In this document: in pieces, positions 1 to 64,000 of the stretch | How positions within the stretch are numbered: position 1 is the first letter of the stretch | Layout: the number at the start of each line of letters is the position of its first letter | NCBI GenBank assembly: GCA_001792345.1 | Contig: MGGJ01000004.1 | Location: 74,090 to 138,089 of the forward strand | Direction of reading: 5' to 3' | DNA from: Candidatus Woesebacteria bacterium RIFCSPHIGHO2_01_FULL_39_32 | Lineage (GTDB): Bacteria > Patescibacteriota > Microgenomatia > UBA8517 | Length of the DNA: 64,000 nucleotides | The notes under the pieces: generated by a model | What the model was told of the DNA's origin: nothing | The model's database searches: none | Seen by the model: the letters and a program-made list of their open reading frames with translations, nothing else | Translations under genes and position numbers: made by a program

Positions 1-778
1 CGGCAGCATCTCTGATCCGCTGAAGTGCCTGTTTATCTTTTTTGAGGTCAACCGCATTATCTTTCTTGAACTCTTCGGCAATATAATCAACTACTACCGC
101 GTCAAAATCATCCCCTCCCAGGTGCGTATCTCCGTTCGTGGCTTTGACTTCAAAAACCCCATCGCCGAGTTCCAAAATTGAGATATCGAAAGTTCCTCCA
201 CCAAGGTCATAAACCGCAATTTTCTCGGCTTTCTTCTTCTCAAGTCCGTACGACAATGATGCGGCAGTCGGCTCATTAATTATTCTTTCAACTTTAAAGC
301 CCGCAATTTCACCAGCCTGTTTTGTTGCCTGACGCTGGGCATCATCAAAATATGCCGGAACAGTAATGACAGCTTTATCTACCGACTCACCTAAATAGGC
401 TTCTGCGTCTTTTTTCAGCTTCATCAAAATCCGAGCCGAAATTTCTTGAGGAGTATATTCCTTACCCTCGACAACAACGACTGCCATTCCGTCTTTTCCT
501 GCTTTAACTTCGTACGGAACCATATCGATTGTTCTTTTAACTTCAGGGTCTTCGAACCTTCGACCCATAAGACGCTTAATAGAATAAATCGTGTTGTCCG
601 GATTAAGAATCATCTGACGTTTGGCAACGTCCCCCACAAGGTTTTTTACTGGTTCGACAACAGAAGGGGTAATGTTTCTGCCAGTATCAGCGGCCGGAAT
701 CACCTTTGGGTGACCGGCTTCCATGACCGATACAACTGAATTTGTTGTTCCTAAATCAATTCCAACAATTTTTGACAT
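1..778 (-). CDS. dnaK: Molecular chaperone DnaK (Hsp70), N-terminal part; gene continues beyond window start
   Basis: Reverse translation from ATG at 778 gives [35 protein letters not shown]..., canonical Hsp70 N-terminal ATPase motifs ([16 protein letters not shown]); forward-strand ORF 446..739 is an antisense artefact. Confidence 0.95.
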
Positions 779-793
779 ACTTAAGCTTTCTAA

Positions 794-1270
794 TTACTCC
801 TTTTTGTCTCCGTTAGCTGGCGGATTTCCTCCATAGACTTTTACTTTTACTGCTCTCACTATCGGCCCGTCTTTAACCATCCACCCATCTTGCAGAACTT
901 CAGCTATCTTTCCCTTTTTATCCTTTTCGCTAGTTTTCTCGATTTCGAGAACCTCATGAATATAGGCATCAAAAATGTCACCTACACTCGTGTTAATTTT
1001 TACAATACCTTCTTCTTCCAATACCTTATTAAGCTGCCCTATCACTTGCCCCAATCCTTCATCCTTAAGGTGCTCTTGCGCTCTAGCGAGCATATCTAAG
1101 ATAGGTAAAAGTTTCTCAAATAATACTACGCTTCCCGCCTTTATAATTTCTTCCTTCTCCCTTTCAACCCTTTTCCTTAGATTATCATAATCCGCCAGTG
1201 CCCTTGCAAGCTGAATTTTCAACTCTACTACTTCTACTTCTGTGGCACCTTGAGACTTTCCTCTCTTCAT
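794..1270 (-). CDS. grpE: Nucleotide exchange factor GrpE
   Basis: 158 aa, coiled-coil N-terminus (DYDNLRKRVEREKEE) and C-terminal beta domain typical of GrpE; lies between hrcA and dnaK. Confidence 0.88.
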   Translation of the reverse strand: MKRGKSQGATEVEVVELKIQLARALADYDNLRKRVEREKEEIIKAGSVVLFEKLLPILDMLARAQEHLKDEGLGQVIGQLNKVLEEEGIVKINTSVGDIFDAYIHEVLEIEKTSEKDKKGKIAEVLQDGWMVKDGPIVRAVKVKVYGGNPPANGDKKE

Positions 1271-2001
1271 CTTGCTCCAACCTCCTCTATGAGGTCTCTA
1301 AAATACCTTATAACTGGGATAACTCGAGAGTAGGCAAGTCTCGTAGGACCAATAACTCCTATTGCCCCGTGTCTACCTTGTAATTCAAAATGACTTCCTA
1401 CAACGCCAATTGGAAGAAACCCCGGCCAACCAAGCTCTTCACCAAAAATCACTTCGACAGGAGAGCCCCCTGTCATTCTGGTAAAGAAAAGCTCGTGCAT
1501 TCTTTGAACCTCCTCGATAAACGAGAAAAGCTGGCTAGTTGCAGTTGGATCAGTAAATTCCGGATGGTGGAATATGTGTGAATATCCTGCATGCCACAAC
1601 TTGTCCTCATTATCTATGGTGGCTACTGCTAGCGACTGCGTCGCATGGGAAAGTGAGTGTGTTGCCTCATCAAGTATTTCGTCATAATCATTCTTGGCAT
1701 CCATTACATCTTCTTTGGCCTTCACCTCATCGGCCAAGCTCATTTGTTTTTCTTCCATAAGCTGGTCTATGTAAAATTTCATTGCCTTTGGAGTTGGAAC
1801 ACGACCGGCTGAAGTATGGGGTTGGCGCAAATATCCCATTGTGGTTAGCGCCATCATCTCGTTTCTGATGGTTGCAGGAGATACACCCAGGCTATATTTC
1901 TTCTCTAATGATTCCGAACCGATGGGTTCAGCCGCCTCAATATATTCATCAATAAGGGCTTTTAAAATATGTGTTTGTCGTGAGGATATTGCGTCAGACA
2001 T
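1267..2001 (-). CDS. hrcA: Heat-inducible transcription repressor HrcA
   Basis: 244 aa, winged-helix N-terminus (TQLLKALIDEYI-like), overlaps grpE start by 4 nt; CIRCE element just upstream. Confidence 0.88.
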   Translation of the reverse strand: MSDAISSRQTHILKALIDEYIEAAEPIGSESLEKKYSLGVSPATIRNEMMALTTMGYLRQPHTSAGRVPTPKAMKFYIDQLMEEKQMSLADEVKAKEDVMDAKNDYDEILDEATHSLSHATQSLAVATIDNEDKLWHAGYSHIFHHPEFTDPTATSQLFSFIEEVQRMHELFFTRMTGGSPVEVIFGEELGWPGFLPIGVVGSHFELQGRHGAIGVIGPTRLAYSRVIPVIRYFRDLIEEVGAR

Positions 2002-2033
2002 AAATTAAAAATTATAGAAATTTTGAAAAAGGA

Positions 2034-2060
2034 TTAGCAGAAGAGTACCATGAGTGCTAA
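2034..2060 (-). promoter_or_regulatory. CIRCE operator (HrcA binding site) upstream of hrcA-grpE-dnaK
   Basis: TTAGCAGAA-GAGTACCAT-GAGTGCTAA: right arm perfect CIRCE consensus (GAGTGCTAA), left arm TTAGCA conserved, 9-nt spacer; 33 bp upstream of hrcA start. Confidence 0.75.
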
Positions 2061-2065
2061 TTCAT

Positions 2066-2096
2066 GTCAAGTGCTTCGACTCGCTCGGCACTTGAC
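2066..2096. other. Perfect 9-bp inverted repeat GTCAAGTGC-N13-GCACTTGAC between murJ 3' end and hrcA promoter (candidate terminator/insulator hairpin)
   Basis: Seen directly; GC-rich stem in AT-rich context, directly downstream of murJ stop (minus strand); no clear U-tract. Confidence 0.35.
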
Positions 2097-2124
2097 CCTG
2101 AGATCATCGAATGGGTCAAGCCCC

Positions 2125-3852
2125 CTATAAACCTGGAGTGTCTGACGTGGGCGGGGCTACCTGTTCTTCCTCCTTTTTGGGAATTGGAGCTACCTGTCTT
2201 CGTATAAAAACTCTTTTTATCTGATTAAAAAATACCCAAACTTCCTGAGAACCGAAAGCAATAGATAATCCGATATATAAAACTGCTCCAGTTAGAAGAA
2301 CAAACATTGTCAAGATCAGAAGGTTTGCTGTATAGCGAGTGTCTAATACAAATCTTTGAAAAGGAATATATTTATCTGCATCGATTCTACCCAAAAAAGA
2401 AAGTTCTTTCACCCAAACACTCCTATCGAAAAACTTAAGCATGAAGTACATAAAAGTTCCTGAAAAGGCAGATGCAAAGGTCGACTTTGCAAATGGTTTC
2501 AAGAGCTTTAACGAAAATGAACCAAATTGTTTATTGATGAGATAAAAAAGAAAAAACGATTGCACAAATACTCCAATAGTCAAAGCTGCCGCAAGACCCC
2601 ATACTTCAAAATGAAAAACTCTGATGAAAAGGTAATCCAGAATTAAGGTAAGAATAATAGCGCCAACTGAAATAACTACAGGTGTTTTTGTATTATGAAG
2701 TGCGTAAAAACCCCGCGCCATTATGGCATTAGCAGATTGGAACACTATTCCTACTCCGAAGGCCGAAAGTACATAGCCTGTTTGAACTGTTGCTTCCCAA
2801 CCGAAAATATCGGTACCATAGACAAGTCGGACAATCGGAACCCTAAGAACAATAAGTGCTGCGGAAACAGGAAGAACTAAAAACACTACTTGATACAAAG
2901 CATCCAGTAGTGTTTTCTTGAATTTCCGAAGATCATCGGATTGCCGGGCTAAAGTAGGTAGCGCCGCTTTTGCAATTGAAGTTCCGAAAAGGCCTATAGG
3001 CAAAAGTTGTAGAGTATTCCCGAATGTATAATACGTATACGCCGGAACAGATATTAGCGATGCAAAAAATAGCTCAGCCGATTTGGAAATCTGCAAAAAA
3101 GAAGTTTCAATAAGTCTCGGAAAAGCCAATCTTCCTATTTTTCTAACATCTTCATTTACTTCTATTTTTGGCTTAAATCTAAACCCAAACGCATAAGCAA
3201 AAGGGAGTTGAACAATAAAATGCGAAAATGCCCCCACTACTACTCCGATAACCGGAGCAAGAAGCCCGAACTTTGGTGCGAGGAAAAGTGTCCCTAGAAT
3301 TATTCCTAGATTATAAAAAAGCGGTGCCAGCGCAGGAATCAGAAACCGCCGTAATGATTCAAGAACTCCAGTTAAAACATAGCTGACAACAAAAAATCCT
3401 TGTGCCGCAAAAAGAATTCGGGCTAAGTAGGCAATCTGTTGCTGATCGGCTAAGTTGTATCCGGGGGCAAGTAATCCATAAAGTTTATCTGCTGAAATAC
3501 TTAAAACGAGTGCGACAGATATAAAGATTACTAAACCAAGGTTTACTACAGTTGAGGCAATTTCCCACGCGTGACTATTGCCTTTTTTCAAGCTCTTTGT
3601 AAAAACGGGAATGAAGGCGGAGGAAAAAGTTCCGAAAACTAAAATCTCAAATAACAGGTCGGGTAAACGAAACGCGGCAAAAAACAAAGAAAGCTCACTA
3701 GGGGTAAAAAAGTGGGCAAGCACACGCTGTCTTACCAAACCCAAAACCCTCGAGGCAACTATCATAATCATTATTATCGTCGCCGCTGATAGTACACTTT
3801 CCTGAGGATTGGTTAAAAATCGTTTACCCTTTTGAATAATCTTATTAACCAT
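2125..3852 (-). CDS. murJ: Lipid II flippase MurJ (MviN family), with ~25-aa Pro/Glu-rich C-terminal tail
   Basis: 575 aa, 14 predicted TM helices, N-terminal RVLGLVRQ-like motif typical of MurJ/MOP superfamily. Confidence 0.82.
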   Translation of the reverse strand: MVNKIIQKGKRFLTNPQESVLSAATIIMIMIVASRVLGLVRQRVLAHFFTPSELSLFFAAFRLPDLLFEILVFGTFSSAFIPVFTKSLKKGNSHAWEIASTVVNLGLVIFISVALVLSISADKLYGLLAPGYNLADQQQIAYLARILFAAQGFFVVSYVLTGVLESLRRFLIPALAPLFYNLGIILGTLFLAPKFGLLAPVIGVVVGAFSHFIVQLPFAYAFGFRFKPKIEVNEDVRKIGRLAFPRLIETSFLQISKSAELFFASLISVPAYTYYTFGNTLQLLPIGLFGTSIAKAALPTLARQSDDLRKFKKTLLDALYQVVFLVLPVSAALIVLRVPIVRLVYGTDIFGWEATVQTGYVLSAFGVGIVFQSANAIMARGFYALHNTKTPVVISVGAIILTLILDYLFIRVFHFEVWGLAAALTIGVFVQSFFLFYLINKQFGSFSLKLLKPFAKSTFASAFSGTFMYFMLKFFDRSVWVKELSFLGRIDADKYIPFQRFVLDTRYTANLLILTMFVLLTGAVLYIGLSIAFGSQEVWVFFNQIKRVFIRRQVAPIPKKEEEQVAPPTSDTPGL

Positions 3853-3973
3853 ATCTGATTGATATTTCGAACTTGTTAGATTATACTCGCGACAGAGAAT
3901 AGTAATAAAGAACTAAAGAGAATAGTGTATTATACTTTCCTCTAAATTACTTTAGTTTTTTATTCTTAATAAA

Positions 3974-4267
3974 ATGCCTGTAACAAAAACCGCAAAAAGA
4001 GCCCTAAGAAGCTCGAAAAGGAAGGAAGTTGTAAATAAAAGGGTATCGGGGGAACTTGGTGCAAGTATTAGAATTGCAAAGAAAAGTAAACGGGAGGAAG
4101 ATATAAAGAAAGCAATTTCCTTTGCCGATAGGGCTGCAAAGACACACATTGTTCATAAAAATAAAGCTGCTCGTATAAAAAGTGCACTTTCTAAACTCCT
4201 TCTCAAAAAAGCTGCAAAAACAACAAAGATCGTAAAGAAAACCAAAAAAGCCTCAAAGAAAAACTAA
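3974..4267 (+). CDS. rpsT: 30S ribosomal protein S20 with Lys-rich C-terminal extension
   Basis: MPVTKTAKRALRSSKRK...NKAARIKS matches bS20 N-terminal signature; 97 aa. Confidence 0.85.
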   Translation: MPVTKTAKRALRSSKRKEVVNKRVSGELGASIRIAKKSKREEDIKKAISFADRAAKTHIVHKNKAARIKSALSKLLLKKAAKTTKIVKKTKKASKKN

Positions 4268-4390
4268 CTTTCATTCAACTTCTTTATTGTGATATATTGA
4301 GAGTGAAACTAGAACATAGTACAAAGGGCAAAGTACAAAGGAAATTTCTTTGTTGTTAGTTCTTTGAACTTTGTTCTGCGCGAAGCGCCT

Positions 4391-5002
4391 ATGGCTGCCC
4401 AAAACAAAACCGAAATTAACCTTCTTCCCCAGAAAGGGTTTGAGGCAACAACTACGGGAAGAATTTTGGCTTGGATACTTTCAACGTTTAGAGTGATAGT
4501 AATCGTGACGGAAATTATCGTTATGATTGCTTTTCTTTCTCGATTCTGGCTAGATGCCCAAAACTCAGATCTAGATGAAAAATTAGATGAAAAAAAAGCA
4601 CTACTGTCTACCTCGCTTACTTTTGAGAACCAATTCAGAGACACACAGAAACGGCTTTCTGTTTTCTCCCAAATTACATCACAAGAAAGTGTATTGAGTA
4701 GTTCTCTCAAGGATATCGCTTCACATTTACCCGACGATCTTTTTCTATCTTCGGTTACATTTAATAAAAATTCTTATACCATAGAAGGTATTACTCCGAA
4801 CGAACGAAGCATCCAACAACTCATTGTCAATCTGGGTTCCAGTGGGATTTTTCAAAGCGTTGGTCTTAATGAAATCAGTTCTGATGTACGAAGTCCCGAT
4901 TTATTAAATTTCAAGCTAATCGCAAATTTCAAACAAACCGAACCAGAAGATAATTCGGCAACACTTGAAGGGGAGGAGGTACCAGAAGAGGTATCCGAGT
5001 AA
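4391..5002 (+). CDS. PilN-like fimbrial assembly protein (type IV pilus inner-membrane component)
   Basis: EINLLP motif at N-terminus followed by single TM helix (ILAWILSTFRVIVIV) and periplasmic domain; ORF track begins at TTG 4364, first ATG is 4391. Confidence 0.6.
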   Translation: MAAQNKTEINLLPQKGFEATTTGRILAWILSTFRVIVIVTEIIVMIAFLSRFWLDAQNSDLDEKLDEKKALLSTSLTFENQFRDTQKRLSVFSQITSQESVLSSSLKDIASHLPDDLFLSSVTFNKNSYTIEGITPNERSIQQLIVNLGSSGIFQSVGLNEISSDVRSPDLLNFKLIANFKQTEPEDNSATLEGEEVPEEVSE

Positions 5003-5007
5003 AATTT

Positions 5008-5697
5008 ATGTATCCTGGTTGGAGAAATAACTATCTAAGATATAAAACTTACTTTTTAAACGTATTGGGCAGATACAGGGAAAGGGCAGACGTGCGGGTT
5101 TATCTGGAAATACTGCTTTCTCTTACCGCAATCTCAATTTTTTCCGTCTTTGCCCTTCGACCAACTTTGCTAACCATAGCCGAGTTAATCAAAGAAATAG
5201 AATCCAAAAAACTTACTCTTACCCAAATGGAAGAAAAAATAAATAACTTATCCCAGGCCCAAACATTATTTGATAGGGAAAGAGGAAAAATAGTACTTTT
5301 GGACACCTCCATACCCCAAAAAATCGATCCTGTTATTTTTGCCCGGCAGATGGAAGGTCTATCTTCAAAACATCAATCCCAAATTCTTGAAGTCTTAACG
5401 GGCTCAACTCCAATTTCAGGAGAAGTGGTAATCGGAAGCTCAACCGACTCATCCAGTAGCTCGCGAGATGTTGAAGCACTACCAGAAGGTACGCTAACCT
5501 TCAAATATTCAATTCAATTAGTGTCTGCTTTAGATCAATTTACAGCACTTTCCAACTTCCTTTCTGATCTTGAACAACTTCGGCTACCTTCCAAATTAGA
5601 TTCTCTAAGCCTAAGTACAACCGAAATAGATCAAGAAAAATTTTTGTTAATGAGAATAGAAGGAAGATTGCCATATTATTCGAAAGGAGTGGAGTGA
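5008..5697 (+). CDS. PilO-like pilus assembly protein (bitopic, coiled-coil then periplasmic domain)
   Basis: 229 aa, one TM (ILLSLTAISIFSVFAL), coiled-coil segment, position immediately after PilN-like gene; family call by architecture only. Confidence 0.45.
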   Translation: MYPGWRNNYLRYKTYFLNVLGRYRERADVRVYLEILLSLTAISIFSVFALRPTLLTIAELIKEIESKKLTLTQMEEKINNLSQAQTLFDRERGKIVLLDTSIPQKIDPVIFARQMEGLSSKHQSQILEVLTGSTPISGEVVIGSSTDSSSSSRDVEALPEGTLTFKYSIQLVSALDQFTALSNFLSDLEQLRLPSKLDSLSLSTTEIDQEKFLLMRIEGRLPYYSKGVE

Positions 5698-5698
5698 A

Positions 5699-6016
5699 AT
5701 GAAAAAACCAAAAGCCCCAAGATTAGTAACTGTAGCCATATTTACAACTATTACCATTATCTTCTGGGTATTTTTCAGTCTTTATGGTATATTTACCTCA
5801 AAAGCTCCCGTTGAAGTTGATCCCAAACTTCTGGAACCTCTCGATCCGTCTTTAGACATTAACGCGCTAACACAACTTGAAGGAAGAGTGTTTTTCGAAG
5901 AAGGTGACTTTGCTTCACCAACTTTAATCATTCAACCTGTTGTTACACCACCACCCGAACAGCCCCCTTCCGAAACCGTAGCAACAGAATCGGCAGAAGA
6001 ATTACTATCAGAATAA
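5699..6016 (+). CDS. Small bitopic membrane protein with Pro-rich C-terminus (pilus operon member, PilP-like position)
   Basis: 105 aa, start 2 nt after pilO-like stop; one TM; function unknown. Confidence 0.45.
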   Translation: MKKPKAPRLVTVAIFTTITIIFWVFFSLYGIFTSKAPVEVDPKLLEPLDPSLDINALTQLEGRVFFEEGDFASPTLIIQPVVTPPPEQPPSETVATESAEELLSE

Positions 6017-6068
6017 AAATAAAAATTGTGAGTTGATTTAAAAATAAACACACTTTATTATTAATTAT

Positions 6069-7217
6069 ATGCCCGACCTTAGCCAAAATACTGATCCGAA
6101 AATTTCTGGTTCTTTTCCACCCGATCCTGGAGGTACTTCCTCCGATCAGGAGGAACCAACAACTTCTTATCCAAATCCCCTTGGTAATCCGGGTAACCCT
6201 GTACTTACACCCCCCCCTTCTTCGCCCCAAATTCTTACCGATACTGGCCAGACTGATTCATCTTCTCCGATTGTACAAACCACATCAGGTGGCTCTAATA
6301 ATCCACCCCCTCAACCAGACACAGTTGTCAACGCCCCACATGCACCCAAAAAATATGGAGGAAAAAAAGTAATTGCTACAATTTTTGGAGTGCTTCTTCT
6401 TATCGGAGGCGTGACAGTAGGAGTTCTCCTGGTACAACGCCAACAGCTACTTGAACAAGAAGCGTCGAGTGGAGATACACCCCCGTCGTGTCCATCAGAC
6501 ACCCAATTGCTGTTCTCCAATTCAGGAGATCTACATGTTGGAGATACAGTGGGATCGGGTGGATCAATAAGTTCTATGCAAGGCTCATGGAAGGTAGCCT
6601 CTCGGAATGGAGTGCTTATGGCGGAAAGTGGGGCAAAAATCACCGTAGATTTTCCAAATTCTACTCATCTTGATACTGCTTTAATTTATGATAATGATCC
6701 GAAATCAGGAGAACAGCCTTGGTCAATAAATGGTGTAAGCTTACCCGTAACGGACAATAATGAATGGGGTCCTCCCTTTAATTTGAATTTAACTGCAACT
6801 CAAATGGTCTTTAATAATGGCGGGGATAGTCCACATTTTAATATTTGTATTAAACCACCAACCATTACAGCTACACCAACAGCTACACCACCAAATACAC
6901 CGACGTTAACTCCTCCACCAGAAATTACAGCAGAGTGTAGCGCTGTTAAAGCATATGATAGTGAGTGGAATCTTCTTTCCTCAACTGATCTTGCAAATCT
7001 TAAGGCGGGAGATGTTGTAAGATTTACGGTATCAGGTACAGCTTCTAGTGGAACTTTCGATAAAGCTCGATTCACAATAAATGGTGTACTTCGAGCTGAA
7101 GTTACGACTAAAAAACCTGGGAGTAATGAATTTTACGATCAATATACTGTTCCAGTCGGGGTAACAACATTTAATGTTTCGGCTCAAATCCACCATACAG
7201 ATCTTGGGTGGTTTTAA
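6069..7217 (+). CDS. Secreted/anchored Pro-Thr-Ser-rich surface protein
   Basis: 382 aa; low-complexity P/T/S N-terminal region, internal TM (VIATIFGVLLLIGGVTVGVLLV), PT-linker TITATPTATPPNTPTLTPPP; no recognisable catalytic domain. Confidence 0.5.
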   Translation: MPDLSQNTDPKISGSFPPDPGGTSSDQEEPTTSYPNPLGNPGNPVLTPPPSSPQILTDTGQTDSSSPIVQTTSGGSNNPPPQPDTVVNAPHAPKKYGGKKVIATIFGVLLLIGGVTVGVLLVQRQQLLEQEASSGDTPPSCPSDTQLLFSNSGDLHVGDTVGSGGSISSMQGSWKVASRNGVLMAESGAKITVDFPNSTHLDTALIYDNDPKSGEQPWSINGVSLPVTDNNEWGPPFNLNLTATQMVFNNGGDSPHFNICIKPPTITATPTATPPNTPTLTPPPEITAECSAVKAYDSEWNLLSSTDLANLKAGDVVRFTVSGTASSGTFDKARFTINGVLRAEVTTKKPGSNEFYDQYTVPVGVTTFNVSAQIHHTDLGWF

Positions 7218-7223
7218 CAAAAT

Positions 7224-7970
7224 ATGAAAGATTTATTTAAAGGCAAAGTAGTAACAGCACTTGTAGTAATAGCCACTGTGATTTTGGCGGGGGTAGCCAT
7301 ATTTACTGCAGTGAGGCTTTACCAACTTAGACGTGAGCCTGTTGCACCTACTGCACCCGAAAGCGAACCTGCTGCATGGGATTGTAGTAAATACACTTTC
7401 TCTGTAAGCGGAACCGGAGTAGTTTCCGTAAACAATCAGTCGACAAGGAACGAACCCTCCCAACAAGCCAAGGTGTATATCAATGGAAATTTGGTTAATA
7501 CCTTCGATGTCCCTGCTCTACCAATGGGACAAAGTGCTACACTAGGCACAGTCCAGGTCCCTACTGGCTCTTTCAATTGGAGGGTAGTCGGAACTCAAGA
7601 TTGTCAAAGCTCAGGTACATCATCTGGCGGTCCTGTTGCCTGCGAAAGTCTCGCCTTCTCACTTACGGAAAATTCACCTACACCCACTATTACTGGTACA
7701 GTCACTCCCAGTCTAACACCCACATCAACACCAACAGGCACTCCTTCTCCCACCTTACCACCCGACGTAACAGCTACCCCTACTCCTACTAATCCTCCTG
7801 GTGCAACTTCTACTTCAACGCCCACGCCAACGCAAGGTGGTGGTATTGCGGCAGCTTCCCCCACACCGGGTGGAGCCGCTCTTCCTGACGCAGGAATTAG
7901 TACTCCAACACTGCTAGCTTTAACTGTTGGAATCTTAATGCTAATAGGTGCACTTCTACTTGCTTTGTAA
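7224..7970 (+). CDS. Surface protein with N-terminal signal anchor, PT-rich linker and C-terminal LPDAG + hydrophobic segment
   Basis: 248 aa; TPTITGTVTPSLTPTSTPTGTPSPT linker; C-terminus ...AALPDAGISTPTLLALTVGILMLIGALLLAL* resembles LPXTG-type sorting signal lacking basic tail. Confidence 0.5.
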   Translation: MKDLFKGKVVTALVVIATVILAGVAIFTAVRLYQLRREPVAPTAPESEPAAWDCSKYTFSVSGTGVVSVNNQSTRNEPSQQAKVYINGNLVNTFDVPALPMGQSATLGTVQVPTGSFNWRVVGTQDCQSSGTSSGGPVACESLAFSLTENSPTPTITGTVTPSLTPTSTPTGTPSPTLPPDVTATPTPTNPPGATSTSTPTPTQGGGIAAASPTPGGAALPDAGISTPTLLALTVGILMLIGALLLAL

Positions 7971-8012
7971 TTTAAGTATTCACCAACTTATCTTAATTGA
8001 TATACTTTTAAG

Positions 8013-9662
8013 GTGGTTATGCGTGGAATGAAAGACTTAAGCAAAAAAATTAACTTTTGGGAGATCTTTTTTTTTGCAATTCTATTCATTTTTTCCTCCT
8101 TTCTTATGTGGAAAACCTTCAGAGTCAACTCCTCCGGCAACATGCAAGTTGCAACGAGAGTATGGAGTGATTTTGCCGCCACCATTCCCCTTATTCGTTC
8201 TTTTTCGTATGGATCAAACTTCCCTATTCAATACCCAATTTTTGCGGGACCCCCAATTCGCTACCACTTCGTATTTTTCGCTGTGGTTGGCTTTCTTGAA
8301 AAAATAGGATTAAGGATCGATTGGGCACTTAATGGCTTGAGTGTTCTTGGATTTTTTCTACTTTGCTTTGTAATCTATCTAGTCGGAAAAACAGTATTTA
8401 AAAGCCGAAGTGTAGGGATTCTTTCTGTCATACTTTTCCTTTTTAATGGATCTTTTGGTTTTCTAGAATTTTTCAAAAGACACCCTTTATCTCTAAACAC
8501 TTTTACGGACATAATTAAAAATACAGAGTTTTCATCTTTCGGGCCGTACGACGGAAAAATAGTTTCTGCTTTTTGGAGTCTTAACATATTTACAAATCAA
8601 AGACATCTATCCTTAGCCTACGCTTCATTTATTTTTTTGGTTTTGTCAATTTTCTATTTCTCAAAACATCCAAAAAAGTTTACTTGGACTTTAAGCTTAC
8701 TTTTAGGTATTTTTTTAGGATTATTCCCATTTATACACCTTGCTGTTTTTGCAATGATGGGAATTGCTATTTTTACCTTTTTTATTCTATATCCTAAGAT
8801 TCGAGTAAAGTTAATCGTGCTAGGTCTCATCGCCATTACCCTCGCGGTTCCTCAATACTTTTATATGGGCAAGTCGGCAAACCAAACAGAGCTTTTCAAT
8901 CCCGGGTATTTAATTGGGAATAAAACCCCATTTGGAATTTTGACCTATTGGATTATGAACTTAGGAATTGGCCTGTTATTAGCGCCTGTTGGTTTTATCT
9001 TTGCTAAAAGATCACAAAGAAAAGTTTTTTTGCCTTTCCTGATTTTATTCCTGGTTGGAAACCTTTTTCGTTTTTCTGCTGAGGTCGCCGCAAATCATAA
9101 ATTTTTTAATCTCTTCGTAATCGGCATGAATTTCTATGTTGCATTAACTCTCGTAAAAATTTGGAGAGTCAAAATATTCGGGAAAATAGCAGCCATACTT
9201 TTATTAATACCTCTTACTCTCACCGGCATCATAGACTTTTTTCCAATTGTCAACGATAGACATATTGAACTTCTCGACTATCCAAACGATCCGAAAGTTA
9301 GCTTTATAGTCGAAAATACGGATCCCGATTCTACTTTCTTAAATTCCCAATTTCTTTACCACCCCGCTTCGGTTGCCGGAAGAAAAATCTTTATGGGCTG
9401 GCCGTATTTTCCGTGGTCGGCGGGATACGACACTCACGAAAGAGGACAAAAATTGGATGCACTTTATAGTTCTAATAATAAAGTCTTCGTATGCAACTTA
9501 CTTCTTCAAAGCAACATTGACTATGTGACGGTCCAAGACACAAGTAACGATCGCGACTTCCCTGATATAAATATTGATTTTTTTGAACAAAATTTCAGGC
9601 TTATCTATAAGGATTCCGAAAGTGAATTTAGAATTTTCGATGTTTCTTCAAGTTGCCGATAG
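8013..9662 (+). CDS. Large polytopic membrane protein, GT-C-like (ArnT/PMT-family-like) glycosyltransferase candidate
   Basis: 549 aa, >12 TM helices, long extracytoplasmic C-terminal domain; architecture of GT-C fold transferases; no soluble GT motif. Confidence 0.5.
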   Translation: MVMRGMKDLSKKINFWEIFFFAILFIFSSFLMWKTFRVNSSGNMQVATRVWSDFAATIPLIRSFSYGSNFPIQYPIFAGPPIRYHFVFFAVVGFLEKIGLRIDWALNGLSVLGFFLLCFVIYLVGKTVFKSRSVGILSVILFLFNGSFGFLEFFKRHPLSLNTFTDIIKNTEFSSFGPYDGKIVSAFWSLNIFTNQRHLSLAYASFIFLVLSIFYFSKHPKKFTWTLSLLLGIFLGLFPFIHLAVFAMMGIAIFTFFILYPKIRVKLIVLGLIAITLAVPQYFYMGKSANQTELFNPGYLIGNKTPFGILTYWIMNLGIGLLLAPVGFIFAKRSQRKVFLPFLILFLVGNLFRFSAEVAANHKFFNLFVIGMNFYVALTLVKIWRVKIFGKIAAILLLIPLTLTGIIDFFPIVNDRHIELLDYPNDPKVSFIVENTDPDSTFLNSQFLYHPASVAGRKIFMGWPYFPWSAGYDTHERGQKLDALYSSNNKVFVCNLLLQSNIDYVTVQDTSNDRDFPDINIDFFEQNFRLIYKDSESEFRIFDVSSSCR

Positions 9663-9663
9663 C

Positions 9664-10893
9664 ATGACTAAATCGACATTAAAAACAATTATTTTTATTA
9701 GTTTAATCTTATTTCTGTCGGTCTTTCCCCGTGTTTGGAATTTATCTGAAAAACCCCCCATTATTGTCGACGAACACGCAAATATCAGGATGTTAAAAGA
9801 AGTAATCGAGAAGGGCGAATTTGACATAACCAAATTTCACTGGGATTTCAGCAAGACGATTCTGTCTTATTACCCTACAATTTTTTTATTTCAAATTTTG
9901 GGACCCAGAAATCACTTACTGGCTTTAAGGCTTACTTCTGTAATCTTCAGCCTCCTAGCTTTGCTTCCCTTTTACCTCATTGTTAAAAAATTAACAGACG
10001 ATAAAATTGCTTTTATTACAACGCTTCTTTTTTCGTATAGCTACTTTTTCCTACAGTTTTCCCGTGTTGGTTGGGTGGATATTACTTCTGTGATAACTGT
10101 GGGGCTTTACCTTTTTCTTTTCCTAAACTTAGGTTTAAGATCTCTAACTAAAAGGTCAAATTTTTGGATCGCCACATCCGGAATAATTTCCGGATTAATA
10201 TTTTATGCATACCGATCAGGAATTATTTACATTACTTTATCACTTTTCTATTTAGCAACTTCGCTTTACTTAAAGAAAGTGGAGTTTAAAAGGGCACTAA
10301 AATACCTATTAATTTTTATTTCCACTTTCATTATCACCATTACCCCTTGGGTAATTAAAACCTCTCAAAATTTAGATAAATATAACCTGCGAGCTCGTGT
10401 TGTAGATATAAGAAATGTAAACATACCCTACCATGGACTAACTGATAAAAAGGACATATATAAGTATCAAATAACCACATCGGTTAAGTCTTGGTTACTT
10501 CTTGAAAGCATAGATGGAGGAGGATCGGAAAATCCCCGCTACCTTCCACTGAAAGTTCCGCCCCTAAATATCCTTGTGAGGGTGTCATTTTGGATTGGGA
10601 GCTTGATAATAATCTTAAATAAAAAACACTTTCAGAAAATGTATGTCTGGCTCCTTATAATTTTAGTGACTATATTATTAGGACAGGTTCTAACTGTTGA
10701 TCCTCCAAACGGCGCTCGCGCACTAATTGCTTTGCCTTCTTACTACATTATTTCTTCGATAACATTCTCGCAAGTCTATGTAAAAAGTCATAAAAATAAA
10801 TTTGTACTTGCAGCACTTATCTTTTTAGCCTTTTTCTTTTCTTTATACGACTTATATACTTATCAACTGTGGATGGAATGGATAAGGGTATAG
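9664..10893 (+). CDS. Polytopic membrane protein, GT-C/PMT_2-like glycosyltransferase candidate
   Basis: ATG 1 nt after preceding stop (ORF-track start 9574 overlaps upstream gene and is rejected); VDEH acidic motif in first loop as in ArnT/PMT enzymes; ~11 TM. Confidence 0.5.
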   Translation: MTKSTLKTIIFISLILFLSVFPRVWNLSEKPPIIVDEHANIRMLKEVIEKGEFDITKFHWDFSKTILSYYPTIFLFQILGPRNHLLALRLTSVIFSLLALLPFYLIVKKLTDDKIAFITTLLFSYSYFFLQFSRVGWVDITSVITVGLYLFLFLNLGLRSLTKRSNFWIATSGIISGLIFYAYRSGIIYITLSLFYLATSLYLKKVEFKRALKYLLIFISTFIITITPWVIKTSQNLDKYNLRARVVDIRNVNIPYHGLTDKKDIYKYQITTSVKSWLLLESIDGGGSENPRYLPLKVPPLNILVRVSFWIGSLIIILNKKHFQKMYVWLLIILVTILLGQVLTVDPPNGARALIALPSYYIISSITFSQVYVKSHKNKFVLAALIFLAFFFSLYDLYTYQLWMEWIRV

Positions 10894-10903
10894 TTTATTT
10901 TCA

Positions 10904-12922
10904 ATGCAACAGGATATTTTATACATAATTAACTGGTGGTTAACTATTTTCTTTGTGGGGTTAATCAACGTTCCGTTAACCTGGTTGATTTTCAAAAAAT
11001 TCATTGACCGGGGATATGGCTTTTCAAAAACATTAGGAGTTCTTTTTAGTAGTTTTATCGTCTTTTTACTATCCATATTCCATCTGTTTCCCTTTAGCAC
11101 TTTTATTATTTACTTCAGTCTTTTCCTGCTTCTTTGCTTCAATATCTACGTAATTTCTACTCATAGAGAAAGGTTTTTTAGAGATCTTTTGAAAAGTTGG
11201 CGGGTTATCATCTTCCAAGAAATTCTTTTTATGGGCGGATTAATTTTGTGGTCGTTAGTGCGGGGATATCAGCCTGGCATAAACGGCTTAGAGAAATTTA
11301 TGGATTTCGGCTTCATTAACTCTCTTTTACGCTCCGAGTACCTTCCTCCTACCGACATGTGGTTTGCCGGGGAATCCATAAATTATTACTGGTACGGCCA
11401 CTTTGTAACTGCATTTCTTACAAAGCTTTCCCAAATCCCATCCGGAATTACCTACAACCTCATGCTTGCAACAATACTGGGCTTAGGTTTAACTTCAGCC
11501 TTTTCTATCTCTTCCTCTTTAGTGCAAAGTCTGAGATTAAACTTAAATAAAAAGGTTGTATTAATGGCAGGTATCATTTCTGCAATACTTCTCATCTTTG
11601 CCGGAAACTTTCATACCCCTTACTTTGCTTTAAAAAATGGCAAAGATACCTATTGGTATCCTGATGCCACAAGATTTATTGGCTATAACCCCGACACAAA
11701 TGATAAGACTATCCATGAATTTCCCATGTATTCTTTTGTCGTATCCGACCTACACGCACATCTAATTAATTTTCCTTTCGTACTTTTATATATTGCGCTT
11801 CTTTTTCGAACATTATCGAAGAAGAAGAGACTTATAGCAGACTATGTATTAACAGGATTTGTATTGGGAGTAATGTTCATGACGAATGCCTGGGATTTTG
11901 CAAATTACTCTTTGGTTACTGGAATTGCAACTCTCCTTTTTGCTTTAAAACGAAGGGGGTTAAAATTAATCTCATTTTTTGAATCGGGAGTCTCAACGAT
12001 ATCCATTGTATTTATTGGTTTGGTAACGACTGTACCGTTTCTATTAAACTTTGATTCCATCGCGCAAGGAGTCAGTACTGTAAACGCCCACTCATCAGTC
12101 TGGCAACTAGCAATCCTCTGGGGATTTCCGGCAGTTCTCACAATAATTTTCGGATACGGGATATACCGAATTTGGCCGAAAATGAAACGGGCAGATATTT
12201 TTGTTTTAGCTCTCCTTGTTTCTTCATTGTTCTTAATAATTTTGCCGGAAGTTATTTACGTAAAAGACATTTATATCGGAAGTCACCACAGAGCAAATAC
12301 TATGTTTAAACTTACTTACCAGGCATTTGTAATGAGCTACCTATCTTCGGGGTATATTGTCGTTAGGAGTCTATCAATTATTAAGCGGGTATATTTTAAA
12401 CTTTTACTTGGAGGTTTTTTCGCAATAGTTTTCGCCTCTATTCTTTGGTACCCATCTTTCGCAATTAAATCCTATTACGGGAATTTGAAAGAATATAAAG
12501 GGCTATCAGGAGAAACTTGGTTTAGTGATTCTTATCCGGAACTTTACTCTCTCACTCTTTGGATCCGGGAAAATATTAATGGACAACCCGTAATCTTGGA
12601 GGCACCAGGCGATTCCTATACCGAATATAATGTAGTTTCTTCCTATACCGGATTGCCTACGGTTTCAGGATGGTTTGTCCACGAGTGGTTATGGCGTGGA
12701 ACCGCAGATATTCCACAAGCAAGAGTTTCCGAAATTACAGAGATTTATACTAGTGAGGATAGCAACTACACCCAATCGCTTTTAAACAAATATAGAGTGG
12801 AATATGTAATTATCGGAGATTTTGAAAGGGAAAAGTTCCCAAATCTTTACGAACAAAAGTTTAACCAACTAGGAAAGGTTGTTTATTCAAGCGGAAATAC
12901 ACGGTTGTACAGGCTAAATTAA
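10904..12922 (+). CDS. DUF2298 / Chlor_Arch_YYY-family large membrane protein (putative GT-C glycosyltransferase)
   Basis: 672 aa; motif PPTDMWFAGESINYYWYGHF matches the conserved 'YYY' block of DUF2298/TIGR03662; many TM helices plus C-terminal soluble domain. Confidence 0.6.
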   Translation: MQQDILYIINWWLTIFFVGLINVPLTWLIFKKFIDRGYGFSKTLGVLFSSFIVFLLSIFHLFPFSTFIIYFSLFLLLCFNIYVISTHRERFFRDLLKSWRVIIFQEILFMGGLILWSLVRGYQPGINGLEKFMDFGFINSLLRSEYLPPTDMWFAGESINYYWYGHFVTAFLTKLSQIPSGITYNLMLATILGLGLTSAFSISSSLVQSLRLNLNKKVVLMAGIISAILLIFAGNFHTPYFALKNGKDTYWYPDATRFIGYNPDTNDKTIHEFPMYSFVVSDLHAHLINFPFVLLYIALLFRTLSKKKRLIADYVLTGFVLGVMFMTNAWDFANYSLVTGIATLLFALKRRGLKLISFFESGVSTISIVFIGLVTTVPFLLNFDSIAQGVSTVNAHSSVWQLAILWGFPAVLTIIFGYGIYRIWPKMKRADIFVLALLVSSLFLIILPEVIYVKDIYIGSHHRANTMFKLTYQAFVMSYLSSGYIVVRSLSIIKRVYFKLLLGGFFAIVFASILWYPSFAIKSYYGNLKEYKGLSGETWFSDSYPELYSLTLWIRENINGQPVILEAPGDSYTEYNVVSSYTGLPTVSGWFVHEWLWRGTADIPQARVSEITEIYTSEDSNYTQSLLNKYRVEYVIIGDFEREKFPNLYEQKFNQLGKVVYSSGNTRLYRLN

Positions 12923-14035
12923 AATGTTTTTGACCCATTCGTGAATTTCACTCCAATCTTCATTTTTGGGAATAAAAACATATAAGTTGTCGTATATGGG
13001 TGAATAGACAGGTCGCTCCAAGAAGTCTTCCGGTAAAACATAAGACTGTATGGAGTCACGGGCCGAAAGCGAACGGCGCGCCAATATTGCACCAGCGCCC
13101 GAACCTATATCAGTTTCTATAGCATCCTCAACAGCTTTCTTTAATTCTAACAATTTTCGGGGAGAAAAAATAATCTCGCGACTAAGTGCCTTATTTTTAA
13201 TTGCCGAAAGAATTCTTTGTTGTCTTTCTGCTCGAGCAAAGTCCGTCCCTTCATCTCCCTCAGCATTGCGGGATCGAACAAACTTTAAAGCAGTTTCCCC
13301 GTCCATGTGCTGAGTTCCTTTCTCAAACGCGATAGTTTCATAACGACATTTATACCCTGGGTCACCGTCACATAAATCATTTTCCCGGCCGGCAATGGGA
13401 TATTTCTCATCTACAAAACTCCTCTCGACTTCGACCTCTATTCCACTCAAAACATCAATAATCTTTTTAAATCCTGAAAAATCAACCAGAAGTGCATAAT
13501 GTACTGGTTGACCCACTATCTCTTCAACACTAGCTTTAGCTAAAACAATACCGCCATCGCTCTGTTTTTTGTTCCCCCAATAATAAACACTATTTAACTT
13601 TGTACGAAGGTCCGTTATCCAAATATCCCGCGGAAGGGAGATTAGATCAATAGAGGGTTTTTTGTGGTTTATCGAAGCAAATATAATAGTGTCTGTTAAG
13701 TCAGGTGCTTCATGACCTTCTCCTCCCTTACCTAAAATTAGTATATTGGTTCGTCCCTCCTGCGAAGTAATTTTTCCCTCAGGGGTAAATATGAAATCTC
13801 TTGTCAAGGCAAAATAGTAACCAACATTAGTTCTGCCTATATATCTCGCCGAAGAGAGAATAACCAAATATAATATTAAAATTACTCCCGCTAAAAAAAA
13901 CGATCTCAAAACCCAAGTATGTTTGAGAACTCTACGTTTCAGTCGATTAAAAAACAGTTTTTTCTTGTCCAATTTCATTTGTGAGATATCGGCCTCGAGC
14001 TTAATTGGATTTAAAGGTTTGCCTTCTTTTTGCAT
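12914..14035 (-). CDS. LytR-CpsA-Psr (LCP) family cell-wall glycopolymer phosphotransferase
   Basis: 373 aa; N-terminal TM, ILILGKGG...DTIIFASIN...ISLPRD core typical of LCP domain; 3' end overlaps DUF2298 gene by 9 nt (convergent). Confidence 0.85.
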   Translation of the reverse strand: MQKEGKPLNPIKLEADISQMKLDKKKLFFNRLKRRVLKHTWVLRSFFLAGVILILYLVILSSARYIGRTNVGYYFALTRDFIFTPEGKITSQEGRTNILILGKGGEGHEAPDLTDTIIFASINHKKPSIDLISLPRDIWITDLRTKLNSVYYWGNKKQSDGGIVLAKASVEEIVGQPVHYALLVDFSGFKKIIDVLSGIEVEVERSFVDEKYPIAGRENDLCDGDPGYKCRYETIAFEKGTQHMDGETALKFVRSRNAEGDEGTDFARAERQQRILSAIKNKALSREIIFSPRKLLELKKAVEDAIETDIGSGAGAILARRSLSARDSIQSYVLPEDFLERPVYSPIYDNLYVFIPKNEDWSEIHEWVKNILI

Positions 14036-14131
14036 GGTAGAATGATATACCGCTTGAGTTTAAAATCAAGTGTGCCCGAAGAAAAATTCTCTAAGAAGCG
14101 GGCAAGCTAAAACTTAATATATATTGTATAA

Positions 14132-16030
14132 ATGAAAAACTCAAACGAACTTCTCTTGGGACTTAATCCGCATCAGAAAGAAGCAGTAACATACGAAGGT
14201 GGATCACTTCTGGTTCTGGCGGGAGCAGGAAGCGGAAAAACCCGAGTTCTGACACATAGAGTTGCATGGTTCATTGGACACAAAAAAGCTTACCCCGAAA
14301 ATGTGCTCTTGCTTACTTTTACTAATAAGGCGGCGGGAGAAATGAAAGAAAGGGTACTTAGATTAACAAAGCAAGCCCCAGCATTTGCTGGTACTTTTCA
14401 CTCATTTTGTGTAAGGGTTTTGAGGAAAAGCGGACAAGCAATTGATATTGCTCCGAACTTTCTGATTTATGATGATGACGATTCGAAAGAGGCAATTAAA
14501 GAAATTCTAAGCGAGCTAAACCTCTCAACAGATAAATATAATCCCAATGCGATTGCCTCACAAATTTCAGAAGCAAAAAATCAGATGCTCACTCCTACTT
14601 TATATTCAGAATTTGTTAATGGAGAATGGCAGGAAAAAATTTTTAAAATTTGGACCGAATACGAAAAGTTGATGAAAAAGACTGGTGCGCTTGATTTTGA
14701 CGATTTACTCCTGAAAACCGTTCAACTTTTTGATCAAAGTCCCCAAACCCTAGATCGCTGGCAAAACATGTTGACTTACATTTTCGTTGACGAATGGCAG
14801 GATACGAATAAGGTCCAATATAAAATGACTAAACAACTTGTGGGTAATAGCGAAAACCTGACTGCAGTTGGCGACGCTGCACAGTCTATATATTCATGGC
14901 GTGGAGCAGATTATCGAAACATAAACTATTTGATGAAGGACTTTCCTAAGATTAAGGTGGTTAATCTCGAACAAAATTACCGCTCTACTCAAGTGATTCT
15001 TGATGCAGCAAACTCAGTAATAAAAAGAAACACAAGTCATCCGATTTTAAATCTTTGGACGAATAAAAATGGTGGTAAAAAAATAAAAATTTATAGAGCG
15101 AGAAGTGAACTGGAAGAAGCTTCTTTTATAATTAACGAAGTTGATAAACTAATAACTGAAGGGTTTGAGTTTAGAGACGTCGCGGTTTTATATCGAACAA
15201 ACGCCCAGTCTCGTGTTTTGGAAGAAGCTTTTTTACACGCAGGAATTCCATACACATTAGTTGGTGGAGTAAGGTTTTATTCCCGTAAAGAAATAAAGGA
15301 TGTTCTTTCTTACTTAAGACTTTCGGTTAATTCAAAAGATATCGTATCCAGAAAAAGAATTGAAAAGCTGGGTAAAAGGCAATACGAAAAGTTCAAAGAG
15401 TTTTCAAAAGAATTAAATCCTAATTTAGAAAACATAACCACTCTAGATTTAATGGACACAGTGTTACAAAAGGTAGATTATTTATCAAAGTATCAACGGG
15501 AAACGGAAGAAAATATAGTAAGACTCGAAAACATAAAAGAACTCCGTTCTGTCGCAACAGAATTTCCTAATATTAATGACTTCTTGGAAAACGTCGCCTT
15601 GATTGAGGCCGAACAGGATGAGTCAGGAAAAATCCAAGCTACCAGCTACAAGCTACCAGCTACTAATAACAAAGTTACGCTCATGACTCTGCATGCCGCC
15701 AAGGGTCTTGAATTTCCAATCATTTTTATCGTCGGCATGGAAGAAGGACTTTTCCCCCACTCAAGAAGTCTATTTGACATGAAAGAATTAGAAGAAGAAA
15801 GAAGGCTCGCTTATGTCGGCATAACAAGAGCAAAAGATATTCTATATTTAACTTATGCCAACCGCCGCCTATTCTTCGGCCAACGGACTAGTAACCCACC
15901 GTCACGGTTCATTATCGACATTCCGGAAGATTTATTGGAAGGAGTAGAAAATAGTTATTTAGATATTGAGGTTAAAGAAAAGTTTGACTCTAACTTTGAC
16001 GACGACATCGACGACACTATCAACTTCTAA
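14132..16030 (+). CDS. pcrA: ATP-dependent DNA helicase PcrA/UvrD family
   Basis: 632 aa; Walker A AGAGSGKT, helicase motifs (VDEWQD, TLHAAKGLEFP, VGITRAK). Confidence 0.9.
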   Translation: MKNSNELLLGLNPHQKEAVTYEGGSLLVLAGAGSGKTRVLTHRVAWFIGHKKAYPENVLLLTFTNKAAGEMKERVLRLTKQAPAFAGTFHSFCVRVLRKSGQAIDIAPNFLIYDDDDSKEAIKEILSELNLSTDKYNPNAIASQISEAKNQMLTPTLYSEFVNGEWQEKIFKIWTEYEKLMKKTGALDFDDLLLKTVQLFDQSPQTLDRWQNMLTYIFVDEWQDTNKVQYKMTKQLVGNSENLTAVGDAAQSIYSWRGADYRNINYLMKDFPKIKVVNLEQNYRSTQVILDAANSVIKRNTSHPILNLWTNKNGGKKIKIYRARSELEEASFIINEVDKLITEGFEFRDVAVLYRTNAQSRVLEEAFLHAGIPYTLVGGVRFYSRKEIKDVLSYLRLSVNSKDIVSRKRIEKLGKRQYEKFKEFSKELNPNLENITTLDLMDTVLQKVDYLSKYQRETEENIVRLENIKELRSVATEFPNINDFLENVALIEAEQDESGKIQATSYKLPATNNKVTLMTLHAAKGLEFPIIFIVGMEEGLFPHSRSLFDMKELEEERRLAYVGITRAKDILYLTYANRRLFFGQRTSNPPSRFIIDIPEDLLEGVENSYLDIEVKEKFDSNFDDDIDDTINF

Positions 16031-17139
16031 TGGAAATAAAAGAGGTTACGGAAAAAGATAAAGCGGCTTTTAATAAAGTTGCTATTCATCCCTTGCAATC
16101 TTGGGAGTGGGGGGAATTTAGGGAAAGAGCGGGAAATAAAGTTGTAAGGCTTGCAAGGTTCCGAACCTTGCAAAACAAAAGACAAGAATTAACCGATTCC
16201 ATTCAAGTCGTATTTAGTAGAATACCCAAAACAAATTACAAAATTGGGACAGTAATTAAAGGGCCAAAACCAACAAAAGAAATTCTTGATGCACTTAAGG
16301 ATTTGGCAAAAGAGGAAAACGCGATTTTCATAAAACTCGAACCCAACATTCCAGTTTCTATTAACCATCAACCGTTATCCATTAACCATCATTCTATATC
16401 CTCAACGCATGATCTGCAAGTCAATAAATTAATTAACCTTCTAAAATCAAGCGGCTCCGTTAAAGGAAAAACTTTATTCACCCCCACAACATTTTGGATT
16501 GACTTAACCCCGTCGGAAGAGGAACTTATGAAAAGTTTTAATTCAAAAACTCGCTACAATATTCGCCTAGCCCAAAAACACGGGGTTGAAGTATTCGAAG
16601 ACAATTCGGATAAAGCATTTGAAAGATATATTGAATTAACTCGAGAAACGGTTGAAAGACAAGGCTTTTATTCCCACACCGAAAAATACCACATGCTGAT
16701 GTGGGAATATCTTCATAAAATCCCACGACAAAGTCGGGTCAAGTTTTCAAAATCCCAAATCCCAATAGCAAGATTATTAACGGCAAAATATAAAAAAGAA
16801 ATTATTACAACATGGATCGTTTTCGTCTGGCACAATTTTCTTTATTATCCCTACGGTGCCTCATCTGACAAATATAAAAACGTCATGGCGAATAATTTAA
16901 TGATGTGGGAAGCGATTCGATACGGTAAATCACTCGGTCTAAAAACTTTTGATCTTTGGGGAAGGGAAGAAGGGAAAGGATTTACAAAGTTTAAAGAGGG
17001 TTATAATCCGCAAGTTGTCGAATTTCTCGGTACCTGGGATCTGGTGACATCTCCCCTTTACAGTCCATACAGATCTGCTGAATTCCTCCGCTGGCAAACC
17101 CTGAGGACCAAAAGCAAATTTATAAAACCAAAGTTTTAA
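16030..17139 (+). CDS. FemAB-family peptidoglycan branch aminoacyltransferase (FemX/MurM-like)
   Basis: 369 aa; QSWEWGEF and KTRYNIRLAQK motifs of Pfam FemAB; TAATG overlap with pcrA stop. Confidence 0.75.
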   Translation: MEIKEVTEKDKAAFNKVAIHPLQSWEWGEFRERAGNKVVRLARFRTLQNKRQELTDSIQVVFSRIPKTNYKIGTVIKGPKPTKEILDALKDLAKEENAIFIKLEPNIPVSINHQPLSINHHSISSTHDLQVNKLINLLKSSGSVKGKTLFTPTTFWIDLTPSEEELMKSFNSKTRYNIRLAQKHGVEVFEDNSDKAFERYIELTRETVERQGFYSHTEKYHMLMWEYLHKIPRQSRVKFSKSQIPIARLLTAKYKKEIITTWIVFVWHNFLYYPYGASSDKYKNVMANNLMMWEAIRYGKSLGLKTFDLWGREEGKGFTKFKEGYNPQVVEFLGTWDLVTSPLYSPYRSAEFLRWQTLRTKSKFIKPKF

Positions 17140-17981
17140 TGACTGATCTTCGCCAAACTCCTGAGTACGCAAAATATATGTCTGTTATCGGTTGGATAGT
17201 CGATAGAAAAAATGGAGTTAATTATTTTATTAGAAAATTCCCAATAATAGGTTCATTCGTCAAAATCCAGAGACCTGAAAAAATTGACTTTGGTCAGATA
17301 AACAAAATCGCAAAAAAATACCGTGCGTTCCAAATCATTATTGAACCTGTTTTAGGTTCCGGTATCGGGTCCGAGGTTCCCAAGTCAATTATAAGGCAAA
17401 GTTTCAAACAAAGTAAATCTCCCTTCGTACCAGCTAAGACAATTCACATCGATCTGACCAAATCAGAAAGTCAGCTTCTCGAGAAAATGCATTATAAAAC
17501 TCGCTACAACATCAAAATCGCTAGCAAAAAGGGAGTAAAAATAAAACTTTCAAAGGATATTCAAAACTTCGCTAATTTTTGGCAAGAGTGTGCAAAAAAA
17601 CAAAGAGGAATGTTTATATCGCAAAAAAGAGAAATTATTGAGCTTTACAAAGCATTTGGTAAAAAAGCGCATCTTATTCTGTGTTATCTTGGTGAAGAAT
17701 TGGTCTCGGGAATTTTATTAATTAGAACAAAAGATATTGCCTACTATATGTATGCTGCATCATCGGACTTAGGTAAGAAATTTTTCGCACCGACACTAAA
17801 TGCATGGGTGTCAATACGACTTGCCAAAAAACTTAGGTGTAAGATTTTTGACTTTGAAGGAGCATACGACGAGCGTTTCCCGTTAAAATCCTGGAAAGGC
17901 TTTACCCGTTTCAAAAAATCTTTCGGCGGCAAAGAGGTCGAATATCCAGGAGCATTTGTTAGGTATAGAATTCCGATCTAA
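17139..17981 (+). CDS. FemAB-family aminoacyltransferase, second shorter paralog
   Basis: 280 aa; KTRYNIKIASKKGV motif; TAATG overlap with upstream fem gene. Confidence 0.7.
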   Translation: MTDLRQTPEYAKYMSVIGWIVDRKNGVNYFIRKFPIIGSFVKIQRPEKIDFGQINKIAKKYRAFQIIIEPVLGSGIGSEVPKSIIRQSFKQSKSPFVPAKTIHIDLTKSESQLLEKMHYKTRYNIKIASKKGVKIKLSKDIQNFANFWQECAKKQRGMFISQKREIIELYKAFGKKAHLILCYLGEELVSGILLIRTKDIAYYMYAASSDLGKKFFAPTLNAWVSIRLAKKLRCKIFDFEGAYDERFPLKSWKGFTRFKKSFGGKEVEYPGAFVRYRIPI

Positions 17982-18004
17982 AATAAATTAAAGGTTCTAT
18001 TTGT

Positions 18005-18439
18005 ATGACTAGTATTAATAAATATTCAAGATTAATTGAACCTTCAATAATAGCGATTGTTCTTTTGTTGAGTTGGTATAAATTCAGTTTTTATCCAAAA
18101 CCTTGGCAAGGAGGAAGGGATACATTTATTTTTGATGTATTAACAAAGTATTATCCTGCTTTTTTATTTCTCGTACTTACCTTCGGATTAAATTTCCTAA
18201 GAAATAATAACTTGGCGTTAAAGAATAAAAAAATACAATTTATAGTAGGTTTTATGCTTTTAGTTTTAATTCCGTCAATTCTTGTAATTAATTACGAAGG
18301 TAAGTTTGGAAACGAAAGTTGTCTCGATATCTGCATCAATTTTTCACCCCCTATTGAGGTATTAATAGTCTCCATATTCAACCTCATTCCATTCTCAATA
18401 TTTTTCTTTATTGTTAACTTCTGGCTAAAGAAGAAATAA
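18005..18439 (+). CDS. Hypothetical 4-TM membrane protein
   Basis: 144 aa hydrophobic ORF with good coding periodicity; no recognisable motif. Confidence 0.4.
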   Translation: MTSINKYSRLIEPSIIAIVLLLSWYKFSFYPKPWQGGRDTFIFDVLTKYYPAFLFLVLTFGLNFLRNNNLALKNKKIQFIVGFMLLVLIPSILVINYEGKFGNESCLDICINFSPPIEVLIVSIFNLIPFSIFFFIVNFWLKKK

Positions 18440-18441
18440 AA

Positions 18442-18780
18442 ATGTGGAAAGCAATTTCACTTAAACAACCTTGGGCGGATTTGGTCTGCGAGGGGAAAAA
18501 GACTGTTGAGACAAGAAAGTGGAAAACTAATTATCGAGGTAACCTCATAATTTGTTCTTCGAAAAAACCAAATATTTATCCTAATGGATACGCCCTTTGT
18601 ATGGTCGAACTTTATGATATTAAGCCAATGAAAATGATAGATGAGAAAGATGCTTGTATTAAACTTTATCCTGGTGCATACAGTTGGTTTTTGAGAAACC
18701 TTCGTAAAATAGATCCACCCATTCCAATCAAAGAAAGTCTTGGAATTTTCGAATTGGAAATTCCCATTTTATTAGGATAA
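18442..18780 (+). CDS. ASCH-domain (PUA-like) protein
   Basis: 112 aa; LKQPWADLVCEGKKTVETRKW..YRG.LIIC matches ASCH domain consensus. Confidence 0.6.
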   Translation: MWKAISLKQPWADLVCEGKKTVETRKWKTNYRGNLIICSSKKPNIYPNGYALCMVELYDIKPMKMIDEKDACIKLYPGAYSWFLRNLRKIDPPIPIKESLGIFELEIPILLG

Positions 18781-18792
18781 TATTTATACACG

Positions 18793-19290
18793 ATGAAAAA
18801 TTTTGTAATTCTTTTGATTGTATTACTCATAGGAGTTACTGTTGTCGGAGGTTTTTATTTTCTCGGAAAAGGAACAAAAAAGGGCTCCGTTGTCCCCCTA
18901 AACGAAGTAACTCCTACACCAAATATTCAAAAGGGAACAATTGAAGGATCTCTAAGTTTTCCAAGCGAACAAATTCCTGCTGACATGTTAGTCTGTGCTG
19001 AAACATTAGAAGAATCTTTGGTAGCATGCACGGAAAAACATATTAAGGATTCAAAATACACATATAGAGAGGGATTTCAACTTGAGGTTCCGATAGGTGA
19101 GTATTACGTATACGCGATGGTCCCAAACTTCGGAAATGGTTACAAAGCTTATTACAGCGAGTTTGTAACCTGTGGACTCTCCGTAGACTGCGCTTCACAC
19201 GAGCCGATTATTGTCGAAGTTAAATCTGGGCAAACAACAGATGGGGTAAACCCACAAGATTGGTACAACCAACCTACCCCAACCCCTTAA
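18793..19290 (+). CDS. Secreted hypothetical protein with N-terminal signal anchor
   Basis: 165 aa; N-terminal hydrophobic helix then Cys-containing soluble domain; unknown family. Confidence 0.45.
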   Translation: MKNFVILLIVLLIGVTVVGGFYFLGKGTKKGSVVPLNEVTPTPNIQKGTIEGSLSFPSEQIPADMLVCAETLEESLVACTEKHIKDSKYTYREGFQLEVPIGEYYVYAMVPNFGNGYKAYYSEFVTCGLSVDCASHEPIIVEVKSGQTTDGVNPQDWYNQPTPTP

Positions 19291-19750
19291 TTAACCTTTT
19301 AATCCTTTCCCTGTTTTCTTCAATCAATTCCTTCTGTTCAGGCCAAAACATGGGAGGTAAGTTGTCGATATCAAACCATTTAAGAATATAGTTTTCATCT
19401 TCTTGTAAATTTTGAGTACCATCTGCTTGTTCTGTAAGAAACAGAAAATAATGAGTTGTTCTCCACTCGTTCTTCTCAAAAGTTAACCTTTCTTTAGCTC
19501 CTAGTTCTGCAACTAAAGTAAGGTCATTAAGTCCAGTCTCTTCGGCTATTTCTCTTTTTGCAGCATCTTCGAAACCTTCTCCCTTTTCCAGTCTCCCTTT
19601 GGGAAGCAGATAATCATCAAATTTAGGATCTCTTATTAAAGCGATTAGTAATTTATTTCCTTCTATGCGAATAATAACTCCTCCTGCGGAAATGTCAGAA
19701 GGAAAACTTTTATCTTTCGGCTTTATATACCAACTTTTATCAATTTTCAT
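19274..19750 (-). CDS. NUDIX hydrolase
   Basis: 158 aa; Nudix box GRLEKGEGFEDAAKREIAEETGL (GX5EX7REUXEEXGU). Confidence 0.8.
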   Translation of the reverse strand: MKIDKSWYIKPKDKSFPSDISAGGVIIRIEGNKLLIALIRDPKFDDYLLPKGRLEKGEGFEDAAKREIAEETGLNDLTLVAELGAKERLTFEKNEWRTTHYFLFLTEQADGTQNLQEDENYILKWFDIDNLPPMFWPEQKELIEENRERIKRLIKGLG

Positions 19751-22698
19751 TGCCCGTCTCCTCTACAAAAGAGGCTAAATTCACACTTTTCGCAAAGAAA
19801 GTTGCCAGAACATTTGAAGGCGGATTCTTCGATTTCTTGGCGAACTTTATGTATTTCTTCAACCGCTTCCTCTAGTTGTTCTTTTGTTCTTTTTGAAGTG
19901 AGTTTATCCTGGGTGTCTAAAAAGTAAAGTGAGAGACTGACTTCTTCAGGAAGTTTGTTAAATGGTTCCTCTCTTATTGATGTTGACGCCAAGGCATAAA
20001 AAGTAAGCTGTAGGTTTTTATCAACTTCACTCTGAGACGGAATTGTTGCACCTGTTTTGTAATCGACTATCTCCAAAGATCCATCTGATGCGACATCGAC
20101 CCTGTCCATTACCCCACCAATCTTAAGGGGTTTTTCTTTTTCTTTAAATGGCAATGGAAGTGTAAATCTTTGTTCCAAAAGGGCCGGAATTCTTTTGGGA
20201 TCAAACCCCTCTTTCAAAAATCCCGCTAAATAAAGCTTACCTTTTTCAAAAAATTTCGTCTCATGAGTCTTACTCGTAAATCCTTCCTTCACCCATCTTT
20301 CTTCCAAAATATTAAAAATCAATTTTTCACTTGCAGCTTCTCCTCCTTTTATTCTTGTATAAAATTCTTTGAGAGTTTCATGAATTGAAGTACCAAAACT
20401 TTGACTTGCTGAGGGAGGAGTCGGAACCTTATAGATATATCTGAGTTTGTAATGCAAAGGACAGGTTCGGAAAGTTTCAATTTGGGAAAAGGAAAGGTAA
20501 TCGATATGGATAGGTAGCTTGTAGCTAGTAGCATGTAGCATGGTCTCACTTGGCGGCTTGTAATCTAAGAAACTTAGTTGTTGACCTTCGTCTTTAGATT
20601 GTTCAGCGGCTATCGCCTCGTCACCAAGTGCTTCAAAAATGAAAGGTGAAAGTTTCTTCTCTCTTTTTGCCTCGCCATAATAGTCAGCTGCCGTAAAATA
20701 AAGCCTTTCTTTTGCTCTAGTCATACCGACATAAAAAAGTCTCCTTTCTTCCTGAAGATGATAATCACCTTGTGGTAAGACTTCTTTTATTAACACATCA
20801 GGAATTGGAATCTGTTCTCTTCTTTCAATTGTTGGAAATCTTTGAGAGACCAAGTTAACCAGAAATACTACAGGAAACTCCAAACCCTTTGCAGAATGAG
20901 CGGTTAGAATACTGACCGCATTTGCTTTCGTCCAGTCAAAATCTGCCGCAAGTGGAGATTCTCCTAGCTCACTTGATAACTCAATCCAGTCAACAATTGC
21001 AGATACTGTTGCGTCTTCATGTTCAACTTCGTAAGTTTTTAACTTATCGAAAAATTTGGAAATGTTCAGAGCTTTCTTTTCTGCTTCTGCAGTATCCGGA
21101 TTAAGAAGCTTTTGTAAAAGACCGGTATCTTCTAAAAAATAATATAAAAGCTGTCCAGCTGTTTCTTTCTTAACCAAATCAAAGTGCTTATTAATTATTT
21201 TTAATATCTTATTTGTCTTCTCTTTTGTTTCGTCGCCCACAAAGATATCGTCTAGTTTTTCGCATGCCTCAAAAAGAGACAAATTATATTTTTTGGCATA
21301 GTTACCTATATATATTAAGTCTCTTGATGCTATACCAAAATAATCAATAGAAAGTAGTCGATAAAAAGAAACCGAGTCCTCAAAATCATAGAGTACTTTT
21401 AAATAAGAAATCAGATCAATTATTTCGGGTTGCCGGAAAAGTCTTCCAGGACCCAAAAATTGATAGGGAATTGCGTTACGTTGAAATGCGCGGATAAAAG
21501 GTTCGGAATGATTGTTTGCCCTGACAAGAATGGCTATGTCGCCGTAATTAAAAGGTGGTCGGTGGTCGGTGGTCAGTGAACGGATTTCTTTTACAACTGC
21601 TTCGGCTTCATTTTCAACCCTATCTTTGTGAATAAATACAACCGGTTCTCCTCCCCTTGGATTTTTGACACTTAGTAAATTTTTATCTATACCGAGTTTC
21701 GATTCCAACGTATCAGGATTATTGTGCTGAATTAGTCTATACGCATGGTCAAGAATTGTTTGGGTAGAGCGATAGTTTTTGGTCAGTACAATTGTTTTAG
21801 CTTTTTTATAATCTTTTTTGAAGTACAAAATATTGGAAACTGCAGCCCCCCTAAATTTATAAATACTTTGTGAATCGTCTCCGACAACCGTTAAGTTACC
21901 GTTATTTTTAGGGGGAGCCAAAAGTTTTAGAAGTTCGTATTGTGCGACGTTTGTATCCTGAAACTCATCAACCAAAACATGAAAAAACTGTTTTTGATAA
22001 TTAGCTAAAATATTCGGTCTTTGTCTAAAAAGCTGCAAGGTTTTAACTATTAAATCCCCAAAATCCATCGCTCCTTCTTTAACTTTTAGTTCTTCATATT
22101 CTTTGTAAGCTCTCGCCAACTCCTCCCACTTTTCTATTTCTACTCCCCCCTCTTCGCTCAATTTGGATTTTGGAATTTGGATTTTGGAATTTACCCAGGT
22201 GAGATAGTCACTTGGGTTTATATCCTCATCCTGCAATCTTGAAAAGTGCTGAATCATTCCCCCGATAAACTTAGTTGGATTTCCTAAAGGTCTGAAATAA
22301 TCAAGTTCAAATTTAAAAAGGTTTCGGCGGGTCAACTGTATAGTTTCCGCCTCGGTCATTAGTTTATATCGAGGATCGAGCCCTATATGAAGTGCTTCAG
22401 CTCTCAAAATCCGATCGCAAAAAGAATGGAAAGTAGAAATCCACATTTGCGTATAGCCGTAAGGCATGGCAAGATCAACCCTTTCTTCCATCTCCCGAGA
22501 AGCTTTTTCGGTAAACGTCAGAGCCAAAATCTCTGAAGGCTTAGCAAAATCTTTCTGAATTAGATACTTAATCCGCTCGGTAATAACAGTGGTCTTTCCT
22601 GTTCCCGCACCGGCAATAATCAAAAGCGGTCCCTTTTTATACTTAACAGCCTCTAGCTGTTCCTCGTTTAATTTTTTCTCAATATTAGAATTAACCAT
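19747..22698 (-). CDS. UvrD-family helicase fused to C-terminal PD-(D/E)XK nuclease with 4-Cys cluster (AddA/AddB-like helicase-nuclease)
   Basis: 983 aa; Walker A AGAGTGKT, helicase motifs, C-terminal ...CSGNFLCEKCEFSLFC resembling Fe-S cluster of AddB/Cas4-type nucleases; overlaps NUDIX gene by 4 nt. Confidence 0.8.
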   Translation of the reverse strand: MVNSNIEKKLNEEQLEAVKYKKGPLLIIAGAGTGKTTVITERIKYLIQKDFAKPSEILALTFTEKASREMEERVDLAMPYGYTQMWISTFHSFCDRILRAEALHIGLDPRYKLMTEAETIQLTRRNLFKFELDYFRPLGNPTKFIGGMIQHFSRLQDEDINPSDYLTWVNSKIQIPKSKLSEEGGVEIEKWEELARAYKEYEELKVKEGAMDFGDLIVKTLQLFRQRPNILANYQKQFFHVLVDEFQDTNVAQYELLKLLAPPKNNGNLTVVGDDSQSIYKFRGAAVSNILYFKKDYKKAKTIVLTKNYRSTQTILDHAYRLIQHNNPDTLESKLGIDKNLLSVKNPRGGEPVVFIHKDRVENEAEAVVKEIRSLTTDHRPPFNYGDIAILVRANNHSEPFIRAFQRNAIPYQFLGPGRLFRQPEIIDLISYLKVLYDFEDSVSFYRLLSIDYFGIASRDLIYIGNYAKKYNLSLFEACEKLDDIFVGDETKEKTNKILKIINKHFDLVKKETAGQLLYYFLEDTGLLQKLLNPDTAEAEKKALNISKFFDKLKTYEVEHEDATVSAIVDWIELSSELGESPLAADFDWTKANAVSILTAHSAKGLEFPVVFLVNLVSQRFPTIERREQIPIPDVLIKEVLPQGDYHLQEERRLFYVGMTRAKERLYFTAADYYGEAKREKKLSPFIFEALGDEAIAAEQSKDEGQQLSFLDYKPPSETMLHATSYKLPIHIDYLSFSQIETFRTCPLHYKLRYIYKVPTPPSASQSFGTSIHETLKEFYTRIKGGEAASEKLIFNILEERWVKEGFTSKTHETKFFEKGKLYLAGFLKEGFDPKRIPALLEQRFTLPLPFKEKEKPLKIGGVMDRVDVASDGSLEIVDYKTGATIPSQSEVDKNLQLTFYALASTSIREEPFNKLPEEVSLSLYFLDTQDKLTSKRTKEQLEEAVEEIHKVRQEIEESAFKCSGNFLCEKCEFSLFCRGDGQ

Positions 22699-22715
22699 AT
22701 CGAAAGATTATACAC

Positions 22716-23420
22716 TCAATCTGCTTCTTGCCAGACTAAACTTAGCCAGAAAAGTTTAATGTTTATTATCCAAAAGAATAATAATCTTTTAAAATAAACT
22801 TTGAATCCTTTTTTTCTGAAATGGCGAATATCATCCACACCCACCAAATCAATTTTTTTAAGTTTTAATTTTTTCTTTTTAATAAATAAGTTCATATAAA
22901 ATTCTATTCCCCATTCTTGGGCTAGGGAGTTTTCTAAAATCTTATTTAAAATTTTTGTCTTAATAGCTCTCTCCCCAGACATTAGAGGTAATACATTCTT
23001 CCGAAGATATTGAAACCAATTTGGTCCTCTTTTTAAAACACCTATACAAACATCATAACCTTCGTTAGTTACGGGAGTCACCATTGAACCGATCTTTTCA
23101 TTTGTCAGGCCCTTTAAATCTACATCAATAAGTAAAGTAACTTCGCTTGTCACCTGCTTCAAACCTTTTTTAATGGCCCCTCCCTTTCCAATGTTTTTTT
23201 CAAGACGGAGGAGTTTGACGCTTTTGAATTTTTTAACTGCACCACTTGTCCCGTCAGTGGAACCATCATCGACTACCAAAATATCATCGATGTTAGCGGA
23301 ATTAATTAGTACTTTTAATACGTCTCCTATTCTATCTTTCTCGTCTAAACATGGAACTAGTGCGGTAACTTTCCAGTTTCTCATTTGTAATCTCATACAG
23401 TTTAACGCATGTGCTGTCAC
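22716..23420 (-). CDS. GT2 glycosyltransferase (polyprenyl-phosphate sugar synthase, DPM1/GtrB-like)
   Basis: LVPCLDE...VVDDGSTDGT... motif of GT-A family 2 enzymes; ~230 aa. Confidence 0.8.
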   Translation of the reverse strand: MTAHALNCMRLQMRNWKVTALVPCLDEKDRIGDVLKVLINSANIDDILVVDDGSTDGTSGAVKKFKSVKLLRLEKNIGKGGAIKKGLKQVTSEVTLLIDVDLKGLTNEKIGSMVTPVTNEGYDVCIGVLKRGPNWFQYLRKNVLPLMSGERAIKTKILNKILENSLAQEWGIEFYMNLFIKKKKLKLKKIDLVGVDDIRHFRKKGFKVYFKRLLFFWIINIKLFWLSLVWQEAD

Positions 23421-23475
23421 TATGTCTCTTGCACTGCTTCTTAATTCTCAAGTACTCTAAGGTAAGGAAACAAAA

Positions 23476-24048
23476 GTGTCTGCCCAACAATTTGACAGAA
23501 AAACGTATCGTGTGTTAGCTTTCGTTAGCACAACTTTAAGAATTTTACTCGGGCCAGCAATTTTTTTGTTTCCTACGTCCGCTACATTATGGACATTCTT
23601 AACTGACTGGGCAGATGGAGAGTTTTTTAAAAGAGCGGGGTTTACTAAATCCCGATATCAAACTATCGATAAAATTTTGGATTACTACTGGTACGTTTTT
23701 ATTCTTCTTTTTATTTTGTTCAATCCTGTTCCACAAAAAACACTTTTTTATTTTCTATTTGGTGTTAGAACAATAGGTCAACTTATCTATTTTATTAATC
23801 GCAAGGAAGAAGCTCTCTTCTTCTTCCCAAACGTATTTGAGATTCTCTTTTATGTATATGTTTTGTCTTTGGTAGTCCCACGAATGAATGAATATTTATA
23901 TCTTCCTAAACTTCTAAGCACGCTTGCGATAATAATTCCCGTTGTTTTAGTCAGAGAATACATTCTCCACATAAGAAAATCCAATTTAAGTTGGTTTTTT
24001 ACTGGTGTAAAAACTTACTGGGAAGATAGCGAAGAAGAAACTAACTAA
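23476..24048 (+). CDS. Membrane protein with CDP-alcohol phosphatidyltransferase-like motif
   Basis: 190 aa, ~5 TM; DWADGEFFKRAG...TIDKILD approximates D-x2-D-G-x2-A-R...G-x3-D-x3-D signature; tentative. Confidence 0.35.
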   Translation: MSAQQFDRKTYRVLAFVSTTLRILLGPAIFLFPTSATLWTFLTDWADGEFFKRAGFTKSRYQTIDKILDYYWYVFILLFILFNPVPQKTLFYFLFGVRTIGQLIYFINRKEEALFFFPNVFEILFYVYVLSLVVPRMNEYLYLPKLLSTLAIIIPVVLVREYILHIRKSNLSWFFTGVKTYWEDSEEETN

Positions 24049-24657
24049 TCTCGAAGAAAGTCTAGAATTTTTCCTATAACACTATCGTTTGGTTTTAACA
24101 TAAAGTCGTCATGGCTCCCTTTTAAATATAGGGTTTTATCGTTTTTAAGTTTAAGTCGCATTTGTTTTGCCTCTCTTTTGAAAAGCTCAAGCTTATTTAC
24201 AGAATTTGCAATAAGTACTTCCTTTTCCTTTATACTATCCAAGTTTATTTCCATGAATTACCGGAGAAACAAATACTAACCTTAAAATTCTCTTCGGCCA
24301 ATCAGCAGCTATTTTCAAAGCAATCGGTGCACCAAACGAATAGCCGAATATATTAACTGGACCATTTGTATAATGGTTGATTACAGTTTTTGCTAACTCG
24401 ACGCTATCCTCAATTGAATATTTTTCATCTTTCTTATAGTCATCTGATTCACCAATCCATCCCGGTAAATCAAAGCTTATAATTTTGTATTTGTCTAAAT
24501 TTTGATGAGAAAAAAGCCACCAAAAATAAATTCCGGAATGGGGAAAACTTGGTAGGGCTAACACGTAAATACTACCGTTTCCAAAGACATATGTTTGTAA
24601 ATTTTTATCTAAGTACCTGATTATTTCTTTATGGATTTGGAGGTTTTGGAGATGCAT
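24045..24657 (-). pseudogene. Alpha/beta hydrolase split into two overlapping ORFs (24235..24657 and 24045..24254) by a frameshift
   Basis: N-terminal ORF carries GYSFG (GXSXG nucleophile elbow) and ends HGNKLG*; the C-terminal piece (..KGSHDDFM..) is in a different frame overlapping by 20 nt. Confidence 0.45.
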
Positions 24658-24660
24658 GAA

Positions 24661-25968
24661 TTATTTAAGCTCAAGCAAAGCACTAGACACCACTTCTTCA
24701 AGCCTCGGATCTATTAGCGGGTTATCTTTTCTTATAGAATCATATACGAAATCATTTAGTTGTCTTCCGATACGCGTTGCCTCTTTGCCTCCTCTGTTAA
24801 GAAAAAATTCCATTTCTCTGACCTCAGCTACGATATCATCTGGGGTTGGCATACGATTTTCCCAATCCAATCTTTTTGCAGCTACCCCAGCTATTAGCTT
24901 TTTATTAACACCATCAATGATATAAACATCGGCTTTTCCACCCTTGTATTGCAGTTTTAACTCATTGAGTCTAGATGGATAATCTGTATAAATTCCTTCT
25001 ACTCCAAGAGCAACCAAAAGCATCATTTCCTCTGAATCATTAACATTCCAGATATAGACGGGGACTCCTAACTTTTTGCAAGCAACTATATAATCTATAT
25101 CGGGAAGTTTTTTCTGTCTCGCAATTTCCATTAGTTTTGCACCATACTCTTCATACAAAATCCTTGATTGGGCTTCCTCGCCACCCGGAGTGAAAAAGTC
25201 AAAATCTACAGACGAAGGTGTTTCGCCTCGCTTAACAGCAGCCATAAACTCGATAGTTTCTCTTGCACCCGCACTGCGTTTTATTCTACCGCCTGATAAT
25301 TCTTTAACTTTAATTAAGGGTTCCTCTGAAAAACCAGCTATAAAAACTCTGTCGTATGCATTATATTTTTCAATTACTCTTACCAGCTCGTCCTCGATAC
25401 CCTCATTAGCACCAAGCAGATGCATAGTAAATCGAATATTTGGAAATTTCGCCAAAGCTTCCTCTACGGTTGGAATATCTAAACCTTCTCCTCTGTAGGG
25501 AAAATTTTTGTAATCCTTTGTAAAATTATGGCCAGCGTCAAGTTTTTTAATTTGCTCTAAAGTTAATTCAGGAATAGTCCCTTTTACGTCGCTACTCGGG
25601 TCAATATCTTCAGCGCGAGGGGAGTGAGATATGATAATTGTTCCAATCTCGGAGTCGCTTTTTCCTTTTGTTATTCTTAGATCAATATCCAACCAGTCTG
25701 CTCCGTTTTCTAAAGCTTTTTCCATGGCTAGGATTGTTCCTTCCGGTGCTTCTCCCCCTCCAGATTTATGAGCTATATTTTGAACTTTATCTACTTTCTT
25801 ACCAAATTCCTGGCTGTGAGCTAAGTAGTTTACTTCTTCAGGTGTATAAGTATTAGTTTTTGAGAGAATTACGCTTGCAAGATCTTTCAACGCCTGTGTT
25901 GTTCCTTGCGATCCCTCTTTGGTTCTGATGGTTTTGTCTACTTCATTCTGTTCTGGTTGATCTGACAT
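24661..25968 (-). CDS. Glycerophosphodiester phosphodiesterase family protein (GDPD) with N-terminal extension
   Basis: 435 aa; HKSGGGEAPEGT...GADWLDIDLRITKG motifs of GDPD catalytic core. Confidence 0.75.
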   Translation of the reverse strand: MSDQPEQNEVDKTIRTKEGSQGTTQALKDLASVILSKTNTYTPEEVNYLAHSQEFGKKVDKVQNIAHKSGGGEAPEGTILAMEKALENGADWLDIDLRITKGKSDSEIGTIIISHSPRAEDIDPSSDVKGTIPELTLEQIKKLDAGHNFTKDYKNFPYRGEGLDIPTVEEALAKFPNIRFTMHLLGANEGIEDELVRVIEKYNAYDRVFIAGFSEEPLIKVKELSGGRIKRSAGARETIEFMAAVKRGETPSSVDFDFFTPGGEEAQSRILYEEYGAKLMEIARQKKLPDIDYIVACKKLGVPVYIWNVNDSEEMMLLVALGVEGIYTDYPSRLNELKLQYKGGKADVYIIDGVNKKLIAGVAAKRLDWENRMPTPDDIVAEVREMEFFLNRGGKEATRIGRQLNDFVYDSIRKDNPLIDPRLEEVVSSALLELK

Positions 25969-25984
25969 AATTTTGGTAAAATTT

Positions 25985-26968
25985 CTAATCTTCTATCTTT
26001 TTTACTTCTTTTTTTACTCCTTCACCCAAACTTCGGGTTGAAGTTATTTTTTGGCCGAGCTGAGTAAAGGAAGTCAGAACATTACTCATAATATTATAGG
26101 CGTTGTTTAGATGGCGCTGCAGAACCGATAAATTATCTTCTACTTTTGTGTAGTCCTTTTGAATAGCTCTAAGTGACGACAAAATTAATTGTGCTTCTTT
26201 CTCGATTTTTTGGCCTTCGAAACTCATTAAAATCGCCCGCATGTAGGCATAGAAAGTTGTGGGGGAAACAGGAAGCACTCTTTTGTCCCCCGCATATTCA
26301 AAAAGGCTTTGATTATTAACAATCTCGTAATAAACCGCCTCACTTGGTATATACATCAAAGCATAATCAATTGTTCCTTCGTCGGTTAAAATGTACTTTC
26401 TGGAAATCGCGTCGATGTGATTTCTAACATCTTTCTCGAACTGCCTTTCGTGAAGTTTCTTTTCAGAATCATCTTTCGAAGAACTCATTTTTCTAAAGTT
26501 TTCCATTGGAAACTTAGAGTCAACAGGGATAATCCCCGCAGAAGTTTTTATGGCTGCATCGACTTTTTCGCCAGATTTGAATGTATACTGAAGATGAAAA
26601 GATTGTTTAGGAAGCATTTGAGACAAAAGTTCTTTCAAAACCTGCTCCCCAATATTTCCCCTTAACTTTGGACTTCTCAAAAATTCCTGCAAATCTTTCA
26701 TTCCCCGTCCAATTTCGCTCATTTCTCCGATATTTTTTTGAACTTCCCCAATTACTCTTGCAGCATTATCCAATCTATCATTAAAGGACTTGCTTTGTTC
26801 ATTCAAACGGATGTTTGTGGTTTTTAAGTATTCTAAAAGTTCCTCAGAGGGTTTTTGTTTATCCGAAATCTCAGTTAATCTCTTATTTATAAATAACCCC
26901 AGTATTATTAAACTAGCTGCGACAACTACTACCAAAATAATTGGATCCATTAACTGTAATTTTACCAT
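25985..26968 (-). CDS. rmuC: DNA recombination protein RmuC
   Basis: 327 aa; N-terminal TM, long coiled coil, C-terminal RmuC nuclease-like domain (IPVDSKFP...YALMYIPSEAVYYE). Confidence 0.8.
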   Translation of the reverse strand: MVKLQLMDPIILVVVVAASLIILGLFINKRLTEISDKQKPSEELLEYLKTTNIRLNEQSKSFNDRLDNAARVIGEVQKNIGEMSEIGRGMKDLQEFLRSPKLRGNIGEQVLKELLSQMLPKQSFHLQYTFKSGEKVDAAIKTSAGIIPVDSKFPMENFRKMSSSKDDSEKKLHERQFEKDVRNHIDAISRKYILTDEGTIDYALMYIPSEAVYYEIVNNQSLFEYAGDKRVLPVSPTTFYAYMRAILMSFEGQKIEKEAQLILSSLRAIQKDYTKVEDNLSVLQRHLNNAYNIMSNVLTSFTQLGQKITSTRSLGEGVKKEVKKIED

Positions 26969-26993
26969 TCAACTGAGTTACAATGAAGGAGAC

Positions 26994-27335
26994 GTGAGAA
27001 AAATAGACTTTAGACAAAAACAAATTAAACTCAGGAAAAAATTTTTTCCGACTCTAATCATTACCGTTTTTTTATGGCTACTGGTTGGACTAGTGGTCTA
27101 CTTTGTTGACCCTGAAAACTATGGATCTATTCCTCTTCTCTTCTTCCTTTTTTTTCTGGCCCTACTTTTCACCCTTTCCACACTTTTCGCAAATACACGA
27201 AGGGGGCTGATTGCAACTTGCTCAATTACGGTTTTTCTTATTTTGCGTTATCTCGGAGTGGGAAATATCATTAATTTTTTACTTCTTTTGGGTTTAGCCA
27301 TTGCTTCCGAATTTTATTTTTCTAGAAGCGAATAA
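26994..27335 (+). CDS. Small 3-TM membrane protein
   Basis: GTG start preceded by AAGGAG 7 nt upstream; the longer ORF-track version (26790) would overlap rmuC by 180 nt and is rejected. Confidence 0.4.
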   Translation: MRKIDFRQKQIKLRKKFFPTLIITVFLWLLVGLVVYFVDPENYGSIPLLFFLFFLALLFTLSTLFANTRRGLIATCSITVFLILRYLGVGNIINFLLLLGLAIASEFYFSRSE

Positions 27336-27342
27336 AAACCTA

Positions 27343-27370
27343 TTGACACCCACAAGTCACTTGATATACT
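27343..27370 (+). promoter_or_regulatory. Sigma70-like promoter TTGACA-N16-TATACT upstream of yerC-like gene, followed by 5'-UTR hairpin TCCTCC-N14-GGAGGA
   Basis: Seen directly in the 27336-27448 intergenic region. Confidence 0.4.
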
Positions 27371-27448
27371 GCTTTTATCCTCCTTCACTGAAGTTACGGA
27401 GGACAAGCACTCATACTTCAATAAATAAAACTTCTGCCCAAGATTAAA

Positions 27449-27799
27449 ATGAGGACATCAGAAAAAAATTTAAACCCTTCTTTAAAAAAAGAGATTGAAA
27501 ACATTCTAACTCAAACGATATCTGATCTTCGCGACTTGAATGAAACAAAAGTGTTTTTGGAAGACTTTTTCAACAAATCAGAGTTGGAAGCTTTTACCAA
27601 AAGACTTGCTATAGCTTACTGGCTCAAAAAAGGAAGAAGCTACAATAACATTAAAGATAACTTAAAAGTTTCTAGCGCCACTATTGCAACTGTTCAATCC
27701 ATGATGGACAAACCAGGATTTAAGTTAGCCTTAAAAAAGATGGAGGCAGAAGAATGGGCAAACCAATGGGCAGAGAGGATAAAGAAATTCATTAAATAA
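27449..27799 (+). CDS. TrpR-related YerC/YecD-family HTH protein
   Basis: 116 aa; ...LAIAYWLKKGRSYNNIKDNLKVSSATIATV... matches YerC/YecD Trp-repressor-like family. Confidence 0.7.
   Translation: MRTSEKNLNPSLKKEIENILTQTISDLRDLNETKVFLEDFFNKSELEAFTKRLAIAYWLKKGRSYNNIKDNLKVSSATIATVQSMMDKPGFKLALKKMEAEEWANQWAERIKKFIK
27741..27799 (+). repeat. Direct repeat copy 1 (3' end of yerC-like gene)
   Basis: ~86% identical to 29089..29146 (ATGGAGGCAGAAGAATGGGCAAACCAATGGGCAGAGAGGATAAAGAAATTCATTAAATAA); homology may extend ~20 bp upstream. Confidence 0.8.
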
Positions 27800-28018
27800 G
27801 CCTGGCTAGTTATTGTGGCTTCTATCTTTCTTCCACTCACAAACTTTATATTTATCTTCTGTGGGGTAAGTTGGATCCAGTCGAAGCGGTTGAAGTAATT
27901 CTAAAGTAAAATATCTAGGTTCCTTCTCCAAAGTAACTCCCACATAAAATACTTCTGTTAGTATATTTCAACATAATAACATTTTTGCTATTATCTTATT
28001 ACACCAATAATTTTAGTT

Positions 28019-28510
28019 ATGGAATCTTCAATAAAAACATCAGAGAAGAACAGCGAGAAAATTTTAGTAGCTAAAATAAAAGTTGTAGTTAAAAGGTGGC
28101 ATGGATGGAGCCCCGAAGGATTCAAAATACCTCCGGAGGAGACTATCTATGATAAACCGTCTGGTTCAAGGTTAATTTTATCGGCTTCTAAACACAAAAT
28201 GGATGGGGTTTGGGGAGAGGAAGACCAAAGTACAGAAACGGTGCAAAGGGTGGACTTTATACTGAAAGAGGGATATAGAATCTTTATTTCCCCACACCCC
28301 AAGCTTAAAAATCAGGTAGATCTTGCCCCCGACTCAACGATAGAACCACTAAAAGGAAAAGTTTTTCCTCTCAGTCACGATTTACCCCTAGTTGGCGTAA
28401 CACTTAAGGTTGGAGAGAGTCTTATTATTGATCCTTTTAGACACGACGCAGGAGTCATTTACGAAATTACTATAATTGACATATACGAAAAAGGTAAAAA
28501 GCCAAATTAA
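28019..28510 (+). CDS. Hypothetical protein (163 aa), no recognisable domain
   Basis: Clean ORF inside the segment bracketed by the diverged direct repeats. Confidence 0.45.
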   Translation: MESSIKTSEKNSEKILVAKIKVVVKRWHGWSPEGFKIPPEETIYDKPSGSRLILSASKHKMDGVWGEEDQSTETVQRVDFILKEGYRIFISPHPKLKNQVDLAPDSTIEPLKGKVFPLSHDLPLVGVTLKVGESLIIDPFRHDAGVIYEITIIDIYEKGKKPN

Positions 28511-28529
28511 TAATTAGTAACTAATAACT

Positions 28530-29078
28530 ATGACTGTCACAAAAAGATTTATAATTGAGTGCTACGTTTGTGGAACCGAGTACTTTGGAGAGAAGGTATT
28601 ACTCGAAGACCGTGGCAAATCTATTCCTACACCCTATGTGAAGCGTGTGATGTGTCCCACCTGCAAAGCACCTTACAGACCAAAAAAAGACTTCTTTCTT
28701 CTTGTAGAAGATACTGTTCAAGATTTGGTTGGAGACAAAAATGGGGCAATTCAGAAAATTCTTGACTGCTGCCAATCTGAAAGCGACTTTGAGAAATGCG
28801 AAAAACAAATGCTTAATGAAATAAAAAGGTTTCCTAAACTTATAAATTCATTTGAACGTATAATTAAAGACAGGAAGGTTACGGGTCGCGACGTCGAAGA
28901 TCCCGATCTTACAAAATTTTTTGAACTTAAATTATCAAAATTAAAACAAATAAAAGAATTTTCGAATGAAGAGATAGAAGAAAAAATTCGAGAGGTAGTA
29001 AAAGAGGCAAAAGAATTATTACTTCAAACTAGAAATAAATATAAACAGAATTTGAAAGAAAACGACTTAAAAAATTAA
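28530..29078 (+). CDS. Hypothetical protein with N-terminal CxxC...CxxC zinc-ribbon and Lys/Glu-rich helical C-terminus
   Basis: 182 aa; CYVCGTEY...CPTCKAPY. Confidence 0.45.
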   Translation: MTVTKRFIIECYVCGTEYFGEKVLLEDRGKSIPTPYVKRVMCPTCKAPYRPKKDFFLLVEDTVQDLVGDKNGAIQKILDCCQSESDFEKCEKQMLNEIKRFPKLINSFERIIKDRKVTGRDVEDPDLTKFFELKLSKLKQIKEFSNEEIEEKIREVVKEAKELLLQTRNKYKQNLKENDLKN

Positions 29079-29088
29079 TAAGTTAAAA

Positions 29089-29146
29089 ATTGAAGCAGAA
29101 GAATGGGCAAATCAGTGGGCAGATAGGATTAAAAAAGTTCATTAAA
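29089..29146 (+). repeat. Direct repeat copy 2: displaced, diverged remnant of the yerC-like gene 3' end
   Basis: Translates to ...EAEEWANQWADRIKKVH*, a remnant of the C-terminus of the 27449..27799 protein. Confidence 0.8.
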
Positions 29147-29259
29147 TAGTTAATTGGTTGATTTGTTAATTGGTAAAATACTCCAAATGAATATTCGAGT
29201 CTCAATAATGATGGAAATGAAACTCTCTTAACGGGGGTTAATTTGCTATTTGTTATTTT

Positions 29260-29282
29260 AACCCTCGCAAGAGGGTTTTTTA
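29260..29282 (+). terminator. Rho-independent terminator AACCCTC-GCAA-GAGGGTT-TTTTT
   Basis: 7-bp GC-rich stem, tetraloop, T-run; downstream of repeat copy 2. Confidence 0.6.
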
Positions 29283-29341
29283 ATGCGCTCTAAAAGTCGG
29301 AAAAGAGATTAAATCCTTGAAACTATAGTAAAATATAAGCT

Positions 29342-30781
29342 ATGGCAAAGAAAAATTACTACATAACCACCACTCTGCCTTACGTGAATGCTGAACCCCA
29401 CATTGGATTTGCATTGGAAATTGCGCAGGCAGATGTGGTTGCGAGATTTAAAAAACTTCAAGGATATGATGTTTTTTTTAATTTTGGAACAGATGAGCAT
29501 GGCCAAAAAATATTCCGAAAGGCGATAGAAGAAAAAAAGGGCCCACAGAAATATGTGGATGAATATGCCAAAAAATTCGACCATTTAAAAGAAGCTCTTA
29601 ATTTAAGTTATAACAACTTTATTCGCACAACTGAGCCACATCACAAAAAGGCAGCTAAAGAAATTTGGAGATTATGCAAAAATAACGGCTTTATTCAAAA
29701 AGGTATCTACAAAGCAAAATACTGTGTTGGTTGCGAGCTGGAAAAACAAGACTCGGAATTAGAAGAAGGCAAATGCCCTCTTCACCCCAACTTGGAAATA
29801 GAACTTATTGAGGAAGAAAATTATTTTTTCAAATTCTCTTTATTCCAGAAAAAACTTCTCGATCTTTATAAAAGAAATCCAAAGTTTGTAATTCCAAAAC
29901 ATAGACTAACTGAGATTAGTAACTTTGTCTCTTCGGGCTTACAGGACTTCAGTGTATCTCGACTTAAGAAAAAAATGCCCTGGGGAATACCGGTGCCAGA
30001 TGATGATGAACATGTAATGTATGTCTGGTTTGACGCTTTAACTAACTATATTTCAGCATTAGGATGGCCCAATAACCCAAAAAAGTTTAAAGATTTCTGG
30101 GGAATAACTGAAAATCCGAACGCGATACAATTTGCAGGTAAGGACAATCTCCGTCAACAATCAGCAATGTGGCAAGCAATGTTAATGGCAGCAGGACTTC
30201 CACCAACAAAACAAATTTTAATCCACGGATTTATAACAATTGGTGGTCAAAAAATAAGTAAAAGTTTAGGAAACGTAGTAAATCCATATGATTTAGTTAA
30301 AAAATATGGGACAGATGCAACTAGATATTATTTGCTTGCAAAAATTCCGCCCTATGAAGATGGAGATTTTACTTATGATAAGTTTGAAGAAGCGCATAAC
30401 TCAGATCTTGCTAATGGTTTAGGAAATTTGATTGCGCGCGTTGCCGCAATGGCTGATAAGTCTAACTTTCAAGCACCCGAACCAAAACCACTTTCTTTTA
30501 GTAAAGAAGTAGTTGAATTCATTGGTGGTTACGAATTTGATAAGGCACTTGACTACATATGGTATCGAATAAAAAGAGCGGATGTTTTTATAAACAAAAG
30601 GGGCGTCTGGAATTTGAATGGAACACAAAAACAAGCAGCGCTTACTAATTTAGTTGGAAGAATTAGACAGATAGCTTATGACTTACAACCTTTTTTACCG
30701 GAAACAGCCCAAAAAATTGAAAGGCAGTTTAAAGGACCAAATATAAAATCGGAAAAACCTCTATTCCCTCGACTTAAATAA
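29342..30781 (+). CDS. metG: Methionyl-tRNA synthetase (short form, catalytic core)
   Basis: 479 aa; class I HIGH (PHIGFA) and KMSKS (KISKS) motifs, zinc knuckle CVGC...CPLH. Confidence 0.9.
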   Translation: MAKKNYYITTTLPYVNAEPHIGFALEIAQADVVARFKKLQGYDVFFNFGTDEHGQKIFRKAIEEKKGPQKYVDEYAKKFDHLKEALNLSYNNFIRTTEPHHKKAAKEIWRLCKNNGFIQKGIYKAKYCVGCELEKQDSELEEGKCPLHPNLEIELIEEENYFFKFSLFQKKLLDLYKRNPKFVIPKHRLTEISNFVSSGLQDFSVSRLKKKMPWGIPVPDDDEHVMYVWFDALTNYISALGWPNNPKKFKDFWGITENPNAIQFAGKDNLRQQSAMWQAMLMAAGLPPTKQILIHGFITIGGQKISKSLGNVVNPYDLVKKYGTDATRYYLLAKIPPYEDGDFTYDKFEEAHNSDLANGLGNLIARVAAMADKSNFQAPEPKPLSFSKEVVEFIGGYEFDKALDYIWYRIKRADVFINKRGVWNLNGTQKQAALTNLVGRIRQIAYDLQPFLPETAQKIERQFKGPNIKSEKPLFPRLK

Positions 30782-30831
30782 TTAAAGTTACCTATGAATC
30801 AATTATTGAGACATAAAGTTGAATTCTAATT

Positions 30832-30868
30832 ATTCGTAGCCATTCGTAGCATTCGTACACATTCGCAG
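30832..30868 (+). repeat. Four tandem ~9-10-bp direct repeats (ATTCGTAGC / CATTCGTAGC / ATTCGTACAC / ATTCGCAG) 10 bp upstream of GT2 start
   Basis: Seen directly; candidate transcription-factor binding iteron. Confidence 0.5.
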
Positions 30869-30877
30869 ATTAGTATT

Positions 30878-32371
30878 ATGATAAGAAAATTTGTTCTTAA
30901 ACACGAAAGGTTTTTTTACAGGCTTTTGGAAATATTGCCGGGATTTTTTTCCTGGAACGTAATACTTTTTCCCTACTGGGGTATTTTTGTTATTCCTAAT
31001 GCGGTTGCTTACTTTATTCTTTCTTACAACATTTACTGGTTTTACCAATCTTTTCAAATTGCAGTAACAGGAATAATCGCTCATTTCAGAGTCCAGGCAT
31101 CAATGAATTTTGACTGGCTAGGAGATCTGAAAAACTTTCCCGATTGGGAGAAAGTAAATCATATGGTGATTATTCCAACTTACAAAGAACCGCAATATAT
31201 TTTGGAAAGAACGATTGATTCGCTATTGGCACAAACTCTTCCGAAAAAACAATTAAGCGTAGTTATTGCCCAAGAGGATAGAGCACCCTTTGAGGATAAA
31301 GTTACAAAAATGAAAAATCTTCAAGATAAATATGGAAAACAATTTGGTAACTTTCTCGTCACTCTTCACAAACTGGCTGCCGGAGAAGTTATAGGTAAAG
31401 CATCAAATGAAAGAGATGCTGCAATTTGCTCAAAGAAAGAGCTTGTTGATAAGAAGGGAATGAATATATATTACTTAACCGTAACCAGCTGTGACGCTGA
31501 TCATGTATTTCACCGAAATCATTTTGCTTCTTTAACTTTCAAATTCTTAGATGATCCCCAAAGATATCTTAAATTCTGGCAACCGGCAGTACTTTTTTAT
31601 AATAATATATGGAGAGTTCCCGCTCTCATTCGCGTCCCAAATATTCTGGGATCTGTATTTGCTCTCTCACAACTTCCGCGGCGCGACAGGCTTATTAGTA
31701 CTTCTAATTACTCTTTGTCGCTAAAACTACTCCACGAAATAGACTATTGGGATGCTGACAAAATTCCCGAAGATTGGGGAATATTTTTCAAGGCTTATTA
31801 TAAAAAACAAGGACAGGTCGAAGTTGAGCCCAATTATTTACCTGTTTATGCCGATGCACCAGAATCCACGAGCTTTCGTAAAACCTTAAAAAACATGTAT
31901 GACCAGAGAAAAAGATGGGCCTGGGGAGTTTCGGATGACCCGTGGATTATAAAGAATTATTTTTTTACACCAGGGGTTCCTTTTTTACAAAAGACTTTAC
32001 GGGTGCTTTATGTTATTCAATCTCATTTTTTGTGGCCAGTTCACTGGTTTGCAATTACAATTGGTCTTCAACTGCCTGCATTACTTAATCCAAGGTTTGC
32101 AAGAACGGCTCTTGGACATACAGTTCCCAGACTTTCATCGATAATCCTTACCGTTGCACTTGTGTTTCTTTTAGTTATGCTTGTTCTAGACAAAATATAT
32201 AGGCCTAAAAAACCGGAGGGGTTTCCTGCCTGGAAAGTTCTTTTGGGTCCATTGGAGTTTGTACTCATGCCCGTTGTCGGATTTTTCTTTTCTGCACTTC
32301 CCGGCATCGATGCGCATACAAGGTTGATGCTTGGTAAATATATAGAATACAAGGTCACCGAGAAAGTATAA
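30878..32371 (+). CDS. Membrane-integrated GT2 glycosyltransferase (processive beta-glycan synthase-like)
   Basis: 497 aa; N- and C-terminal TM helices, DAD (SCDADH) and QxxRW (QRKRWAWG) motifs. Confidence 0.8.
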   Translation: MIRKFVLKHERFFYRLLEILPGFFSWNVILFPYWGIFVIPNAVAYFILSYNIYWFYQSFQIAVTGIIAHFRVQASMNFDWLGDLKNFPDWEKVNHMVIIPTYKEPQYILERTIDSLLAQTLPKKQLSVVIAQEDRAPFEDKVTKMKNLQDKYGKQFGNFLVTLHKLAAGEVIGKASNERDAAICSKKELVDKKGMNIYYLTVTSCDADHVFHRNHFASLTFKFLDDPQRYLKFWQPAVLFYNNIWRVPALIRVPNILGSVFALSQLPRRDRLISTSNYSLSLKLLHEIDYWDADKIPEDWGIFFKAYYKKQGQVEVEPNYLPVYADAPESTSFRKTLKNMYDQRKRWAWGVSDDPWIIKNYFFTPGVPFLQKTLRVLYVIQSHFLWPVHWFAITIGLQLPALLNPRFARTALGHTVPRLSSIILTVALVFLLVMLVLDKIYRPKKPEGFPAWKVLLGPLEFVLMPVVGFFFSALPGIDAHTRLMLGKYIEYKVTEKV

Positions 32372-32479
32372 AATTATTGACCTTGTATTATATCGCTCAG
32401 CTTACTTTGTTTCTCAAAATAGATTTTTTTCGAAAGTCGTAAGATTCGCGATCGAGTATAAAGTAACGGAGAAAGTCTA

Positions 32480-33097
32480 ATGTTAAAAATTTATTTAGCC
32501 AGACATGGACAGGATGAGGATAATGCTAAAGGTCTACTAAACGGGAGGCGAGACAAATCATTGACTGAGCTAGGTATGGCGCAAGCAAAGGAACTTGCGG
32601 AAAAGATTAAAAGCAAAGATATTCACTTTGACATAATTTATACTTCTCCCCTTAAAAGAACTAAACAAACTGCGAAAATAATAGCCGAAGTTTTAAATTC
32701 AGAAAGACCAATAACTTTAAAAGAACTTCTAGAGAGAGATTTCGGAATTATGGCGGGTGAACCCCATACGAAAATCATCGAAATGTGTAGCCCCAACATA
32801 CTAGAAACTGAAAAGATCACATATTTTCTTTCCCCCAAGGGTGCAGAAACCTTTCCTCAACTTATCAAAAGAGCTGAAAAAATGCTGAACAAATTAGAGA
32901 GGCTTCATAAAGACGGTAATGTTTTACTAGTAACACACGGAGATTTTGGAAAAATGATATATGCCACTTATTATAAACTTTCTTGGAAAGACGTACTGAA
33001 ACAATTCCATTTTGGTAATTCTGATTTGCTTTTATTGTCAAAGAATTCACTGGCAAGTAGGTCTCATATTTTCAAGATAAAACAACATAATCTTTAA
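32480..33097 (+). CDS. Histidine phosphatase family protein (phosphoglycerate mutase-like)
   Basis: 205 aa; LARHGQ catalytic motif, ...VTHGDF... Confidence 0.75.
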   Translation: MLKIYLARHGQDEDNAKGLLNGRRDKSLTELGMAQAKELAEKIKSKDIHFDIIYTSPLKRTKQTAKIIAEVLNSERPITLKELLERDFGIMAGEPHTKIIEMCSPNILETEKITYFLSPKGAETFPQLIKRAEKMLNKLERLHKDGNVLLVTHGDFGKMIYATYYKLSWKDVLKQFHFGNSDLLLLSKNSLASRSHIFKIKQHNL

Positions 33098-33142
33098 AAG
33101 CTTCAGAAAAAAACTTATTGGATAGTATATAATCCGACAGAA

Positions 33143-33574
33143 ATGAAGGATATGGAACCCACCCATGAAATTCTTTGGTGGGACGCCGCCAAGAAGATTG
33201 CGGAAAGTTATGAAGGTGCAATGTTTGAAGCGCGTTTCGAATCGGTGCTCGACTCTCTTATAGAAAGTGGACTAATATCTTCCTGGGATAAAACAAAACG
33301 GAGAACTCAAGAAGACCGAATGGGAGTCGATTATTTTATAGAAATCGATGGATACTACATTCCCTGGCAGATAACCTCAACTCCCTCAGAGGCCAGAAAA
33401 CATCGAAGTTGGTTAAAAGATAGAGGAGGAGACCTAACTGATATTCCAATTACTTACATTAGGTCAAAAGAACATCATATGATGAGGAGTGTAACTTCTC
33501 TTGAAAAAGAAGTTCTTCTCAAAGCAGAAGACTATATTAAACAGAAAGAAACTCAACCTACTACTTTTTCCTGA
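33143..33574 (+). CDS. Hypothetical protein (143 aa)
   Basis: ORF only. Confidence 0.4.
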   Translation: MKDMEPTHEILWWDAAKKIAESYEGAMFEARFESVLDSLIESGLISSWDKTKRRTQEDRMGVDYFIEIDGYYIPWQITSTPSEARKHRSWLKDRGGDLTDIPITYIRSKEHHMMRSVTSLEKEVLLKAEDYIKQKETQPTTFS

Positions 33575-33637
33575 AGTCATTTACTTTCCTCTATCCACCC
33601 AATTGCCAAGGAAATTACACAGGGATATAATTTGATT

Positions 33638-36600
33638 ATGGATGATGTAACTCCAATTACTTCGAATAATGACGGTAGCCCTCAACCAGAAACAAATACC
33701 ATAAATATAAACTTTCGAAGTACCAATAAATTCGGTAAATTGGTAAGTTTCTTAAAAAACCTCTTAAATAATTTTAAAAATAAATTTTTACAAAAATGGT
33801 ATAAACTTCCTAGAAAATGGAAAGTTGTAATCGCGTCTTTTTCAGCAGTCCTGATTATTGTTGGAGGGCTCTTTCTTTATAAATTTATTAAATCAGGTGG
33901 ATTGAAAGATCTTGGGCGTAAAGAGGTTGATATTGCAGAATTTGGAGACTGGAAAAAATTGGTAATACCTCAAAGGCAAAAGCCTTTTTTTACACTTTCC
34001 GCTTCCACCGTCAGTAAATACGGAATTTTACCTACTGAAGCCCTCATTTTAAAGACCGAAAAACCCGTTGACGTCAATTTTATTAAGGAAAATATAGTTT
34101 CCTCGGTGCCGGTTGCAGTCGCTTCCATTGGCGGAACTGAATATAGGATTAGTCCGCAAAGAAACCTTGAGCTCGAAGAGGTACTTTCTATAAAATTAAG
34201 CGTTGAGGACAAAAATTATGAAGGGTATACTTTTGATCGCAATTATTCATGGGCGTATCAAAGTCAGGGGAAATTTAGAGTAGTAAGTAGTATTCCGGGA
34301 GATAAGAAAAACGAAGTTCCTGTAAATTCCGGTATTGAAATTGCTTTTAGTCAGGACGACTTTAACGATCCTACTCCCTTCGTTTCAGTTTCTCCTTCAA
34401 TCAATTTTCGTACAGAAGTACATGCAGATAGATTTGTTGTTGTGCCACTTGAACCATTGCAAGAAAAAACTATATATACGGTTACTTTGAGAAAAGGCTT
34501 GAATTTAAAATCACGCAATGATCCAATTAGTGAAGACTACTCATTCACCTTCCAAACGTTACAAAAAGGACGAGGTTATCAAATTCCGATGTTTAGCTTA
34601 TATGAAGATTTTCAACAAAGTTCTCCGTCAGAACCCTTTATTACTAAAGTGCAAACATATAACTGGAAGCAAGAAGATACCATAAAAGCCGAAGTCTATA
34701 GATTCCCTACATCTTCCGCATTTATCGACTCCAGGAAAAGAATTGATGAAATTCAGAGTAGTTGGATGACTTATTACGCAGAAGAAGAAGCCGTAGAAAC
34801 ATCCAGCTTGGAAAAAGTAATGACGGTTGATCTTAAAGTTCAAAATAAGGATAACATTAACTATCTTCAACTACCCGACAAATTACCTCAAGGATTTTAT
34901 TTAATGCAATTTTGGTTTGGAAATAAAGACAAATTAGAACAGTTGTGGCTTCAATCGACAGAACTAACGGGATTTGTTTCTGTGGGTAAAGAGCAGACTG
35001 TTGTCTGGGCAAATAACTTAAATGGGGGTCCATCCTCAAACGCAGTAGTTAGAATTACCGGTTCGGGGCAAGATTACCGAACTTACGATAACGGAGCCTC
35101 TGTTTTTACTACCCCCTCGATCCTTTTCGAAAAAGAAAGACACTATGTTGAGATAGCCGATACAGAAGGTAATATTGTTATCATTCCTATAACGTCTCTC
35201 TCTGGCAACAATCCCGTCGGCAAGATTACCCAAAATGATTACATCTCCTACCTTTATAACGAGAGGTATTTATATAAACCCGGGGACACGGTTTATTTCT
35301 TTGGTGTAGTAAAAGAAAGATCAACAAATACTCCTCCGGGAAGTGCCACAATAATCTTAAGAAATTCATCATTTTCTGACAAAGAAGCGGTCCTTTCTAA
35401 AACAATTGTCCCAAGCTCCGATGGTTCCTTTTTGGATAATTTCAAATTGGAAGATATTCCATTAGGTTGGTACACCTTGGTTTTAAAAGTCGGCGATGTT
35501 GAAGTAGAAAGTACCAGTTTTTCCGTAACTCAGTTTGAAAAACCTGAAATGAAAATCGAGGTGCTAAGCAACAAAAAGGCCATGTTCACCGACGAGAAAG
35601 TTGACTACACGGCAAAAGTTAGCTTTTTTGATGAGACGCCTGCAAAAAATATTCCTATAACTACCCACGAGTCGACAACCAGTAATTCGACAAACCTAAC
35701 TACGGGAGAAAACGGAGAAGTAAACTATACCTACCAGACTAAATACAACGACAACTATTACTACTATTACCCTCACTATGAAACTGTAACTTTCATCCCA
35801 GCAATTGCCCAAGAATCTAACGTCGAAGGATTCGGCAGCGTTTACGTATTTGGAAGCCGCCTTATGATAAACTCCGATTCCGATCAGGAAGGTAATAACG
35901 CAAAAATAAAAGCAAATGTAAATAACGTTGATTTGAGTCGAATTAATTCGGGTGAGTCAAATGAATATAAAGGTAATCCCGCATCGGGCAAAGAGGTTGC
36001 ACTCACAGTTAAGAAAACGTGGTATGAGAGGGTTGAAAGTGGAACCTACTACGACTTCATAGAAAAAATAACAAGAAAAACCTATAACTATATCCGCCAC
36101 GAAGAGACGGTTGAAGAAAAGAAATTAACGACAGATGTAAACGGTGAGGTAAGCCACGAATTTCAACTGGAAGAAGGAAAAAGTTATAGCGCAGAGTTAA
36201 TGGTGAAAGACGGGAACGGACATCCTGCAAAAACAGGTGAGTATTATTACTACAGTTTGACAAGCTATGGTTATGGCGAGGGCCAGAAAGAATTCCCCCA
36301 GCTGAATTTAGATAAAGATGAAAGTACCTACTCTTTGGGTGAAGAAGTTAAATTAAACATCTTACTTGGCGAAAATGAATATCCCGACAATGATAAAAAT
36401 AGATTCCTATTTATATTAGCTAACCGTGGTCGGCAAGAAGTTATTCTAACAGATAACCCTCGTTACACATTTACATTCGACTCGAAGCACATTCCTAATA
36501 TTTACGTAGGAGCTTATATATTTACGGGTAAATATTACAGTCAGGTGTCAGCACCATGTCGCCGAGATTGGTATTGTTCCGATTACTATTATTATGGGGG

Positions 36601-38854
36601 TCAAAATTATTTTAGCGGATTTTTAATTTCCTATAAAAAAGAGGATAGCGAGCTAACTCTAACAATTGATGTCGATAAGGAAAAATACCAGCCAGGAGAG
36701 GATGCGAAAATAGGTGTGAAAGTGGAAAACAACGGTGTTGGTGTGCCAGGAGCAACCGTAAATCTGATACTTGTAGATGAAGCTTTGGCGGCTCTTGATG
36801 CAGTTAGAACTCCTTCTATCCTTTCTTCTCTTTACCAGTCTGTTGATAGTTTAATTTACTATAACTACAGTTCCCACGAACCCGTCCTTCCTGATCAGCC
36901 ACAAGCAGAAAGGGGTGGAGGCGGTGGAGGGGATAGGGATGTCTTCAAAGACGCAGCTTTTTTTGGCCGAGAGATCTCAGACGAAAGTGGAGTAGCCACT
37001 TTTTCATTTACACTACCGGATAATATAACCAGCTGGATTACCTACGCACAAGCCTTAACCTCAAGTGTTGAAGGAGGTCAGTCTGAAGTAAAAGTTATCG
37101 TAACAAAAGACTTCTTTATAACTAGTCAATTTCCAAAAGAATATTTAGTCAAAGATAAACCGGCTCTTACGGGAGGATCTTTTGGAAAGGGTTTACAAGA
37201 AGACTCTTATGTAGAGTTCAAGGCAATATTTTTCGAGAGCGAAAGAGAAATCTCAAATATTTCTAAGACCACGGGTGCATTCAAAAGTATTAATTTTCCC
37301 TTCCCCAACTTACAGGCAGGAGAATATAAAGTAAGCCTCAGGGGAAAGGTAAATAATTTGGAAGATGGGGTCCAGTTACCATTCAAGGCCATATCTTCAC
37401 GATTAAACTTCGAGCACTTCCAAAAATTCGATCTCGAAAAGGGCCAGGCTCTCACAAGAATCGATGCAACTGATATTTTGGAAGATAAACCAGTAAAACT
37501 TGTAATTAGCGATAGAGGTAAGGGAATATACTATTCAAGTTTAACCCGTTACTGTTATACGTGGAGTAATCGAGTTGAGAAACAAATTGCAAAGTTGTCT
37601 GCTTCGAAACTATTAGTCGAGAGGTTTGACGACAATGAATGTAAGGTCGATGCAGATACGCTAAAAGATTTTCAATATTTCGACGGAGGCTTAAGTCAGG
37701 TGGAGTGGGGAGGAAGTGATCTACCCACAACCGTTTGGGCGATATTTGTGGACCCAATTCCATTTGACAAAGATAAAATGATCAGTTTCTTTGAAAGTAA
37801 GTTGAATGAAGAAAATGGAGGAAATTTACAAAAAATATACTCTTCATGGGGGTTGACAATACTCGGTAAACCCAAAGTTAATGAACTCCAGATTCTAACT
37901 CAGTCTGCGCTAACTTACGAAGAAAAAGTAATTTTAGCAATGGCTCTTACCTCTGCTGGAGATACCGAAAAAGCAAGAGATTTATACTACGATATCCTCG
38001 CAGATTACGCATATGAATATCCCCCTTATATCAGAATTCAGGCGGAGTTGAAGGGAAAAAGTCAAATAGATAACTATATTGAAAATACTTCCAGGGCGCT
38101 ACTTTTGGGAAGCCTAGTCGAAAAAACTTACGACGAGGCAATGTTTAATTATCTTCGCGATTTCAGAAGCAATACCGAAGATGTCGTTATTGACCTTTCT
38201 AGTATTGCGTTTATAGACGAACAACTGAATAAATTGCCTGACGAAAATACAAGTATAAGTTTTGCTTCGGCAAACCAAAACGTACAAAAGGAATTGGAAA
38301 AAGGCCGGAACATGACTTTAAAGCTAAAAGCAAACGAACTTAATAACTTCAGTTTTAAAGTCCTGGAAGGTAAGGCGGAAGCTAATTTTAACTACTTTGT
38401 AGGAGCTCTTGGTCTTTCTGAATTACCTACCGATAATCTACTAAGTATTAAAAGAGAATTTAAAAAAGTAAAAGGGGAGGGTAGCAGCATAAAATCCGGT
38501 GACATTGTCGAAGTTAGAATAGATTTTAATTTAGATTTTGACAAATCCCCCACGGGTTGCTACACAATTACCGATTATTTACCCTCTGGACTAAAATATA
38601 TCTCAAACCCAAGTGCTTATGGATTAGAGGCAGAGGGTTGGATGAGCGAAAGGGAGGGTAATATCGTCGAAGGCTTTTTCTGTAATTCCCCCTGGTGGCG
38701 GGAATACGGCAAGAAATATATGATTTACTTTGCCAGAGCAGGCTCAGTTGGAGAATATGTTGCGGAACCTGCAATAATACAGTCGCTTAGGTACTTGTCA
38801 AATTTCCAGAAAACTCCCGAGCAAACTATAAAAATAGAAGCGTCGAATCTATAA
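33638..38854 (+). CDS. Alpha-2-macroglobulin-like MG-domain giant surface protein, thioester-less
   Basis: ~1739 aa; N-terminal TM anchor; VNLILVDEALAALDAV and FFGREISDESGVATFSFTLPDNITSW blocks match the A2M domain consensus (VDE..L.L / ETW.W...TVPDSITTW); no CxEQ thioester; first ATG 33638 (ORF track uses TTG 33632). Confidence 0.55.
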   Translation: MDDVTPITSNNDGSPQPETNTININFRSTNKFGKLVSFLKNLLNNFKNKFLQKWYKLPRKWKVVIASFSAVLIIVGGLFLYKFIKSGGLKDLGRKEVDIAEFGDWKKLVIPQRQKPFFTLSASTVSKYGILPTEALILKTEKPVDVNFIKENIVSSVPVAVASIGGTEYRISPQRNLELEEVLSIKLSVEDKNYEGYTFDRNYSWAYQSQGKFRVVSSIPGDKKNEVPVNSGIEIAFSQDDFNDPTPFVSVSPSINFRTEVHADRFVVVPLEPLQEKTIYTVTLRKGLNLKSRNDPISEDYSFTFQTLQKGRGYQIPMFSLYEDFQQSSPSEPFITKVQTYNWKQEDTIKAEVYRFPTSSAFIDSRKRIDEIQSSWMTYYAEEEAVETSSLEKVMTVDLKVQNKDNINYLQLPDKLPQGFYLMQFWFGNKDKLEQLWLQSTELTGFVSVGKEQTVVWANNLNGGPSSNAVVRITGSGQDYRTYDNGASVFTTPSILFEKERHYVEIADTEGNIVIIPITSLSGNNPVGKITQNDYISYLYNERYLYKPGDTVYFFGVVKERSTNTPPGSATIILRNSSFSDKEAVLSKTIVPSSDGSFLDNFKLEDIPLGWYTLVLKVGDVEVESTSFSVTQFEKPEMKIEVLSNKKAMFTDEKVDYTAKVSFFDETPAKNIPITTHESTTSNSTNLTTGENGEVNYTYQTKYNDNYYYYYPHYETVTFIPAIAQESNVEGFGSVYVFGSRLMINSDSDQEGNNAKIKANVNNVDLSRINSGESNEYKGNPASGKEVALTVKKTWYERVESGTYYDFIEKITRKTYNYIRHEETVEEKKLTTDVNGEVSHEFQLEEGKSYSAELMVKDGNGHPAKTGEYYYYSLTSYGYGEGQKEFPQLNLDKDESTYSLGEEVKLNILLGENEYPDNDKNRFLFILANRGRQEVILTDNPRYTFTFDSKHIPNIYVGAYIFTGKYYSQVSAPCRRDWYCSDYYYYGGQNYFSGFLISYKKEDSELTLTIDVDKEKYQPGEDAKIGVKVENNGVGVPGATVNLILVDEALAALDAVRTPSILSSLYQSVDSLIYYNYSSHEPVLPDQPQAERGGGGGGDRDVFKDAAFFGREISDESGVATFSFTLPDNITSWITYAQALTSSVEGGQSEVKVIVTKDFFITSQFPKEYLVKDKPALTGGSFGKGLQEDSYVEFKAIFFESEREISNISKTTGAFKSINFPFPNLQAGEYKVSLRGKVNNLEDGVQLPFKAISSRLNFEHFQKFDLEKGQALTRIDATDILEDKPVKLVISDRGKGIYYSSLTRYCYTWSNRVEKQIAKLSASKLLVERFDDNECKVDADTLKDFQYFDGGLSQVEWGGSDLPTTVWAIFVDPIPFDKDKMISFFESKLNEENGGNLQKIYSSWGLTILGKPKVNELQILTQSALTYEEKVILAMALTSAGDTEKARDLYYDILADYAYEYPPYIRIQAELKGKSQIDNYIENTSRALLLGSLVEKTYDEAMFNYLRDFRSNTEDVVIDLSSIAFIDEQLNKLPDENTSISFASANQNVQKELEKGRNMTLKLKANELNNFSFKVLEGKAEANFNYFVGALGLSELPTDNLLSIKREFKKVKGEGSSIKSGDIVEVRIDFNLDFDKSPTGCYTITDYLPSGLKYISNPSAYGLEAEGWMSEREGNIVEGFFCNSPWWREYGKKYMIYFARAGSVGEYVAEPAIIQSLRYLSNFQKTPEQTIKIEASNL

Positions 38855-38859
38855 GAGTC

Positions 38860-39660
38860 ATGAATAAACTACAAAAAATTCTAATCGCTTTGAGTCTTAT
38901 TTTTATGGTTTTGGTGATCGGAACGTTTCTTTTAAAAACACAAAAAGGAAAGGTTGCCGGGGTACAAACCTCGTCCGGAGAAACACCCATCCGCGGGATA
39001 ACATTGCCTCACCATAAATTGGCAGAGAAACTTATATTGGAATCTTTCGAGAGATTAAAAAACGAAAATTTCTCCTATGTAGTTATTTTGGGACCGAATC
39101 ATTTTGAACCGGAAATTAATTCTGTAGTGACCGCTAAAAGCATTCCCGAATATTCGTTTGATAACGAAGTAATACAAAAGTATTTGCAAAAATACCCAGA
39201 CATTGTTGTCTCAGGTGAATTAATCAATAAAGAACATAGCATCACTTTGCATTTACCATACATTCAAAATTACTTACCTAACGCCAAAATGCTTCCTTTA
39301 ATGATTTCACCTTATGCAAGTAAAAATGATTTATATGACAAAGTAAATTATCTGACATCAATCACTCCTTCCGATACTTTGTTCATTGCAAGTGTTGATT
39401 TTGCTCATGATGTTATGCAAGATACTGCGCTTAAAAATAATGAAGAAAGCATCGCCGCAATTTCCAGTTTTGACTACCAAACAATTTTAGATTTTGGAGA
39501 TGATCATATGGATTCACCGCTATCAATTTCAATGCTACTAAAATCGATGCAAAAAGAAGGTAGTACTAAATGGGAAACTTGGTATAGTAGTCATGCGGCT
39601 ATACTTGAAGGAGATCCCGCGATTCAAGGAACAAGTTATGTAATCGGAGTATTTAGGTAA
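38860..39660 (+). CDS. MEMO1/AmmeMemoRadiSam-system-protein-B-like protein with N-terminal TM
   Basis: 266 aa; ITLPHH and ILGPNHF motifs resembling MEMO-family His clusters. Confidence 0.45.
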   Translation: MNKLQKILIALSLIFMVLVIGTFLLKTQKGKVAGVQTSSGETPIRGITLPHHKLAEKLILESFERLKNENFSYVVILGPNHFEPEINSVVTAKSIPEYSFDNEVIQKYLQKYPDIVVSGELINKEHSITLHLPYIQNYLPNAKMLPLMISPYASKNDLYDKVNYLTSITPSDTLFIASVDFAHDVMQDTALKNNEESIAAISSFDYQTILDFGDDHMDSPLSISMLLKSMQKEGSTKWETWYSSHAAILEGDPAIQGTSYVIGVFR

Positions 39661-39770
39661 TTCTACAAACGCCTCCCCTACCAATTCACAAAAATTGCTA
39701 CCTATAGTTGTTAAGGTTTACAAAAACTATGCAGATATCGATTATTTGTTATCCCTGTTCTCTCCCCTAC

Positions 39771-39926
39771 TTAGCCTCCCCTTTTCTTCATCTCAATAAT
39801 AAGTTTTTCTGGAATCGGTCTGCAGGTGCAATACTTAGCATGTTCCTGATGCCATTTAATCCTTTGCTCTAAACTCGGGTTTTTGGGCATCCTATTTGCT
39901 CTGTGCCATTTTTCGTTAATGTTCAT
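39771..39926 (-). CDS. Unannotated 51-aa ORF translationally coupled (ATGA overlap) to the SDR gene
   Basis: MNINEKWHRANRMPKNPSLEQRIKWHQEHAKYCTCRPIPEKLIIEMKKRGG; His/Cys-containing, basic; not in ORF track (<60 aa). Confidence 0.3.
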   Translation of the reverse strand: MNINEKWHRANRMPKNPSLEQRIKWHQEHAKYCTCRPIPEKLIIEMKKRGG

Positions 39927-40711
39927 TTAACCTCTTTCAATGTTAGTCCAGCGTCAACGACAATATTTGCTCCCGTAATTGCGTCGTTTTCGGCAACGGA
40001 AATAACTGCTTGGGCAACTTCCTCGGGTTTAACAAATCTCTTAAGGGGAACCTCATTAATATACTTATCAATTTCATCTTTAGAAGAAAAATTCCACATT
40101 GGTGTCATTGTATATCCTGGTGAGATGCTAACAACACGAATGTGGGGAGCCACCATTATTGCTAGATTTTCCGAAAATGTGTTAAGCGCCGCTTTTGAAA
40201 GGGAATAAGAAAGAGAGTCGCCATAATAAGTAACTCCAGACTTGCCAGCAATTGACGATATATTAATTATTACTCCACCCTGACCCACCATTTTTAGGAA
40301 TTCCCTACAACATTCAACTGCACCAAATAGGTTAACAGTCAGTACCTCCTTCCATTGTTTTGTGTCTAGTGGATCCATATAAGTTCTCTCGATGCCGGAA
40401 ACGTTTACCAGCACATCAATCGAATCATATTTCTTTCGAATACTGTCAAACATTTCGGAAATTTCTTTCGCCTTTAGAAAGTCAGCGGAAACGGTCATAC
40501 ACTCGCCCTTTTCGTTACATATCTTTTTTTCTAACTCTTTTATTGAAGCTTCGTTTCTGGCGTGAAGAATTAGCTTGCACCCCTTTTTAGCAAAGGCGTA
40601 GGCTATAGCTTCACCGATTCCTCCGGAAGCTCCGGTTACCAGAACGACTTTGTCTTTGAGTTGCATTAAATGTATTTTACTCTCTTTAGCAATTAATTGA
40701 TTGATATTCAA
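39923..40711 (-). CDS. Short-chain dehydrogenase/reductase (SDR)
   Basis: 262 aa; TGASGGIGEAIA Rossmann motif, NISS..G catalytic region. Confidence 0.85.
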   Translation of the reverse strand: MNINQLIAKESKIHLMQLKDKVVLVTGASGGIGEAIAYAFAKKGCKLILHARNEASIKELEKKICNEKGECMTVSADFLKAKEISEMFDSIRKKYDSIDVLVNVSGIERTYMDPLDTKQWKEVLTVNLFGAVECCREFLKMVGQGGVIINISSIAGKSGVTYYGDSLSYSLSKAALNTFSENLAIMVAPHIRVVSISPGYTMTPMWNFSSKDEIDKYINEVPLKRFVKPEEVAQAVISVAENDAITGANIVVDAGLTLKEVK

Positions 40712-40724
40712 ATAATTTTGAAAA

Positions 40725-41696
40725 ATGATACACTACCTAACTATGAGAAAGTTATTTCCCAAACTTTTATCAATTACAATTCTCTTTATGATTGTTGTAG
40801 CAATAGGTTTTATTCCAGTAAAACCCAGGAATGAAATAAAGGAAAAGATACCTCAAGAAACGGCAAAAGAAAAGCCACTTCTAAAGGGTTTCTCTATTAC
40901 ACCGAAAAGCTTTGAAAGTAAAGATTTCTTAGATTTTTTTGAAAGAATTAGGACATCATCAAATTTAGTGTTGTGGGCGGGCGATGTTAAAGAATTGGCA
41001 AATGAAAAATCCGTCGCCAATTCTCTTGCAACAATTTCCAAAAATTACGGTTTTACTCCCGTTATTATTGTTGAATGGGTAGACAAGAAGTTAATTTTAG
41101 ATTTTGTTTCAAAAGTAAAACCTCCTTATTTAGGAATCGGAAATGAAATTAACAGAGAAAGTTCTAGCTACATTCAAAAACTAGCCAAAGACTTTAGTGA
41201 AATTTATCCTGAAATTAAAAATGCTTCTCCCGAAACAAAAGTCTTCCCTATTTTTCAACTCGAGTTGATGAAAGGTCTTCGCGGAGGTTTATTTGGGGGG
41301 ATAAATGATGAGAGTAAAAACCAATGGAAGCTTCTAGATCAATTTCCAAAGGCAGATTTGATCGCTTTTACAACATATCCCGCACTAATTTATAAGGCAC
41401 CCTCAGAAATTCCGAATGATTACTACTCGGTAATTCTGACTTATACAGAAAAACCTGTTCTATTTACCGAAGTTGGGTGGTCAAGCAAAATCGATAACCC
41501 AAGTTGGGAAACCAGCGAAAGTGAGCAGGCAGAGTTTATAAAAATTTTCGAAGAAAGGGTAAATGAACCAGAGCCGGAATTTGCAATTTGGACTTTTATG
41601 TATGATCAAAATGTCCAAAAACCATTTGACACGATGGGACTCATTAGCCGTGATGGTAAAGAAAAGGAAGGGTGGAAAGTTTGGACAGAGGAATAA
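40725..41696 (+). CDS. Secreted TIM-barrel glycoside hydrolase, clan GH-A-like
   Basis: 323 aa; N-terminal TM/signal; GIGNEINRE (acid/base NE) and LFTEVGWSS (nucleophile TE-G) spacing typical of GH5/26/113. Confidence 0.45.
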   Translation: MIHYLTMRKLFPKLLSITILFMIVVAIGFIPVKPRNEIKEKIPQETAKEKPLLKGFSITPKSFESKDFLDFFERIRTSSNLVLWAGDVKELANEKSVANSLATISKNYGFTPVIIVEWVDKKLILDFVSKVKPPYLGIGNEINRESSSYIQKLAKDFSEIYPEIKNASPETKVFPIFQLELMKGLRGGLFGGINDESKNQWKLLDQFPKADLIAFTTYPALIYKAPSEIPNDYYSVILTYTEKPVLFTEVGWSSKIDNPSWETSESEQAEFIKIFEERVNEPEPEFAIWTFMYDQNVQKPFDTMGLISRDGKEKEGWKVWTEE

Positions 41697-41711
41697 TTAA
41701 TTTAAGAACCC

Positions 41712-41728
41712 GCGGAGGAAATGGTTTC
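41712..41728 (+). repeat. Repeat A copy 1 (GCGGAGGAAATGGTTTC)
   Basis: Between convergent genes 40725..41696 and 41729..42097. Confidence 0.85.
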
Positions 41729-42097
41729 CTATTTAGAGCTTTTTATTTGACGAACTTTATCGACCAAAAGGCCCACAAAGAAAAGCAATATGAGTGTGGC
41801 TGCATAACTAATAAGTACTACCCAAAATAAATTCTTAGAATGTGTAGCCCATGAATAATAACTCTCGGGAACTATAAAACTTAGGAAATCTACTAACAGT
41901 TTCCCTGGAATAGACAGCAAAATAATAATAGCTAGAGATATTGGAGCACAGATTACAAATATTCCACCGCTGCACTCATTAAGTAGCGGAACCAACATCG
42001 TTGCAAAACCTAAAAGAATCAAAATAATATATATCACAGGTAAACGATACCTGTACTTTAGTCCAAAAAATTTCTTAAAGAATTTCTTAATCTCCAT
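41729..42097 (-). CDS. Hypothetical 4-TM membrane protein
   Basis: 122 aa hydrophobic ORF. Confidence 0.4.
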   Translation of the reverse strand: MEIKKFFKKFFGLKYRYRLPVIYIILILLGFATMLVPLLNECSGGIFVICAPISLAIIILLSIPGKLLVDFLSFIVPESYYSWATHSKNLFWVVLISYAATLILLFFVGLLVDKVRQIKSSK

Positions 42098-42153
42098 ATA
42101 TAAGTAATATTATCACCATGTCTTGTCGAAAATGAAGGAAAACCTAGAAACTG

Positions 42154-42173
42154 TGGAATAAATGGTTTCTTAA
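42154..42173 (+). repeat. Repeat A copy 2 (degenerate: TGGAATAAATGGTTTCTTAA)
   Basis: Overlaps stop codon of RelE-like gene. Confidence 0.6.
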
Positions 42174-42434
42174 TCAATATACTTCATCATGACTCCCGAT
42201 TCTGTTAAAAAGAATCCTATTTTCTTCGATTGTAAAAATAATTCTAATATCGCTTGTTATTGAAATAGACCAGTTATTTTCCCCGGACAACTTATGAAGC
42301 CGTAACGATGGGTGTTTAGGATTGGTTGATAGAAGTTCAATTTGATGTCTAAGCTTAATTTTTAATTTAGGATTATTCTTGACTATTTTCTTTAAATTCC
42401 TATCAAAAGTTCTTGAGAAATAAACTTCGTACAT
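42174..42434 (-). CDS. Type II toxin, RelE/ParE superfamily
   Basis: 86 aa; ...LHKLSGENNWSISITSDIRIIFTIEENRILFNRIGSHDEVY matches RelE/ParE C-terminal consensus. Confidence 0.7.
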   Translation of the reverse strand: MYEVYFSRTFDRNLKKIVKNNPKLKIKLRHQIELLSTNPKHPSLRLHKLSGENNWSISITSDIRIIFTIEENRILFNRIGSHDEVY

Positions 42435-42465
42435 CTACTAAAATTATATAATAAATTACTCTACC

Positions 42466-42699
42466 CTAAATTGAGTCGAAGTATTTTTTTATATCCTTTT
42501 TTGTCTTTAGTGTAATAGCTTTTCCTTCTTTTATTTCTTTCCTGGTTTCCTCTGCCCACAAATCGTATTTACTTTGAGATATAACCTTTCTCAAGGAATC
42601 ACGGACAAGGTCGCTAAAAGAAGCATAAAAGCCTCCTCTTACAAGGGTTTCAGCTTGATTTTTCAATTTTTCGGGTAAAGATACATTTATTGTAACCAT
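42466..42699 (-). CDS. Ribbon-helix-helix antitoxin, ParD/CopG-like
   Basis: MVTINVSLPEKLKNQAETLVRGGFYASFSDLVRDSLRKV matches ParD family; start set at internal Met of ORF 42466..42714; 31 bp upstream of toxin gene. Confidence 0.65.
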   Translation of the reverse strand: MVTINVSLPEKLKNQAETLVRGGFYASFSDLVRDSLRKVISQSKYDLWAEETRKEIKEGKAITLKTKKDIKKYFDSI

Positions 42700-42753
42700 A
42701 CAACAATAATACAATCTTCGTACAATAAGTCAATATATAAAATTACTTAAGTT

Positions 42754-42773
42754 GCGGAGGAAATGGGTTTCTA
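42754..42773 (+). repeat. Repeat A copy 3 (GCGGAGGAAATGGGTTTCTA)
   Basis: Overlaps stop of peptidase gene; one-base insertion. Confidence 0.8.
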
Positions 42774-43394
42774 ATTGTTGTTAAACAAACCTTCAAAATT
42801 AAAATCTACAAACTTTTTATTTCTCTCGTCATACAATTTCGTTTCATTCTCTTTAAGCTTTAAAATATTAAGTCCCTTTTGCTCTGCAAATTTTTCGACT
42901 ATTTCTATTAACTCTTCATTACAATAATTAGAGTTATTAGTGTGGACAATCACTATAGTTTCACTGTCAGGAAATATACCTTCAATAAAGTCGATGGTCT
43001 TTCTGTCGCTTGTTTCATAAAAATATGGAGCCATAAGCATTGCACCGGCACTGTCACCAAGAATAACTATATCTTTCTTAAGAACACCGAAATCAAATCT
43101 TTTCCTTTGAAGGCCATCTTTTAAAGGAATAGTATCACCGCCGCAAAGAAAAATAAGATCGTAAATTCGCCAATTAATATCTTTAGTTTTATTCCCAACA
43201 ATATCTACTGTTTCTCCAAATTGAGGAATTATATGCTTATCGTAATAATGATTAGGCTTAGCCATTGTTACAAAACAGGTCTTTTTCCCTTTGGCAATTA
43301 GTTTCTTGATCGTTTTGGAGTATTCGTAGAGATAAGATTTTTCAAAACCATTAGGTTCATTTTTATTTAGCCCACCCCGAAATATAAGTTTCAT
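42771..43394 (-). CDS. Peptidase S51-like (dipeptidase E / cyanophycinase family)
   Basis: 207 aa; IFLCGGDT...IVILGDSAGAML matches S51 nucleophile-Ser region. Confidence 0.55.
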   Translation of the reverse strand: MKLIFRGGLNKNEPNGFEKSYLYEYSKTIKKLIAKGKKTCFVTMAKPNHYYDKHIIPQFGETVDIVGNKTKDINWRIYDLIFLCGGDTIPLKDGLQRKRFDFGVLKKDIVILGDSAGAMLMAPYFYETSDRKTIDFIEGIFPDSETIVIVHTNNSNYCNEELIEIVEKFAEQKGLNILKLKENETKLYDERNKKFVDFNFEGLFNNN

Positions 43395-43432
43395 AATCGT
43401 AGTATATCAATTTGGAGAATTTTCCAGAAGCC

Positions 43433-43449
43433 GCGGAGGAGATTGTTTC
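43433..43449 (+). repeat. Repeat A copy 4 (GCGGAGGAGATTGTTTC)
   Basis: In divergent intergenic region. Confidence 0.7.
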
Positions 43450-43481
43450 GGATTATCCTTATCAAGTGTTAAAATCGAAAT

Positions 43482-43751
43482 ATGGATAAATTACATAAAC
43501 TGGAGGAAAAAATAGAGAAAATTGAATCCAGAAATAGAAAGGTCGAAAACGATAAAGCTTGGGAAACAAGTTATGCAAGAAGGTTCTTACTATTCTTTTT
43601 TACTTATGTGTCAATCGGTCTTTATCTCAATGTAATTCAAATCAAAGACCCATGGCTTAATGCAATAGTTCCATCAATAGGATTCTTCCTTTCGACTCTC
43701 ACTCTCCCCTTCTTCAAATCTACTTGGCTAAAGAAAAGAAATAAAAGATAA
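43482..43751 (+). CDS. Small 2-TM membrane protein with N-terminal coiled-coil (paralog 1)
   Basis: 89 aa; ~80% aa identity to 52260..52532. Confidence 0.5.
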   Translation: MDKLHKLEEKIEKIESRNRKVENDKAWETSYARRFLLFFFTYVSIGLYLNVIQIKDPWLNAIVPSIGFFLSTLTLPFFKSTWLKKRNKR

Positions 43752-43759
43752 CTTTGGCC

Positions 43760-43776
43760 GCGGAGGAAATGGTTTC
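43760..43776 (+). repeat. Repeat A copy 5 (GCGGAGGAAATGGTTTC)
   Basis: 9 bp after stop of paralog 1. Confidence 0.85.
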
Positions 43777-43797
43777 GGTTTCTTATATACTAAGTTA

Positions 43798-44082
43798 ATG
43801 AATAAATATTTGCGTTATTTATTTGTCCTGATATTTATTTTCTCTCTCTATCACTTTTTGAGAGATTTACTACAGACATTTAGCGTCGATAATTTCTTTA
43901 TAAACATTCTTCACAGACCCCACATCTGGTGTAGTCCGTATTGCAATTATGTAACCTATCCCCTGGACACGCTTGGAATTGTAGGCAGTTTTATCGTGTT
44001 AAGAAGAAACCGCGTGGGAATTCTGGGTGTGCTTATTTTTATATCCTTACCTCTTTGGTCGCTTGCTGTATTATTACCTTAG
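43798..44082 (+). CDS. Small 3-TM membrane protein
   Basis: 94 aa hydrophobic ORF. Confidence 0.4.
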   Translation: MNKYLRYLFVLIFIFSLYHFLRDLLQTFSVDNFFINILHRPHIWCSPYCNYVTYPLDTLGIVGSFIVLRRNRVGILGVLIFISLPLWSLAVLLP

Positions 44083-44098
44083 AAAATTTTTTTAACCA

Positions 44099-44115
44099 GC
44101 GGAGAAAATGGTTTC
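44099..44115 (+). repeat. Repeat A copy 6 (GCGGAGAAAATGGTTTC)
   Basis: 17 bp after preceding stop; followed by TATAAT 13 nt before next ATG. Confidence 0.75.
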
Positions 44116-44155
44116 TTCTTTATAATTATATTTAAAATGCTTATAATATTTGTAA

Positions 44156-44710
44156 ATGTTTCAAGAAAATTCGGCCGAACGTCGTCCTAAATTTTCCGCA
44201 TCTGTAGGTGTTATTCCTTTATATGAAAGTCCAGATGGATCAAAAGGTGTGGTTTTGGGCTTAAGAATTGAGGATGGCTTATGGACTCCTATAGCGGGCG
44301 GTCTCGAAAATCAGGAGTATGACTTGGAAGCTTTATGCAGAGAATGGCAAGAAGAAACAGGATTAAATCCAGAAGAATCTCTACAATTATTTCCCATTCC
44401 ACTTACAACAACTTCGCCGCAGCCAGGAAAAACTTCTGTCGGCATAACATATATCGGAAAATATACTGGCCCAGCGTTACCTTTAAGAGCTTGGGGCGAT
44501 GAAATAGAAGTACTTGAATCATTCGCGCCAGAAAGATTAAAAAATCTATTAGACAATCCTGAAGGCCACCTTTTTCGTCCTGACTTAAATTTAGGTAACT
44601 TAACAGCGATCCTGACTCTTTTATCACCAAATGACGGGGTGCAAACAATATTATTGAATAGAGCACGACAATCCACCCAAAGATTCATTAAAGAGGATAC
44701 ATATTTCTAA
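44156..44710 (+). CDS. NUDIX-family hydrolase (divergent)
   Basis: 184 aa; GGLENQEYDLEALCREWQEETGL Nudix-box-like. Confidence 0.55.
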   Translation: MFQENSAERRPKFSASVGVIPLYESPDGSKGVVLGLRIEDGLWTPIAGGLENQEYDLEALCREWQEETGLNPEESLQLFPIPLTTTSPQPGKTSVGITYIGKYTGPALPLRAWGDEIEVLESFAPERLKNLLDNPEGHLFRPDLNLGNLTAILTLLSPNDGVQTILLNRARQSTQRFIKEDTYF

Positions 44711-44715
44711 AAACC

Positions 44716-44732
44716 GCGAAGGAAATGGTTTC
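44716..44732 (+). repeat. Repeat A copy 7 (GCGAAGGAAATGGTTTC)
   Basis: 6 bp after NUDIX stop; followed 19 bp later by repeat B copy 1. Confidence 0.8.
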
Positions 44733-44751
44733 TTAAGATTTTTTATTCGAA

Positions 44752-44770
44752 GCTAATTTGAAGACAAATT
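44752..44770 (+). repeat. Repeat B copy 1 (GCTAATTTGAAGACAAATT)
   Basis: Just 3' of minus-strand nitrilase gene. Confidence 0.85.
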
Positions 44771-44772
44771 AT

Positions 44773-45552
44773 TTATTTTATTTCTAGTTTCTTTTTTGGC
44801 TGCCACCAGGAATCAAACTCTCGAGCCTTTGTAACCTCATCCAAATCCAACTCTTCATAAAGAATCTCTTTGTGATTAATGCTCCCTTCCTTTAAAACCC
44901 CTCTTATAGGACTTACAATCAATGACCTTCCGAAAGAGTTTGTCGCTATATTTAAATTACCCGATACTAAAATAAAAGACCTGCTCGCAAAAGCACCATA
45001 TACATATAGCGCTTTTACATACTCTTGAGTGTTCAATTCCTTCCAGCCAATCGACCATGTAGGAATACAAATAATTTCGGCGCCTTGATTGTTAAATTTC
45101 TCATATAAAAAATGTGAGAACTTGTTGAAGCCATCCTTGCAAATAAGCATCCCTAATTTTCCTATTTCTGTTTTTTCGACCTCTAAAGTATTCCCGGCAA
45201 CAACTCCAATGTTTTCTATTTCAGGTTTTGCTGGGTAAATTTTTCTGTGCGATACAACGGATTTTCCTTCAGGAGAAATAATATAGCCTTGGTTATAATA
45301 CTTGCCGTCTTTTTTAGTGTAAAAACTTGTCGCGAGAAAAACACTGTGTTTCTTTGCAACTTCTATGAGTTTCGGCAAATAATCTATTTCTTTTTCCTTC
45401 AACTCCCCAACTTCTCCGACGGCAGTTTCTGGAGCAACTATTAATTTTGCACCTGCCCACGAAGCCTGTGAAACCATTTCGTTAAGTTTCTTAAAGGAAG
45501 CACTAGATTCTTCGGGAGCGTCGTATTGTAGAACTGCAACTTTAACTTTCAT
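44773..45552 (-). CDS. Carbon-nitrogen hydrolase (nitrilase superfamily)
   Basis: 259 aa; E (APET), K (HRKIY), C (LICKDG) catalytic triad spacing. Confidence 0.8.
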   Translation of the reverse strand: MKVKVAVLQYDAPEESSASFKKLNEMVSQASWAGAKLIVAPETAVGEVGELKEKEIDYLPKLIEVAKKHSVFLATSFYTKKDGKYYNQGYIISPEGKSVVSHRKIYPAKPEIENIGVVAGNTLEVEKTEIGKLGMLICKDGFNKFSHFLYEKFNNQGAEIICIPTWSIGWKELNTQEYVKALYVYGAFASRSFILVSGNLNIATNSFGRSLIVSPIRGVLKEGSINHKEILYEELDLDEVTKAREFDSWWQPKKKLEIK

Positions 45553-45572
45553 TAACCAAATTCTACTCCGGA

Positions 45573-45591
45573 GCTAATTTGAAGACAAATT
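45573..45591 (+). repeat. Repeat B copy 2
   Basis: 20 bp upstream of nitrilase start. Confidence 0.85.
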
Positions 45592-45595
45592 TATC

Positions 45596-45904
45596 CTAAG
45601 CTGACTGAATTTCAAACTTAGTTTTTTTAGGATCGAAGGCTTTAATATTTTTCTTTACGTCCAATATTTCAATCCCTAAAATTTTACCCTTAGCATCTTC
45701 GTCCACTAAAACAGTATCCGTTACTTTTCTGGTTCGGCTATATTTTCCTTTTGCTAATTCCAAATAAACTGCGTCTTCTTTTTTATCGTATTGTATTTTC
45801 ATAATTATTTTTTCAGGATTATCAATTGTTTCTGTTACAGTCTTTTGAGAAATATTTCTCCTTTTAAGTTGCTTTATGGCATGTCCAGAAAAGTTGACGG
45901 GCAT
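45596..45904 (-). CDS. Fused DUF4258-like (short N-terminal) / DUF2283-like (C-terminal) small protein; TA-related
   Basis: 102 aa; C-terminal MKIQYDKKEDAVYLELAKG...KILGIEIL matches DUF2283; N-terminal FSGHAIKQLKRRNIS resembles DUF4258. Confidence 0.5.
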   Translation of the reverse strand: MPVNFSGHAIKQLKRRNISQKTVTETIDNPEKIIMKIQYDKKEDAVYLELAKGKYSRTRKVTDTVLVDEDAKGKILGIEILDVKKNIKAFDPKKTKFEIQSA

Positions 45905-45926
45905 AAAAACATTATAAAATAATCTC

Positions 45927-45949
45927 GGAGTTAATTTGAAAACAAACTT
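45927..45949 (+). repeat. Repeat B copy 3 (degenerate)
   Basis: GGAGTTAATTTGAAAACAAACTT, 3 mismatches. Confidence 0.6.
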
Positions 45950-45967
45950 TAAACATCGTATTTGAAA

Positions 45968-46552
45968 TTAGTAACCCCAGGCCTTCCTCTTCCCTGCTTT
46001 CATAATATTCCACGAACCATCCTGTTGGCGCATCATTACATAATAAGACGGTCTTTTAAAGCTCGAGTGTTCTTCATCACCAAGTCTAATTTCTAATAAC
46101 TTTGGTACATATGGCTCCGGAACTTTACCTAATATATCTGTTGAAATTGCTTTAACTTCCTTCGCTCTAAGAAAATCCGTGGAGATATTATAGTCAAGCT
46201 TCTCAACCACACCTTTTGAATCAAACCATAACTGTGCGCCAGTTAACTCATACTCACTTTCCCTCTCTAATAATACTGCTGCTGCCTTCGAATCGTCCAA
46301 CTCCCCCAATCCAAAGTAACCCTTTTGTTCGATTAAGACATCTGCGTGTGTTCCCTTTGGAAATAGTCCAGAAGCTACTTTATCTTTAGAAATTCGAGCA
46401 AGACAAGAAATATAACCCGGAAACTTACCAATGACAGCGCCTCGACCTTCACGAATTAATCCTTGCCACTCACCTTCAGTTAATAAACGGTTATAAAAAG
46501 GTCTGGGGGCAACATCTATTCCCGCTTGGATTTCCTCTGAATCTAAAACCAT
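45968..46552 (-). CDS. Hypothetical protein (194 aa)
   Basis: ORF only. Confidence 0.45.
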   Translation of the reverse strand: MVLDSEEIQAGIDVAPRPFYNRLLTEGEWQGLIREGRGAVIGKFPGYISCLARISKDKVASGLFPKGTHADVLIEQKGYFGLGELDDSKAAAVLLERESEYELTGAQLWFDSKGVVEKLDYNISTDFLRAKEVKAISTDILGKVPEPYVPKLLEIRLGDEEHSSFKRPSYYVMMRQQDGSWNIMKAGKRKAWGY

Positions 46553-46578
46553 TTCAACCTTATTATACCTCTCTAGAA

Positions 46579-46597
46579 GCTAATTTGAAGACAAATT
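46579..46597 (+). repeat. Repeat B copy 4
   Basis: 27 bp upstream of start of 45968..46552. Confidence 0.85.
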
Positions 46598-46675
46598 ATT
46601 TTAGTTTTGTCATAATAATACATAAGGTGTTACTTTATTTTGAGCTAAAATCCAATACCTGTGTTAAATTAACAT

Positions 46676-47287
46676 ATGTTTTTATTGAAGAAGTATTATT
46701 GGGAAGTCAAAGAAACAAAAAGTAAAGGAAGGGGTGTTTTCGCAAGGAAACCAATTTCGGCAGGCACACTTATTGGCGATTACGTTGGAAAATTGGTTCA
46801 CTTGAAAGATGTAGATTTTGATAAAGAAAAAGGAAATCTGTATCTGATGTATTACAATGACACAACAGGTATTTACCCCAGCTTAAGAAAACCGGGCATT
46901 CATCTTCTAAATCATTCGTGTTCTCCTAATTGCTGGATTTTTAAATTTAAAAGACACACTTTGGTTTTTGCATTAAAGAATATTATGAATGGAGACGAGT
47001 TGACAATTTCTTACCTCCTTCCTCCAGGTAAGCTTTGTACGAACTGCACACATAAATGCTTCTGCGAAAGCAAGGTTTGTACAAAATCGATGCATTTAAC
47101 GGAAGGTGGATATAAAAAATGGCAGGATTTTCAAGATAAAGAAGAAAGGAAAGGAAAATATAGAAAAATTATAAATGAAAACGCATTAAAACTGTTGGCA
47201 AAATATCCGAAATCTATTTCCAAAAGTTATATTGTAAAAATTAAAAATTTAGAGATTACACAAAACCTTTCCATCTCGCTAATTTGA
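46676..47287 (+). CDS. SET-domain protein (lysine methyltransferase-like)
   Basis: 203 aa; LLNHSCSPNC SET signature and post-SET Cys cluster; its TGA stop lies inside repeat B copy 5. Confidence 0.75.
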   Translation: MFLLKKYYWEVKETKSKGRGVFARKPISAGTLIGDYVGKLVHLKDVDFDKEKGNLYLMYYNDTTGIYPSLRKPGIHLLNHSCSPNCWIFKFKRHTLVFALKNIMNGDELTISYLLPPGKLCTNCTHKCFCESKVCTKSMHLTEGGYKKWQDFQDKEERKGKYRKIINENALKLLAKYPKSISKSYIVKIKNLEITQNLSISLI

Positions 47288-47296
47288 AGACAAATT
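47278..47296 (+). repeat. Repeat B copy 5
   Basis: Overlaps stop codon of SET gene. Confidence 0.85.
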
Positions 47297-47308
47297 TATT
47301 TTGTTAAA

Positions 47309-48160
47309 CTAAACAGCAAGAATCACCAGTCCCAACATTAACAAAAATATACCGATTTTCTGCTCTTTTGCTAACTTTTCCTTCAGAAAAAGTAGCGCCA
47401 AGAATATTGTCACAACAGGCGCCGCAGCAACAACTGGCGCAACGATAGATGCATAAGTACTATTTACACCCAAAGAGTAACCAAGATAACCCATACTACT
47501 TAGTATTCCCAAAAGTGCAGCTAGTTTATAAGAATAATTAGTAATAGATAAACTTTTTTCTTTATATAAAGTAAGTATAGTTAAAAACAACACACCCGAG
47601 ATGGTTGTGAGAATAATTATCTCTAACCAACCAATTTTAACGGTCATATCACCTATTAAGATAAATGACGTACCCCAAAAGAACATTGCTAACAGACCAT
47701 ATGGAACTGATCTATCAGTGATTACTAGCTTAAGATTTTTGAAATTTTTTAAATTTATTGAAACCAATATAGTCCCGACAACAACAAGTACAACAGAACC
47801 AACTTGAATTGGCAAAAGAATTTCAGAAAGAAATAATATTGAAAAAAGAATTATTATCACCGAATAAGAAGAAGCTATCGGAGACAAAACCGATAGATTA
47901 CCAACTTGCGTCCCTTTGAAAAAAGAAAGACCCCCTAAAGTAGTTATTATTCCCGCAATAAAACCTACGACAAACTCTCCGGTACTTATTTCAAAAAGGT
48001 TTGTTGTTCGACCGGAAACAAACGAAATACATAAAAGGTAGAAAAGCATGAAGATGGCATTCCACAACATTCCTTTTAAGAATCCTGCAGATTTAGAAAG
48101 AAATACTATAACATAATCGGCGACTCCAAAACCCACAAGTCCTATCAATGCATAAACCAT
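47309..48160 (-). CDS. EamA/DMT-superfamily transporter
   Basis: 283 aa, 10 TM, duplicated EamA-like halves. Confidence 0.7.
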   Translation of the reverse strand: MVYALIGLVGFGVADYVIVFLSKSAGFLKGMLWNAIFMLFYLLCISFVSGRTTNLFEISTGEFVVGFIAGIITTLGGLSFFKGTQVGNLSVLSPIASSYSVIIILFSILFLSEILLPIQVGSVVLVVVGTILVSINLKNFKNLKLVITDRSVPYGLLAMFFWGTSFILIGDMTVKIGWLEIIILTTISGVLFLTILTLYKEKSLSITNYSYKLAALLGILSSMGYLGYSLGVNSTYASIVAPVVAAAPVVTIFLALLFLKEKLAKEQKIGIFLLMLGLVILAV

Positions 48161-48179
48161 ATATTAATATTACCCCGAA

Positions 48180-48198
48180 GCTAATTTGAAGACAAATT
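48180..48198 (+). repeat. Repeat B copy 6
   Basis: 19 bp upstream of start of 47309..48160. Confidence 0.85.
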
Positions 48199-48246
48199 AT
48201 TAACAGACTGTTCTTACTAACAATTAAATATTGATATAATCAAATC

Positions 48247-49110
48247 ATGTCGGGAGTAATAGCAGCAATTTATTCCTCATTTTTTCTCGCATTATCTCAA
48301 GCTTCTTTGAAAAAAAGCTACAGGGAACTTTCTCCATCTGTTGCATTTTTCTTTGACACCCTTTTTGGTTTAGCTCTTTGGGTACCTCTAGCATTATTCT
48401 TCGGCATCAATCTGATATTCTTCAAAGAGGTCCTTTTATTTGCAGTTCTATCAGCAGTTTTATCCGAAGCATTATATTTTTATGCGCTATCTAAAGGACA
48501 GTTAAGCGTAACCACAATTCTTATTGGTAGCTACCCGATTTATACTATTTTGTTTTCTTATTTGATCAATAGAGAGATATTAACTCCGTTACAAGCATTA
48601 TTTATCGGAATAACAATCTTCGGAACACTAATTTCATACCTGCCTTCAAAATTAAACAAAGATGAATTGAAAAAAAGCGGCGTTCTGATATGGCCAATAA
48701 TAGCGGCGGTTGCAGTTGGTTTATCTGATACCTTGTCCAAGAAAATTATAAACAAAACTGAAGATTTTACGTTTCTTTTTGCACTAGCCCTAGTCCAAAT
48801 ACCGGTTTCGCTGACATACCTAAAACTTGAAAGGCAAAATATTATAAAAGAGCTAAAAGTAGTAAAAGCAAAAGCATATGATTATAAAAATGCAATAGCC
48901 GGATCACTGTTTAATATTATCGGCACTGGGCTTCTGTGGATCGCCTTTTCAAAGACTCTTGCTTCGATTGCTTCTCCGATAACTGCTACAAGCGGGGTTT
49001 TGGTAATTATAATTGCACTACTTTTTCTTGACGAGAAAATATCATTAAAACAAATAGCCGGAATATTTTTAGTCATTCTGGGTATAATTGGAATTGCGAT
49101 TCTAGTTTAA
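48247..49110 (+). CDS. EamA/DMT-superfamily transporter
   Basis: 287 aa, 10 TM. Confidence 0.7.
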   Translation: MSGVIAAIYSSFFLALSQASLKKSYRELSPSVAFFFDTLFGLALWVPLALFFGINLIFFKEVLLFAVLSAVLSEALYFYALSKGQLSVTTILIGSYPIYTILFSYLINREILTPLQALFIGITIFGTLISYLPSKLNKDELKKSGVLIWPIIAAVAVGLSDTLSKKIINKTEDFTFLFALALVQIPVSLTYLKLERQNIIKELKVVKAKAYDYKNAIAGSLFNIIGTGLLWIAFSKTLASIASPITATSGVLVIIIALLFLDEKISLKQIAGIFLVILGIIGIAILV

Positions 49111-49113
49111 AAT

Positions 49114-49584
49114 ATGCAGAAAAATCAAATTGTTTCATATTCAGGAATAGAGGGTCTACTTAAAGTAACCCAAAATTCTCTCAGCGCAGAAGGAGAGCTT
49201 CTAATTTTTGAAACTAGTTATGCATCACTAAACGACATGTTTACTAAAGATCAGGCGGAAGAAATCAGAAATGAATTTGTAAACAAGAAAATTAAAATTA
49301 GAGAGCTGACAAATCATGCTTATCACGAAACATACACTCATGTTAGGGATTTTCATGAAAAAGTAATGAATATTCGTTACATAAACCCAAACAGGCTTCA
49401 AATTAAAGTAGAAACGCTTATATATAATAATGTCGTGGCATTATACGAGCCCAAAAAAGACGGTTTCTGCCTTGAAATTTACAGCAAAGAGTTGGCCGAT
49501 CAACAAAGACAACTATTTGAATTTATTTGGAAACAAGCAGATAGACCAATAATCGGTAAGGGTGGTAGGACTTCTATTTTCTAG
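49114..49584 (+). CDS. Hypothetical protein (156 aa)
   Basis: 3 nt after transporter stop, likely co-transcribed. Confidence 0.45.
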   Translation: MQKNQIVSYSGIEGLLKVTQNSLSAEGELLIFETSYASLNDMFTKDQAEEIRNEFVNKKIKIRELTNHAYHETYTHVRDFHEKVMNIRYINPNRLQIKVETLIYNNVVALYEPKKDGFCLEIYSKELADQQRQLFEFIWKQADRPIIGKGGRTSIF

Positions 49585-49586
49585 GA

Positions 49587-49605
49587 GCTAATTTGAAGAC
49601 AAATT
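49587..49605 (+). repeat. Repeat B copy 7
   Basis: Starts 2 nt after stop of 49114..49584. Confidence 0.85.
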
Positions 49606-49610
49606 ACCGA

Positions 49611-49985
49611 TTATAGGTAGTAAGCTACCTCTATCTTTATTCTGTCAGGATCTTCGAAATATACTGCATAGTACCCCTCTTCATATTCAGGAAAGGGTTT
49701 TGGTGTGTCGTATAAAGTAGGAATTTTATTAGGTTTAAGAAATTCGTTACAGAATTTATCAACATCTTCCTTGGAGTTTACCCTGAATGCTATATGGTTT
49801 AATCCAACTCTTTTTCTGTGGAAACCTTTAATAACGTATTTTCCCTCTGCCTGATCAAACCAGATGGTCGTTCCCCCATTCATAAAGGCAAATACCTTCT
49901 TCTCATTAACAATTTCCTTATAGTCTAAAAGGGTAAGGAGTTTGTTATAGAAATTATAAGATTTGTTTAAATCTGAAACGTACAA
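49611..49985 (-). CDS. VOC-family protein (glyoxalase/bleomycin-resistance/dioxygenase fold)
   Basis: 124 aa; GLNHIAFRV and paired betaalphabetabetabeta modules; TTG start in ORF track. Confidence 0.65.
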   Translation of the reverse strand: MYVSDLNKSYNFYNKLLTLLDYKEIVNEKKVFAFMNGGTTIWFDQAEGKYVIKGFHRKRVGLNHIAFRVNSKEDVDKFCNEFLKPNKIPTLYDTPKPFPEYEEGYYAVYFEDPDRIKIEVAYYL

Positions 49986-50031
49986 GTTGATATGTCCGAC
50001 TGTAGATTTTATAAAACTATTTTATCCCAGA

Positions 50032-50050
50032 GCTAATTCGAAGACAAATT
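50032..50050 (+). repeat. Repeat B copy 8 (GCTAATTCGAAGACAAATT)
   Basis: 1 mismatch. Confidence 0.75.
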
Positions 50051-50159
50051 GTTTCAGATTTTTGACACTGGTTAATTTTATCTATTCTCCTCAACCCCTA
50101 CCAGTCTTGGTTTCTTCACTTTCTCGTTTGAAATCTTATTGATGTCTCTGACATTTAGA

Positions 50160-50813
50160 CTACCTAGAAAGTCTTTCTAATAAACCATATTCAACATACC
50201 AAGGAAAAACTCCATCCTCAGGATAAATAAATTCGTGAGGACCAATCTCCATGGAAGGTTTTTTAAAAGAACGTACGCCTCGCGGCTCTCTTAATTGGTA
50301 CCCTGTTAATTGCCGTACGACTTCTATTTCTTCATCGGATAACCCAAGTGTTATGGTTTGCCTATCAAACTCTCTTGAAGAGTGTCTAATTGTGAGAGGA
50401 CTTCCGCGCAAATTAATAACTGTGCGTTTGTCATTTACTGTAATTCTATAACAATATTCAAGCACTGCCCTGAGCCGCGATTGCATAGGCTGAGCGTATT
50501 CTTCGGCTTTAACAATATCTTCAGTATTCACCACATGTACGCCATCGATGTCGCTTCCATTATTTGCTTCACCGTGCGCTATTGAACCATACACAAACAT
50601 GCCTCTATATTCCGGATTTATAGACATTTCTTCTAATACTAAACTTCCTAAGATACTTCTGACCGAATGTTGATCTTGCAAATCAAGAGCATCTGGGAGT
50701 TCTACATGAGTTAAAAATGATACATCAGGAATACGTATTTTATCCGGATATACAAAAAGTGGTTTTTCTGGAAGTATTCGTTTTTCTTGTCCTGATTCTT
50801 CGTCACCAACCAT
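50160..50813 (-). CDS. Nucleotidyltransferase-fold protein (minimal NTase, ANT/Lnu-like)
   Basis: 217 aa; YGSIAHGEANNGSDIDGVHVV fits hG[GS]x9-13DhD NTase motif. Confidence 0.5.
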   Translation of the reverse strand: MVGDEESGQEKRILPEKPLFVYPDKIRIPDVSFLTHVELPDALDLQDQHSVRSILGSLVLEEMSINPEYRGMFVYGSIAHGEANNGSDIDGVHVVNTEDIVKAEEYAQPMQSRLRAVLEYCYRITVNDKRTVINLRGSPLTIRHSSREFDRQTITLGLSDEEIEVVRQLTGYQLREPRGVRSFKKPSMEIGPHEFIYPEDGVFPWYVEYGLLERLSR

Positions 50814-50877
50814 ATTAATAAATCCAAAAGTAAAGATACATTAACGGAATTATACCAGCTTAGAATACTTAGAGAAA

Positions 50878-51363
50878 TTACCTTAGGGGAATTGAGAACC
50901 AGCGGGGAACTTTTTTCATATAGCCTGAATATTCTTTACCAAACTTCTTTTTTAGTTCGGGCTCTTCTTTGTAAATGATAACCAATTGAAAGAGGACAAC
51001 TGCAGCAAGAACATAAAAGAGAAGTAGTATGTGACCGAAAATCATAAAAACTCCTAAAAATGCCAGCAAGACGGCGGCGTACATGGGATTGCGACTATAT
51101 CCATAAAAGCCTTTGGAAATAAGTTTTTTTGGCGATTCGATAATAACTGGTGTGACTCTACCTGTTAATAAATGCTGGTGCATCGTATATAAAGTTGCCG
51201 AAAAACCAAAAAGAAAGAAAATAAATCCTAGGGTTCTTAGCAGACTGTTATCAAAAACTGGTAAATTGTAAATGACGTTGAGCCGAATTAAATATACAGG
51301 AACAACAAACCAAGCAAAGACCAAAATAAAAAGTCCGAGAAGTAATGTCAACGCACTTTTCAT
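50878..51363 (-). CDS. Isoprenylcysteine carboxyl methyltransferase (ICMT)/phospholipid methyltransferase family membrane protein
   Basis: 161 aa; GFYGYSRNPMYAAVLL motif, 4 TM. Confidence 0.7.
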   Translation of the reverse strand: MKSALTLLLGLFILVFAWFVVPVYLIRLNVIYNLPVFDNSLLRTLGFIFFLFGFSATLYTMHQHLLTGRVTPVIIESPKKLISKGFYGYSRNPMYAAVLLAFLGVFMIFGHILLLFYVLAAVVLFQLVIIYKEEPELKKKFGKEYSGYMKKVPRWFSIPLR

Positions 51364-51381
51364 TATAGTTATTATATCAAT

Positions 51382-52155
51382 TTAATTCCGCCTTTTGTGG
51401 AAGGATTTCTGATGTGCAAGGAACTTTTGAGCTTCAACCGATACTCTTTTCTTCTCCCTGTAATTAGATTTTTCAACAAAACGGTTAAATAATTTAAGTA
51501 CTTTTTCAAATCTCAGCTCTGCAATTTTAAGTCTTGAGAAATTATAGACAATGTAATCTCTGTACATATTTTTATCGGCCAAATTTATAAGTGGATGTTT
51601 TCTTCTTACTATCCTTATCATCGCGACCTCAACGTGTGGGTTTGGAATAAAGTCGTGTCGTCGAAAATTCCAAAAAATATCAATTTCAAACCATGGTTTT
51701 AATAATACCGATACCATTGAGTTCTTGTTGTCAAAAGGCATTCCAATAAATCTTCTTGCCGCTTCTTTTTGGATCACTATATAAGCTTCTAAAAAATTAT
51801 CATCGTCGGTTAATTTTCTTAAAACGCCGGAGGTTATATTGAAAGGAATGTTTGAAAAAACTTTGTAGGAGTAAGGCGGCATCCTGAAATTTAGAAAATC
51901 ACCTCGAATTAGTTCTAAGTTCTTTGCATTTTTATATTTTTCTTTTAGGTGAAAGTAAAGTTTTCTATCAAGTTCAATCGCGGTAACTCTTCCGGCAACT
52001 TTCAACAATTCTTGGGTAATAATTCCTCTACCGGGACCGATTTCGATAACTTTGTCATTTTTACCAAGAGAAGATTTCCGAATTAATTTAGCGATAAGCT
52101 TCGGATTGACAAGATTGTTCTGTGAGTAGAGCCTCCGCCTTTGTTTGTACAACAT
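51382..52155 (-). CDS. rRNA adenine N6-dimethyltransferase family (Erm/KsgA)
   Basis: 257 aa; YSQN..., VIEIGPGRG SAM motif, NIPFNITS motif IV; size and N-terminus more Erm-like than KsgA-like. Confidence 0.75.
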   Translation of the reverse strand: MLYKQRRRLYSQNNLVNPKLIAKLIRKSSLGKNDKVIEIGPGRGIITQELLKVAGRVTAIELDRKLYFHLKEKYKNAKNLELIRGDFLNFRMPPYSYKVFSNIPFNITSGVLRKLTDDDNFLEAYIVIQKEAARRFIGMPFDNKNSMVSVLLKPWFEIDIFWNFRRHDFIPNPHVEVAMIRIVRRKHPLINLADKNMYRDYIVYNFSRLKIAELRFEKVLKLFNRFVEKSNYREKKRVSVEAQKFLAHQKSFHKRRN

Positions 52156-52259
52156 AGCGGAGTCTCCTTATAATTATGGTTACCATATATTTTTCCTTCT
52201 AAAGCTAATCAGCTTTGTGTGTATTTTATCTCAAAGCCTTCTTGAAGTAAAATATAAAC

Positions 52260-52532
52260 ATGGATAAACTTCAAAAACTGGAGGAAAAAATTAGTAAAAT
52301 TGAAGCTAGGAACAGAAAAGTTGAAGCAGATAAATCTTGGGAGACGAGCTACACAAGAAGAGTTCTGCTTTTTGTTTTTACGTACATCTCAATTGGGCTT
52401 TATCTAAATGTGATTCAGGTTGAAAACCCTTGGCTTAATGCAATTGTTCCCTCAATCGGATTTTTGCTTTCAACTCTTACTCTTCCCTTCTTCAAAAACC
52501 TCTGGATGAAAAAACGAAACGGAAAAATTTAG
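52260..52532 (+). CDS. Small 2-TM membrane protein (paralog 2 of 43482..43751)
   Basis: 90 aa, ~80% identical to paralog 1. Confidence 0.5.
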   Translation: MDKLQKLEEKISKIEARNRKVEADKSWETSYTRRVLLFVFTYISIGLYLNVIQVENPWLNAIVPSIGFLLSTLTLPFFKNLWMKKRNGKI

Positions 52533-52537
52533 AGGCA

Positions 52538-52554
52538 GTAGAGGAAATGGTTTC
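52538..52554 (+). repeat. Repeat A copy 8 (GTAGAGGAAATGGTTTC)
   Basis: 6 bp after stop of paralog 2. Confidence 0.75.
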
Positions 52555-52635
52555 TTAATCCCCGTCTTAATTAATCTTGACAAACTTGTTAATAACATCT
52601 ACTGTTTTAATAGAACACTCATTTATTTCAAAAAT

Positions 52636-53526
52636 ATGGCCAAAAAGGCTAAGTCTGCAAACTTCTTTAACAAAATAATTGTTCTGGCATTGGCAGTAAT
52701 ATCCTTAGCTTTGATAACCGTTGCGACAACACAAAAACAAACCAATTACGACATAAGAACAGGGGCTACTTACAATCCAAAAATTGACCCCGATGATTTT
52801 ACTACAAACATAACAAATAAATACTTTACGCTTCCTGTCGGGAAAAAAATGGTTTATGAGGGCGATACCGAGGAGGGACGCGAAAGAATAGAAATAACAA
52901 TTCCAGGCGATAAGAAGAAAATTATGGGAGTTGAGACCCTTTTGTATCGCGACAAGGCCTGGCTCGACTCAAACGGAGACGGGAAATGGAGTAAGAAGGA
53001 GATGATTGAGGACACGCGAGATTATCTAGCCCAAAACAAGAAAACGGGTGATGTTTGGTATTTCGGCGAGGAAGTAAATAACTATGAGGATGGAGAACTT
53101 ATTGACCACGACGGTTCCTGGCTGGCGGGAGATGATAGATACCCAGGCGCATTACCTGGCATTTGGGTTAAGCAAAATCCAAAAGTAGGAGAGGTATACT
53201 TGCAGGAATTTTATAAGGGAAAAGCGGAAGATACGGTCAAAGTTTTATCAACGCATGCAACAGTAAAAACCTCGCTTGGCAAATTTAAAGACTGTTTGAG
53301 AACAAAGGACTTCACTCCGTTAGAACCCGATGCTCTGGAAAACAAATACTACTGTCCCAACGCAGTGATTAAAAATATCGGCTCAACTGTACTTATAAAA
53401 GATTTAGCAAATGATGAACAGCTGGAACTTTCTAAATTAACTGTTGGAAAAACTGACGATGACAAAGATGATGAAGACGATGACAAAGATAATGACCGTG
53501 ATGGCGATGAGGAAGAAGATGATTAG
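52636..53526 (+). CDS. Secreted protein with poly-acidic (D/E-rich) C-terminal tail
   Basis: 296 aa; N-terminal signal anchor; C-terminus DDDKDDEDDDKDNDRDGDEEEDD. Confidence 0.5.
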   Translation: MAKKAKSANFFNKIIVLALAVISLALITVATTQKQTNYDIRTGATYNPKIDPDDFTTNITNKYFTLPVGKKMVYEGDTEEGRERIEITIPGDKKKIMGVETLLYRDKAWLDSNGDGKWSKKEMIEDTRDYLAQNKKTGDVWYFGEEVNNYEDGELIDHDGSWLAGDDRYPGALPGIWVKQNPKVGEVYLQEFYKGKAEDTVKVLSTHATVKTSLGKFKDCLRTKDFTPLEPDALENKYYCPNAVIKNIGSTVLIKDLANDEQLELSKLTVGKTDDDKDDEDDDKDNDRDGDEEEDD

Positions 53527-53528
53527 GA

Positions 53529-53547
53529 GCTAATTTGAAGACAAATT
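53529..53547 (+). repeat. Repeat B copy 9
   Basis: Begins 3 nt after stop of 52636..53526. Confidence 0.85.
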
Positions 53548-53551
53548 ATTT

Positions 53552-53860
53552 TTAAATAAGCTTACTACGATGGGTTAGAATATTTCCCCATGTCATCATT
53601 TTTTCAGCCCAATCAATGGAATCTTTCGGTCCCTCTAGTCCTTCGCTTTCAAGTTGTTTATAGTGTCTGAGAAAATCTTTCAAAGTATCTTTAAAGGGAG
53701 TTCTAAATGAACTTGAATCAAGAGTTTCAATGTAATTACTCGTATTCGAAATAAAAGTTTGTATCCTTTTTCTCTTACCTAAGTAATCATCGGCTGCCCA
53801 ATTACCAATCCTGTTTAAATTCATCGCAATATCTAAAATTTTTTGTTTATTACCTGTCAT
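53552..53860 (-). CDS. Hypothetical small protein (102 aa), downstream member of overlapping gene pair
   Basis: 4-nt overlap with upstream gene. Confidence 0.4.
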   Translation of the reverse strand: MTGNKQKILDIAMNLNRIGNWAADDYLGKRKRIQTFISNTSNYIETLDSSSFRTPFKDTLKDFLRHYKQLESEGLEGPKDSIDWAEKMMTWGNILTHRSKLI

Positions 53861-54180
53861 AAAAGTAAGCTTCTGACAATCTTATCAAACCTTTTTCTAA
53901 TTTGTTTTGACATTATATCGCGGCTTGGATTATCTTGATTGGGACGCAAATTAATCATGGAGTTGTAATCAATTTCTTTCGTTTCCAAGTCCAATCCTCC
54001 ACCCCATAGATTAATTTTGTGTGAACCATCGTCCAGAAGTTCTTTTTCTTCATCAACGTGTCTATCTTCTCCCGCAGATATCATTTCGCGCTCAATGTCA
54101 ACGACAATCTTAATATATCCTTTAAAGTGTTCCGCAATTTTATTCAACTCGGACCCATTGGCCTTTCTTCTAATAATCAT
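53857..54180 (-). CDS. Hypothetical small protein (107 aa), upstream member of overlapping pair (possible TA module)
   Basis: ORF, overlap architecture. Confidence 0.4.
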   Translation of the reverse strand: MIIRRKANGSELNKIAEHFKGYIKIVVDIEREMISAGEDRHVDEEKELLDDGSHKINLWGGGLDLETKEIDYNSMINLRPNQDNPSRDIMSKQIRKRFDKIVRSLLL

Positions 54181-54212
54181 ACCTGGCTCATTTTACCACG
54201 ATTTTAAGCAAA

Positions 54213-54231
54213 GCTAATTTGAAGACAAATT
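54213..54231 (+). repeat. Repeat B copy 10
   Basis: 33 bp upstream of start of 53857..54180. Confidence 0.85.
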
Positions 54232-54245
54232 ATTTTCCCAGGTCT

Positions 54246-55106
54246 TTACAAAGATATCAACACTAACCCACCAACTATAGCTAAAATACCAACCATCTTA
54301 TTTCGGTCAATTTTTTCTTTTAAAAATACTTTAGCCAAAAGTACTGAGACCAAAGCGAATGCGCTACCGATCGGAGCAACTATAGAAGCTTGTGTTCCTG
54401 ACACTCCAAATGAATAGCTGAAAAATCCACCAATATCGAAAAGTCCAATTAGTAAAAGTAATTTTAGAGGAAACTTTGTTGATTTAGGAATAAACACACT
54501 TTTGGAAAATAATATATAACCTACTAAAAGTAAAAGTACGAAAAATCTGAAAATAAATGCAGGTAAAAACCATCCCAGCTCTTTGGTGGCAAAAACTAAA
54601 AGGAAAAGAGAGATTCCCCACCCGAGCATTGCCATAACTCCTTCCTTAACACCGACCAAGAAGTTTACTTTTTTTGACTTGACAAGATCCGAAATGTTTA
54701 CTGAAAGCATAACTATTCCAACGACAATCATCCCGATTGCCAAAACCTGTGAAGTACTTAAAGACTCTTTTAAAAATACCACTCCCAAAAGCGCAACCAC
54801 CAATCCCCATGCTGCGCCAACCGGACCAACCAGTGAAACTTCCGCTTTTTCCAAGCCTCTATAAAAAGAAAGGTAAGCAACCACTTGTAATACTGCTACA
54901 ACAACCAATAGAGAAACGTTTTGGGAAACTAAAGTAAAAGTGAAGGAGTTAAAATTTACAAGAAAAAAAAGCAGTCCAACAAGAAATCCAAAAAACTGCA
55001 TCCAAAAAAGTGTTAAAACATTTCCTAATTTACGTGAAGCTATAGCGGCTAAAAATATAGCTGTCCCCCAGAAAACCATCGATAAAAAACCTGCGATAAT
55101 TCCCAT
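54246..55106 (-). CDS. EamA/DMT-superfamily transporter
   Basis: 286 aa, 10 TM. Confidence 0.7.
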   Translation of the reverse strand: MGIIAGFLSMVFWGTAIFLAAIASRKLGNVLTLFWMQFFGFLVGLLFFLVNFNSFTFTLVSQNVSLLVVVAVLQVVAYLSFYRGLEKAEVSLVGPVGAAWGLVVALLGVVFLKESLSTSQVLAIGMIVVGIVMLSVNISDLVKSKKVNFLVGVKEGVMAMLGWGISLFLLVFATKELGWFLPAFIFRFFVLLLLVGYILFSKSVFIPKSTKFPLKLLLLIGLFDIGGFFSYSFGVSGTQASIVAPIGSAFALVSVLLAKVFLKEKIDRNKMVGILAIVGGLVLISL

Positions 55107-55139
55107 AGTTTAAGCTATTTGTAGTTTACCACCAGAAGC

Positions 55140-55481
55140 TCATTTTGTAACTATTTCATTCGTAGGGATAATTCGGCTTCTTGTTTTCTTATTTTTTGGG
55201 AAACCTGTTGGGAGGAGGTATCCTTGCCAGTCGCCCTCGCCGATTGAAAGTTCCAAATGAAGTTGATCTACTAATTTAGGTTCGTCTTTGACATTGTAAA
55301 TTCTGTATTCGCCTTTTGCCAGCTTTTGATCTGTTTTGTGGTTGCGGTGGGTTGCAACGAGTATCTCTCCAATTGTTTTTGTATATATCCAAACAAAAGT
55401 AATCTTTCCAAGTTTCAAAACCTTTACATCATTTCTGGTCTCAACCAAAGAATACTTTCCTTTTTTCAGAAGTTTAATCAT
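55140..55481 (-). CDS. Hypothetical protein (113 aa)
   Basis: ORF only. Confidence 0.4.
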   Translation of the reverse strand: MIKLLKKGKYSLVETRNDVKVLKLGKITFVWIYTKTIGEILVATHRNHKTDQKLAKGEYRIYNVKDEPKLVDQLHLELSIGEGDWQGYLLPTGFPKNKKTRSRIIPTNEIVTK

Positions 55482-55500
55482 GCTTAATTATATATCCCAC

Positions 55501-55926
55501 TCAAGGATTTTTCTTTACAAATACTAAGCCTGAGGCAATTGCTTGCACAAGAATTGCTATACTCCAGGTAAGAATCATCACAAATGATACCTGAAAGCTA
55601 CTATACGAAATAAGCATTCCTGGAATTGTAATCAACCAGTAGGAGGCGGCAAATTGGCAACATCTCCAAAAGACGTCTCTTTCTTTAAAAAGATGCTTAG
55701 TCTTATCCCACACCCAAGCCAATATTATTCCAACGACAAATGGGTGAATAAAAATATAAGACATTAATGGGTCACTCCAGGGTCTGAAAAGGGCTGGGTT
55801 TTGATATTCGGCAGCAAGACTCGGAAAAAGGACACCCCAGAGCCAGTTCAAAACTATTCCGACTACCAACATCGCAACTCCGGCCAAGATGCCTGTCGTG
55901 ACAATTTTTCTATTCATATTTCTCAC
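55501..55926 (-). CDS. Hypothetical 4-TM membrane protein
   Basis: 141 aa. Confidence 0.4.
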   Translation of the reverse strand: MRNMNRKIVTTGILAGVAMLVVGIVLNWLWGVLFPSLAAEYQNPALFRPWSDPLMSYIFIHPFVVGIILAWVWDKTKHLFKERDVFWRCCQFAASYWLITIPGMLISYSSFQVSFVMILTWSIAILVQAIASGLVFVKKNP

Positions 55927-56042
55927 CTTCTCTCTGCAATAATTGTACTCCTTACCCCTACAACGATTCAGTGATAGTTCTCACAATAATTTATATTGTT
56001 TCAAAAATTGGTACTGCCATTCCGCACGTTCTATAATTAGCC

Positions 56043-56756
56043 ATGAACGAAATTCCTGACGAGACATTGAATCTATTGCAGGACCCCATTTTCACTGAAA
56101 AAGGCCAATTAAGAGAACAGGAAAAGTTAAAACGGTCAGCAGAAGAAATATTAGAAAGAGTAGTATCATCTGCTTCTCCAGAAAACTCGAAGGTTGTACA
56201 ATTTTTAACTTTAGCTGAAGCGTTACAAAAAGGAGAACCAGTGGTTTTTTCTGATGAGGAACAAGGTAAAACTGAGGTGCATATGTTTACTCCACTTAGT
56301 TCGAGATTAAAACCTAAAGAGGTTATTGAGAAATATGACTATAATGACAGAAGATGGTATCAACCCGATTCTTTACCACCAAGCCACGCCGCAATGGTAA
56401 TAACGAAAGGTAAGCATATTGAAGGAAAATCAGCCCAGAAGTTATTTGTAGTTGTTGAACCATCAGGCCAAGTAATGTGTTATCACTACGGCGTTTTTCC
56501 ATCGGGTAAACCAGAGGGATTTCCTACTGAAAGCGAAATGGAAAAGAATCCAACTTCTGTAGGTTTTAGAACCGATAATGTTTATTACAAAAGGGAAAAT
56601 TTAGACAGCGAAAACGTTAAGGGCATTTTAACAGCAATAGCTAGAGAATTAGATTTAAATATTCCTACAAATGCACAAAAGTTTGATAAACCAATTACGG
56701 ATTATTTGCCAAAATATCTTGGAAGTTCGGGTGAAGAAATCTCACAGAGTCAATAA
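56043..56756 (+). CDS. Hypothetical protein (237 aa)
   Basis: ORF only. Confidence 0.45.
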   Translation: MNEIPDETLNLLQDPIFTEKGQLREQEKLKRSAEEILERVVSSASPENSKVVQFLTLAEALQKGEPVVFSDEEQGKTEVHMFTPLSSRLKPKEVIEKYDYNDRRWYQPDSLPPSHAAMVITKGKHIEGKSAQKLFVVVEPSGQVMCYHYGVFPSGKPEGFPTESEMEKNPTSVGFRTDNVYYKRENLDSENVKGILTAIARELDLNIPTNAQKFDKPITDYLPKYLGSSGEEISQSQ

Positions 56757-57313
56757 ATTAGAGGAATTAATCCCTTTACGTCCTTTTTGTAACTCTCGTA
56801 CTCCTTGCCGAATTCTCTTATTAGTTCTTCCTCCTCTACTCTCATGCGATAAATTAATATAAAAAAGTTTAAGGTGAATAAAACAAACATTATTCCTGAA
56901 CGCATTACAAATATTCCAGAAAACATCATCAATAGATTTGCAAAATACATTGGATGTCTGCAAAGCGAGTAGGGTCCTTCTCTAATCAGTTTGTGGTCTT
57001 GAATTATTCTTGCGGAACCACTCCATTGCTTGCCCAATACAATCCTGCTCCACTCGTTTAATACTGCCGAGGTAACAAACAACACAATGGCTATTGCAAG
57101 AACATTTGTACCGATTTTTATAGAAGTATTAATTAAAAAGTAAACGAATAACCCATAAAATATAAGAGAGATCAAAAGAGGTAGTTCGCCAACTAAATTT
57201 AATCTTTTCCTTTTCACGACATGTGTTTGAACTTTTTTAACGATAACCGTGGGAATTCTGTAGAAAAGCCAATAAACAATAATTATTAGAGCAAATATTA
57301 GTTTTGTTTCCAC
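56750..57313 (-). CDS. ICMT/phospholipid methyltransferase family membrane protein (second copy)
   Basis: 187 aa; LCRHPMYFANLLMMFSG motif. Confidence 0.65.
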   Translation of the reverse strand: METKLIFALIIIVYWLFYRIPTVIVKKVQTHVVKRKRLNLVGELPLLISLIFYGLFVYFLINTSIKIGTNVLAIAIVLFVTSAVLNEWSRIVLGKQWSGSARIIQDHKLIREGPYSLCRHPMYFANLLMMFSGIFVMRSGIMFVLFTLNFFILIYRMRVEEEELIREFGKEYESYKKDVKGLIPLIY

Positions 57314-57831
57314 AACAATTTAAATTTCTTCACAAGTGCTGGAGTTAACGGCTTGGCCTTTTTCCACAAGTCATTGAAGAATATTTTTAGAGACTTTGCT
57401 AAATTCTTGTCGTAGATTTTGAAATTAATCAAATCATCAATTGGGAAAGGAAACTCTAAAACAACAATACTCTCATCCCTTATAGACATACTATATCCAT
57501 GATGGTCCAAATATCGGACTTCTATCCCTTGTTCAAGCCTTTTAAGATTTTTCTCTAGAGATTGAGGTGAATTTATATTTTCAATAAATCGAGTTTTAAT
57601 CTTGTCTTCGTTAACCGCTTTTTTTCTGGCCAGTACTGATTTGGGTAACGGTAAATTTAAAGTAGCTTCGGGAGCAATCAATATTAGATTCTCTTTTTTT
57701 ATTTCATTCCAGCCGCTTATTCTCACTTCAATTGCTTGTTTCTCACCAATAAAAATTTCAAGCTTGTTTGGATACTTAAAAGATTTTTTTAATAACCAAG
57801 CGGGGACGGTGGAAATCTTATTATCAGACAT
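57298..57831 (-). CDS. Hypothetical protein (177 aa)
   Basis: ORF, overlaps downstream gene start by 16 nt. Confidence 0.4.
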   Translation of the reverse strand: MSDNKISTVPAWLLKKSFKYPNKLEIFIGEKQAIEVRISGWNEIKKENLILIAPEATLNLPLPKSVLARKKAVNEDKIKTRFIENINSPQSLEKNLKRLEQGIEVRYLDHHGYSMSIRDESIVVLEFPFPIDDLINFKIYDKNLAKSLKIFFNDLWKKAKPLTPALVKKFKLLWKQN

Positions 57832-57900
57832 TATGTTGCCTCATTATACACTCGCTTTAAATATTTTTGCTGATTTTTATAGCCGCTGAAAAATTGTTAC

Positions 57901-58476
57901 TTAAAGCCATTGCGGTTTCAAATTTTTGGATGAACGCTCAACAACAATTTTTACTCTTCCTTTTCTTGTCTCATCCCTTTTCGCACTTAATATCCAGAAG
58001 ATATAGGCTAGCTGTTGAGAATTTGAAAAATTATCAAAATTTTTATATGCCGAAACATTCTCCTTAAGAGCTCTTTTCAAATCAGGTGGAAGGCCTGGTT
58101 TTGTTTTTGAAGAATAGGCAGCTTGCCACTTTCCAGTCTTTTTGGCATATTTAATAGTTTTAAGTCCAGCCCCAGTCATCTTTCCCTCTTTTATCATCTT
58201 TAAGGCTCTTTTTTTGTTGAGAAGCGACCAAACACTATCGGGGTTTCGTGGTGAAAAACGCTGCATATACTTTTCAGCGTCAATACTCCTTACTTTCCCA
58301 TCTATCCACCCAAAACAAATTGCTTCTTCAACCGCATCGTTATAGGCAATACTAAACTTGCCTGTGTGTTTCTTAAAATAAATAAGCCAAACTTCCTTTT
58401 CCTTGTCATGGTAATTCTTAAGCCACTTTCTCCATTTATTTCTATTCTCCACAAATAAAGTTTCCGTTATCTCCAT
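57901..58476 (-). CDS. YdeI/OmpD-associated (OmdA) family protein
   Basis: 191 aa; ...ICFGWIDGKVRSID...RFSPRNPDSVWS... matches YdeI/OmdA domain. Confidence 0.6.
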   Translation of the reverse strand: MEITETLFVENRNKWRKWLKNYHDKEKEVWLIYFKKHTGKFSIAYNDAVEEAICFGWIDGKVRSIDAEKYMQRFSPRNPDSVWSLLNKKRALKMIKEGKMTGAGLKTIKYAKKTGKWQAAYSSKTKPGLPPDLKRALKENVSAYKNFDNFSNSQQLAYIFWILSAKRDETRKGRVKIVVERSSKNLKPQWL

Positions 58477-58510
58477 GTTAGTAGTGTAACAAAATTGAAG
58501 GTCAATAACT

Positions 58511-58846
58511 TTATTTTGTAGAAAGATAGGCTACGGGAATTAATCCCAAAAGTCCACCTCCGAAAAAGGCTAAGACCCCCGAAAGTAGAGCAACAAGAAT
58601 CATTCCAAAATTTTTCGTCAACTTCTTCTTTGAAAGAATCAGAAAAGAAAGTACCAAAGAAATAATTACTGCAACTAAACCTCCAAATCTCATACCAAAC
58701 TCAATACTACTTTCTCCCGCCACCAAACCCATTATTCCTCCGATAAGAGCTCCGACGATCACAATTAGTAGTAAGTATGAAAGATAAAATCCCAAAGCTT
58801 CCTTTGTAGTTCTTTTATACTTAAATTCCATTAATTTCTTAAACAT
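58511..58846 (-). CDS. Hypothetical 3-TM Gly-rich membrane protein
   Basis: 111 aa. Confidence 0.4.
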   Translation of the reverse strand: MFKKLMEFKYKRTTKEALGFYLSYLLLIVIVGALIGGIMGLVAGESSIEFGMRFGGLVAVIISLVLSFLILSKKKLTKNFGMILVALLSGVLAFFGGGLLGLIPVAYLSTK

Positions 58847-58913
58847 CTTAAATTGAGCCTATCACATATGCTACACTGAAATCAATCCTTCGACTACGCT
58901 CAGGATAAATATC

Positions 58914-60296
58914 ATGGAAAATGTTTTTAACCAAAGTATTTGGGGAGATGAAGGTTTTTCGGCAATTCTTTCTATGAAGAGTTTGCCTGAAATAATAAAA
59001 ATAATTTCCAAAGACACATCTCCCCCCCTTTGGAATATTTTTGAAAACCTTGCGTTTCAAACATTTGGTACAAGCGAAGTTGTAATACGAGGACTCTCAC
59101 TTACTTTCTTTCTCGGCGCAATCTTTTTTACCTACAAAATAGCGTCATTTTTATTCAGTCGTAAAACGGGTTTTTTGGCAGCCCTCTTAACATTCCTAAA
59201 CCCATTTTTCTTCATTTATGCTTTTGAGGGGCGGATGTATTCGATAATGAGCCTCGGAGTTGCCGCTTCTATGTATTTTTACCTGCGAATTTTTTATAAC
59301 GAGGAAAAAATAAGACGCCGAGATAAATTAGGTTATATATTCTTCACACTTTGGGCACTTTACTCGCACCACTTTGCCTTTTTCGCCGTAGCGGTGCAAG
59401 GGTTATGGTGGCTTTATGAGTTGACTTTCGGCAAAAGAGTTAGAGCCAAAAAGATGTTTAAGTTATTTTTAATTACGGGAGCCGGTTATATCCCCTGGTT
59501 ATATCCCTTGTACACACAAACAAAAATGGTGGGTGGAGGATTTTGGTTGGGTACACCAAATACAGAAGACTTGGAGAAATTAATTCATGAGTATATTTAT
59601 AAAGGAATTGTAAACGAAAATCTTAAATTCCCAATTCTTAATATGCCGCTTTACCAAGCTTCCTGGTATGTAGTACTAGTTGTCGCAGTATTTCGAAAAT
59701 GGTGGAAAAACATTAAAAAAACTGTATTTTTTTTACTCTGGTTTTTTGGCCCGATACTACTTACCTGGTTTATCTCCCAAAAATTCCAATCAATTTTTTT
59801 CAATCGATATTTACTTTATACGATTCCAGCAGCAATGTTAGTCTTAGTATCTTCTAGGAGCAAGCTTTCAATTATCCCACTAACAGTACTTGCAATATTT
59901 TTCGGGATAATGGACTACAACTACTTTACTCACCCAACAAAACTTCCCTTCAGAGAAATGGCTACTTATGTAAAAGAAATAAAATCTGAAGATGACTTTC
60001 TAATAAATTGGTACAGCAACGGAACCCATCATATCTGGGAAACAAAATATTACGGAATCCCGGCTCCAATTTATGTATCAAGAGAAGGGGAACTGCCTTT
60101 CTTTGTAGGTACTGCACTGATGGAGGAAAAAGATATCATCCACCAAATTCCGGATGGAGTATCTCGCGTCGGTGTCGTAACAAGTGGCCCAATTGAAGAA
60201 ATAAGTCTTACTGGTTATAAACAAGATGAAATTAAGAGATTTGATGGATTGAAGTTCGTTTGGCTTAGCGCTTCGGCTTTTAATTCGGAGGAGTAA
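58914..60296 (+). CDS. GT-C-like (GT39/ArnT-like) membrane glycosyltransferase candidate
   Basis: 460 aa; WGDEGFS acidic motif in first loop, ~11 TM then C-terminal soluble domain. Confidence 0.55.
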   Translation: MENVFNQSIWGDEGFSAILSMKSLPEIIKIISKDTSPPLWNIFENLAFQTFGTSEVVIRGLSLTFFLGAIFFTYKIASFLFSRKTGFLAALLTFLNPFFFIYAFEGRMYSIMSLGVAASMYFYLRIFYNEEKIRRRDKLGYIFFTLWALYSHHFAFFAVAVQGLWWLYELTFGKRVRAKKMFKLFLITGAGYIPWLYPLYTQTKMVGGGFWLGTPNTEDLEKLIHEYIYKGIVNENLKFPILNMPLYQASWYVVLVVAVFRKWWKNIKKTVFFLLWFFGPILLTWFISQKFQSIFFNRYLLYTIPAAMLVLVSSRSKLSIIPLTVLAIFFGIMDYNYFTHPTKLPFREMATYVKEIKSEDDFLINWYSNGTHHIWETKYYGIPAPIYVSREGELPFFVGTALMEEKDIIHQIPDGVSRVGVVTSGPIEEISLTGYKQDEIKRFDGLKFVWLSASAFNSEE

Positions 60297-60336
60297 ATCA
60301 CGAAATATAAATATCGTTGGCAAAGTATTTTAGTCA

Positions 60337-60855
60337 TCAATTAAGACTTTGTTTGATCAAGCTGACACATTCATCAATGGATAATTGTTCTGTATCTAGA
60401 CTTATTGCACCCGGAATAAATGTTCTTTCAAGTTGATTATAAATTTTCGCGATAGCTTCATCTCCCATCGGTTTGCGGCAACCCTCCTTAACGCCTGGCC
60501 GATTCCTGTCTCTGTCTTGTAAAGTGGCTAGGGAGCACATAATTTGAAAGACTTTTACCTTGATTCCTCTTTTTTCGGCTTCCTTTACTGCTAACGGGAT
60601 TATAAATGGATCAAAGAATATTTTTTCCATTACCACAGAAAAGCCGTTGTCCAATAAATATTGTAGTGTCGTCAAAGCACATTCATCGACATATCTTTGT
60701 TCCTCTAGGGAAGTATCGCCAGAAAAAAAGTCTTTCAAATTATCGACTTTCAGCCAAACGATTTTTTTATTAAAATTTCTCAACTTTTTGGCGATTGTCG
60801 TCTTTCCACTCGCCGGAGCGCCTCTAATAACGGCTAAGAATTGTTTAGAAAACAT
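60337..60855 (-). CDS. P-loop NTPase / AAA_33-type kinase
   Basis: 172 aa; Walker A GAPASGKTT. Confidence 0.6.
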   Translation of the reverse strand: MFSKQFLAVIRGAPASGKTTIAKKLRNFNKKIVWLKVDNLKDFFSGDTSLEEQRYVDECALTTLQYLLDNGFSVVMEKIFFDPFIIPLAVKEAEKRGIKVKVFQIMCSLATLQDRDRNRPGVKEGCRKPMGDEAIAKIYNQLERTFIPGAISLDTEQLSIDECVSLIKQSLN

Positions 60856-60872
60856 AAGGTTAATATTAGCAC

Positions 60873-61127
60873 TTAATTATAAACTGTCGCTCTATGACCG
60901 ACAGCAATTATTTCGACAAGTTTGTCTTTCTTATTCACTTTATAAATTACTCTAAAAACTCCAAGTTTGTAGGAAAACCTTCCAGTAAGTTCACGGGTAA
61001 GAGGTTTTCCAATGAAGGGATTTTCTTTTATTTCTTTTAGAGCCATCAATACGGCCCTTTGTCTTCTTTTTGAAATTTGCTTTAACTTTTTTCTTGCTTG
61101 AACCGAAATTCGAAGTTTATACATCAA
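60873..61127 (-). CDS. Type II toxin RelE/ParE family
   Basis: 84 aa; ...LTGRFSYKLGVFRVIYKVNKKDKLVEIIAVGHRATVY matches RelE. Confidence 0.7.
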   Translation of the reverse strand: MMYKLRISVQARKKLKQISKRRQRAVLMALKEIKENPFIGKPLTRELTGRFSYKLGVFRVIYKVNKKDKLVEIIAVGHRATVYN

Positions 61128-61392
61128 GCTTTAATTCTTTTTTAAGTTCTTCAAACGTCACGTATTTACCATCTTTTAAATCTTTTTCGCCTTGTTTAAT
61201 TGAGGTAACTAACTCCTGATCAGACAAAATATCCACCGTCTCCTTCCAACTTTCAAATTCGTCATGGGACATAAGAACTGCTTCAGGTTTACCCTTAACT
61301 GTTATTACAAATTCCTCCAGCAGTCGACTTGCCCTGTCTACAAGTGTAGTAAGGTTTTCTCTAGCTTTGGTAATAGGTAATGTCTTTGCCAT
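61117..61392 (-). CDS. Phd/YefM-family antitoxin
   Basis: 91 aa; N-terminal MAKTLPITKARENLTTLVDRA... YefM fold; 11-nt overlap with toxin. Confidence 0.75.
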   Translation of the reverse strand: MAKTLPITKARENLTTLVDRASRLLEEFVITVKGKPEAVLMSHDEFESWKETVDILSDQELVTSIKQGEKDLKDGKYVTFEELKKELKLDV

Positions 61393-61493
61393 AACAGCAT
61401 ATTACATAATTCTGTACACTATGTCAATGATTCAAGGTTATGATTGTTCTGGCTCTCTTTAGGAATTTTGTGCTAAACTGAAATCACACTCCT

Positions 61494-63008
61494 ATGAAGA
61501 AGAATAATTCGGTATTCGGTTTTCTTAATGACAAATTACATACTCCAACTTGGCTATTTATACTATTAATAATAGTCTTTGTCTTCCGCATTCCTTCCTT
61601 TTTTGAACCTTATTCATATGGTGATGAGATGATTTATTTGACACTCGGGCATGCAATCCGACAAGGAATTCCTTTATATAGCGGAGTACACGATAATAAA
61701 CCTCCACTTTTATATATCATGGCTGCAATCGCTGGAAGTCTATTCTGGTTCAAAGCAATCTTAACTTTGTGGATGTTGGTGACAATTTTTATCTTTTGGA
61801 AACTAACGGAAGTACTTTTTCCGAAAAATCTTAGAGCTCAACAGTTTGCAACAATCATTTTTGCAATTCTTACCACAATCCCCCTTCTCGAAGGAAACAT
61901 TGTTAACGCAGAACTATTTATGATAGGTCCAACTATATTAGGATTTTTTATTCTTCTGTCCCGAAAGTTAAGCTCAAAAAGCCTTTTTTTTGCGGGTACG
62001 CTTTTTTCCGTCGCAACTTTATTCAAGGTTCCAGCAAGCTTTGACATCCCAGCTATCGTCTTTTTCTGGTTAGCGACAAACAAGCTTAATGCCAAAAATT
62101 TAAAACTCACTTTTAAAAGTACAATAATTCTCGGTTTGGGTTTTGTAACACCCATTCTTCTCACTTTTATTTGGTATTTTCTGCAAGATGCATTCAGTCA
62201 ATATTTAGTCGCCGCGTTTTTACAAAACGTTGGTTACCTTTCCAGCTGGCGTCCAGGAGATGTCCAGGAGCCCTTTCTTGTCCGTAATCTACCTCTTTTA
62301 ATACGCGTCGGGGTTGTTGTTGTAGGGCTTTTGACTCTCTACAAAGTCCGTAAACAAATTTCTCCGACCTTTATCATCGCAACAGTCTGGTTACTCTTAA
62401 GTCTTTTTGCGGTCACCCTCTCCGAGCGTCCCTATCCGCATTATCTTATACAGTCAATTCCAGCTGTATCTATCTTAATGGGTATTCTTTTTACACATCA
62501 GAACAAAGAGCAGGTTTTTACAATTATTCCTTTAACACTCGCTATCTTTGTTCCCTACTATTTCAATTTTTGGCGTTACCCTACATTGCCTTACTATGTT
62601 AGATTTGTGAGATTTGTAGCTGGATCTCTATCTCGCGACGAGTATATAAACTCTTACGGATCGCACGTCCCAACAAATTACAAAATAGCTGAATATTTAC
62701 TTTCTGTCACAAAGAAAGATGAAAAGATTTTTGTTTGGGGAGAAAGTTCCCCGATATATGCATTAACACGAAGGCTTCCACCAACAAAATATGTAGCCGA
62801 CTACCACATAAGAGATTTTTCGACACCTTACGAAACAGTAACAGCTCTATCGAGGAAAATGCCAAGTTTTATCGTAATATTACCAAATGCACCAATTTTC
62901 CCTGAATTGGAGACCTTCTTGTCTAGAAACTACGGTCTTACTGAGACTATTGACGGTGCCACAATCTGGAAACTTCTCGGTCCTAAAGTTCGCGCCCTCA
63001 TTTCGTAA
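61494..63008 (+). CDS. GT-C-like polytopic membrane glycosyltransferase candidate
   Basis: 504 aa; YGDEMIY acidic loop motif, >10 TM, C-terminal soluble domain. Confidence 0.55.
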   Translation: MKKNNSVFGFLNDKLHTPTWLFILLIIVFVFRIPSFFEPYSYGDEMIYLTLGHAIRQGIPLYSGVHDNKPPLLYIMAAIAGSLFWFKAILTLWMLVTIFIFWKLTEVLFPKNLRAQQFATIIFAILTTIPLLEGNIVNAELFMIGPTILGFFILLSRKLSSKSLFFAGTLFSVATLFKVPASFDIPAIVFFWLATNKLNAKNLKLTFKSTIILGLGFVTPILLTFIWYFLQDAFSQYLVAAFLQNVGYLSSWRPGDVQEPFLVRNLPLLIRVGVVVVGLLTLYKVRKQISPTFIIATVWLLLSLFAVTLSERPYPHYLIQSIPAVSILMGILFTHQNKEQVFTIIPLTLAIFVPYYFNFWRYPTLPYYVRFVRFVAGSLSRDEYINSYGSHVPTNYKIAEYLLSVTKKDEKIFVWGESSPIYALTRRLPPTKYVADYHIRDFSTPYETVTALSRKMPSFIVILPNAPIFPELETFLSRNYGLTETIDGATIWKLLGPKVRALIS

Positions 63009-63044
63009 TCTCCTTCGGATTTTGCTAAAATCAGTGAGTAATAT

Positions 63045-63419
63045 ATGAAGATATTAATAAAAAAGAGTGCCTTGCAAAAAAAACTGTCTATTGAGAGGGT
63101 TCCACTTAAAAACTTTGTGTACTTATCCTTCATAATTAGTATTGTAGGCATCCTCTTAATCTTTCTTTTACAAAGTAAGCTTCCTCCGGAGGTACCACTT
63201 TTTTACGGACTTCCTGAGGGAGAAGAACAACTAACGACTTCATTAGGACTAACATTGCCTTTGGTTGGCTCTCTTATCATTACTATTCTTAATACAATTA
63301 CTGTATTTTTTTTACAAAATTCCTTTTTACAGAAAACTCTCGTTTTGGTATCATTCGCAGTAAGTTTTCTTTCATTTGTAACCATTGTCAAAATAACACT
63401 ATTAGTGGGAAGTTTTTAA
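63045..63419 (+). CDS. Small 3-TM membrane protein
   Basis: 124 aa. Confidence 0.4.
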   Translation: MKILIKKSALQKKLSIERVPLKNFVYLSFIISIVGILLIFLLQSKLPPEVPLFYGLPEGEEQLTTSLGLTLPLVGSLIITILNTITVFFLQNSFLQKTLVLVSFAVSFLSFVTIVKITLLVGSF

Positions 63420-63423
63420 CTAA

Positions 63424-64000
63424 ATGAGTATATTAACTACCCTTGTAATTATACCCGCTTTCGTATCAGCGTGTATCACTTACTTTGTTACTCCTCTAGT
63501 TATTCGTCTTGCAGGACGACTAGGAATAATAGATGATCCAAAAAAACATACACACCCCAAAGTTATTCACACATATCCGGTTCCTCGAGGGGGCGGTATT
63601 CCCCTATTTACAGGGATATTCATTGCCTCAATTGTATTCTTACCAATTGATAAACATCTCATAGGAATTCTAATAGGGGCCTTTATACTAATCGTGCTTG
63701 GAATAATTGATGACAAACTTGATATAAACCCATATAAAAGGCTTCTCATTCAATTTATCGCAGCAGGTATCCCCATAGCTTTCGGAATAGGAATCTCGTT
63801 TCTTACCAATCCATTTAACGGCATCATCGATCTTTCATACCCCCGCATAACTTTTGAGTTTTTAGGCGAACAAAGAAACATATGGATTTTATCTGATATT
63901 TTTGCTCTTTTTTGGCTTGTAACTCTCATGAACTTCGTTAATATAGGGGCAAGCGGACTTGATGGACAACTTTCAGGAACAACGGCAATTGCCGCGGGAA
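63424..64000 (+). CDS. MraY/WecA-family (GT4) polyprenyl-phosphate sugar-1-phosphate transferase, N-terminal part; continues past window end
   Basis: PRGGGIP and IDDKLDI motifs of the MraY/WecA family; multiple TM. Confidence 0.75.
   Translation, partial: MSILTTLVIIPAFVSACITYFVTPLVIRLAGRLGIIDDPKKHTHPKVIHTYPVPRGGGIPLFTGIFIASIVFLPIDKHLIGILIGAFILIVLGIIDDKLDINPYKRLLIQFIAAGIPIAFGIGISFLTNPFNGIIDLSYPRITFEFLGEQRNIWILSDIFALFWLVTLMNFVNIGASGLDGQLSGTTAIAAG

Follow-up and report, generated by a model that had tools for sequence, protein, structure and literature searches.

Two predicted small membrane-protein genes in a repeat-bounded, putatively integron-like array of a Woesebacteria chromosome

The window analyzed here is a stretch of 64,000 nt from the genome of Candidatus Woesebacteria bacterium RIFCSPHIGHO2_01_FULL_39_32 (assembly GCA_001792345.1, contig MGGJ01000004.1, positions 74,090–138,089). 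It contains two ORFs for similar small membrane proteins, both on the + strand, which we refer to as copy 1 (43482–43751; 89 amino acids) and copy 2 (52260–52532; 90 amino acids). Their products are identical at 71 of 89 positions (80%; E = 5e-55), in agreement with a first-pass annotation of this DNA, which described them as proteins of 89 and 90 amino acids with roughly 80% identity. The product of copy 2 has the same length as P0003 (NCBI A2715_03605) from Candidatus Woesebacteria bacterium RIFCSPHIGHO2_01_FULL_39_32, and the two are 100% identical in alignment. The structure of the copy 1 product predicted by AlphaFold2 (pLDDT 87) has helices at positions 2–29, 31–51, and 62–88, and the model suggests two transmembrane helices preceded by an amphipathic helix at the N terminus. 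An extended −10-like box (TGTTAAAAT; 43467–43475, + strand) is located 6 nt 5′ of the ATG of copy 1, and a Shine–Dalgarno sequence is absent ahead of this ATG. Taken together, these two features point to a leaderless mRNA for copy 1, and the same layout, with the −10 box just before the ATG, is found in the orthologs at loci L007, L010, L011, L016, and L041. Copy 2 is preceded by a putative promoter element of the same kind, the −10-like box TAAAAT (52248–52253, + strand), again 6 nt 5′ of the ATG. Based on these sequence signals, both copies would have their own −10 promoter, positioned for leaderless mRNA.

The two proteins are members of a large family, with at least 899 homologs at E ≤ 1e-3, 331 loci in GTDB species genomes, and 945 clusters at 50% identity. 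An alignment of 25 family sequences has 27 invariant columns. Both window ORFs are full length for the family (~90 amino acids), carry its invariant motif RN..VE.DK.WE.S..R...FTY...Y...W.NA..P..F..STLTL..K..W, including RN..VE.DK.WE.S and STLTL..K..W, and share 60–80% identity with homologs in CPR bacteria and DPANN archaea. Pfam, NCBIfam, and PADLOC gave no indication of a function, and neither Pfam nor NCBIfam has a model for the family; a Foldseek search against the PDB gave no match below E = 3. In longer members of the family, the small protein is joined to unrelated domains (Ham1, GNAT, DFP, flavokinase, and HTH), probably through gene-call fusions. Compared with the rest of this CPR/DPANN two-transmembrane family, the present case differs in that two copies share one locus and lie inside a repeat-bounded array. 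This repeat-bounded context is missing outside a Woesebacteria subclade, and a search for recurrent 13-mers gave no similar array at the small gene in other CPR/DPANN lineages.

The array spans 12.5 kb (41710–54231, + strand) and comprises 22 genes with unrelated accessory functions, which are encoded on both strands. It is the only such array in this species, and its chromosomal context includes genes for MurJ, MetRS, UvrD, and RmuC; tRNA genes were not found in the window. Nearly all genes of the array, whatever their nature and strand, are separated by one of two short repeats: repeat A (CCGCGGAGGAAATGGTTTC, 19 nt, with the 14-nt core GAGGAAATGGTTTC) or repeat B (GCTAATTTGAAGACAAATT). The two repeats are arranged as an A sub-array (41710–44732) that is directly followed by a B sub-array (44752–54231).

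Eight copies of repeat A are present. The first (41710–41728; 19/19) lies between the convergent genes for a 323-aa and a 122-aa protein, the second (42151–42169) is degenerate, with the core GAATAAATGGTTTC, and the third (42752–42770) abuts the stop codon of an S51 peptidase gene on the − strand. The fourth (43431–43449) forms the right end of the S51 cassette and lies 5′ of copy 1, meaning that copy 1 has repeat A on this side as well, a feature absent from the first-pass annotation, as is the placement of A and B at almost all gene boundaries of the region. The fifth (43758–43776; 19/19) starts 6 nt past the stop codon of copy 1, the sixth (44097–44115) lies behind a 94-aa membrane ORF, and the seventh (44714–44732) lies behind a NUDIX gene, at an A|B junction where the first repeat B follows 19 nt downstream. 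The eighth (52536–52554; 16/19, core exact) starts 3 nt past the stop codon of copy 2. Repeat A thus soon follows each of the two genes, as had been noted earlier, and the element at 52536 is indeed the sole repeat A within B territory (44752–54231).

Repeat B occurs 10 times, at 44752–44770, at 45573–45591 near a nitrilase-family (CN_hydrolase) gene, at 45930–45948 (degenerate, with three mismatches), at 46579–46597 and 47278–47296, which form the left and right borders of a SET cassette and of which the latter includes the SET stop codon (TGA), at 48180–48198 between two divergent EamA genes, at 49587–49605 and 50032–50050 (one mismatch), which form the left and right borders of a glyoxalase cassette, at 53529–53547, and at 54213–54231, the last recognizable boundary repeat. 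All 18 repeats are intergenic and on the + strand, with 0.01–0.8 expected by chance, and they stay on this strand irrespective of whether the neighboring genes converge or diverge. Several of the intergenic regions that bear A or B are only 21–32 nt long. Neither repeat occurs in the remaining 51 kb of the window. The first-pass annotation had allowed for a chance 17-mer in otherwise unrelated flanks, but chance does not account for repeat A: the 14-mer has nine matches where 0.77 are expected, and the 19-mer has six where 0.01 are expected.

Several other identities of these repeats were considered and rejected. Rfam gave no match at the gathering threshold in the window, nor at E ≤ 1 in the array. 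Repeat A is not a ribosome-binding site with a start codon, as its internal ATG opens only unconserved ORFs of 3–10 codons. A single TAATG overlap with the next gene (43796–43800) was treated as coincidence. Intrinsic terminators were not predicted at either repeat, nor is there any enrichment of terminator-like sites, and this identity was rejected as well. The short repeat A was also rejected as a conserved hairpin, as a column-pair scan gave no consistent covarying stem. A viral origin was also discarded; repeat B is absent from IMG/VR, and the four single matches to repeat A are, by a rough estimate, probably due to chance. A location at the replication terminus or dif was not supported either: the GC skew tracks gene strand, without a switch where the array lies.

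Comparison of copies 1 and 2 at the DNA level shows homology over 272 nt (76% identity; 43470–43741 vs 52248–52519). The homology begins at the TAAAAT −10-like hexamer and ends two to three codons short of the stop codon (at codon 87), and a nucleotide alignment, which had been proposed for finding the exact ends of a duplicated unit, thus leaves repeat A outside. The upstream leaders, described earlier as similar, are so only over the last 20 nt (60% identity), whereas the preceding 100 nt are 32% identical, which equals background. The spacers between stop codon and repeat A (3–9 nt) are unrelated between the copies. Only 53% of third codon positions are identical, and the substitution rates (dN 0.137; dS 2.13, which is saturated; dN/dS 0.06) indicate that the two ORFs are anciently diverged paralogs under strong purifying selection. 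Despite the saturated dS, the 14-nt core of repeat A is identical (14/14) behind both copies, which indicates that repeat A has been maintained independently rather than inherited along with the gene. In a neighbor-joining tree, the two copies are not sisters, and several other Woesebacteria homologs match each copy as closely as the two copies match one another. With homology confined to 43470–43741, a dS of 2.1, and no sister pairing, the pair does not have the properties of a recent segmental duplication, and we note more generally that repeat-flanked paralogs should not be taken for recent duplications.

Repeat A is not specific to this gene family. In the window, it also adjoins a 122-aa ORF, a ParE/RHH pair, the S51 peptidase gene, the 94-aa ORF, and the NUDIX gene. 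Nor is the family always followed by repeat A, a question that the first-pass annotation had raised for other genomes: orthologs are found in the arrangement A–gene–B (L010, L102, L130, and L166), with A upstream and no motif downstream (L007), and as the small gene followed by a gene for a 154-aa protein and then A (L004). In 76 other CPR/DPANN loci of the small gene, neither A nor B had matches above chance level.

Outside this genome, at least 118 metagenome contigs carry the 18-mer of repeat B, and A/B motifs are also present in three other genomes, namely Woesebacteria 39_61, 38_9, and GWA1_39_21. The strand bias persists in this larger set. None of the 118 contigs has repeat B on both strands at ≤3 mismatches, and at four mismatches the majority strand accounts for 290 sites against 6 for B and for 87 against 10 for A. 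Repeat A comes before repeat B in 365 of 388 pairs, the median spacing between motifs is 665 nt, and the A|B junction recurs in L004, L184, and several metagenome contigs. Assemblies of the species itself agree on the array, with 100% identity in two independent ones and 99.9% in a third; the array is thus real and stable, and the lack of visible turnover within the species counts against the cassette reading.

Between contigs, the units delimited by the repeats have been rearranged. Five window segments (42758–43435, 44741–45588, 46626–47292, 47278–48168, and 49587–50055) match other contigs from motif to motif, where they have different neighbors and a different order while keeping their orientation relative to the repeats. 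For the S51 peptidase, SET, nitrilase, EamA, and glyoxalase cassettes, homology terminates at the motifs; for example, the third repeat A (42752–42770) is the left limit of the homology between the S51 cassette and L004. Similarly, L106 and L157 are 100% identical up to the final base of B and unrelated beyond it, and L109 and L190 are unrelated up to B−3 and 97% identical beyond. Among matches with at least 90% identity, 32 of the 93 internal homology ends fall inside a motif, compared with 4.8 ± 2.1 expected by chance (2000 trials, maximum 13); the other 61 ends lie outside recognizable motifs and were counted against the cassette reading. As judged by sequence comparison, motif-to-motif homology, changed order, and enrichment of breakpoints at the motifs mark these units as mobile cassettes. 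Among the contigs, most of them 1–6 kb long, no two differ by the clean insertion or deletion of a single cassette, and none is a circular or circularly permuted cassette.

The cassettes carry 137 Pfam families in 150 clusters, including NUDIX, GNAT, HAD, toxin–antitoxin, glyoxalase, and EamA. Their ORFs have the same orientation relative to the motifs in 81% of cases, and intervals between motifs mostly hold one ORF (113 of 200) or two (56 of 200). Stop codons are located from −20 to +10 nt of a motif, and start codons 10–40 nt past it.

Short, partly palindromic intergenic repeats that adjoin stop codons are also characteristic of REP/BIME elements. REPs, however, are dispersed genome-wide, point in either direction, and are linked to RAYT transposases, whereas A and B occupy a single strand of one array, where they border units whose order changes from genome to genome, and we do not assign them to this class.

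The closest resemblance is to the cassette arrays of integrons, especially sedentary chromosomal integrons and CALIN, which also consist of tandem arrays of mostly single-gene cassettes (here with the median spacing of 665 nt), with one repeat per boundary in one orientation (as in all 18 window sites) and repeats that are homogeneous within the array. As in those systems, most ORFs are co-oriented, the repeat abuts or overlaps the stop codon, cassette order varies among genomes, and the content is rich in toxin–antitoxin, GNAT, NUDIX, glyoxalase, and small unknown proteins. A longer form of repeat A found in other contigs is similar to attC in that it folds into an imperfect hairpin, which is more stable on one strand (−14.7 kcal/mol, z = −3.9, compared with −8.6 kcal/mol for the complement), while the short repeat A copies of the window fold no better than shuffles. 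There are also clear differences. The conserved element is 19–35 nt long here, compared with about 57–141 nt for attC sites, which are imperfect palindromes with R″/R′ boxes, an L box, and extrahelical bases; two distinct repeat families occupy two consecutive sub-arrays; and the cassettes have their own −10 boxes and are apparently leaderless, whereas integron cassettes use a common Pc promoter. A search of 41.5–54.5 kb for canonical attC sites, as complementary RYYYAAC...GTTRRRY (R″/R′) pairs with a spacing of 40–130 nt, found none (shuffles, 1.1).

No intI gene, which would encode the tyrosine recombinase of a complete integron, was detected beside the array, and in this respect, too, the locus differs from integrons and resembles CALIN, that is, clusters of attC sites without an integrase (Cury et al. 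2016, PMC4889954). The host is a CPR bacterium with a very small genome, and for this class the same study found no complete integrons (Cury et al. 2016, PMC4889954). In full-text literature searches, we came across no description of integrons or of cassette arrays from Woesebacteria, Microgenomates, or CPR bacteria generally. The search for a recombinase of any type was extended in several ways. When the window's larger ORFs, about 50 in number, were scanned with Pfam, neither Phage_integrase nor another recombinase family was found, and there was none among the Pfam calls for the 5.4 kb up to the contig end. Three unannotated ORFs to the right of the array (55140–56756) are not recombinase-like, and a catalytic-motif regular expression applied to all related loci gave a single, implausible match of 145 amino acids.

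In our judgment, the evidence makes it fairly likely that the two small membrane-protein genes are separate cassettes in a chromosomal integron-like array, whose units are bounded by the same-strand repeats A and B and exchanged by a recombination mechanism that we infer from these patterns. Repeat A would then follow both copies because it is the boundary element of the array, kept constant by function or by homogenization rather than copied with the gene. The earlier proposal holds up in part: each of the two genes has the behavior of a cassette, and repeat A marks boundaries more often than chance allows. Duplication or transposition of gene and repeat A as a unit is not supported, as the homology stops before A, dS is saturated, and the copies are not sisters. 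Cassettes would be gained, lost, and reordered through recombination within A and B, most likely by site-specific recombination with a recombinase encoded elsewhere. Repeat B could act as a core-type site, TAATTT-GAAGAC-AAATTA, in which the asymmetric spacer would set polarity, and the long form of A would fold, on only one of its strands, into an imperfect hairpin similar to attC. Repeat B may be regulatory as well. Read on the − strand, it would equip the cassette gene on its left with a −35 box (TTGTCT) and the gene on its right with a stop codon, as part of an NLSSN* tail; for example, in the reverse complement of the second repeat B, TTGTCT is located 17 nt from TAGAAT, ahead of the nitrilase-family (CN_hydrolase) gene. 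Such a role would explain why many unrelated ORFs in Woesebacteria genomes with the array share the same tail.

An unlikely alternative is that A and B serve only to regulate one set of co-regulated accessory genes, with B acting as a promoter −35 box or operator and A as a terminator-like hairpin, and that the mosaic arose by homologous recombination or transformation-driven replacement without a dedicated recombination system. Homologous recombination between conserved regulatory repeats of 19–35 nt could produce a similar mosaic, and the homology shared at junctions can run from about B−14 to B+35. A regulatory role also fits the TTGTCT in the reverse complement of B, 16–17 nt from TAAAAT or TAGAAT ahead of genes on its left, the peak of start codons just past the motif, the co-orientation of most ORFs with it, and the lack of a recombinase nearby; moreover, B is a palindrome of the 6-4-6/7-4-7 type that is bound by dimeric regulators. 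Against this, conservation of the B core does not drop where B has no gene to control: to the left of 4 of the 10 window copies lies the end of a + strand gene, with no −10 box. The motifs also stay on one strand at convergent as well as divergent gene pairs, and regulation alone provides no rationale for the strict order of A then B or for the empty A|B junction. It also fits poorly with motifs that are confined to one array and unused at other genes of the 64 kb, and promoter- and terminator-like sites are overall not enriched in the array.

We give little credence to the idea that a housekeeping Xer-type recombinase moves the cassettes at dif-like sites, in the manner of the pdif modules of Acinetobacter or of IMEX, Xer-dependent integrative elements that are stacked at dif. 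Such Xer-driven movement would account for the lack of a dedicated integrase, and by inspection B looks like a core site with two inverted arms of 6 bp, separated by a 6-bp spacer that is asymmetric (TAATTT GAAGAC AAATTA). The single chromosomal array in the species and the failure to find a local recombinase would also fit. As in pdif and IMEX systems, short sites bound accessory-gene modules, often toxin–antitoxin, and no dedicated recombinase lies beside the modules. Sites of the pdif type, however, are 28 bp long (XerC–spacer–XerD), alternate in orientation around each module, and are mostly found on plasmids, whereas the sites described here are all direct, chromosomal, and of two types. 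Repeat A lacks the two-arm geometry, and the array is located at no GC-skew switch that would mark the replication terminus.

Duplication or transposition of a unit of small gene and repeat A over 8.8 kb within this genome, as originally proposed from the presence of two paralogs in one 9-kb region, each with repeat A a few bases behind it and the second A standing alone in B territory, is very improbable and already largely refuted by the features of the two copies described above, by the many unrelated genes flanked by A here and in other genomes, by orthologs with A upstream, B downstream, or no motif, and by L184, in which the rRNA methyltransferase gene that neighbors copy 2 is followed by A–B without a small gene between.

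Going beyond the cassette reading that we favor for this locus, we tentatively suggest, as a possibility that we hold to be somewhat short of probable, that the Woesebacteria subclade has an undescribed gene-capture platform, integron-like but built differently, with A and B as two families of short, polar recombination sites and a recombinase encoded elsewhere. In such a platform, the full form of A would serve as an attC-like single-strand hairpin, and B as a core-type site from which its neighbors also receive a −35 box and a stop codon. The A array would meet the B array at an A|B junction that is empty and may be where cassettes insert, and the small membrane-protein genes would be mobile cassettes. 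If true, this mobility could help to explain how members of the family came to share 60–80% identity across CPR bacteria and DPANN archaea. CPR genomes are tiny, and a repeat-bounded, shuffled array at a chromosomal site would offer a concrete mechanism for the turnover of their accessory genes, and it would represent a second, independently built answer to the problem that integrons solve. The two motifs, of at most 19 nt, can serve as search patterns and have already retrieved more than 100 environmental contigs.

The two small membrane-protein genes, copy 1 (43482..43751, 89 aa) and copy 2 (52260..52532, 90 aa), had been read in the first-pass annotation as the outcome of duplication or transposition of a unit consisting of gene plus repeat A, over 8.8 kb. 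The paralogy and the trailing repeats are borne out. The products are identical at 71 of 89 positions (E 5e-55), and repeat A follows each gene on the + strand, at 43758-43776 (19/19 to CCGCGGAGGAAATGGTTTC) and at 52536-52554 (16/19, with the 14-nt core exact). Such matches far exceed chance (14-nt core: 9 matches versus 0.77 expected; 19-mer: 6 versus 0.01). The DNA homology forms one ungapped block (43470-43741 versus 52248-52519, 76% identity), which starts at a TAAAAT hexamer 6 nt 5' of each ATG and ends 2-3 codons short of the stop codon. What had been described as similar leaders comes down to this shared -10 box; identity 5' of the hexamer is at background level (32% over 100 nt). A -10 box 6-7 nt before the ATG, without a Shine-Dalgarno sequence, is conserved in Microgenomates orthologues, a layout that would imply a leaderless mRNA.

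The duplication reading is supported only in part, and the evidence speaks against a copied gene-plus-repeat unit. The genes have diverged extensively (dN/dS 0.06, dS 2.1; 53% identity at third codon positions), yet the A cores behind them are identical at 14/14 positions, as they are beside unrelated genes. A neighbour-joining tree does not place copies 1 and 2 as sisters, and there are several homologues from other samples with ~80% identity to both. Nor is the small gene always followed by repeat A in close relatives: four loci (L010, L102, L130, and L166) have A, gene, and B at the A|B junction, L007 has A and the gene with no motif after it, and L004 has the gene, a 154-aa ORF, and then A. 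In L184, the rRNA methyltransferase gene found next to copy 2 in the window leads straight into A and B, and no small gene separates it from them. Small-gene loci outside the Woesebacteria subclade showed no A or B above chance-level matches and no comparable repeat array. Two further points had been missed, namely that another repeat A lies 5' of copy 1 (43431-43449) and that repeat A is not specific to the small gene. The two copies are ordinary, old, functional duplicates, and the array that holds them is the more interesting object.

This array is strand-locked and bounded by repeats, and its units have been reassorted between genomes with junctions at those repeats. The window has eight copies of repeat A (41710-44732 plus 52536) and 10 copies of repeat B (GCTAATTTGAAGACAAATT; 44752-54231; 0.13 expected). 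All 18 are on the + strand, each intergenic or overlapping a stop codon, and together they fill nearly every gene boundary from 41.7 to 54.2 kb, whether the neighbours are tandem, convergent, or divergent; neither is present in the remaining 51 kb. The sequence GCTAATCAG (52204-52212) matches the first 6-7 bases of B and then diverges. It lies in the 104-nt spacer that separates copy 2 from the rRNA methyltransferase gene 5' of it, and may be a hybrid B site or a truncated one.

When the array was compared with other contigs using blastn, matches spanned from motif to motif. From A to A, the S51 peptidase cassette (42758-43435) matches L004 10776-11453. From B to B, the nitrilase-family cassette (44741-45588) matches L132 and L123, the SET cassette (46626-47292) matches L190, L194, and L123, and the glyoxalase cassette (49587-50055) matches L129 18-482, while matches of L111 and L196 to the EamA cassette (47278-48168) begin at the first B base. 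Cassette order varies among genomes, and orientation relative to the motifs is constant for each cassette. The window has nitrilase, DUF2283, a 194-aa ORF, and SET; L123 has SET with nitrilase directly after; L004 has the small gene, the 154-aa ORF, S51, and SET. For matches of ≥90% identity, 32 of 93 distinct internal ends fell inside a motif zone, compared with 4.8 ± 2.1 upon random placement (maximum 13 in 2000 trials). Individual junctions are sharp: L106 and L157 are 100% identical through the last base of B and unrelated beyond it, and L109 and L190 are unrelated until B-3 and 97% identical thereafter.

Both repeats are also present in three further Woesebacteria species (39_61, 38_9, and GW2011_GWA1_39_21), and the B 18-mer, scanned against metagenome contigs, matched at least 118 of them. 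Among the matches listed, none of these 118 carried B on both strands at up to 3 mismatches, and at 4 mismatches 290 sites were on the majority strand versus 6 on the other; A copies were on B's strand in 87 cases versus 10, A arrays lay 5' of B arrays in 365 A/B pairs versus 23, the median motif spacing was 665 nt, and up to 11 A with 6 B after them occurred within 13 kb (L123). The A|B junction of the window (44714/44752) recurs in L004, L184, and others with a spacer of ~10-25 nt, typically 17-20 nt.

The repeats enclose a mixture of mutually unrelated accessory genes: a ParE/YafQ toxin and its RHH antitoxin, S51 peptidase, NUDIX hydrolase, a nitrilase-family (CN_hydrolase) gene, DUF4258/DUF2283 and SET-domain proteins, three EamA transporters, glyoxalase, nucleotidyltransferase, a PEMT-like methyltransferase, rRNA adenine dimethylase, and DUF5674. 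Across contigs, 150 clusters of cassette ORFs matched 137 Pfam families, led by NUDIX, GNAT, HAD, S51, EamA, glyoxalase, HIT, PIN, and HicA/CopG. Outside the array, the window has ordinary chromosomal content (MurJ, HrcA, UvrD, an AddA-like helicase-nuclease, RmuC, and MetRS). The small gene is not the only multicopy family in the array region, as there are three EamA-family paralogues (47309-48160, 48247-49110, and 54246-55106) and two PEMT/ICMT-like methyltransferases (50878-51363 and 56750-57313).

Most cassette ORFs (81%) run opposite to the strand on which the motif is written. In this main gene direction, stop codons lie -20 to +10 nt from the motif and start codons 10-40 nt past it, and B reads AAT TTG TCT TCA AAT TAG (N L S S N stop). 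Ends of NLSSN, LSSN, or LNSN are shared by many unrelated cassette proteins of the metagenome contigs (L090-L207) because the ORFs extend into B. Read on the + strand, B supplies TAA and TGA, and the SET stop (47285-47287) is inside B. Where a gene follows, TTGTCT in reverse-complement B stands 16-17 nt from a TAAAAT or TAGAAT that belongs to the cassette on B's left; such -35-like and -10 pairs are found on the - strand at 45560-45588, 50019-50047, and 54201-54228. In the four of 10 window B copies with no following gene, the -10 box is absent and the B core unchanged. Judged from these motifs, half of a promoter seems to come from B.

Site polarity, a geometry of B like that of a core site (TAATTT, GAAGAC, and AAATTA, with an asymmetric spacer), and the hairpin of long-form A suggest that cassettes could move via site-specific recombination at A and B. 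In other contigs, a minority of A copies take a long form that includes a GC-rich inner hairpin (..GAAGCCGCGCCTGCCCGCCTCTGGCGGGGAGGAAATGGGTTC..), for example at about 10745-10790 of L011 (the same locus as L004). As single-stranded DNA, long-form A folds into an attC-like imperfect hairpin of 16 bp that contains internal mismatches (-14.7 kcal/mol, z -3.9), the complement does not fold so (-8.6, z -0.75), and the + strand is the better-folding one in 61 of 81 A segments. Several results count against such recombination. Searches of the 64-kb window, of the 5.4 kb up to the contig end, and of related loci turned up no recombinase, and the contigs contained neither a single-cassette insertion/deletion pair nor a circular contig. 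All eight window A copies are short forms without the inner hairpin and do not fold. Within the species, Candidatus Woesebacteria bacterium RIFCSPHIGHO2_01_FULL_39_32, the array is invariant: two independent assemblies carry it with 100% identity and a third with 99.9%. The main alternative, which we consider rather unlikely, makes A and B regulatory elements, with ordinary homologous recombination between them giving rise to the mosaic.

Among known systems, an integron cassette array without integrase (CALIN; PMC4889954) comes closest, and its array-level features are found here. The present array differs from integrons in having no intI gene, no canonical attC sites (0 R''/R' pairs in the array), boundary elements of 19-35 nt, two site families in series, and cassette-borne promoters. 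It resembles pdif modules in its short sites and missing local recombinase, whereas pdif sites alternate in orientation. A Xer/dif-type mechanism is a possible sub-model of site-specific recombination, though a very doubtful one. At the array, GC skew does not point to a replication terminus. REP elements, unlike A and B, are dispersed in both orientations. In full-text literature searches, we came across no description of such arrays in Woesebacteria or CPR generally.

The small-protein family has at least 899 database matches and, at 50% identity, 945 clusters; GTDB species genomes contribute 331 loci. It extends over Microgenomates and other CPR bacteria and over Aenigm-, Micr-, Woese-, Iain-, Nanohalo-, Undin-, and Altiarchaeota. 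Several GTDB records in which the family occurs are labelled "Gammaproteobacteria" or "Methanosarcinales" and are probably mislabelled bins. Members from CPR bacteria and DPANN archaea are 60-70% identical (loci L012-L089), unusually high across domains, which suggests lateral transfer. The AlphaFold2 model (pLDDT 87) has an N-terminal helix (2-29) and, after it, a hairpin of transmembrane helices (31-51 and 62-88), and the family alignment has 27 invariant columns, including RN..VE.DK.WE.S and STLTL..K..W. No match was found in Pfam, NCBIfam, PADLOC, or PDB folds. The product is a strongly constrained small membrane protein.

A block running from RmuC to MetRS and a family-2 glycosyltransferase (window 25985-32371; L007 398-6470) precedes the variable repeat-bearing region both here and in Woesebacteria 38_9, so the array may lie at a chromosomal hotspot that is conserved. 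Immediately to its left is a 1740-aa alpha-2-macroglobulin-like ORF (33632-38854; MG2, A2M, and bMG10 domains; TTG start). Right of the last B, accessory-type genes continue (54232-63008; several small unknown ORFs, a Zeta toxin, a ParE/Phd pair, and a 460-aa PMT_2-like protein) with boundaries lacking A or B, and this stretch could be either a decayed, older portion of the array or an island unrelated to it. Some 4.2-4.8 kb past the window's right end, near the end of the 146-kb contig, a LAGLIDADG homing-endonuclease ORF adjoins a PD-(D/E)XK nuclease gene (L212 14184-14825). Finally, an ATG within the repeat A behind copy 1, preceded by GGAGGAA, starts a nine-codon mini-ORF (43769-43798) whose TAA overlaps the next gene's ATG at 43798 (TAATG); this overlap is probably a coincidence, since the remaining A copies open only 3-10-codon ORFs without it.

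Follow-up and report, generated by a model that had tools for sequence, protein, structure and literature searches.

A cassette array between conserved chromosomal genes

The window, by which we mean the whole 64-kb stretch of DNA that was analysed, is a chromosomal piece of Candidatus Woesebacteria (uncultured and ultra-small) with core-gene flanks and no phage genes. It contains an array of 22 genes, 14 on the minus strand and 8 on the plus strand, in which nearly every gene is separated from the next by a short repeat of one of two families, A or B. The array encodes ParE/YafQ with RHH, peptidase S51, NUDIX, CN hydrolase, DUF2283/DUF4258, SET, two EamA proteins, glyoxalase, NTase, PEMT (methyltransferase), RrnaAD and DUF5674, and toxin-antitoxin genes are present. 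The main features and borders are as follows:

41707-54235, sites on + strand: whole cassette array, 8 A and 10 B sites delimiting about 17 cassettes
30878-32371, + strand: GT2 glycosyltransferase, the hotspot's conserved left border in related loci L011, L131, L142 and L143
55140-55926, - strand: genes for 113-aa and 141-aa proteins, the hotspot's conserved right border (L002, L143)
58914-60296: PMT_2, beyond the 113-aa and 141-aa genes of the right border
43470-43776, + strand: 89-aa cassette with its downstream A site, 76% identical in nucleotides to the paralogue at 52248-52554
52248-52554, + strand: second 89/90-aa cassette with A site

Because the 89-aa gene and its A site are both paralogous at two places, they were duplicated or moved as a unit. 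A gene for a Trp-repressor-like HTH protein is syntenic with the hotspot.

Repeat A has no two-armed palindrome and is present in eight copies, all on the plus strand like B:

41707-41731, + strand: A copy 1, CCGCGGAGGAAATGGTTTC, the first array site
42148-42172, + strand: A copy 2, degenerate
42749-42773, + strand: A copy 3
43428-43452, + strand: A copy 4, left flank homologous to the flank of the single A beside the S51 gene in relative L140
43756-43777, + strand: A copy 5
44094-44117, + strand: A copy 6
44711-44735, + strand: A copy 7, the A half of the conserved A-21 nt-B platform
52533-52557, + strand: A copy 8, within the B array, after the 90-aa paralogue cassette

Repeat B, (G/A)AGC-TAATTTG-AAGA-CAAATTA, had been described as occurring in ten copies of one orientation. 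Scans of the window with a profile and with the 18-nt core gave exactly this number, all on the plus strand between 44746 and 54235:

44746-44774, + strand: B copy 1, core 44754-44771, the B half of the A-B platform
45564-45594, + strand: B copy 2; - strand reads TTGTCT-17-TAGAAT, 7 nt, ATG (45552) of CN hydrolase
45922-45950, + strand: B copy 3, degenerate with 3 mismatches; - strand reads TTCAAA-18-TATAAT, 6 nt, ATG (45904)
46572-46601, + strand: B copy 4; - strand reads TTCAAA-16-TATAAT, 9 nt, ATG (46552)
47278-47298, + strand: B copy 5, with the SET stop codon TGA (47285-47287) inside the core
48171-48201, + strand: B copy 6; - strand reads TTGTCT-17-TAATAT, 6 nt, ATG (48160) of EamA
49579-49606, + strand: B copy 7, immediately 3' of the stop of a 156-aa gene (+)
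50023-50053, + strand: B copy 8, 2 mismatches; - strand TTGTCT-17-TAAAAT upstream of the glyoxalase gene
53525-53551, + strand: B copy 9, a perfect 23-mer immediately 3' of the stop of a 296-aa gene (+)
54209-54235, + strand: B copy 10, the last array site; - strand TTGTCT-16-TAAAAT upstream of the DUF5674 gene
52232-52251, + strand: possible decayed B copy, AAGCCTTCTTGAAGTAAAAT, 14/20 matches, upstream of the RrnaAD gene start

The copies listed in the preliminary description are all real, although its start values are 2 nt too high (the 23-mers begin, for example, at 44750, 45571 and 46577) and its degenerate copy begins at 45928. Their placement relative to genes was described correctly. 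Six copies lie 17-44 nt upstream of the minus-strand starts at 45552, 45904, 46552, 48160, 49985 and 54180; three are at plus-strand stops, one of them with the TGA inside the core and two directly following stops at 49584 and 53526; and one comes after a repeat A (A at 44714-44732, B core from 44754). The stop of the minus-strand CN-hydrolase gene abuts the 3' end of copy 1, the SET gene (+) to the right of copy 4 has its own promoter, and copy 5 has no minus-strand gene to drive. Four of the ten copies, and about a quarter of all copies known to us, face the 3' end of a convergent gene; none is inverted, which argues that orientation follows the array and not the gene. The candidate decayed copy, whose minus strand reads TTTACT-17-TAAAAT, fell below profile significance and was not recovered by the B profile scan.

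Sequence and promoter geometry of repeat B

A profile made from 46 copies and run across the window returned exactly the ten copies (E 7e-10 to 3e-5), the next best match having E>1. The 23-mer with up to 3 mismatches gave eight matches at a chance expectation of 0.00, and the 18-nt core gave ten plus-strand matches at an expectation of 0.5, plus one unrelated minus-strand match with 3 mismatches. A preference of the motif for the island, a point raised in the preliminary description, is evident at this scale: the profile scan found neither B nor A sites in the 51 kb of the window outside 41.7-54.2 kb.

The repeat is 25-30 bases long, with a conserved unit of about 25-33 nt. The palindrome and the asymmetric flank noticed earlier are both present, but the conserved block exceeds the first description in both length and asymmetry (a-TTCTA-CTCCGGAGC-TAATTTGAAGACAAATTA-TT), and the outermost stem pair is missing in 21 of the 46 copies. 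Positions AGCTAATTTGAAGACAAA are conserved at 87-100% across these copies, and the centre, TTTGAAGACAAA, is the most invariant stretch, as expected if the exchange region of partner sites must match. The small cruciform or hairpin envisaged earlier found no statistical support, as covariation in the stem was no better than in shuffles; the single-stranded DNA hairpin, with a weak 7-bp A/T stem, reaches only -3.9 kcal/mol. A comparison of B with Rfam gave no match. Some sites are long variants (B-long) with a 19-nt hairpin inserted in the loop and a compensated inner stem, so that the base is conserved and the apex variable.

Most cassette genes lie on the strand opposite to B, where the repeat reads as the promoter of a leaderless gene: TAATTTGTCTTCAAATTA-GCTCCGGAG-TAGAAT-N6-7-ATG. 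A consensus scan of the minus strand recovered TTGTCT-16/17-TARAAT or TTCAAA-16/18-TATAAT at five window copies, and a sixth was found by eye. Altogether 6/10 window copies and about 25/46 overall have this geometry, the -10 box being followed 6-9 nt later by the ATG. Judged from its sequence, the source genome appears to be largely leaderless: a TAnnnT box ends 4-10 nt before the start of 35 of the 68 window genes (random positions, 15%), and only 8 of the 68 have a Shine-Dalgarno sequence. We infer that the complementary strand of B also contributes a -35-like hexamer to leaderless cassette genes. Array genes that point the other way use their own, unrelated promoters, and cassette genes that have no B have extended -10 promoters (TGATATAAT), which indicates that B is dispensable for expression. 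In B-long, the TTGTCT hexamer is shifted by 19 nt. Neither the opposite-strand promoter reading nor the long variants were part of the preliminary description.

Arrays in related genomes

Repeat B is not private to this island, a further point absent from the preliminary description: several arrays per genome occur across a Woesebacteria clade. We found about 49 further B copies and 10 A copies in 14 loci of at least eight Woesebacteria genomes, one metagenome-assembled genome having three arrays on three contigs (L001, L002, L009). At every related locus the B copies are co-oriented and A has the orientation of B; inverted copies number 0 of about 59, though about a third of the genes run in the opposite direction. 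The arrays sit at several hotspots, each conserved and flanked by core genes (GT2/MetRS and PMT_2; NrdR-RNR; a response-regulator operon), and gene content differs per genome. Across arrays it comprises toxin-antitoxin modules, seven NUDIX, four GNAT and four Gp49/HigB genes, glyoxalase and HAD, a content typical of sedentary integrons.

Repeat-bounded single cassettes (for example CN hydrolase, PEMT, SET, S51 and the 89-aa gene) recur in other genomes beside other neighbours; the CN hydrolase cassette at 44741-45588, for example, is 80% identical in nucleotides to its counterpart in L004. The close relatives L008 and L009 have flanks that are 87-92% identical and two versus five unrelated cassettes. 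A B-long site accompanies the Gp49 cassette in L008 as well as in L131, and the GNAT gene likewise has one in L008 and L009; together with the 89-aa duplication, this indicates that a gene and its site act as one unit. The A-B platform is common to four genomes, and in L140 it is empty, S51(-)-A-21 nt-B-SET(+). The window has the filled arrangement S51-A[89aa]A[94aa]A[NUDIX]A-B[CNhyd]B[DUF2283]B[194aa]B-SET, which shares homologous outer flanks and a homologous A-B linker with L140; three of its cassettes lie between duplicated A sites and three between duplicated B sites. Some cassette junctions in the relatives have no recognisable site. A search for excision (circular junctions, strain-level indels) gave no direct signs, and gene order was the same in 24/24 population contigs.

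Repeat B as a putative cassette attachment site

We lean, if only slightly, towards the explanation that B, together with A, is the attachment or recombination site of a cassette array that resembles an integron, though its sites are much shorter and no integrase is encoded close by. One or two genes together with a single site would form a unit, and such units would be gained and lost at a cognate site when directly repeated sites undergo conservative, site-specific recombination, leaving one site per cassette boundary in a single orientation whatever the gene direction. The A-21 nt-B segment would be a conserved docking platform, with A-site cassettes gathering at A and B-site cassettes at B. 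The site variant, short or long with the extra apical hairpin, would move together with the cassette that has its gene start next to it; exchange is therefore probably located towards the 3' arm (in the orientation of the preliminary description), a placement that draws on a handful of comparisons. In its second role, the complementary strand of B would provide a -35-like hexamer 16-18 nt from the cassette's own -10 box, itself 6-9 nt before the start codon of the leaderless gene. Among the functions first suggested for the palindrome, a site for a dimeric recombinase with polarity set by the asymmetric flank fits best, given the strict co-orientation whatever the gene direction; the repeat-bounded cassettes in different contexts and the empty platform in a relative lend further support. 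The recombinase would act in trans and may be a tyrosine recombinase of the Xer/Cre type that uses duplex DNA, or else an enzyme working on folded single strands (IntI-like or HUH). Against this explanation stand the 19 nt that B-long has in the would-be crossover spacer of a duplex tyrosine-recombinase site, the lack of two palindromic arms in A, the junctions in relatives with no recognisable site and the lack of direct signs of excision. Tyrosine, serine, HUH and DDE recombinase genes were not found in the window and 20 kb beyond it on the contig (84 kb), nor in the 14 related array loci; this lack of a nearby recombinase had also escaped the preliminary description. Since repeats of 25-30 bp could support RecA-dependent deletion or replacement, the empty-versus-filled pattern is no proof of an enzyme.

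B may also have the repressor-operator function suggested earlier, as its core overlaps the -35-like hexamer of the minus-strand promoters. That B has a regulatory role only, with an 18-bp palindromic operator lying across a promoter -35 region so that a dimeric repressor co-regulates accessory genes, seems to us rather unlikely; shuffling would then be incidental, through homologous recombination or natural transformation with the conserved linkers as short homology arms, as in Neisseria minimal mobile elements. The promoter geometry at 6/10 and about 25/46 copies, the leaderless character of the genome, conservation of the sequence itself, loop included, in the absence of a covariation signal, the lack of a recombinase near the array and the syntenic HTH gene all agree with such a role. 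Against this reading, 0 of about 59 copies are inverted, even though about a third of the genes point the other way and use unrelated promoters of their own. About a quarter of the copies are directed at the 3' end of a convergent gene and have no -10 box. The extended -10 promoters of B-less cassette genes and the 19-nt displacement of TTGTCT in B-long are equally awkward for it, and it leaves repeat A, the A-B platform and the presence of one linker at unrelated genes unexplained. We consider it improbable that B is a selfish palindromic repeat of the REP/RAYT or MITE type that spreads by itself and has piled up in a tolerant region with few genes. A short conserved 5' flank beside a small hairpin, always extragenic and found in many related genomes, would suit such an element, but there are no copies across 51 kb of ordinary intergenic DNA of the window (restriction to arrays being a trend so far), no inverted pairs, and exactly one copy per cassette boundary, abutted by stop codons and -10 boxes. 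A RAYT or Y1 transposase gene was not seen, and no pair of neighbouring genes was found with and without the repeat alone; whole cassettes always differ.

It is very improbable that B works in the RNA, where it would stabilise 3' ends, terminate transcription or serve as a processing hairpin between cistrons. The gene-sense hairpin does start 0-3 nt past the stop codon of the upstream gene, and the inner stem is compensated in the long variants; yet the 7-bp A/T stem is weak (-3.9 kcal/mol) with no U tract, a terminator-like site was called at none of the copies, and neither covariation nor Rfam supports an RNA structure. Because B keeps its orientation regardless of gene direction, the transcripts of many copies would have the wrong sense. 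Hardly any weight can be given to an ordinary integron remnant (CALIN) in which an IntI encoded at another locus would act on B as a canonical attC. attC sites are at least 55 nt long, against about 25-33 nt for the conserved unit of B, whose consensus has no RYYYAAC or GTTRRRY box, nor even GTT or AAC, and whose single 7-bp stem cannot accommodate R and L boxes with extrahelical bases. We therefore rejected B as a canonical attC. For most genes, the site also adjoins the 5' promoter side and not the 3' end. The cassette content is integron-like, and the site variants share a conserved base and a variable apex. CALINs, moreover, are arrays of co-oriented, cassette-associated sites with no adjacent integrase, as here, but the list of phyla with reported integrons does not include CPR/Patescibacteria (PMC8618304), and our literature searches found none there.

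Comparison with known systems

Neisseria minimal mobile elements and dRS3/NIME arrays resemble the Woesebacteria arrays in forming hotspots between conserved genes with alternative genes per strain, and in having short repeats tied to exchange in a naturally transformable lineage. The minimal mobile elements differ in exchanging through flanking-gene homology with no site at each gene boundary, and NIME arrays contain no genes. Mycobacteriophage stoperators and repeated operator or promoter modules (T7-type promoter repeats) likewise consist of many asymmetric 13-30 bp protein-binding copies in short intergenic gaps, with a single orientation and promoter overlap. They follow the direction of transcription in a phage genome, whereas B is independent of gene direction and chromosomal, with core flanks and no phage genes. 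With REP/RAYT (IS200-IS605-like) substrates, B shares a conserved short 5' flank beside a small extragenic hairpin and a strand-specific polarity. REPs, in contrast, are dispersed genome-wide, often as inverted pairs, start with GTAG and have a RAYT gene; B is confined to arrays and never inverted, and a Y1 gene was not seen.

Xer-dependent elements (IMEX arrays at dif and the pdif modules of Acinetobacter plasmids) have short sites (28 bp), a recombinase encoded elsewhere in the host genome and unrelated modules that pile up between repeated sites. B, which the preliminary description had proposed to compare with attC and dif, parses as 11-6-11 (GGAGCTAATTT-GAAGAC-AAATTATTTnn), with palindromic inner arms and an invariant asymmetric centre, a likeness to dif of layout, with no dif consensus match demonstrated. 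However, pdif orientation alternates and IMEX are at a single dif, whereas B forms dozens of direct sites at several loci; A is without two-arm symmetry, and B-long has 19 additional nt in the would-be central region.

Sedentary integrons and CALINs differ in several respects. The A/B-array sites measure 25-33 nt, contain a single 7-bp stem and lack both R/L boxes and GTTRRRY; they belong to two unrelated families with a fixed A-B platform, in several arrays per genome, intI and attI were not seen, and B adjoins most genes on their promoter side. Each cassette relies on a leaderless promoter of its own and not on Pc, and integrons are not known from the host phylum, CPR. Like those systems, however, the arrays are tandem series of small cassettes, most of them holding a single gene and each with its one co-oriented site for recombination; they keep a fixed chromosomal position while their content varies, and some integron arrays also have no integrase beside them. 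The sites are homogeneous within the lineage, the site variant is inherited with the cassette, and the cassettes encode toxin-antitoxin modules, acetyltransferases, NUDIX and glyoxalase.

Repeat B in the window

The window comes from the chromosome of a candidate-phyla-radiation (CPR) bacterium. A 146-kb contig matches it at 100% identity, and the window's proteins bear the NCBI names of Candidatus Woesebacteria bacterium RIFCSPHIGHO2_01_FULL_39_32. Among core genes (grpE, hrcA, murJ, uvrD-type helicases, rmuC and metG), the interval 41.7-54.2 kb carries ten copies of the short palindromic repeat B and eight of a second, different repeat, A, all on the plus strand, which divide it into ~17 units of one to four genes each. 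We call the gene(s) plus site between neighbouring A or B copies a cassette. Fourteen of the array genes lie on the minus strand and eight on the plus strand, and genes and repeats are packed closely, with start codons 17-54 nt from a repeat and stop codons next to or overlapping one. The products are ParE/YafQ with an RHH antitoxin, peptidase S51, NUDIX, CN hydrolase, DUF2283/DUF4258, SET, two EamA transporters (a third EamA lies just past the last B site), a glyoxalase, a nucleotidyltransferase, PEMT, an rRNA adenine dimethylase family protein, DUF5674 and several unknowns.

A profile HMM built from 46 B copies and run over the window found exactly ten, with E-values of 7e-10 to 3e-5. The next best match had E>1, and the rest of the window outside the array held no copy. 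Simpler patterns agreed: the 23-mer consensus with up to three mismatches matched 8 times in the window (chance expectation 0.00), and the 18-nt core TAATTTGAAGACAAATTA matched 10 times on the plus strand (chance expectation 0.5) and once, with 3 mismatches, on the minus strand at a sequence unrelated to B. The repeat is real and far beyond chance. The preliminary description had counted ten copies in a single orientation, as the profile also does; its copies are real, with start coordinates 2 nt too high. It had also rightly placed copies near minus-strand gene starts and plus-strand stop codons (the SET stop codon TGA, 47285-47287, lies inside the core), and one at the A/B transition. The copies found by the profile HMM, with the minus-strand promoters predicted in them, are as follows.

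Repeat B copies in the window (profile HMM) and predicted promoters (consensus scan unless stated)
44746-44774, plus strand, B copy 1
45564-45594, plus strand, B copy 2; predicted promoter 45588-45560, minus strand
45922-45950, plus strand, B copy 3; predicted promoter 45940-45911, minus strand
46572-46601, plus strand, B copy 4; predicted promoter 46589-46562, minus strand
47278-47298, plus strand, B copy 5
48171-48201, plus strand, B copy 6; predicted promoter at 48182, minus strand, by eye
49579-49606, plus strand, B copy 7
50023-50053, plus strand, B copy 8; predicted promoter 50047-50019, minus strand
53525-53551, plus strand, B copy 9
54209-54235, plus strand, B copy 10; predicted promoter 54228-54201, minus strand

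Across the 46 copies the conserved block, which spans 25 nt in the short form (B-short), reads aTTCTA-CTCCGGAGC-TAATTTG-AAGA-CAAATTA-TT, and within it AGCTAATTTGAAGACAAA, loop included, is 87-100% conserved. As single-stranded DNA, B-short folds into a 7-bp stem with a 4-nt loop (-3.9 kcal/mol). In the alignment of the stem 87.6% of cells pair, and the outermost pair is absent in 21 of the 46 copies. Covariation in the 7-bp stem did not rise above that of shuffles, with two double changes only (TAGTTTG...CAAACTT), so the statistics do not favour a conserved hairpin over a conserved sequence. Six variants from four related loci, which we call B-long, carry 19 nt inserted in the AAGA loop and read AGCTAATTTG-AAG[GACGTCAAACGTCCCAGGG]A-CAAATT. 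They keep the basal arms, and the insertion supplies an inner hairpin with a 6-bp stem, in which one difference is compensated (GGACG/CGTCC versus GGGCG/CGCCC).

B-long sites
L008, ~728-766 and 2211-2249
L009, 3364-3402 and 4908-4946
L131, 311-349
L142, 20113-20160

Repeat A (CCGCGGAGGAAATGGTTTC) has eight co-oriented copies in the window (41707-44735 and 52533-52557) and takes the form GGAGGAAATGGGTTC in relatives. In some genomes it is preceded by a G+C-rich hairpin (L140, 10748-10788 and 11440-11490) with compensated changes (CCCGCC-TCT-GGCGGG versus CCCACC-TTT-GGTGGG). A and B have a stretch in common, CCGCGGAG-G-AAAT in A and CTCCGGAG-C-TAAT in B (CSGGAG-S-WAAT), which may be a shared recognition motif. 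The arrangement A-21 nt-B, here called the platform, was found in four genomes (the window, L131, L006/L143 and L140). An Rfam scan of 40-57 kb with permissive E-values gave two chance matches only, neither at a repeat, and GAAGAC (a BbsI-type site) is not depleted outside the repeats.

Several other features of the region were recorded. Three tandem 21-nt units (53455-53523) encode the acidic D/E-rich C-terminal tail of a 296-aa cassette protein, whose end coincides exactly with B copy 9. A 64-nt direct repeat (27736-27798 and 29085-29148, 86% identity) flanks two unknown ORFs of 163 and 182 aa just downstream of a Trp-repressor-like gene. At 33632-38854 a 1740-aa alpha-2-macroglobulin-like protein, whose domains are MG2, A2M, bait region and bMG10, lies with the Memo-like and SDR genes after it within the variable hotspot, and no A or B sites flank it; in L131 the A/B sites start directly after the GT2 gene. 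Outside the repeat-bounded array, toxin-antitoxin (TA) modules at 60337-61400 (Zeta-toxin/AAA_33, ParE and Phd/YefM genes between PMT_2 and a 504-aa gene) are likewise without A/B sites. About 4 kb past the right end of the window, on the same contig and near its end, a LAGLIDADG homing-endonuclease gene stands beside a PD-(D/E)XK protein (L147, 14184-14825).

Predicted promoter sequences within repeat B

Most cassette genes lie on the strand opposite to B's orientation, on which B reads TAATTTGTCTTCAAATTA-GCTCCGGAG-TAGAAT with an ATG 6-7 nt later. The sigma-70-type promoter consensus (TTGACA-like and TATAAT-like hexamers 16-18 nt apart) is matched on the minus strand as TTGTCT-16/17-TARAAT or TTCAAA-16/18-TATAAT at five window copies, and at a sixth by eye; it is not matched at the four copies facing a convergent gene or repeat A. 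TARAAT stands at that offset in about a dozen B copies from the various genomes, and a start codon follows 6-9 nt downstream. We infer a promoter role for B from these consensus matches only. The genome itself appears largely leaderless: a TAnnnT hexamer ends 4-10 nt before the start codon in 35 of 68 window genes, against 15% of random positions, and only 8 of the 68 have a Shine-Dalgarno motif. Copies had been described as lying 19-47 bp upstream of minus-strand starts; this spacing is explained by the promoter layout in a largely leaderless genome.

B might be a purely regulatory promoter or operator motif, with the genes around it shuffled by homologous recombination. This is the main rival to the reading that we prefer below, and we consider it unlikely. 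Cassette genes without B carry extended -10 promoters (TGATATAAT); the TTGTCT hexamer is displaced in B-long; and the near-invariant 'spacer' of B is more conserved than the -10 box. From these three features, expression would not require B, and the promoter role would be secondary. Moreover, four of the ten window copies point into the 3' end of a convergent gene, with no gene for them to drive, as do about a quarter of all copies; yet none of ~59 copies is inverted: the orientation of B is set by the array, not by the gene.

Cassettes bounded by the repeats

All-against-all BLAST returned homology blocks one cassette long, running from repeat to repeat in contexts that are otherwise different.

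Cassettes shared between arrays of the window and related loci (L numbers)
Window 44741-45588 and L004 5732-6577: CN hydrolase cassette, 80% nucleotide identity
L002 4224-4942 and L009 2992-2279: cassette shared by two arrays of one genome
L002 4978-5723 and L008: shared cassette
L001 2135-2711 and L109: shared cassette

The converse was seen between L008 and L009, where flanking CAAX-protease and GNAT genes are 87-92% identical and enclose unrelated cassettes, two in L008 and five in L009. In L140 the S51 peptidase and SET genes are neighbours, with only A, the 21-nt linker and B between them, whereas in the window their counterparts (67% and 65% amino acid identity) are 3.3 kb apart in the order S51 - A[89aa]A[94aa]A[NUDIX]A - B[CN hydrolase]B[DUF2283]B[194aa]B - SET. 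The two loci align in the outer flanks, left of the first A and right of the last B, and in the A-B linker. Judged from this alignment, the difference would be the footprint expected from gene-plus-site units recombining with a cognate resident site; it would fit cassette loss by recombination between flanking sites equally well.

The 89-aa gene and its downstream A site occur twice in the window (76% identity), one copy lying inside the B array. The protein (89/90 aa; 43482-43751 and 52260-52532) has no Pfam match and >899 homologues in CPR bacteria and DPANN archaea; its gene lies between ftsY and ffh (SRP54) in an Aenigmarchaeota MAG and right after PMT_2 in a Levybacteria genome. From these homologues and their core contexts it would be a small membrane protein, widely conserved, whose gene behaves as a mobile cassette only in A/B arrays. 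A distant CPR locus (L148, GC 30%), the Levybacteria locus (L144) and the Aenigmarchaeota MAG (L145) carry the gene in core contexts and have no A/B sites and no array, which suggests that the A/B system is clade-restricted.

Two MAGs labelled Gammaproteobacteria share the exact B 20-mer, and the same cassettes, with Woesebacteria MAGs from several sites. In 14 related loci, profile searches gave 49 B and 10 A copies, co-oriented within each locus, with A always agreeing with B. Three contigs of the GW2011_GWB1_39_12 MAG carry arrays, which adjoin a response-regulator/kinase operon, PMT_2 and nrdR-RNR respectively. The array hotspot of the window, bordered by GT2/metG on the left and a 113-aa gene and PMT_2 on the right, recurs in L002, L011, L131, L142 and L143 with arrays that differ in length and content. 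The commonest cassette products in the related loci are NUDIX (7), Gp49/HigB toxins (4) and GNAT acetyltransferases (4), and HAD hydrolases, DUF5615, SET and glyoxalase are also frequent. An 87-nt conserved leader (…GGATTATAATCC…CTCAGGAT…; 92% identity within one array) stands between some B copies and genes (L001, 2078-2164 and 3849-3935; L010, ~3640-3700) and may represent either a 5' UTR that they share or a further small repeat. IMG/VR contains no B, and four single matches there to the A pattern resemble SD+ATG gene starts, not arrays. A metagenome scan with the 16-mer AATTTGAAGACAAATT yielded only three real loci (L052, L109 and L131); ~117 of 120 were chance single matches, the pattern being too short.

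The long or short state of B tracks the cassette on its 5'-flank side, whose gene start abuts the site. This was the only trend to emerge when site polymorphisms in homologous cassette pairs, which offered too few informative differences, were used to look for the crossover. A Gp49 cassette has B-long in both L008 and L131, with inner stems that differ and are each internally compensated, and a GNAT gene has B-long in L008 as well as L009. Like the duplicated 89-aa gene with its A site, these cases suggest that gene and site travel as a unit. The contigs that share the window's proteins and represent its population are 99.9-100% identical in order, which makes them uninformative about strain-level cassette indels; no direct excision signal was seen.

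A recombinase was sought with Pfam in every window ORF of at least 100 aa, the shorter array ORFs and 93 ORFs of the related loci, in precomputed Pfam assignments for 9 further loci of 16-20 kb, with NCBIfam in 10 unknown ORFs and by PDB sequence search in two, including the 323-aa ORF that directly precedes the first A site. No Phage_integrase/IntI or other recombinase domain was found in 84 kb of contig or 14 related loci, and neither the window nor the 20 kb beyond both ends encodes an integrase, resolvase, transposase or HUH protein. The NCBIfam and PDB searches also gave no recombinase, and Pfam found no Y1 transposase.

Interpretation and comparison with known systems

On balance the best-supported explanation, towards which we lean, is an integron-like system of cassette arrays, specific to a Woesebacteria clade, in which B, together with A, is the site of recombination or attachment and doubles as part of the promoter of leaderless cassette genes. 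The missing enzyme and the absent direct excision signal weaken this explanation most; a trans-encoded, Xer-type host recombinase would explain the first. Other kinds of repeat were considered and rejected. REP/RAYT elements form hundreds of dispersed extragenic copies, frequently in inverted pairs, with a 5' GTAG and a RAYT gene, whereas B is confined to the array in the window, is never inverted, has the flank GGAGC instead of GTAG and comes with no detected Y1 transposase. Intrinsic terminators have a G+C-rich stem followed by a T run, and no copy of A or B falls on any of the seven terminator-like sites of the 41.5-55.5 kb interval. CRISPR arrays have repeats of 23-47 nt and non-coding spacers of 26-72 nt; here the repeats are 354-3497 nt apart and the intervals are protein-coding. 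Integration linked to tRNA genes was rejected, as the window has none.

We put forward more tentatively, as a possibility rather than an expectation, that a clade of Candidatus Woesebacteria captures gene cassettes through a system of its own, a counterpart of the integron but independent of it. Two site families of at most 30 bp, A and B, would form a conserved docking platform, arrays would occupy several chromosomal hotspots per genome, and each cassette's site would lie at the promoter end of a leaderless gene. Recombination would fall to a trans-encoded candidate enzyme, either a host Xer-like recombinase or a new recombinase or HUH nuclease reading a small hairpin whose apex varies. In CPR/Patescibacteria genomes are tiny, recognisable mobile elements are few and integrons have not been reported, and the ways in which these bacteria gain and shuffle accessory genes are poorly understood. 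If true, CPR bacteria would have their first described cassette-capture system, one with unusually small sites; such a compact system, with sites of 25-30 bp, would explain strain-level variation in gene content at fixed hotspots and extend the known mechanisms of cassette capture beyond IntI/attC. An enzyme, if found, would act on a very small recombination site that doubles as a leaderless-gene promoter, and the cassette pool (TA modules, NUDIX, GNAT, EamA, methyltransferases) hints at what episymbiotic bacteria exchange.

Xer/dif-type sites have a 28-bp core of two ~11-bp, partly palindromic arms around a centre of 6-8 bp, and are substrates of a host XerC/D-family recombinase. B-short can be parsed as 11-6-11, but A, lacking two-arm symmetry, cannot, and the 19-nt insertion of B-long breaks the centre. 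By its sequence, B-long would be hard to reconcile with a duplex site that needs a short spacer. The layouts of pdif and IMEX also differ from those of A/B arrays.

In integrons, promoterless cassettes carry co-oriented tandem attC sites, one per cassette and 3' of the ORF, and the IntI-type tyrosine recombinase is encoded next to them or, for CALINs, elsewhere in the genome. An attC site is about 55-141 nt long; its bottom strand folds into a bulged hairpin with R''/R' and L''/L' boxes and extrahelical bases, and its terminal boxes are RYYYAAC ... GTTRRRY, with crossover at G|TT. The constant base and variable apex of B-long recall attC. However, the conserved unit of B is 25-33 nt, not at least 55 nt, with a single 7-bp stem and a 4-nt loop; B-long adds just one inner 6-bp stem; there is no two-box R/L stem; and neither the B consensus aTTCTACTCCGGAGCTAATTTGAAGACAAATTATT nor A contains GTT, AAC or the RYYYAAC/GTTRRRY boxes. 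The site is at the 5' end for about two-thirds of the genes, cassettes have their own -10 boxes, and no intI was found in 84 kb of contig or 14 related loci. We therefore rejected a canonical attC/CALIN array, whose testable defining features fail here in site length, boxes, R/L stem and intI. The phyla given as integron hosts in a review do not include CPR (PMC8618304), and our literature search turned up no report of integrons or cassette arrays in CPR, Patescibacteria or Woesebacteria. Integrons and CALINs in general line up co-oriented sites, one per cassette, with sites homogeneous within a lineage and contents that vary at a fixed locus (PMC8618304); the arrays described here behave like sedentary chromosomal integrons and CALINs in each of these properties and in the typical functions of their cassettes.

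Follow-up and report, generated by a model that had tools for sequence, protein, structure and literature searches.

Repeat B, a junction element of a Woesebacteria gene-cassette array, as a probable promoter for leaderless mRNAs

Introduction

Why does one short repeat, always pointing the same way, stand between the gene cassettes of a bacterial chromosome, and could it also drive the genes that it separates? We examined this question for repeat B, which recurs in a 64,000-nt stretch of DNA (the window) from an uncultured groundwater bacterium of Candidatus Woesebacteria, in the Candidate Phyla Radiation. An earlier note on this DNA had taken the TTGTCT that the repeat carries on the minus strand for a portable -35 hexamer, one that may serve near-leaderless transcripts and inverted cassettes and would then fire antisense into genes on the plus strand. 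Our reading, to which we give a probability of about 0.65 on the strength of sequence comparisons, is that repeat B is a cassette-array junction element that doubles as a sigma-70-type promoter for leaderless mRNAs. Below, N17 and similar terms give the spacing in nucleotides between TTGTCT and a -10 hexamer of the form TANNNT.

Results

A hypervariable array with repeats at its junctions

Repeat B is conserved at the junctions of a chromosomal array of gene cassettes, hypervariable and typical of Candidatus Woesebacteria. The array occupies one part of the window:

41693..54235, minus strand: whole cassette array, with copies of repeats A and B, all co-oriented, between cassettes of one to five genes

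Repeat A has 8-9 copies in the window, at 41693-44735 and 52519, and repeat B (core GCTAATTTGAAGACAAAT) has 10, all on the plus strand between 44752 and 54230, where 0.16 would be expected by chance; within the window repeat B is limited to the array (44.7-54.2 kb). Cassettes in such arrays mostly hold a single gene and measure 0.33-3.5 kb, and the intergenic spaces at the junctions of this one are as short as 21, 25, 26 and 43 nt. By Pfam, the cargo includes ParE/RHH toxin-antitoxin genes, an S51 peptidase, NUDIX, nitrilase, DUF4258/DUF2283, SET, three EamA transporters, glyoxalase, nucleotidyltransferase, PEMT, RrnaAD and DUF5674.

Shuffling of cassettes between loci can be observed directly. 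Homology between the window and other loci takes the form of single-cassette blocks with edges at or near repeats, and related genomes that carry the same cassettes differ in cassette order and neighbours; loci L088 and L103, for instance, are identical through ...AGCTTC and divergent after it. The chromosomal position of the array is partly kept across species, since flanking families 29 and 10 are common to the window and to locus L002. No recombinase family, integron integrase included, had a Pfam match among the 57 window ORFs scanned (20 upstream of 38.9 kb and each of the 37 called from there to 63.4 kb). Near related arrays, none appeared among the 25 families listed from 122 flanking ORF clusters of at least 200 aa, a list that holds every family matched by at least two clusters and so could miss a single occurrence. 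The window has no Rfam match at the gathering threshold and no tRNA or tmRNA.

These observations lend themselves to another account, in which repeat B does nothing but mark junctions or sites of recombination, as an attC- or dif-like target of a recombinase encoded elsewhere; its promoter likeness would follow from AT-rich DNA, and the genes would rely solely on their own promoters or on read-through. All copies in a locus are co-oriented with one another and with repeat A whatever the gene direction, and homology edges, varying cassette order and the L088/L103 breakpoint all fall into place on this account, as do the recombinase-like core layout and the conservation of the core at convergent junctions (both described below). 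What it leaves without explanation is a set of promoter-specific signals, to which we return, and no recombinase family was found among the window ORFs scanned or recurs near arrays.

Anatomy and conservation of the repeat

Read on the minus strand, the full repeat B consensus spans ~41 bp, (A)TAATTTGTCTTCAAATTAGC-TYCGGAG-TAAAAT, and its core is an inverted repeat of 7-4-7 layout with an asymmetric centre, TAATTTG-TCTT-CAAATTA. TTGTCT, which matches TTGACA at 4/6 positions, is conserved at 95-99% per position, and in roughly one copy in three the spacer TYCGGAG and -10 consensus TAAAAT belong to the repeat consensus. Conservation is highest in a 17-nt core that takes in 10 nt of the 'spacer', a pattern for which sigma-70 recognition does not account. 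The 17-nt core is conserved equally at convergent junctions, which have no gene to drive. Because it is kept where no gene follows, promoter function alone is insufficient, and a further role is probable for the core, recombination or protein binding being the likeliest.

A rival account makes the palindromic core an operator, bound by a dimeric regulator to control the cassette genes together, with TTGTCT kept as part of the operator rather than as a -35. The inverted repeat, its very high conservation through the centre and the 10 would-be spacer nt, the overlap of the core with the -35 and spacer region of N17 promoters, and a second TANNNT class at N28, where the core lies 11 bp (one helical turn) further upstream than in the N17 class, would all suit an operator. 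However, the arms are unequal, the left being far less conserved (position 1 is T in 123/227 copies, position 18 is A in 218/227), about 20% of copies lie at convergent junctions with nothing to regulate, and array-wide uniform orientation independent of gene direction is not expected of an operator. The arrays have no linked candidate regulator, and an operator alone would not explain the trade-off with TGn described below. We regard an operator as improbable.

The arms could also pair, as a 7-bp stem with a 4-nt loop on either strand, and the preceding minus-strand gene ends in or right beside the left arm (its stop is the TAA of TAATTTG in 31/128), as might befit an RNA or DNA hairpin such as a terminator or transcript-stabilising stem-loop at that gene's 3' end. 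Such a hairpin would be weak, though (RNA -3.0 to -3.5 kcal/mol, z = -1.3 to -1.6, one G-C pair; DNA -3.9 to -4.1 kcal/mol). No U-tract follows repeat B on the gene-majority strand, our terminator scan picked up no copy of it, and variants disrupt the pairing on one side while the other side shows almost no compensating change, the loop being conserved like the stem. A hairpin function is therefore very improbable. We rejected an intrinsic terminator in the strict sense, a stable GC-rich hairpin followed by a U-tract, on the weakness of the hairpin and the negative scan.

Gene-facing copies in the window

The reading of repeat B as junction and promoter bears first on the six window copies that face a gene, each read on the minus strand:

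45553..45595, minus strand: nitrilase copy, predicted promoter (core 45573-45590); TTGTCT 45588..45583, N17, TAGAAT 45565..45560, 7 nt, ATG at 45552
48161..48202, minus strand: EamA (47309..48160) copy, predicted promoter (core 48180-48197); TTGTCT 48195..48190, N17, TAATAT 48172..48167, 6 nt, ATG at 48160
50010..50054, minus strand: glyoxalase copy (core 50032-50049, one mismatch); TTGTCT 50047..50042, N17, TAAAAT 50024..50019, 6 nt, ATA 50012..50010
46553..46601, minus strand: copy upstream of gene 45968..46552 (core 46579-46596); TTGTCT-N21-TATAAT 46567..46562, 9 nt, ATG at 46552
45905..45950, minus strand: degenerate copy of the DUF2283 gene (core 45930-45947, three mismatches, TTGTTT); TATAAT 45916..45911 at N23, 6 nt, ATG at 45904
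54181..54235, minus strand: DUF5674 gene copy (core 54213-54230); TTGTCT-N16-TAAAAT 54206..54201, and TGn-extended TAAAAT 54195..54190 at N27

The arrangements that the earlier note had quoted, TTGTCT-N17-TAGAAT-N7-ATG before the nitrilase gene, TTGTCT-N17-TAATAT-N6-ATG before the EamA gene and a TATAAT 9 nt before the ATG of gene 45968..46552 at a 21-nt spacing from TTGTCT, are all in the sequence as it gave them. Sigma-70-type promoters have a -35 that resembles TTGACA, with TTG the most informative part, and a TAnnnT at 17 +/- 1 bp from it. Repeat B offers both in three units (nitrilase, EamA 47309..48160 and glyoxalase), which would use the full arrangement. The glyoxalase ATA aligns with the ATG of its homologs, which in L050, L070 and L105 read ...GAGTAAAATTGTGTTATG. 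The other three gene-facing copies keep the core, and their genes would use -10 elements of their own, mostly TGn-extended and at a non-canonical distance from TTGTCT. Two of these genes have a second -35-like hexamer, TTCAAA, at N18 from TATAAT 45916..45911 for DUF2283 and, inside the repeat at 46589..46584, at N16 from TATAAT for gene 45968..46552. The TGn-extended TAAAAT of the DUF5674 gene lies 9 nt before the ATG at 54180, and its copy belongs to an N27/28 'cGTGGTAAAAT' class (31/203 copies).

Could such matches arise by chance in AT-rich intergenic DNA? Between 41 and 56 kb, a generic sigma-70 consensus scan gave 57 promoter-like sites, the nitrilase arrangement among them, compared with 48 +/- 7.5 in shuffles, and so no excess; the significance of the arrangements therefore rests on a position-specific test of the repeat family, not on single-site matching. 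In that test, 3/6 gene-facing window copies have TANNNT at exactly N17 (p = 5e-4 at a background of 0.03 per offset).

A family-wide promoter signal

Among 203 non-redundant repeat B copies from about 100 Woesebacteria-type loci, TANNNT stands at exactly N17 from TTGTCT in 64 (31.5%), against about 3% at other offsets (binomial p about 1e-46). Because the copies share ancestry, some of this signal will have been inherited and not selected independently, a problem that collapsing to protein families lessens and does not remove. The N17 hexamers are TAAAAT in 40/64 and TAGAAT in 12/64, and they precede 31 of the 78 different protein families found downstream of repeat B. On the other strand, there is no N16-18 enrichment from TTGAAG. 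With this strand specificity, and the dependence on context reported below, chance matching is hardly credible as an explanation.

Gene starts were placed at the first ATG of each ORF, with no gene caller. So defined, core-to-ATG distances peak sharply at 19 nt (16/109), a value that equals N17 plus the hexamer plus 6 nt and is the distance seen for the EamA gene. Among gene-facing N17 copies, the ATG lies 4-9 nt past the hexamer in 30/55 and exactly 6 nt past it in 16. Some 58% of gene-facing copies lack a -10 at N17; where such a copy does have an ATG-proximal -10, a TGn extension usually takes the place of the correct spacing. The proposal that repeat B supplies a portable -35 thus holds in so far as TANNNT is enriched ten-fold at N17, and falls short in that the repeat often brings the whole promoter and not only its -35.

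Leaderless geometry and a trade-off with TGn

In the repeat B family, the ATG most often lies 6 nt past the -10. The three full window units have a -10 that ends 7 nt (nitrilase), 6 nt (EamA) and 6 nt (glyoxalase, to ATA) before the start codon and no Shine-Dalgarno motif. The near-leaderless mRNAs that the earlier note had proposed are consistent with this geometry, but they would not be special to these units: TANNNT precedes the ATG by 5-9 nt (mode 6) in 38/70 genes of the window, and a Shine-Dalgarno-like motif is present in only 8/70.

Well-spaced TTGTCT and TGn-extended -10 elements tend to exclude each other. The ATG-proximal -10 carries TGn in 3/30 cases at 16-18 nt from TTGTCT versus 43/70 at other spacings (p = 1.9e-6), and in 1/15 versus 24/42 after collapse to protein families (p = 7e-4). 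At type A junctions, which lack a -35-like TTG, TGn is present in 26/42, and in 219 promoters of the lineage without repeat B it is present in 39%, with TTG at exactly N17 in 11.4% versus about 2%. Orthologs of the nitrilase gene are a natural experiment in sequence: L008 and L053 have repeat B and a plain TAGAAT at N17, whereas L046 has no repeat B and a TGn-extended cGTGATAAAAT instead, so that 'repeat + plain -10' is swapped with 'no repeat + TGn -10'.

A junction site and nothing more would explain neither this swap and the trade-off, nor the N17 enrichment with the ATG mode 6 nt later, nor why copies with no gene after them have lost the -10 half (next section). We consider that account unlikely, if less so than an operator. 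A junction role is compatible with a promoter role; only the part that makes the promoter likeness an accident is disfavoured.

Copies behind plus-strand genes

Four window copies lie behind genes on the opposite strand and retain the core only:

44752..44769, minus strand: copy behind the plus-strand NUDIX gene, 16 nt from repeat A copy 44697-44735; no -10 at N16-18
47278..47295, minus strand: convergent-junction copy of the SET gene, whose stop TGA is inside the core (47285-47287); no -10 at N16-18
49587..49604, minus strand: convergent-junction copy directly past the stop of gene 49114..49584; no -10 at N16-18
53529..53546, minus strand: convergent-junction copy directly past the stop of gene 52636..53526; no -10 at N16-18

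The nitrilase stop codon lies 3 nt past the core of the first of these. Across the family, the -10 half is present in 5/44 copies without a following gene versus 55/131 gene-facing copies (p = 1.8e-4). The suggestion that such copies fire antisense into plus-strand genes is therefore unsupported, as the copies behind these genes lack a -10 (0/4 in the window with TANNNT at N16-18).

Repeat orientation is uniform within loci, with rare exceptions, independent of gene direction and shared with repeat A. Across 225 copies, flanking genes run minus/minus in 57 cases and plus/plus in 4, so minus is the majority orientation and the description of minus-strand units as inverted cassettes does not apply.

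Discussion

We propose that TTGTCT as the -35, a 17-bp spacer and TAAAAT as the -10 would form a sigma-70-type promoter on the minus strand of the window. Because the ATG most often lies 6-7 nt past the -10, transcription would start at or next to its A and yield a leaderless mRNA. That RNA polymerase initiates at repeat B sites is what we infer from sequence statistics.

The array resembles sedentary chromosomal integrons and CALINs (clusters of attC sites that lack an integrase) in its co-oriented short repeats bounding mobile, mostly single-gene cassettes, in its cargo (many toxin-antitoxin pairs, NUDIX, glyoxalase, small transporters, methyltransferases), in the reordering of cassettes with other neighbours in relatives and in ORF ends that overlap the repeat. 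Unlike attC sites, which are imperfect palindromes of 55-140 bp conserved in structure, with R''/L''/L'/R' boxes, repeat B measures 17-41 bp and is conserved in sequence; our search found no attC site, and repeat B has neither GTTRRRY nor RYYYAAC and no compensatory pairing. No IntI or other recombinase was found near the array. As a rule, integron cassettes have no promoter of their own and depend on Pc for expression, cassette-borne promoters being exceptions (PMC8876359), whereas here a predicted promoter lies in the junction itself, and almost all genes have a -10 of their own beside the ATG.

Acinetobacter plasmid dif modules offer another comparison: pdif (XerC/XerD) sites of ~28 bp flank small accessory modules, toxin-antitoxin modules included, which are shuffled between replicons with no dedicated adjacent recombinase, host Xer being thought to act (PMC6449649). 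Repeat B has similar short inverted arms around a short asymmetric centre and no recombinase encoded beside it, but its copies are all direct and 7-4-7, whereas pdif sites alternate in orientation, are 11-6-11 and have no described promoter function.

Insertion sequences such as IS1, IS2, IS257/IS26 and ISAba1 can form hybrid promoters. Outward-facing -35 hexamers at the ends of insertion sequences give rise to such promoters (reviewed in PMC9330008). Repeat B is similar in that mobile or repeated DNA would give a -35 some 17 bp from a gene-adjacent -10, the arrangement that the earlier note had proposed, which fits the EamA (TAATAT) and nitrilase (TAGAAT) units. It differs in that it is not the end of a transposase-bearing element, often contains the -10 and spacer, lies at every cassette boundary in one orientation and is predicted to yield leaderless transcripts. 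Correia elements of Neisseria, which measure 100-150 bp, have terminal inverted repeats and TA target duplications and occur genome-wide in both orientations, are, like MITEs, dispersed short intergenic repeats able to bring a -35 or -10 to neighbouring genes. Repeat B, by contrast, is 17-41 bp long, array-confined and uniformly oriented, without terminal repeats or target-site duplications. A MITE- or Correia-like identity was rejected, as repeat B is a single 17-41 bp block with no flanking duplications in aligned copies.

More tentatively, and with rather less confidence than in the promoter role, repeats A and B could be the recombination junctions of an integron-analogous cassette system of the Candidate Phyla Radiation, of which we found no description in the literature and in which the junction doubles as promoter. 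Its sites would be 17-41 bp long and conserved in sequence, with no linked integrase, and recombination would fall to a host or trans-encoded recombinase or to homologous exchange between junctions. If this reading is true, the host translates mostly leaderless mRNAs, and an integron-style single Pc with Shine-Dalgarno-led cassettes would therefore be unusable; a junction promoter that starts transcription on the cassette's own ATG would solve the expression problem of mobile genes.

A cassette array with two junction repeats

The units at 45552-48198 belong to a 12.5-kb stretch (41693-54235) of short genes in both orientations, split by two families of short repeats. The core of repeat B, GCTAATTTGAAGACAAAT, occurs 10 times in the window, always on the plus strand, where 0.16 copies would be expected by chance, and that of repeat A, CCGCGGAGGAAATGGTTTC, occurs 8-9 times, also exclusively on the plus strand, at 41693-44735 and 52519.

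Repeat copies in the window (plus strand, both families co-oriented)
44752: repeat B
45573: repeat B
45930: repeat B, degenerate
46579: repeat B
47278: repeat B
48180: repeat B
49587: repeat B
50032: repeat B
53529: repeat B
54213: repeat B
41693-41731: repeat A
42139-42175: repeat A
42735-42773: repeat A
43414-43452: repeat A
43741-43779: repeat A
44080-44118: repeat A
44697-44735: repeat A
52519-52557: repeat A

By Pfam, the array carries ParE/RHH toxin-antitoxin, S51 peptidase, NUDIX, nitrilase, DUF4258/DUF2283, SET, glyoxalase, nucleotidyltransferase, PEMT, RrnaAD and DUF5674 genes and three EamA transporters, all typical accessory genes. Outside the array the window is ordinary chromosome (MurJ, HrcA, UvrD, AddA-like, FemAB, LytR, MetRS, RmuC and alpha-2-macroglobulin), and no tRNA genes or Rfam matches were found within it.

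A 272-nt cassette with an 89-90-amino-acid ORF and no Pfam match is present twice (43470-43741 and 52248-52519, 76% identity). Both times a repeat A copy follows; one of the two cassettes belongs to the A block and the other sits inside the B block. Four related loci (L032, L051, L073 and L013) have homologs. Upstream of the cassette at 52260, the sequence at 52202-52219, AAGCTAATCAGCTTTGTG, opens like repeat B (AGCTAAT) but continues as a small palindrome, and is perhaps the remains of a B junction that once separated 51382..52155 from 52260..52532. Three tandem 21-nt units at 53455-53523 encode the Asp/Glu-rich C-terminal tail of a 296-amino-acid protein, whose gene (52636..53526) terminates directly at a repeat B copy.

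Repeat B across related loci

When one genome per species was scanned for exact matches, the repeat B 18-mer turned up as clusters of several co-oriented copies in no fewer than eight Candidatus Woesebacteria assemblies, and also in a few bins that are, probably wrongly, assigned to 'uncultured Gammaproteobacteria'. Single copies in Bacteroidales, Planctomycetaceae, Dysgonomonas and other taxa were taken as chance matches, of which we calculate about 17 from the 596 Gb of the collection. A metagenome scan with a 20-mer yielded 81 further loci, chiefly from groundwater and aquifer samples, and 225 repeat B copies remained after redundancy removal. A phage or plasmid origin was set aside, the 17-mer having given one chance-level match in 2.9 million viral contigs.

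Within each locus the B copies share one orientation, the exceptions being one opposite-strand match each in L056, L088 and L105, and repeat A is co-oriented with B in nearly all cases. Neighbouring genes lie mostly opposite to the GCTAATTTG... strand (minus/minus at 57 junctions versus plus/plus at 4), and the window's minus strand is therefore the array's default reading direction. The minus-strand units that the earlier note took for inverted cassettes are thus in the default orientation, and the plus-strand minority in the window consists of SET, 48247-49584 and 52260-53526.

Read on the default strand, repeat B usually overlaps or abuts the stop codon of the gene before it (in 31/128 this stop is the TAA of TAATTTG), and the distance from the repeat to the next ATG has a minimum of about 15-19 nt and a sharp mode at 19 nt (16/109). 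The default-strand consensus, AAATAATTTGTCTTCAAATTAGCTTCGGAGTAAAAT, is longer than the core and includes a -10 hexamer. Its 17-nt core, TTTGTCTTCAAATTAGC, is 89-99% conserved per position; the TYCGGAG-TAAAAT that follows is the majority sequence, yet is conserved much less. Repeat B is a co-oriented, sequence-conserved junction element.

Promoter-like architecture at the junctions

On the default strand, repeat B contains TTGTCT, a -35-like hexamer; we write N17 and the like for the nucleotides between it and a -10-like TANNNT hexamer, and TGn for an extended -10. The hexamer arrangements that the earlier note had quoted for nitrilase, EamA and 45968..46552 are present in the sequence as it described them, and copies 50032 and 54213 add two further units.

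Promoter-like arrangements in the window (minus strand)
Nitrilase gene: TTGTCT 45588..45583, 17 nt, TAGAAT 45565..45560, 7 nt, ATG 45552
EamA gene: TTGTCT 48195..48190, 17 nt, TAATAT 48172..48167, 6 nt, ATG 48160
Gene 45968..46552: TTGTCT-N21-TATAAT-N9-ATG
Copy 50032 (glyoxalase): TTGTCT-N17-TAAAAT, 6 nt, ATA aligning with the ATG of homologs
Copy 54213: TTGTCT-N16-TAAAAT and a further, TGn-extended TAAAAT 9 nt before ATG 54180

TTCAAA, a second -35-like hexamer within the repeat, lies 16 and 18 nt from TATAAT at copies 46579 and 45930, respectively. A generic promoter scan was discarded as a test of the sites because it cannot discriminate in AT-rich DNA such as this. The glyoxalase start (50010-50012, minus strand) is ATA where the L050, L070 and L105 homologs have ATG, 6 nt past the N17 TAAAAT; ATA also stands in all four other same-strain assemblies covering the position, and the ORF lister places the gene start at a TTG 27 nt further downstream. 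The ATA could mean that the cassette is decaying, or that it has a leaderless start of a non-canonical kind.

Across the related loci, TANNNT stands exactly 17 nt after TTGTCT in 64/203 copies (31.5%) versus about 3% at other offsets (binomial p ~1e-46), the copies being related by descent and the counts therefore not fully independent. The N17 hexamers are TAAAAT (40), TAGAAT (12), TAATAT (3), TACAAT (3) and a few others, and a second peak at N28 comprises 31 copies whose hexamer lies within cGTGGTAAAAT, an extended -10. When the first ATG of an ORF is counted as the gene start, 30 of the 55 gene-facing N17 copies (those with a gene reading away on the default strand) have an ATG 4-9 nt past the hexamer (at exactly 6 nt in 16), and 13 of the 25 with a longer ATG distance have a second -10 beside the ATG. 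The N17 hexamer is present in 55/131 gene-facing copies versus 5/44 convergent ones, whose neighbour is the 3' end of a gene on the opposite strand (p = 1.8e-4); conservation of the core is the same in the two contexts. The architecture is promoter-like: confined to one strand, exact in its spacing and dependent on a gene following.

Extended -10 promoters need no -35. A TGn accompanies the ATG-proximal -10 in 3/30 cases at 16-18 nt from TTGTCT versus 43/70 at other spacings (p = 1.9e-6), a contrast that becomes 1/15 versus 24/42 (p = 7e-4) when collapsed to protein families. The nitrilase genes of the window, L071, L008 and L053 have repeat B with a plain TAGAAT at N17; their ortholog in L046 has no upstream repeat and carries cGTGATAAAAT 6 nt before the ATG instead. 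The arrangement is broad, with 78 protein families downstream of repeat B and the N17 hexamer in 31 of these. The repeat was also considered as a bidirectional -35 donor, which was rejected, the opposite-strand TTGAAG showing no enrichment of TANNNT at N16-18. The dependence on context, the TGn trade-off, the nitrilase orthologs, the promoter pattern of the lineage, the strand specificity and this breadth were taken as evidence of functional promoter logic beyond mere common descent. Antisense firing into plus-strand genes, which the note had predicted, finds no support: copies 44752, 47278, 49587 and 53529 have no TANNNT at N16-18, and family-wide the hexamer occurs at N17 in only 11% of copies behind opposite-strand genes.

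Leaderless geometry is genome-wide and not peculiar to the repeat units. TANNNT lies 5-9 nt before the ATG in 38/70 window genes (mode 6), often with TGn, and an SD-like motif is present in only 8/70; leaderless-type gene starts dominate the genome. A set of 219 promoters of this type that lack repeat B has TTG at exactly N17 in 11.4% of cases, an enrichment over about 2%, and TGn in 39%. The RrnaAD gene 51382..52155, with AAGGAG 8 nt before its ATG, is a clear SD-led exception. In open-access papers and preprints, we found no Woesebacteria or Patescibacteria described with such cassette arrays or leaderless promoters.

Cassette shuffling and junction edges

Between the window array and other loci, nucleotide homology comes in single-cassette blocks of 66-85% identity, with a start or an end at or near a repeat.

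Examples of homology blocks (window coordinates)
44741-45588: nitrilase
47278-48168: EamA
48235-49606: cassette block
49586-50055: glyoxalase

The same cassette families differ in order and neighbours among loci; nitrilase, for example, adjoins SET in L046 and lies two cassettes away from it in the window. Successive B copies are mostly 0.33-3.5 kb apart. The core is far better conserved than the cassettes that it flanks, which implies strong selection or homogenisation. L088 and L103, the only informative near-identical pair that we found for cassette gain or loss, share a SET cassette and match exactly through the repeat as far as ...AGCTTC; the left breakpoint comes directly after it, and the cassettes differ from there on.

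The window matches GCA_001791885.1 contig MGFL01000020 and several groundwater assemblies with gene order unchanged, and strain-level gain or loss of cassettes was rejected on the identical gene order of five assemblies of the same strain. In the GenBank record of MGFL01000020 (L111), no gene is called for the 194-amino-acid cassette (window 45968-46552), and past it, towards higher window coordinates, positions are offset by 146 nt from those of the other assemblies, which, on the gene tables alone, suggests a 146-nt indel or assembly difference in or beside the cassette.

The default-strand ends of the two junction types are alike, B ending in ...TTAGCTTCGGAG and A in ...GCGGCTTCTG (examples are window 45566-45574 and 43414-43425, and L088:3585-3610 versus L103:1066-1090, re-oriented to the default strand). 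Exact GCTTC lies within 50 nt after 18/90 A copies versus a 5% background. The edge past AGCTTC, where identity breaks between L088 and L103, may mark the exchange point. The default-strand consensus of repeat A is TAAGAACCCATTTCCTCC-GCGGCTTCTG, with a 20-30-nt GC-rich palindromic insert between the halves in some loci, such as CCACCAGAGGCGGGCAAGCGCGGCTTCTG. At repeat A junctions, a -35-like TTG stands at N17 in 1/42 and a TGn-extended -10 precedes the following gene in 26/42.

The most frequent cargo is a pair of protein families, 0 and 2, of about 110-120 amino acids each and probably toxin-antitoxin-like, which lies between A repeats at three loci (A, 0<, 2<, A; L046, L026 and L024) and, in the opposite orientation, between B repeats at three loci (B, 2>, 0>, B; L065, L002 and L021). 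The histidine-phosphatase gene at 32480-33097 lies outside the array with no nearby repeat, and its family (family 4) forms B- or A-flanked cassettes in L053, L059, L076 and L022; the family may be both fixed and cassette-borne. Stretches of 107-136 nt between two B copies at L044:93-200 and L096:2608-2744 (re-oriented, default strand) have no ORF but do contain a conserved palindrome, TATGATATATCATA, and could be either remnants or cassettes that encode nothing.

Relation to integrons and possible roles of the repeat

We propose that the RNA polymerase holoenzyme would use TTGTCT and the N17 hexamer and initiate on the A of the ATG or beside it, producing a leaderless mRNA. If translation is mainly leaderless, each gene would need its own start site at its ATG, and a cassette platform would then need to place a promoter at each junction in lieu of a single Pc. 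Integron cassettes generally lack promoters of their own and rely on Pc (PMC8876359), whereas here the junction itself carries a putative promoter. Membership of the integrons themselves was rejected, with no integrase found in the window or among the families listed near related arrays, and they are kept as the closest analogy; the core is not attC because the junction spaces of 21-43 nt are too short and there are no R/L boxes and no compensatory pairing.

The extra conservation of the core at junctions not followed by a gene suggests that it has another function besides; the candidates are site of recombination, site of protein binding and substrate of homologous exchange. Pfam found no recombinase in the window; nor, among 122 ORF clusters near related arrays, was there one in the 25 families listed, which are all those matched by at least two clusters, in loci short enough that a distant recombinase would escape the search. 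The array-flanking ORFs 40725-41696 and 56043-56756 were considered as hidden recombinases and rejected, neither having Pfam, NCBIfam or PDB matches: the first (323 amino acids, with a membrane anchor) reads by eye like a glycoside hydrolase from its GIGNEIN motif, and the second (237 amino acids) has no detectable homologs. By Pfam or sequence inspection, other array flanks are housekeeping genes (H+-pyrophosphatase, and pilin-like and response-regulator-like proteins). A terminator or structured RNA was likewise rejected, the hairpin being weak, with no U-tract, essentially no covariation, no Rfam match and no terminator signature.

If the repeat is active as a promoter, it would be a standard 41-bp plug that ties each swappable gene to transcription and, via the leaderless start, to translation. 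The 17-nt core and the N17 and N28 classes provide experimental handles, which could help to track down the recombination machinery and to follow the flow of accessory genes in groundwater metagenomes, and the consensus could serve as a candidate portable promoter for future genetics of Woesebacteria. If true, this would be a compact answer to the problem of expressing horizontally acquired genes in streamlined genomes that barely use Shine-Dalgarno sequences, and the notion of integron-like cassette platforms would come to include the Candidate Phyla Radiation, where the junction sites are of a quite different kind.
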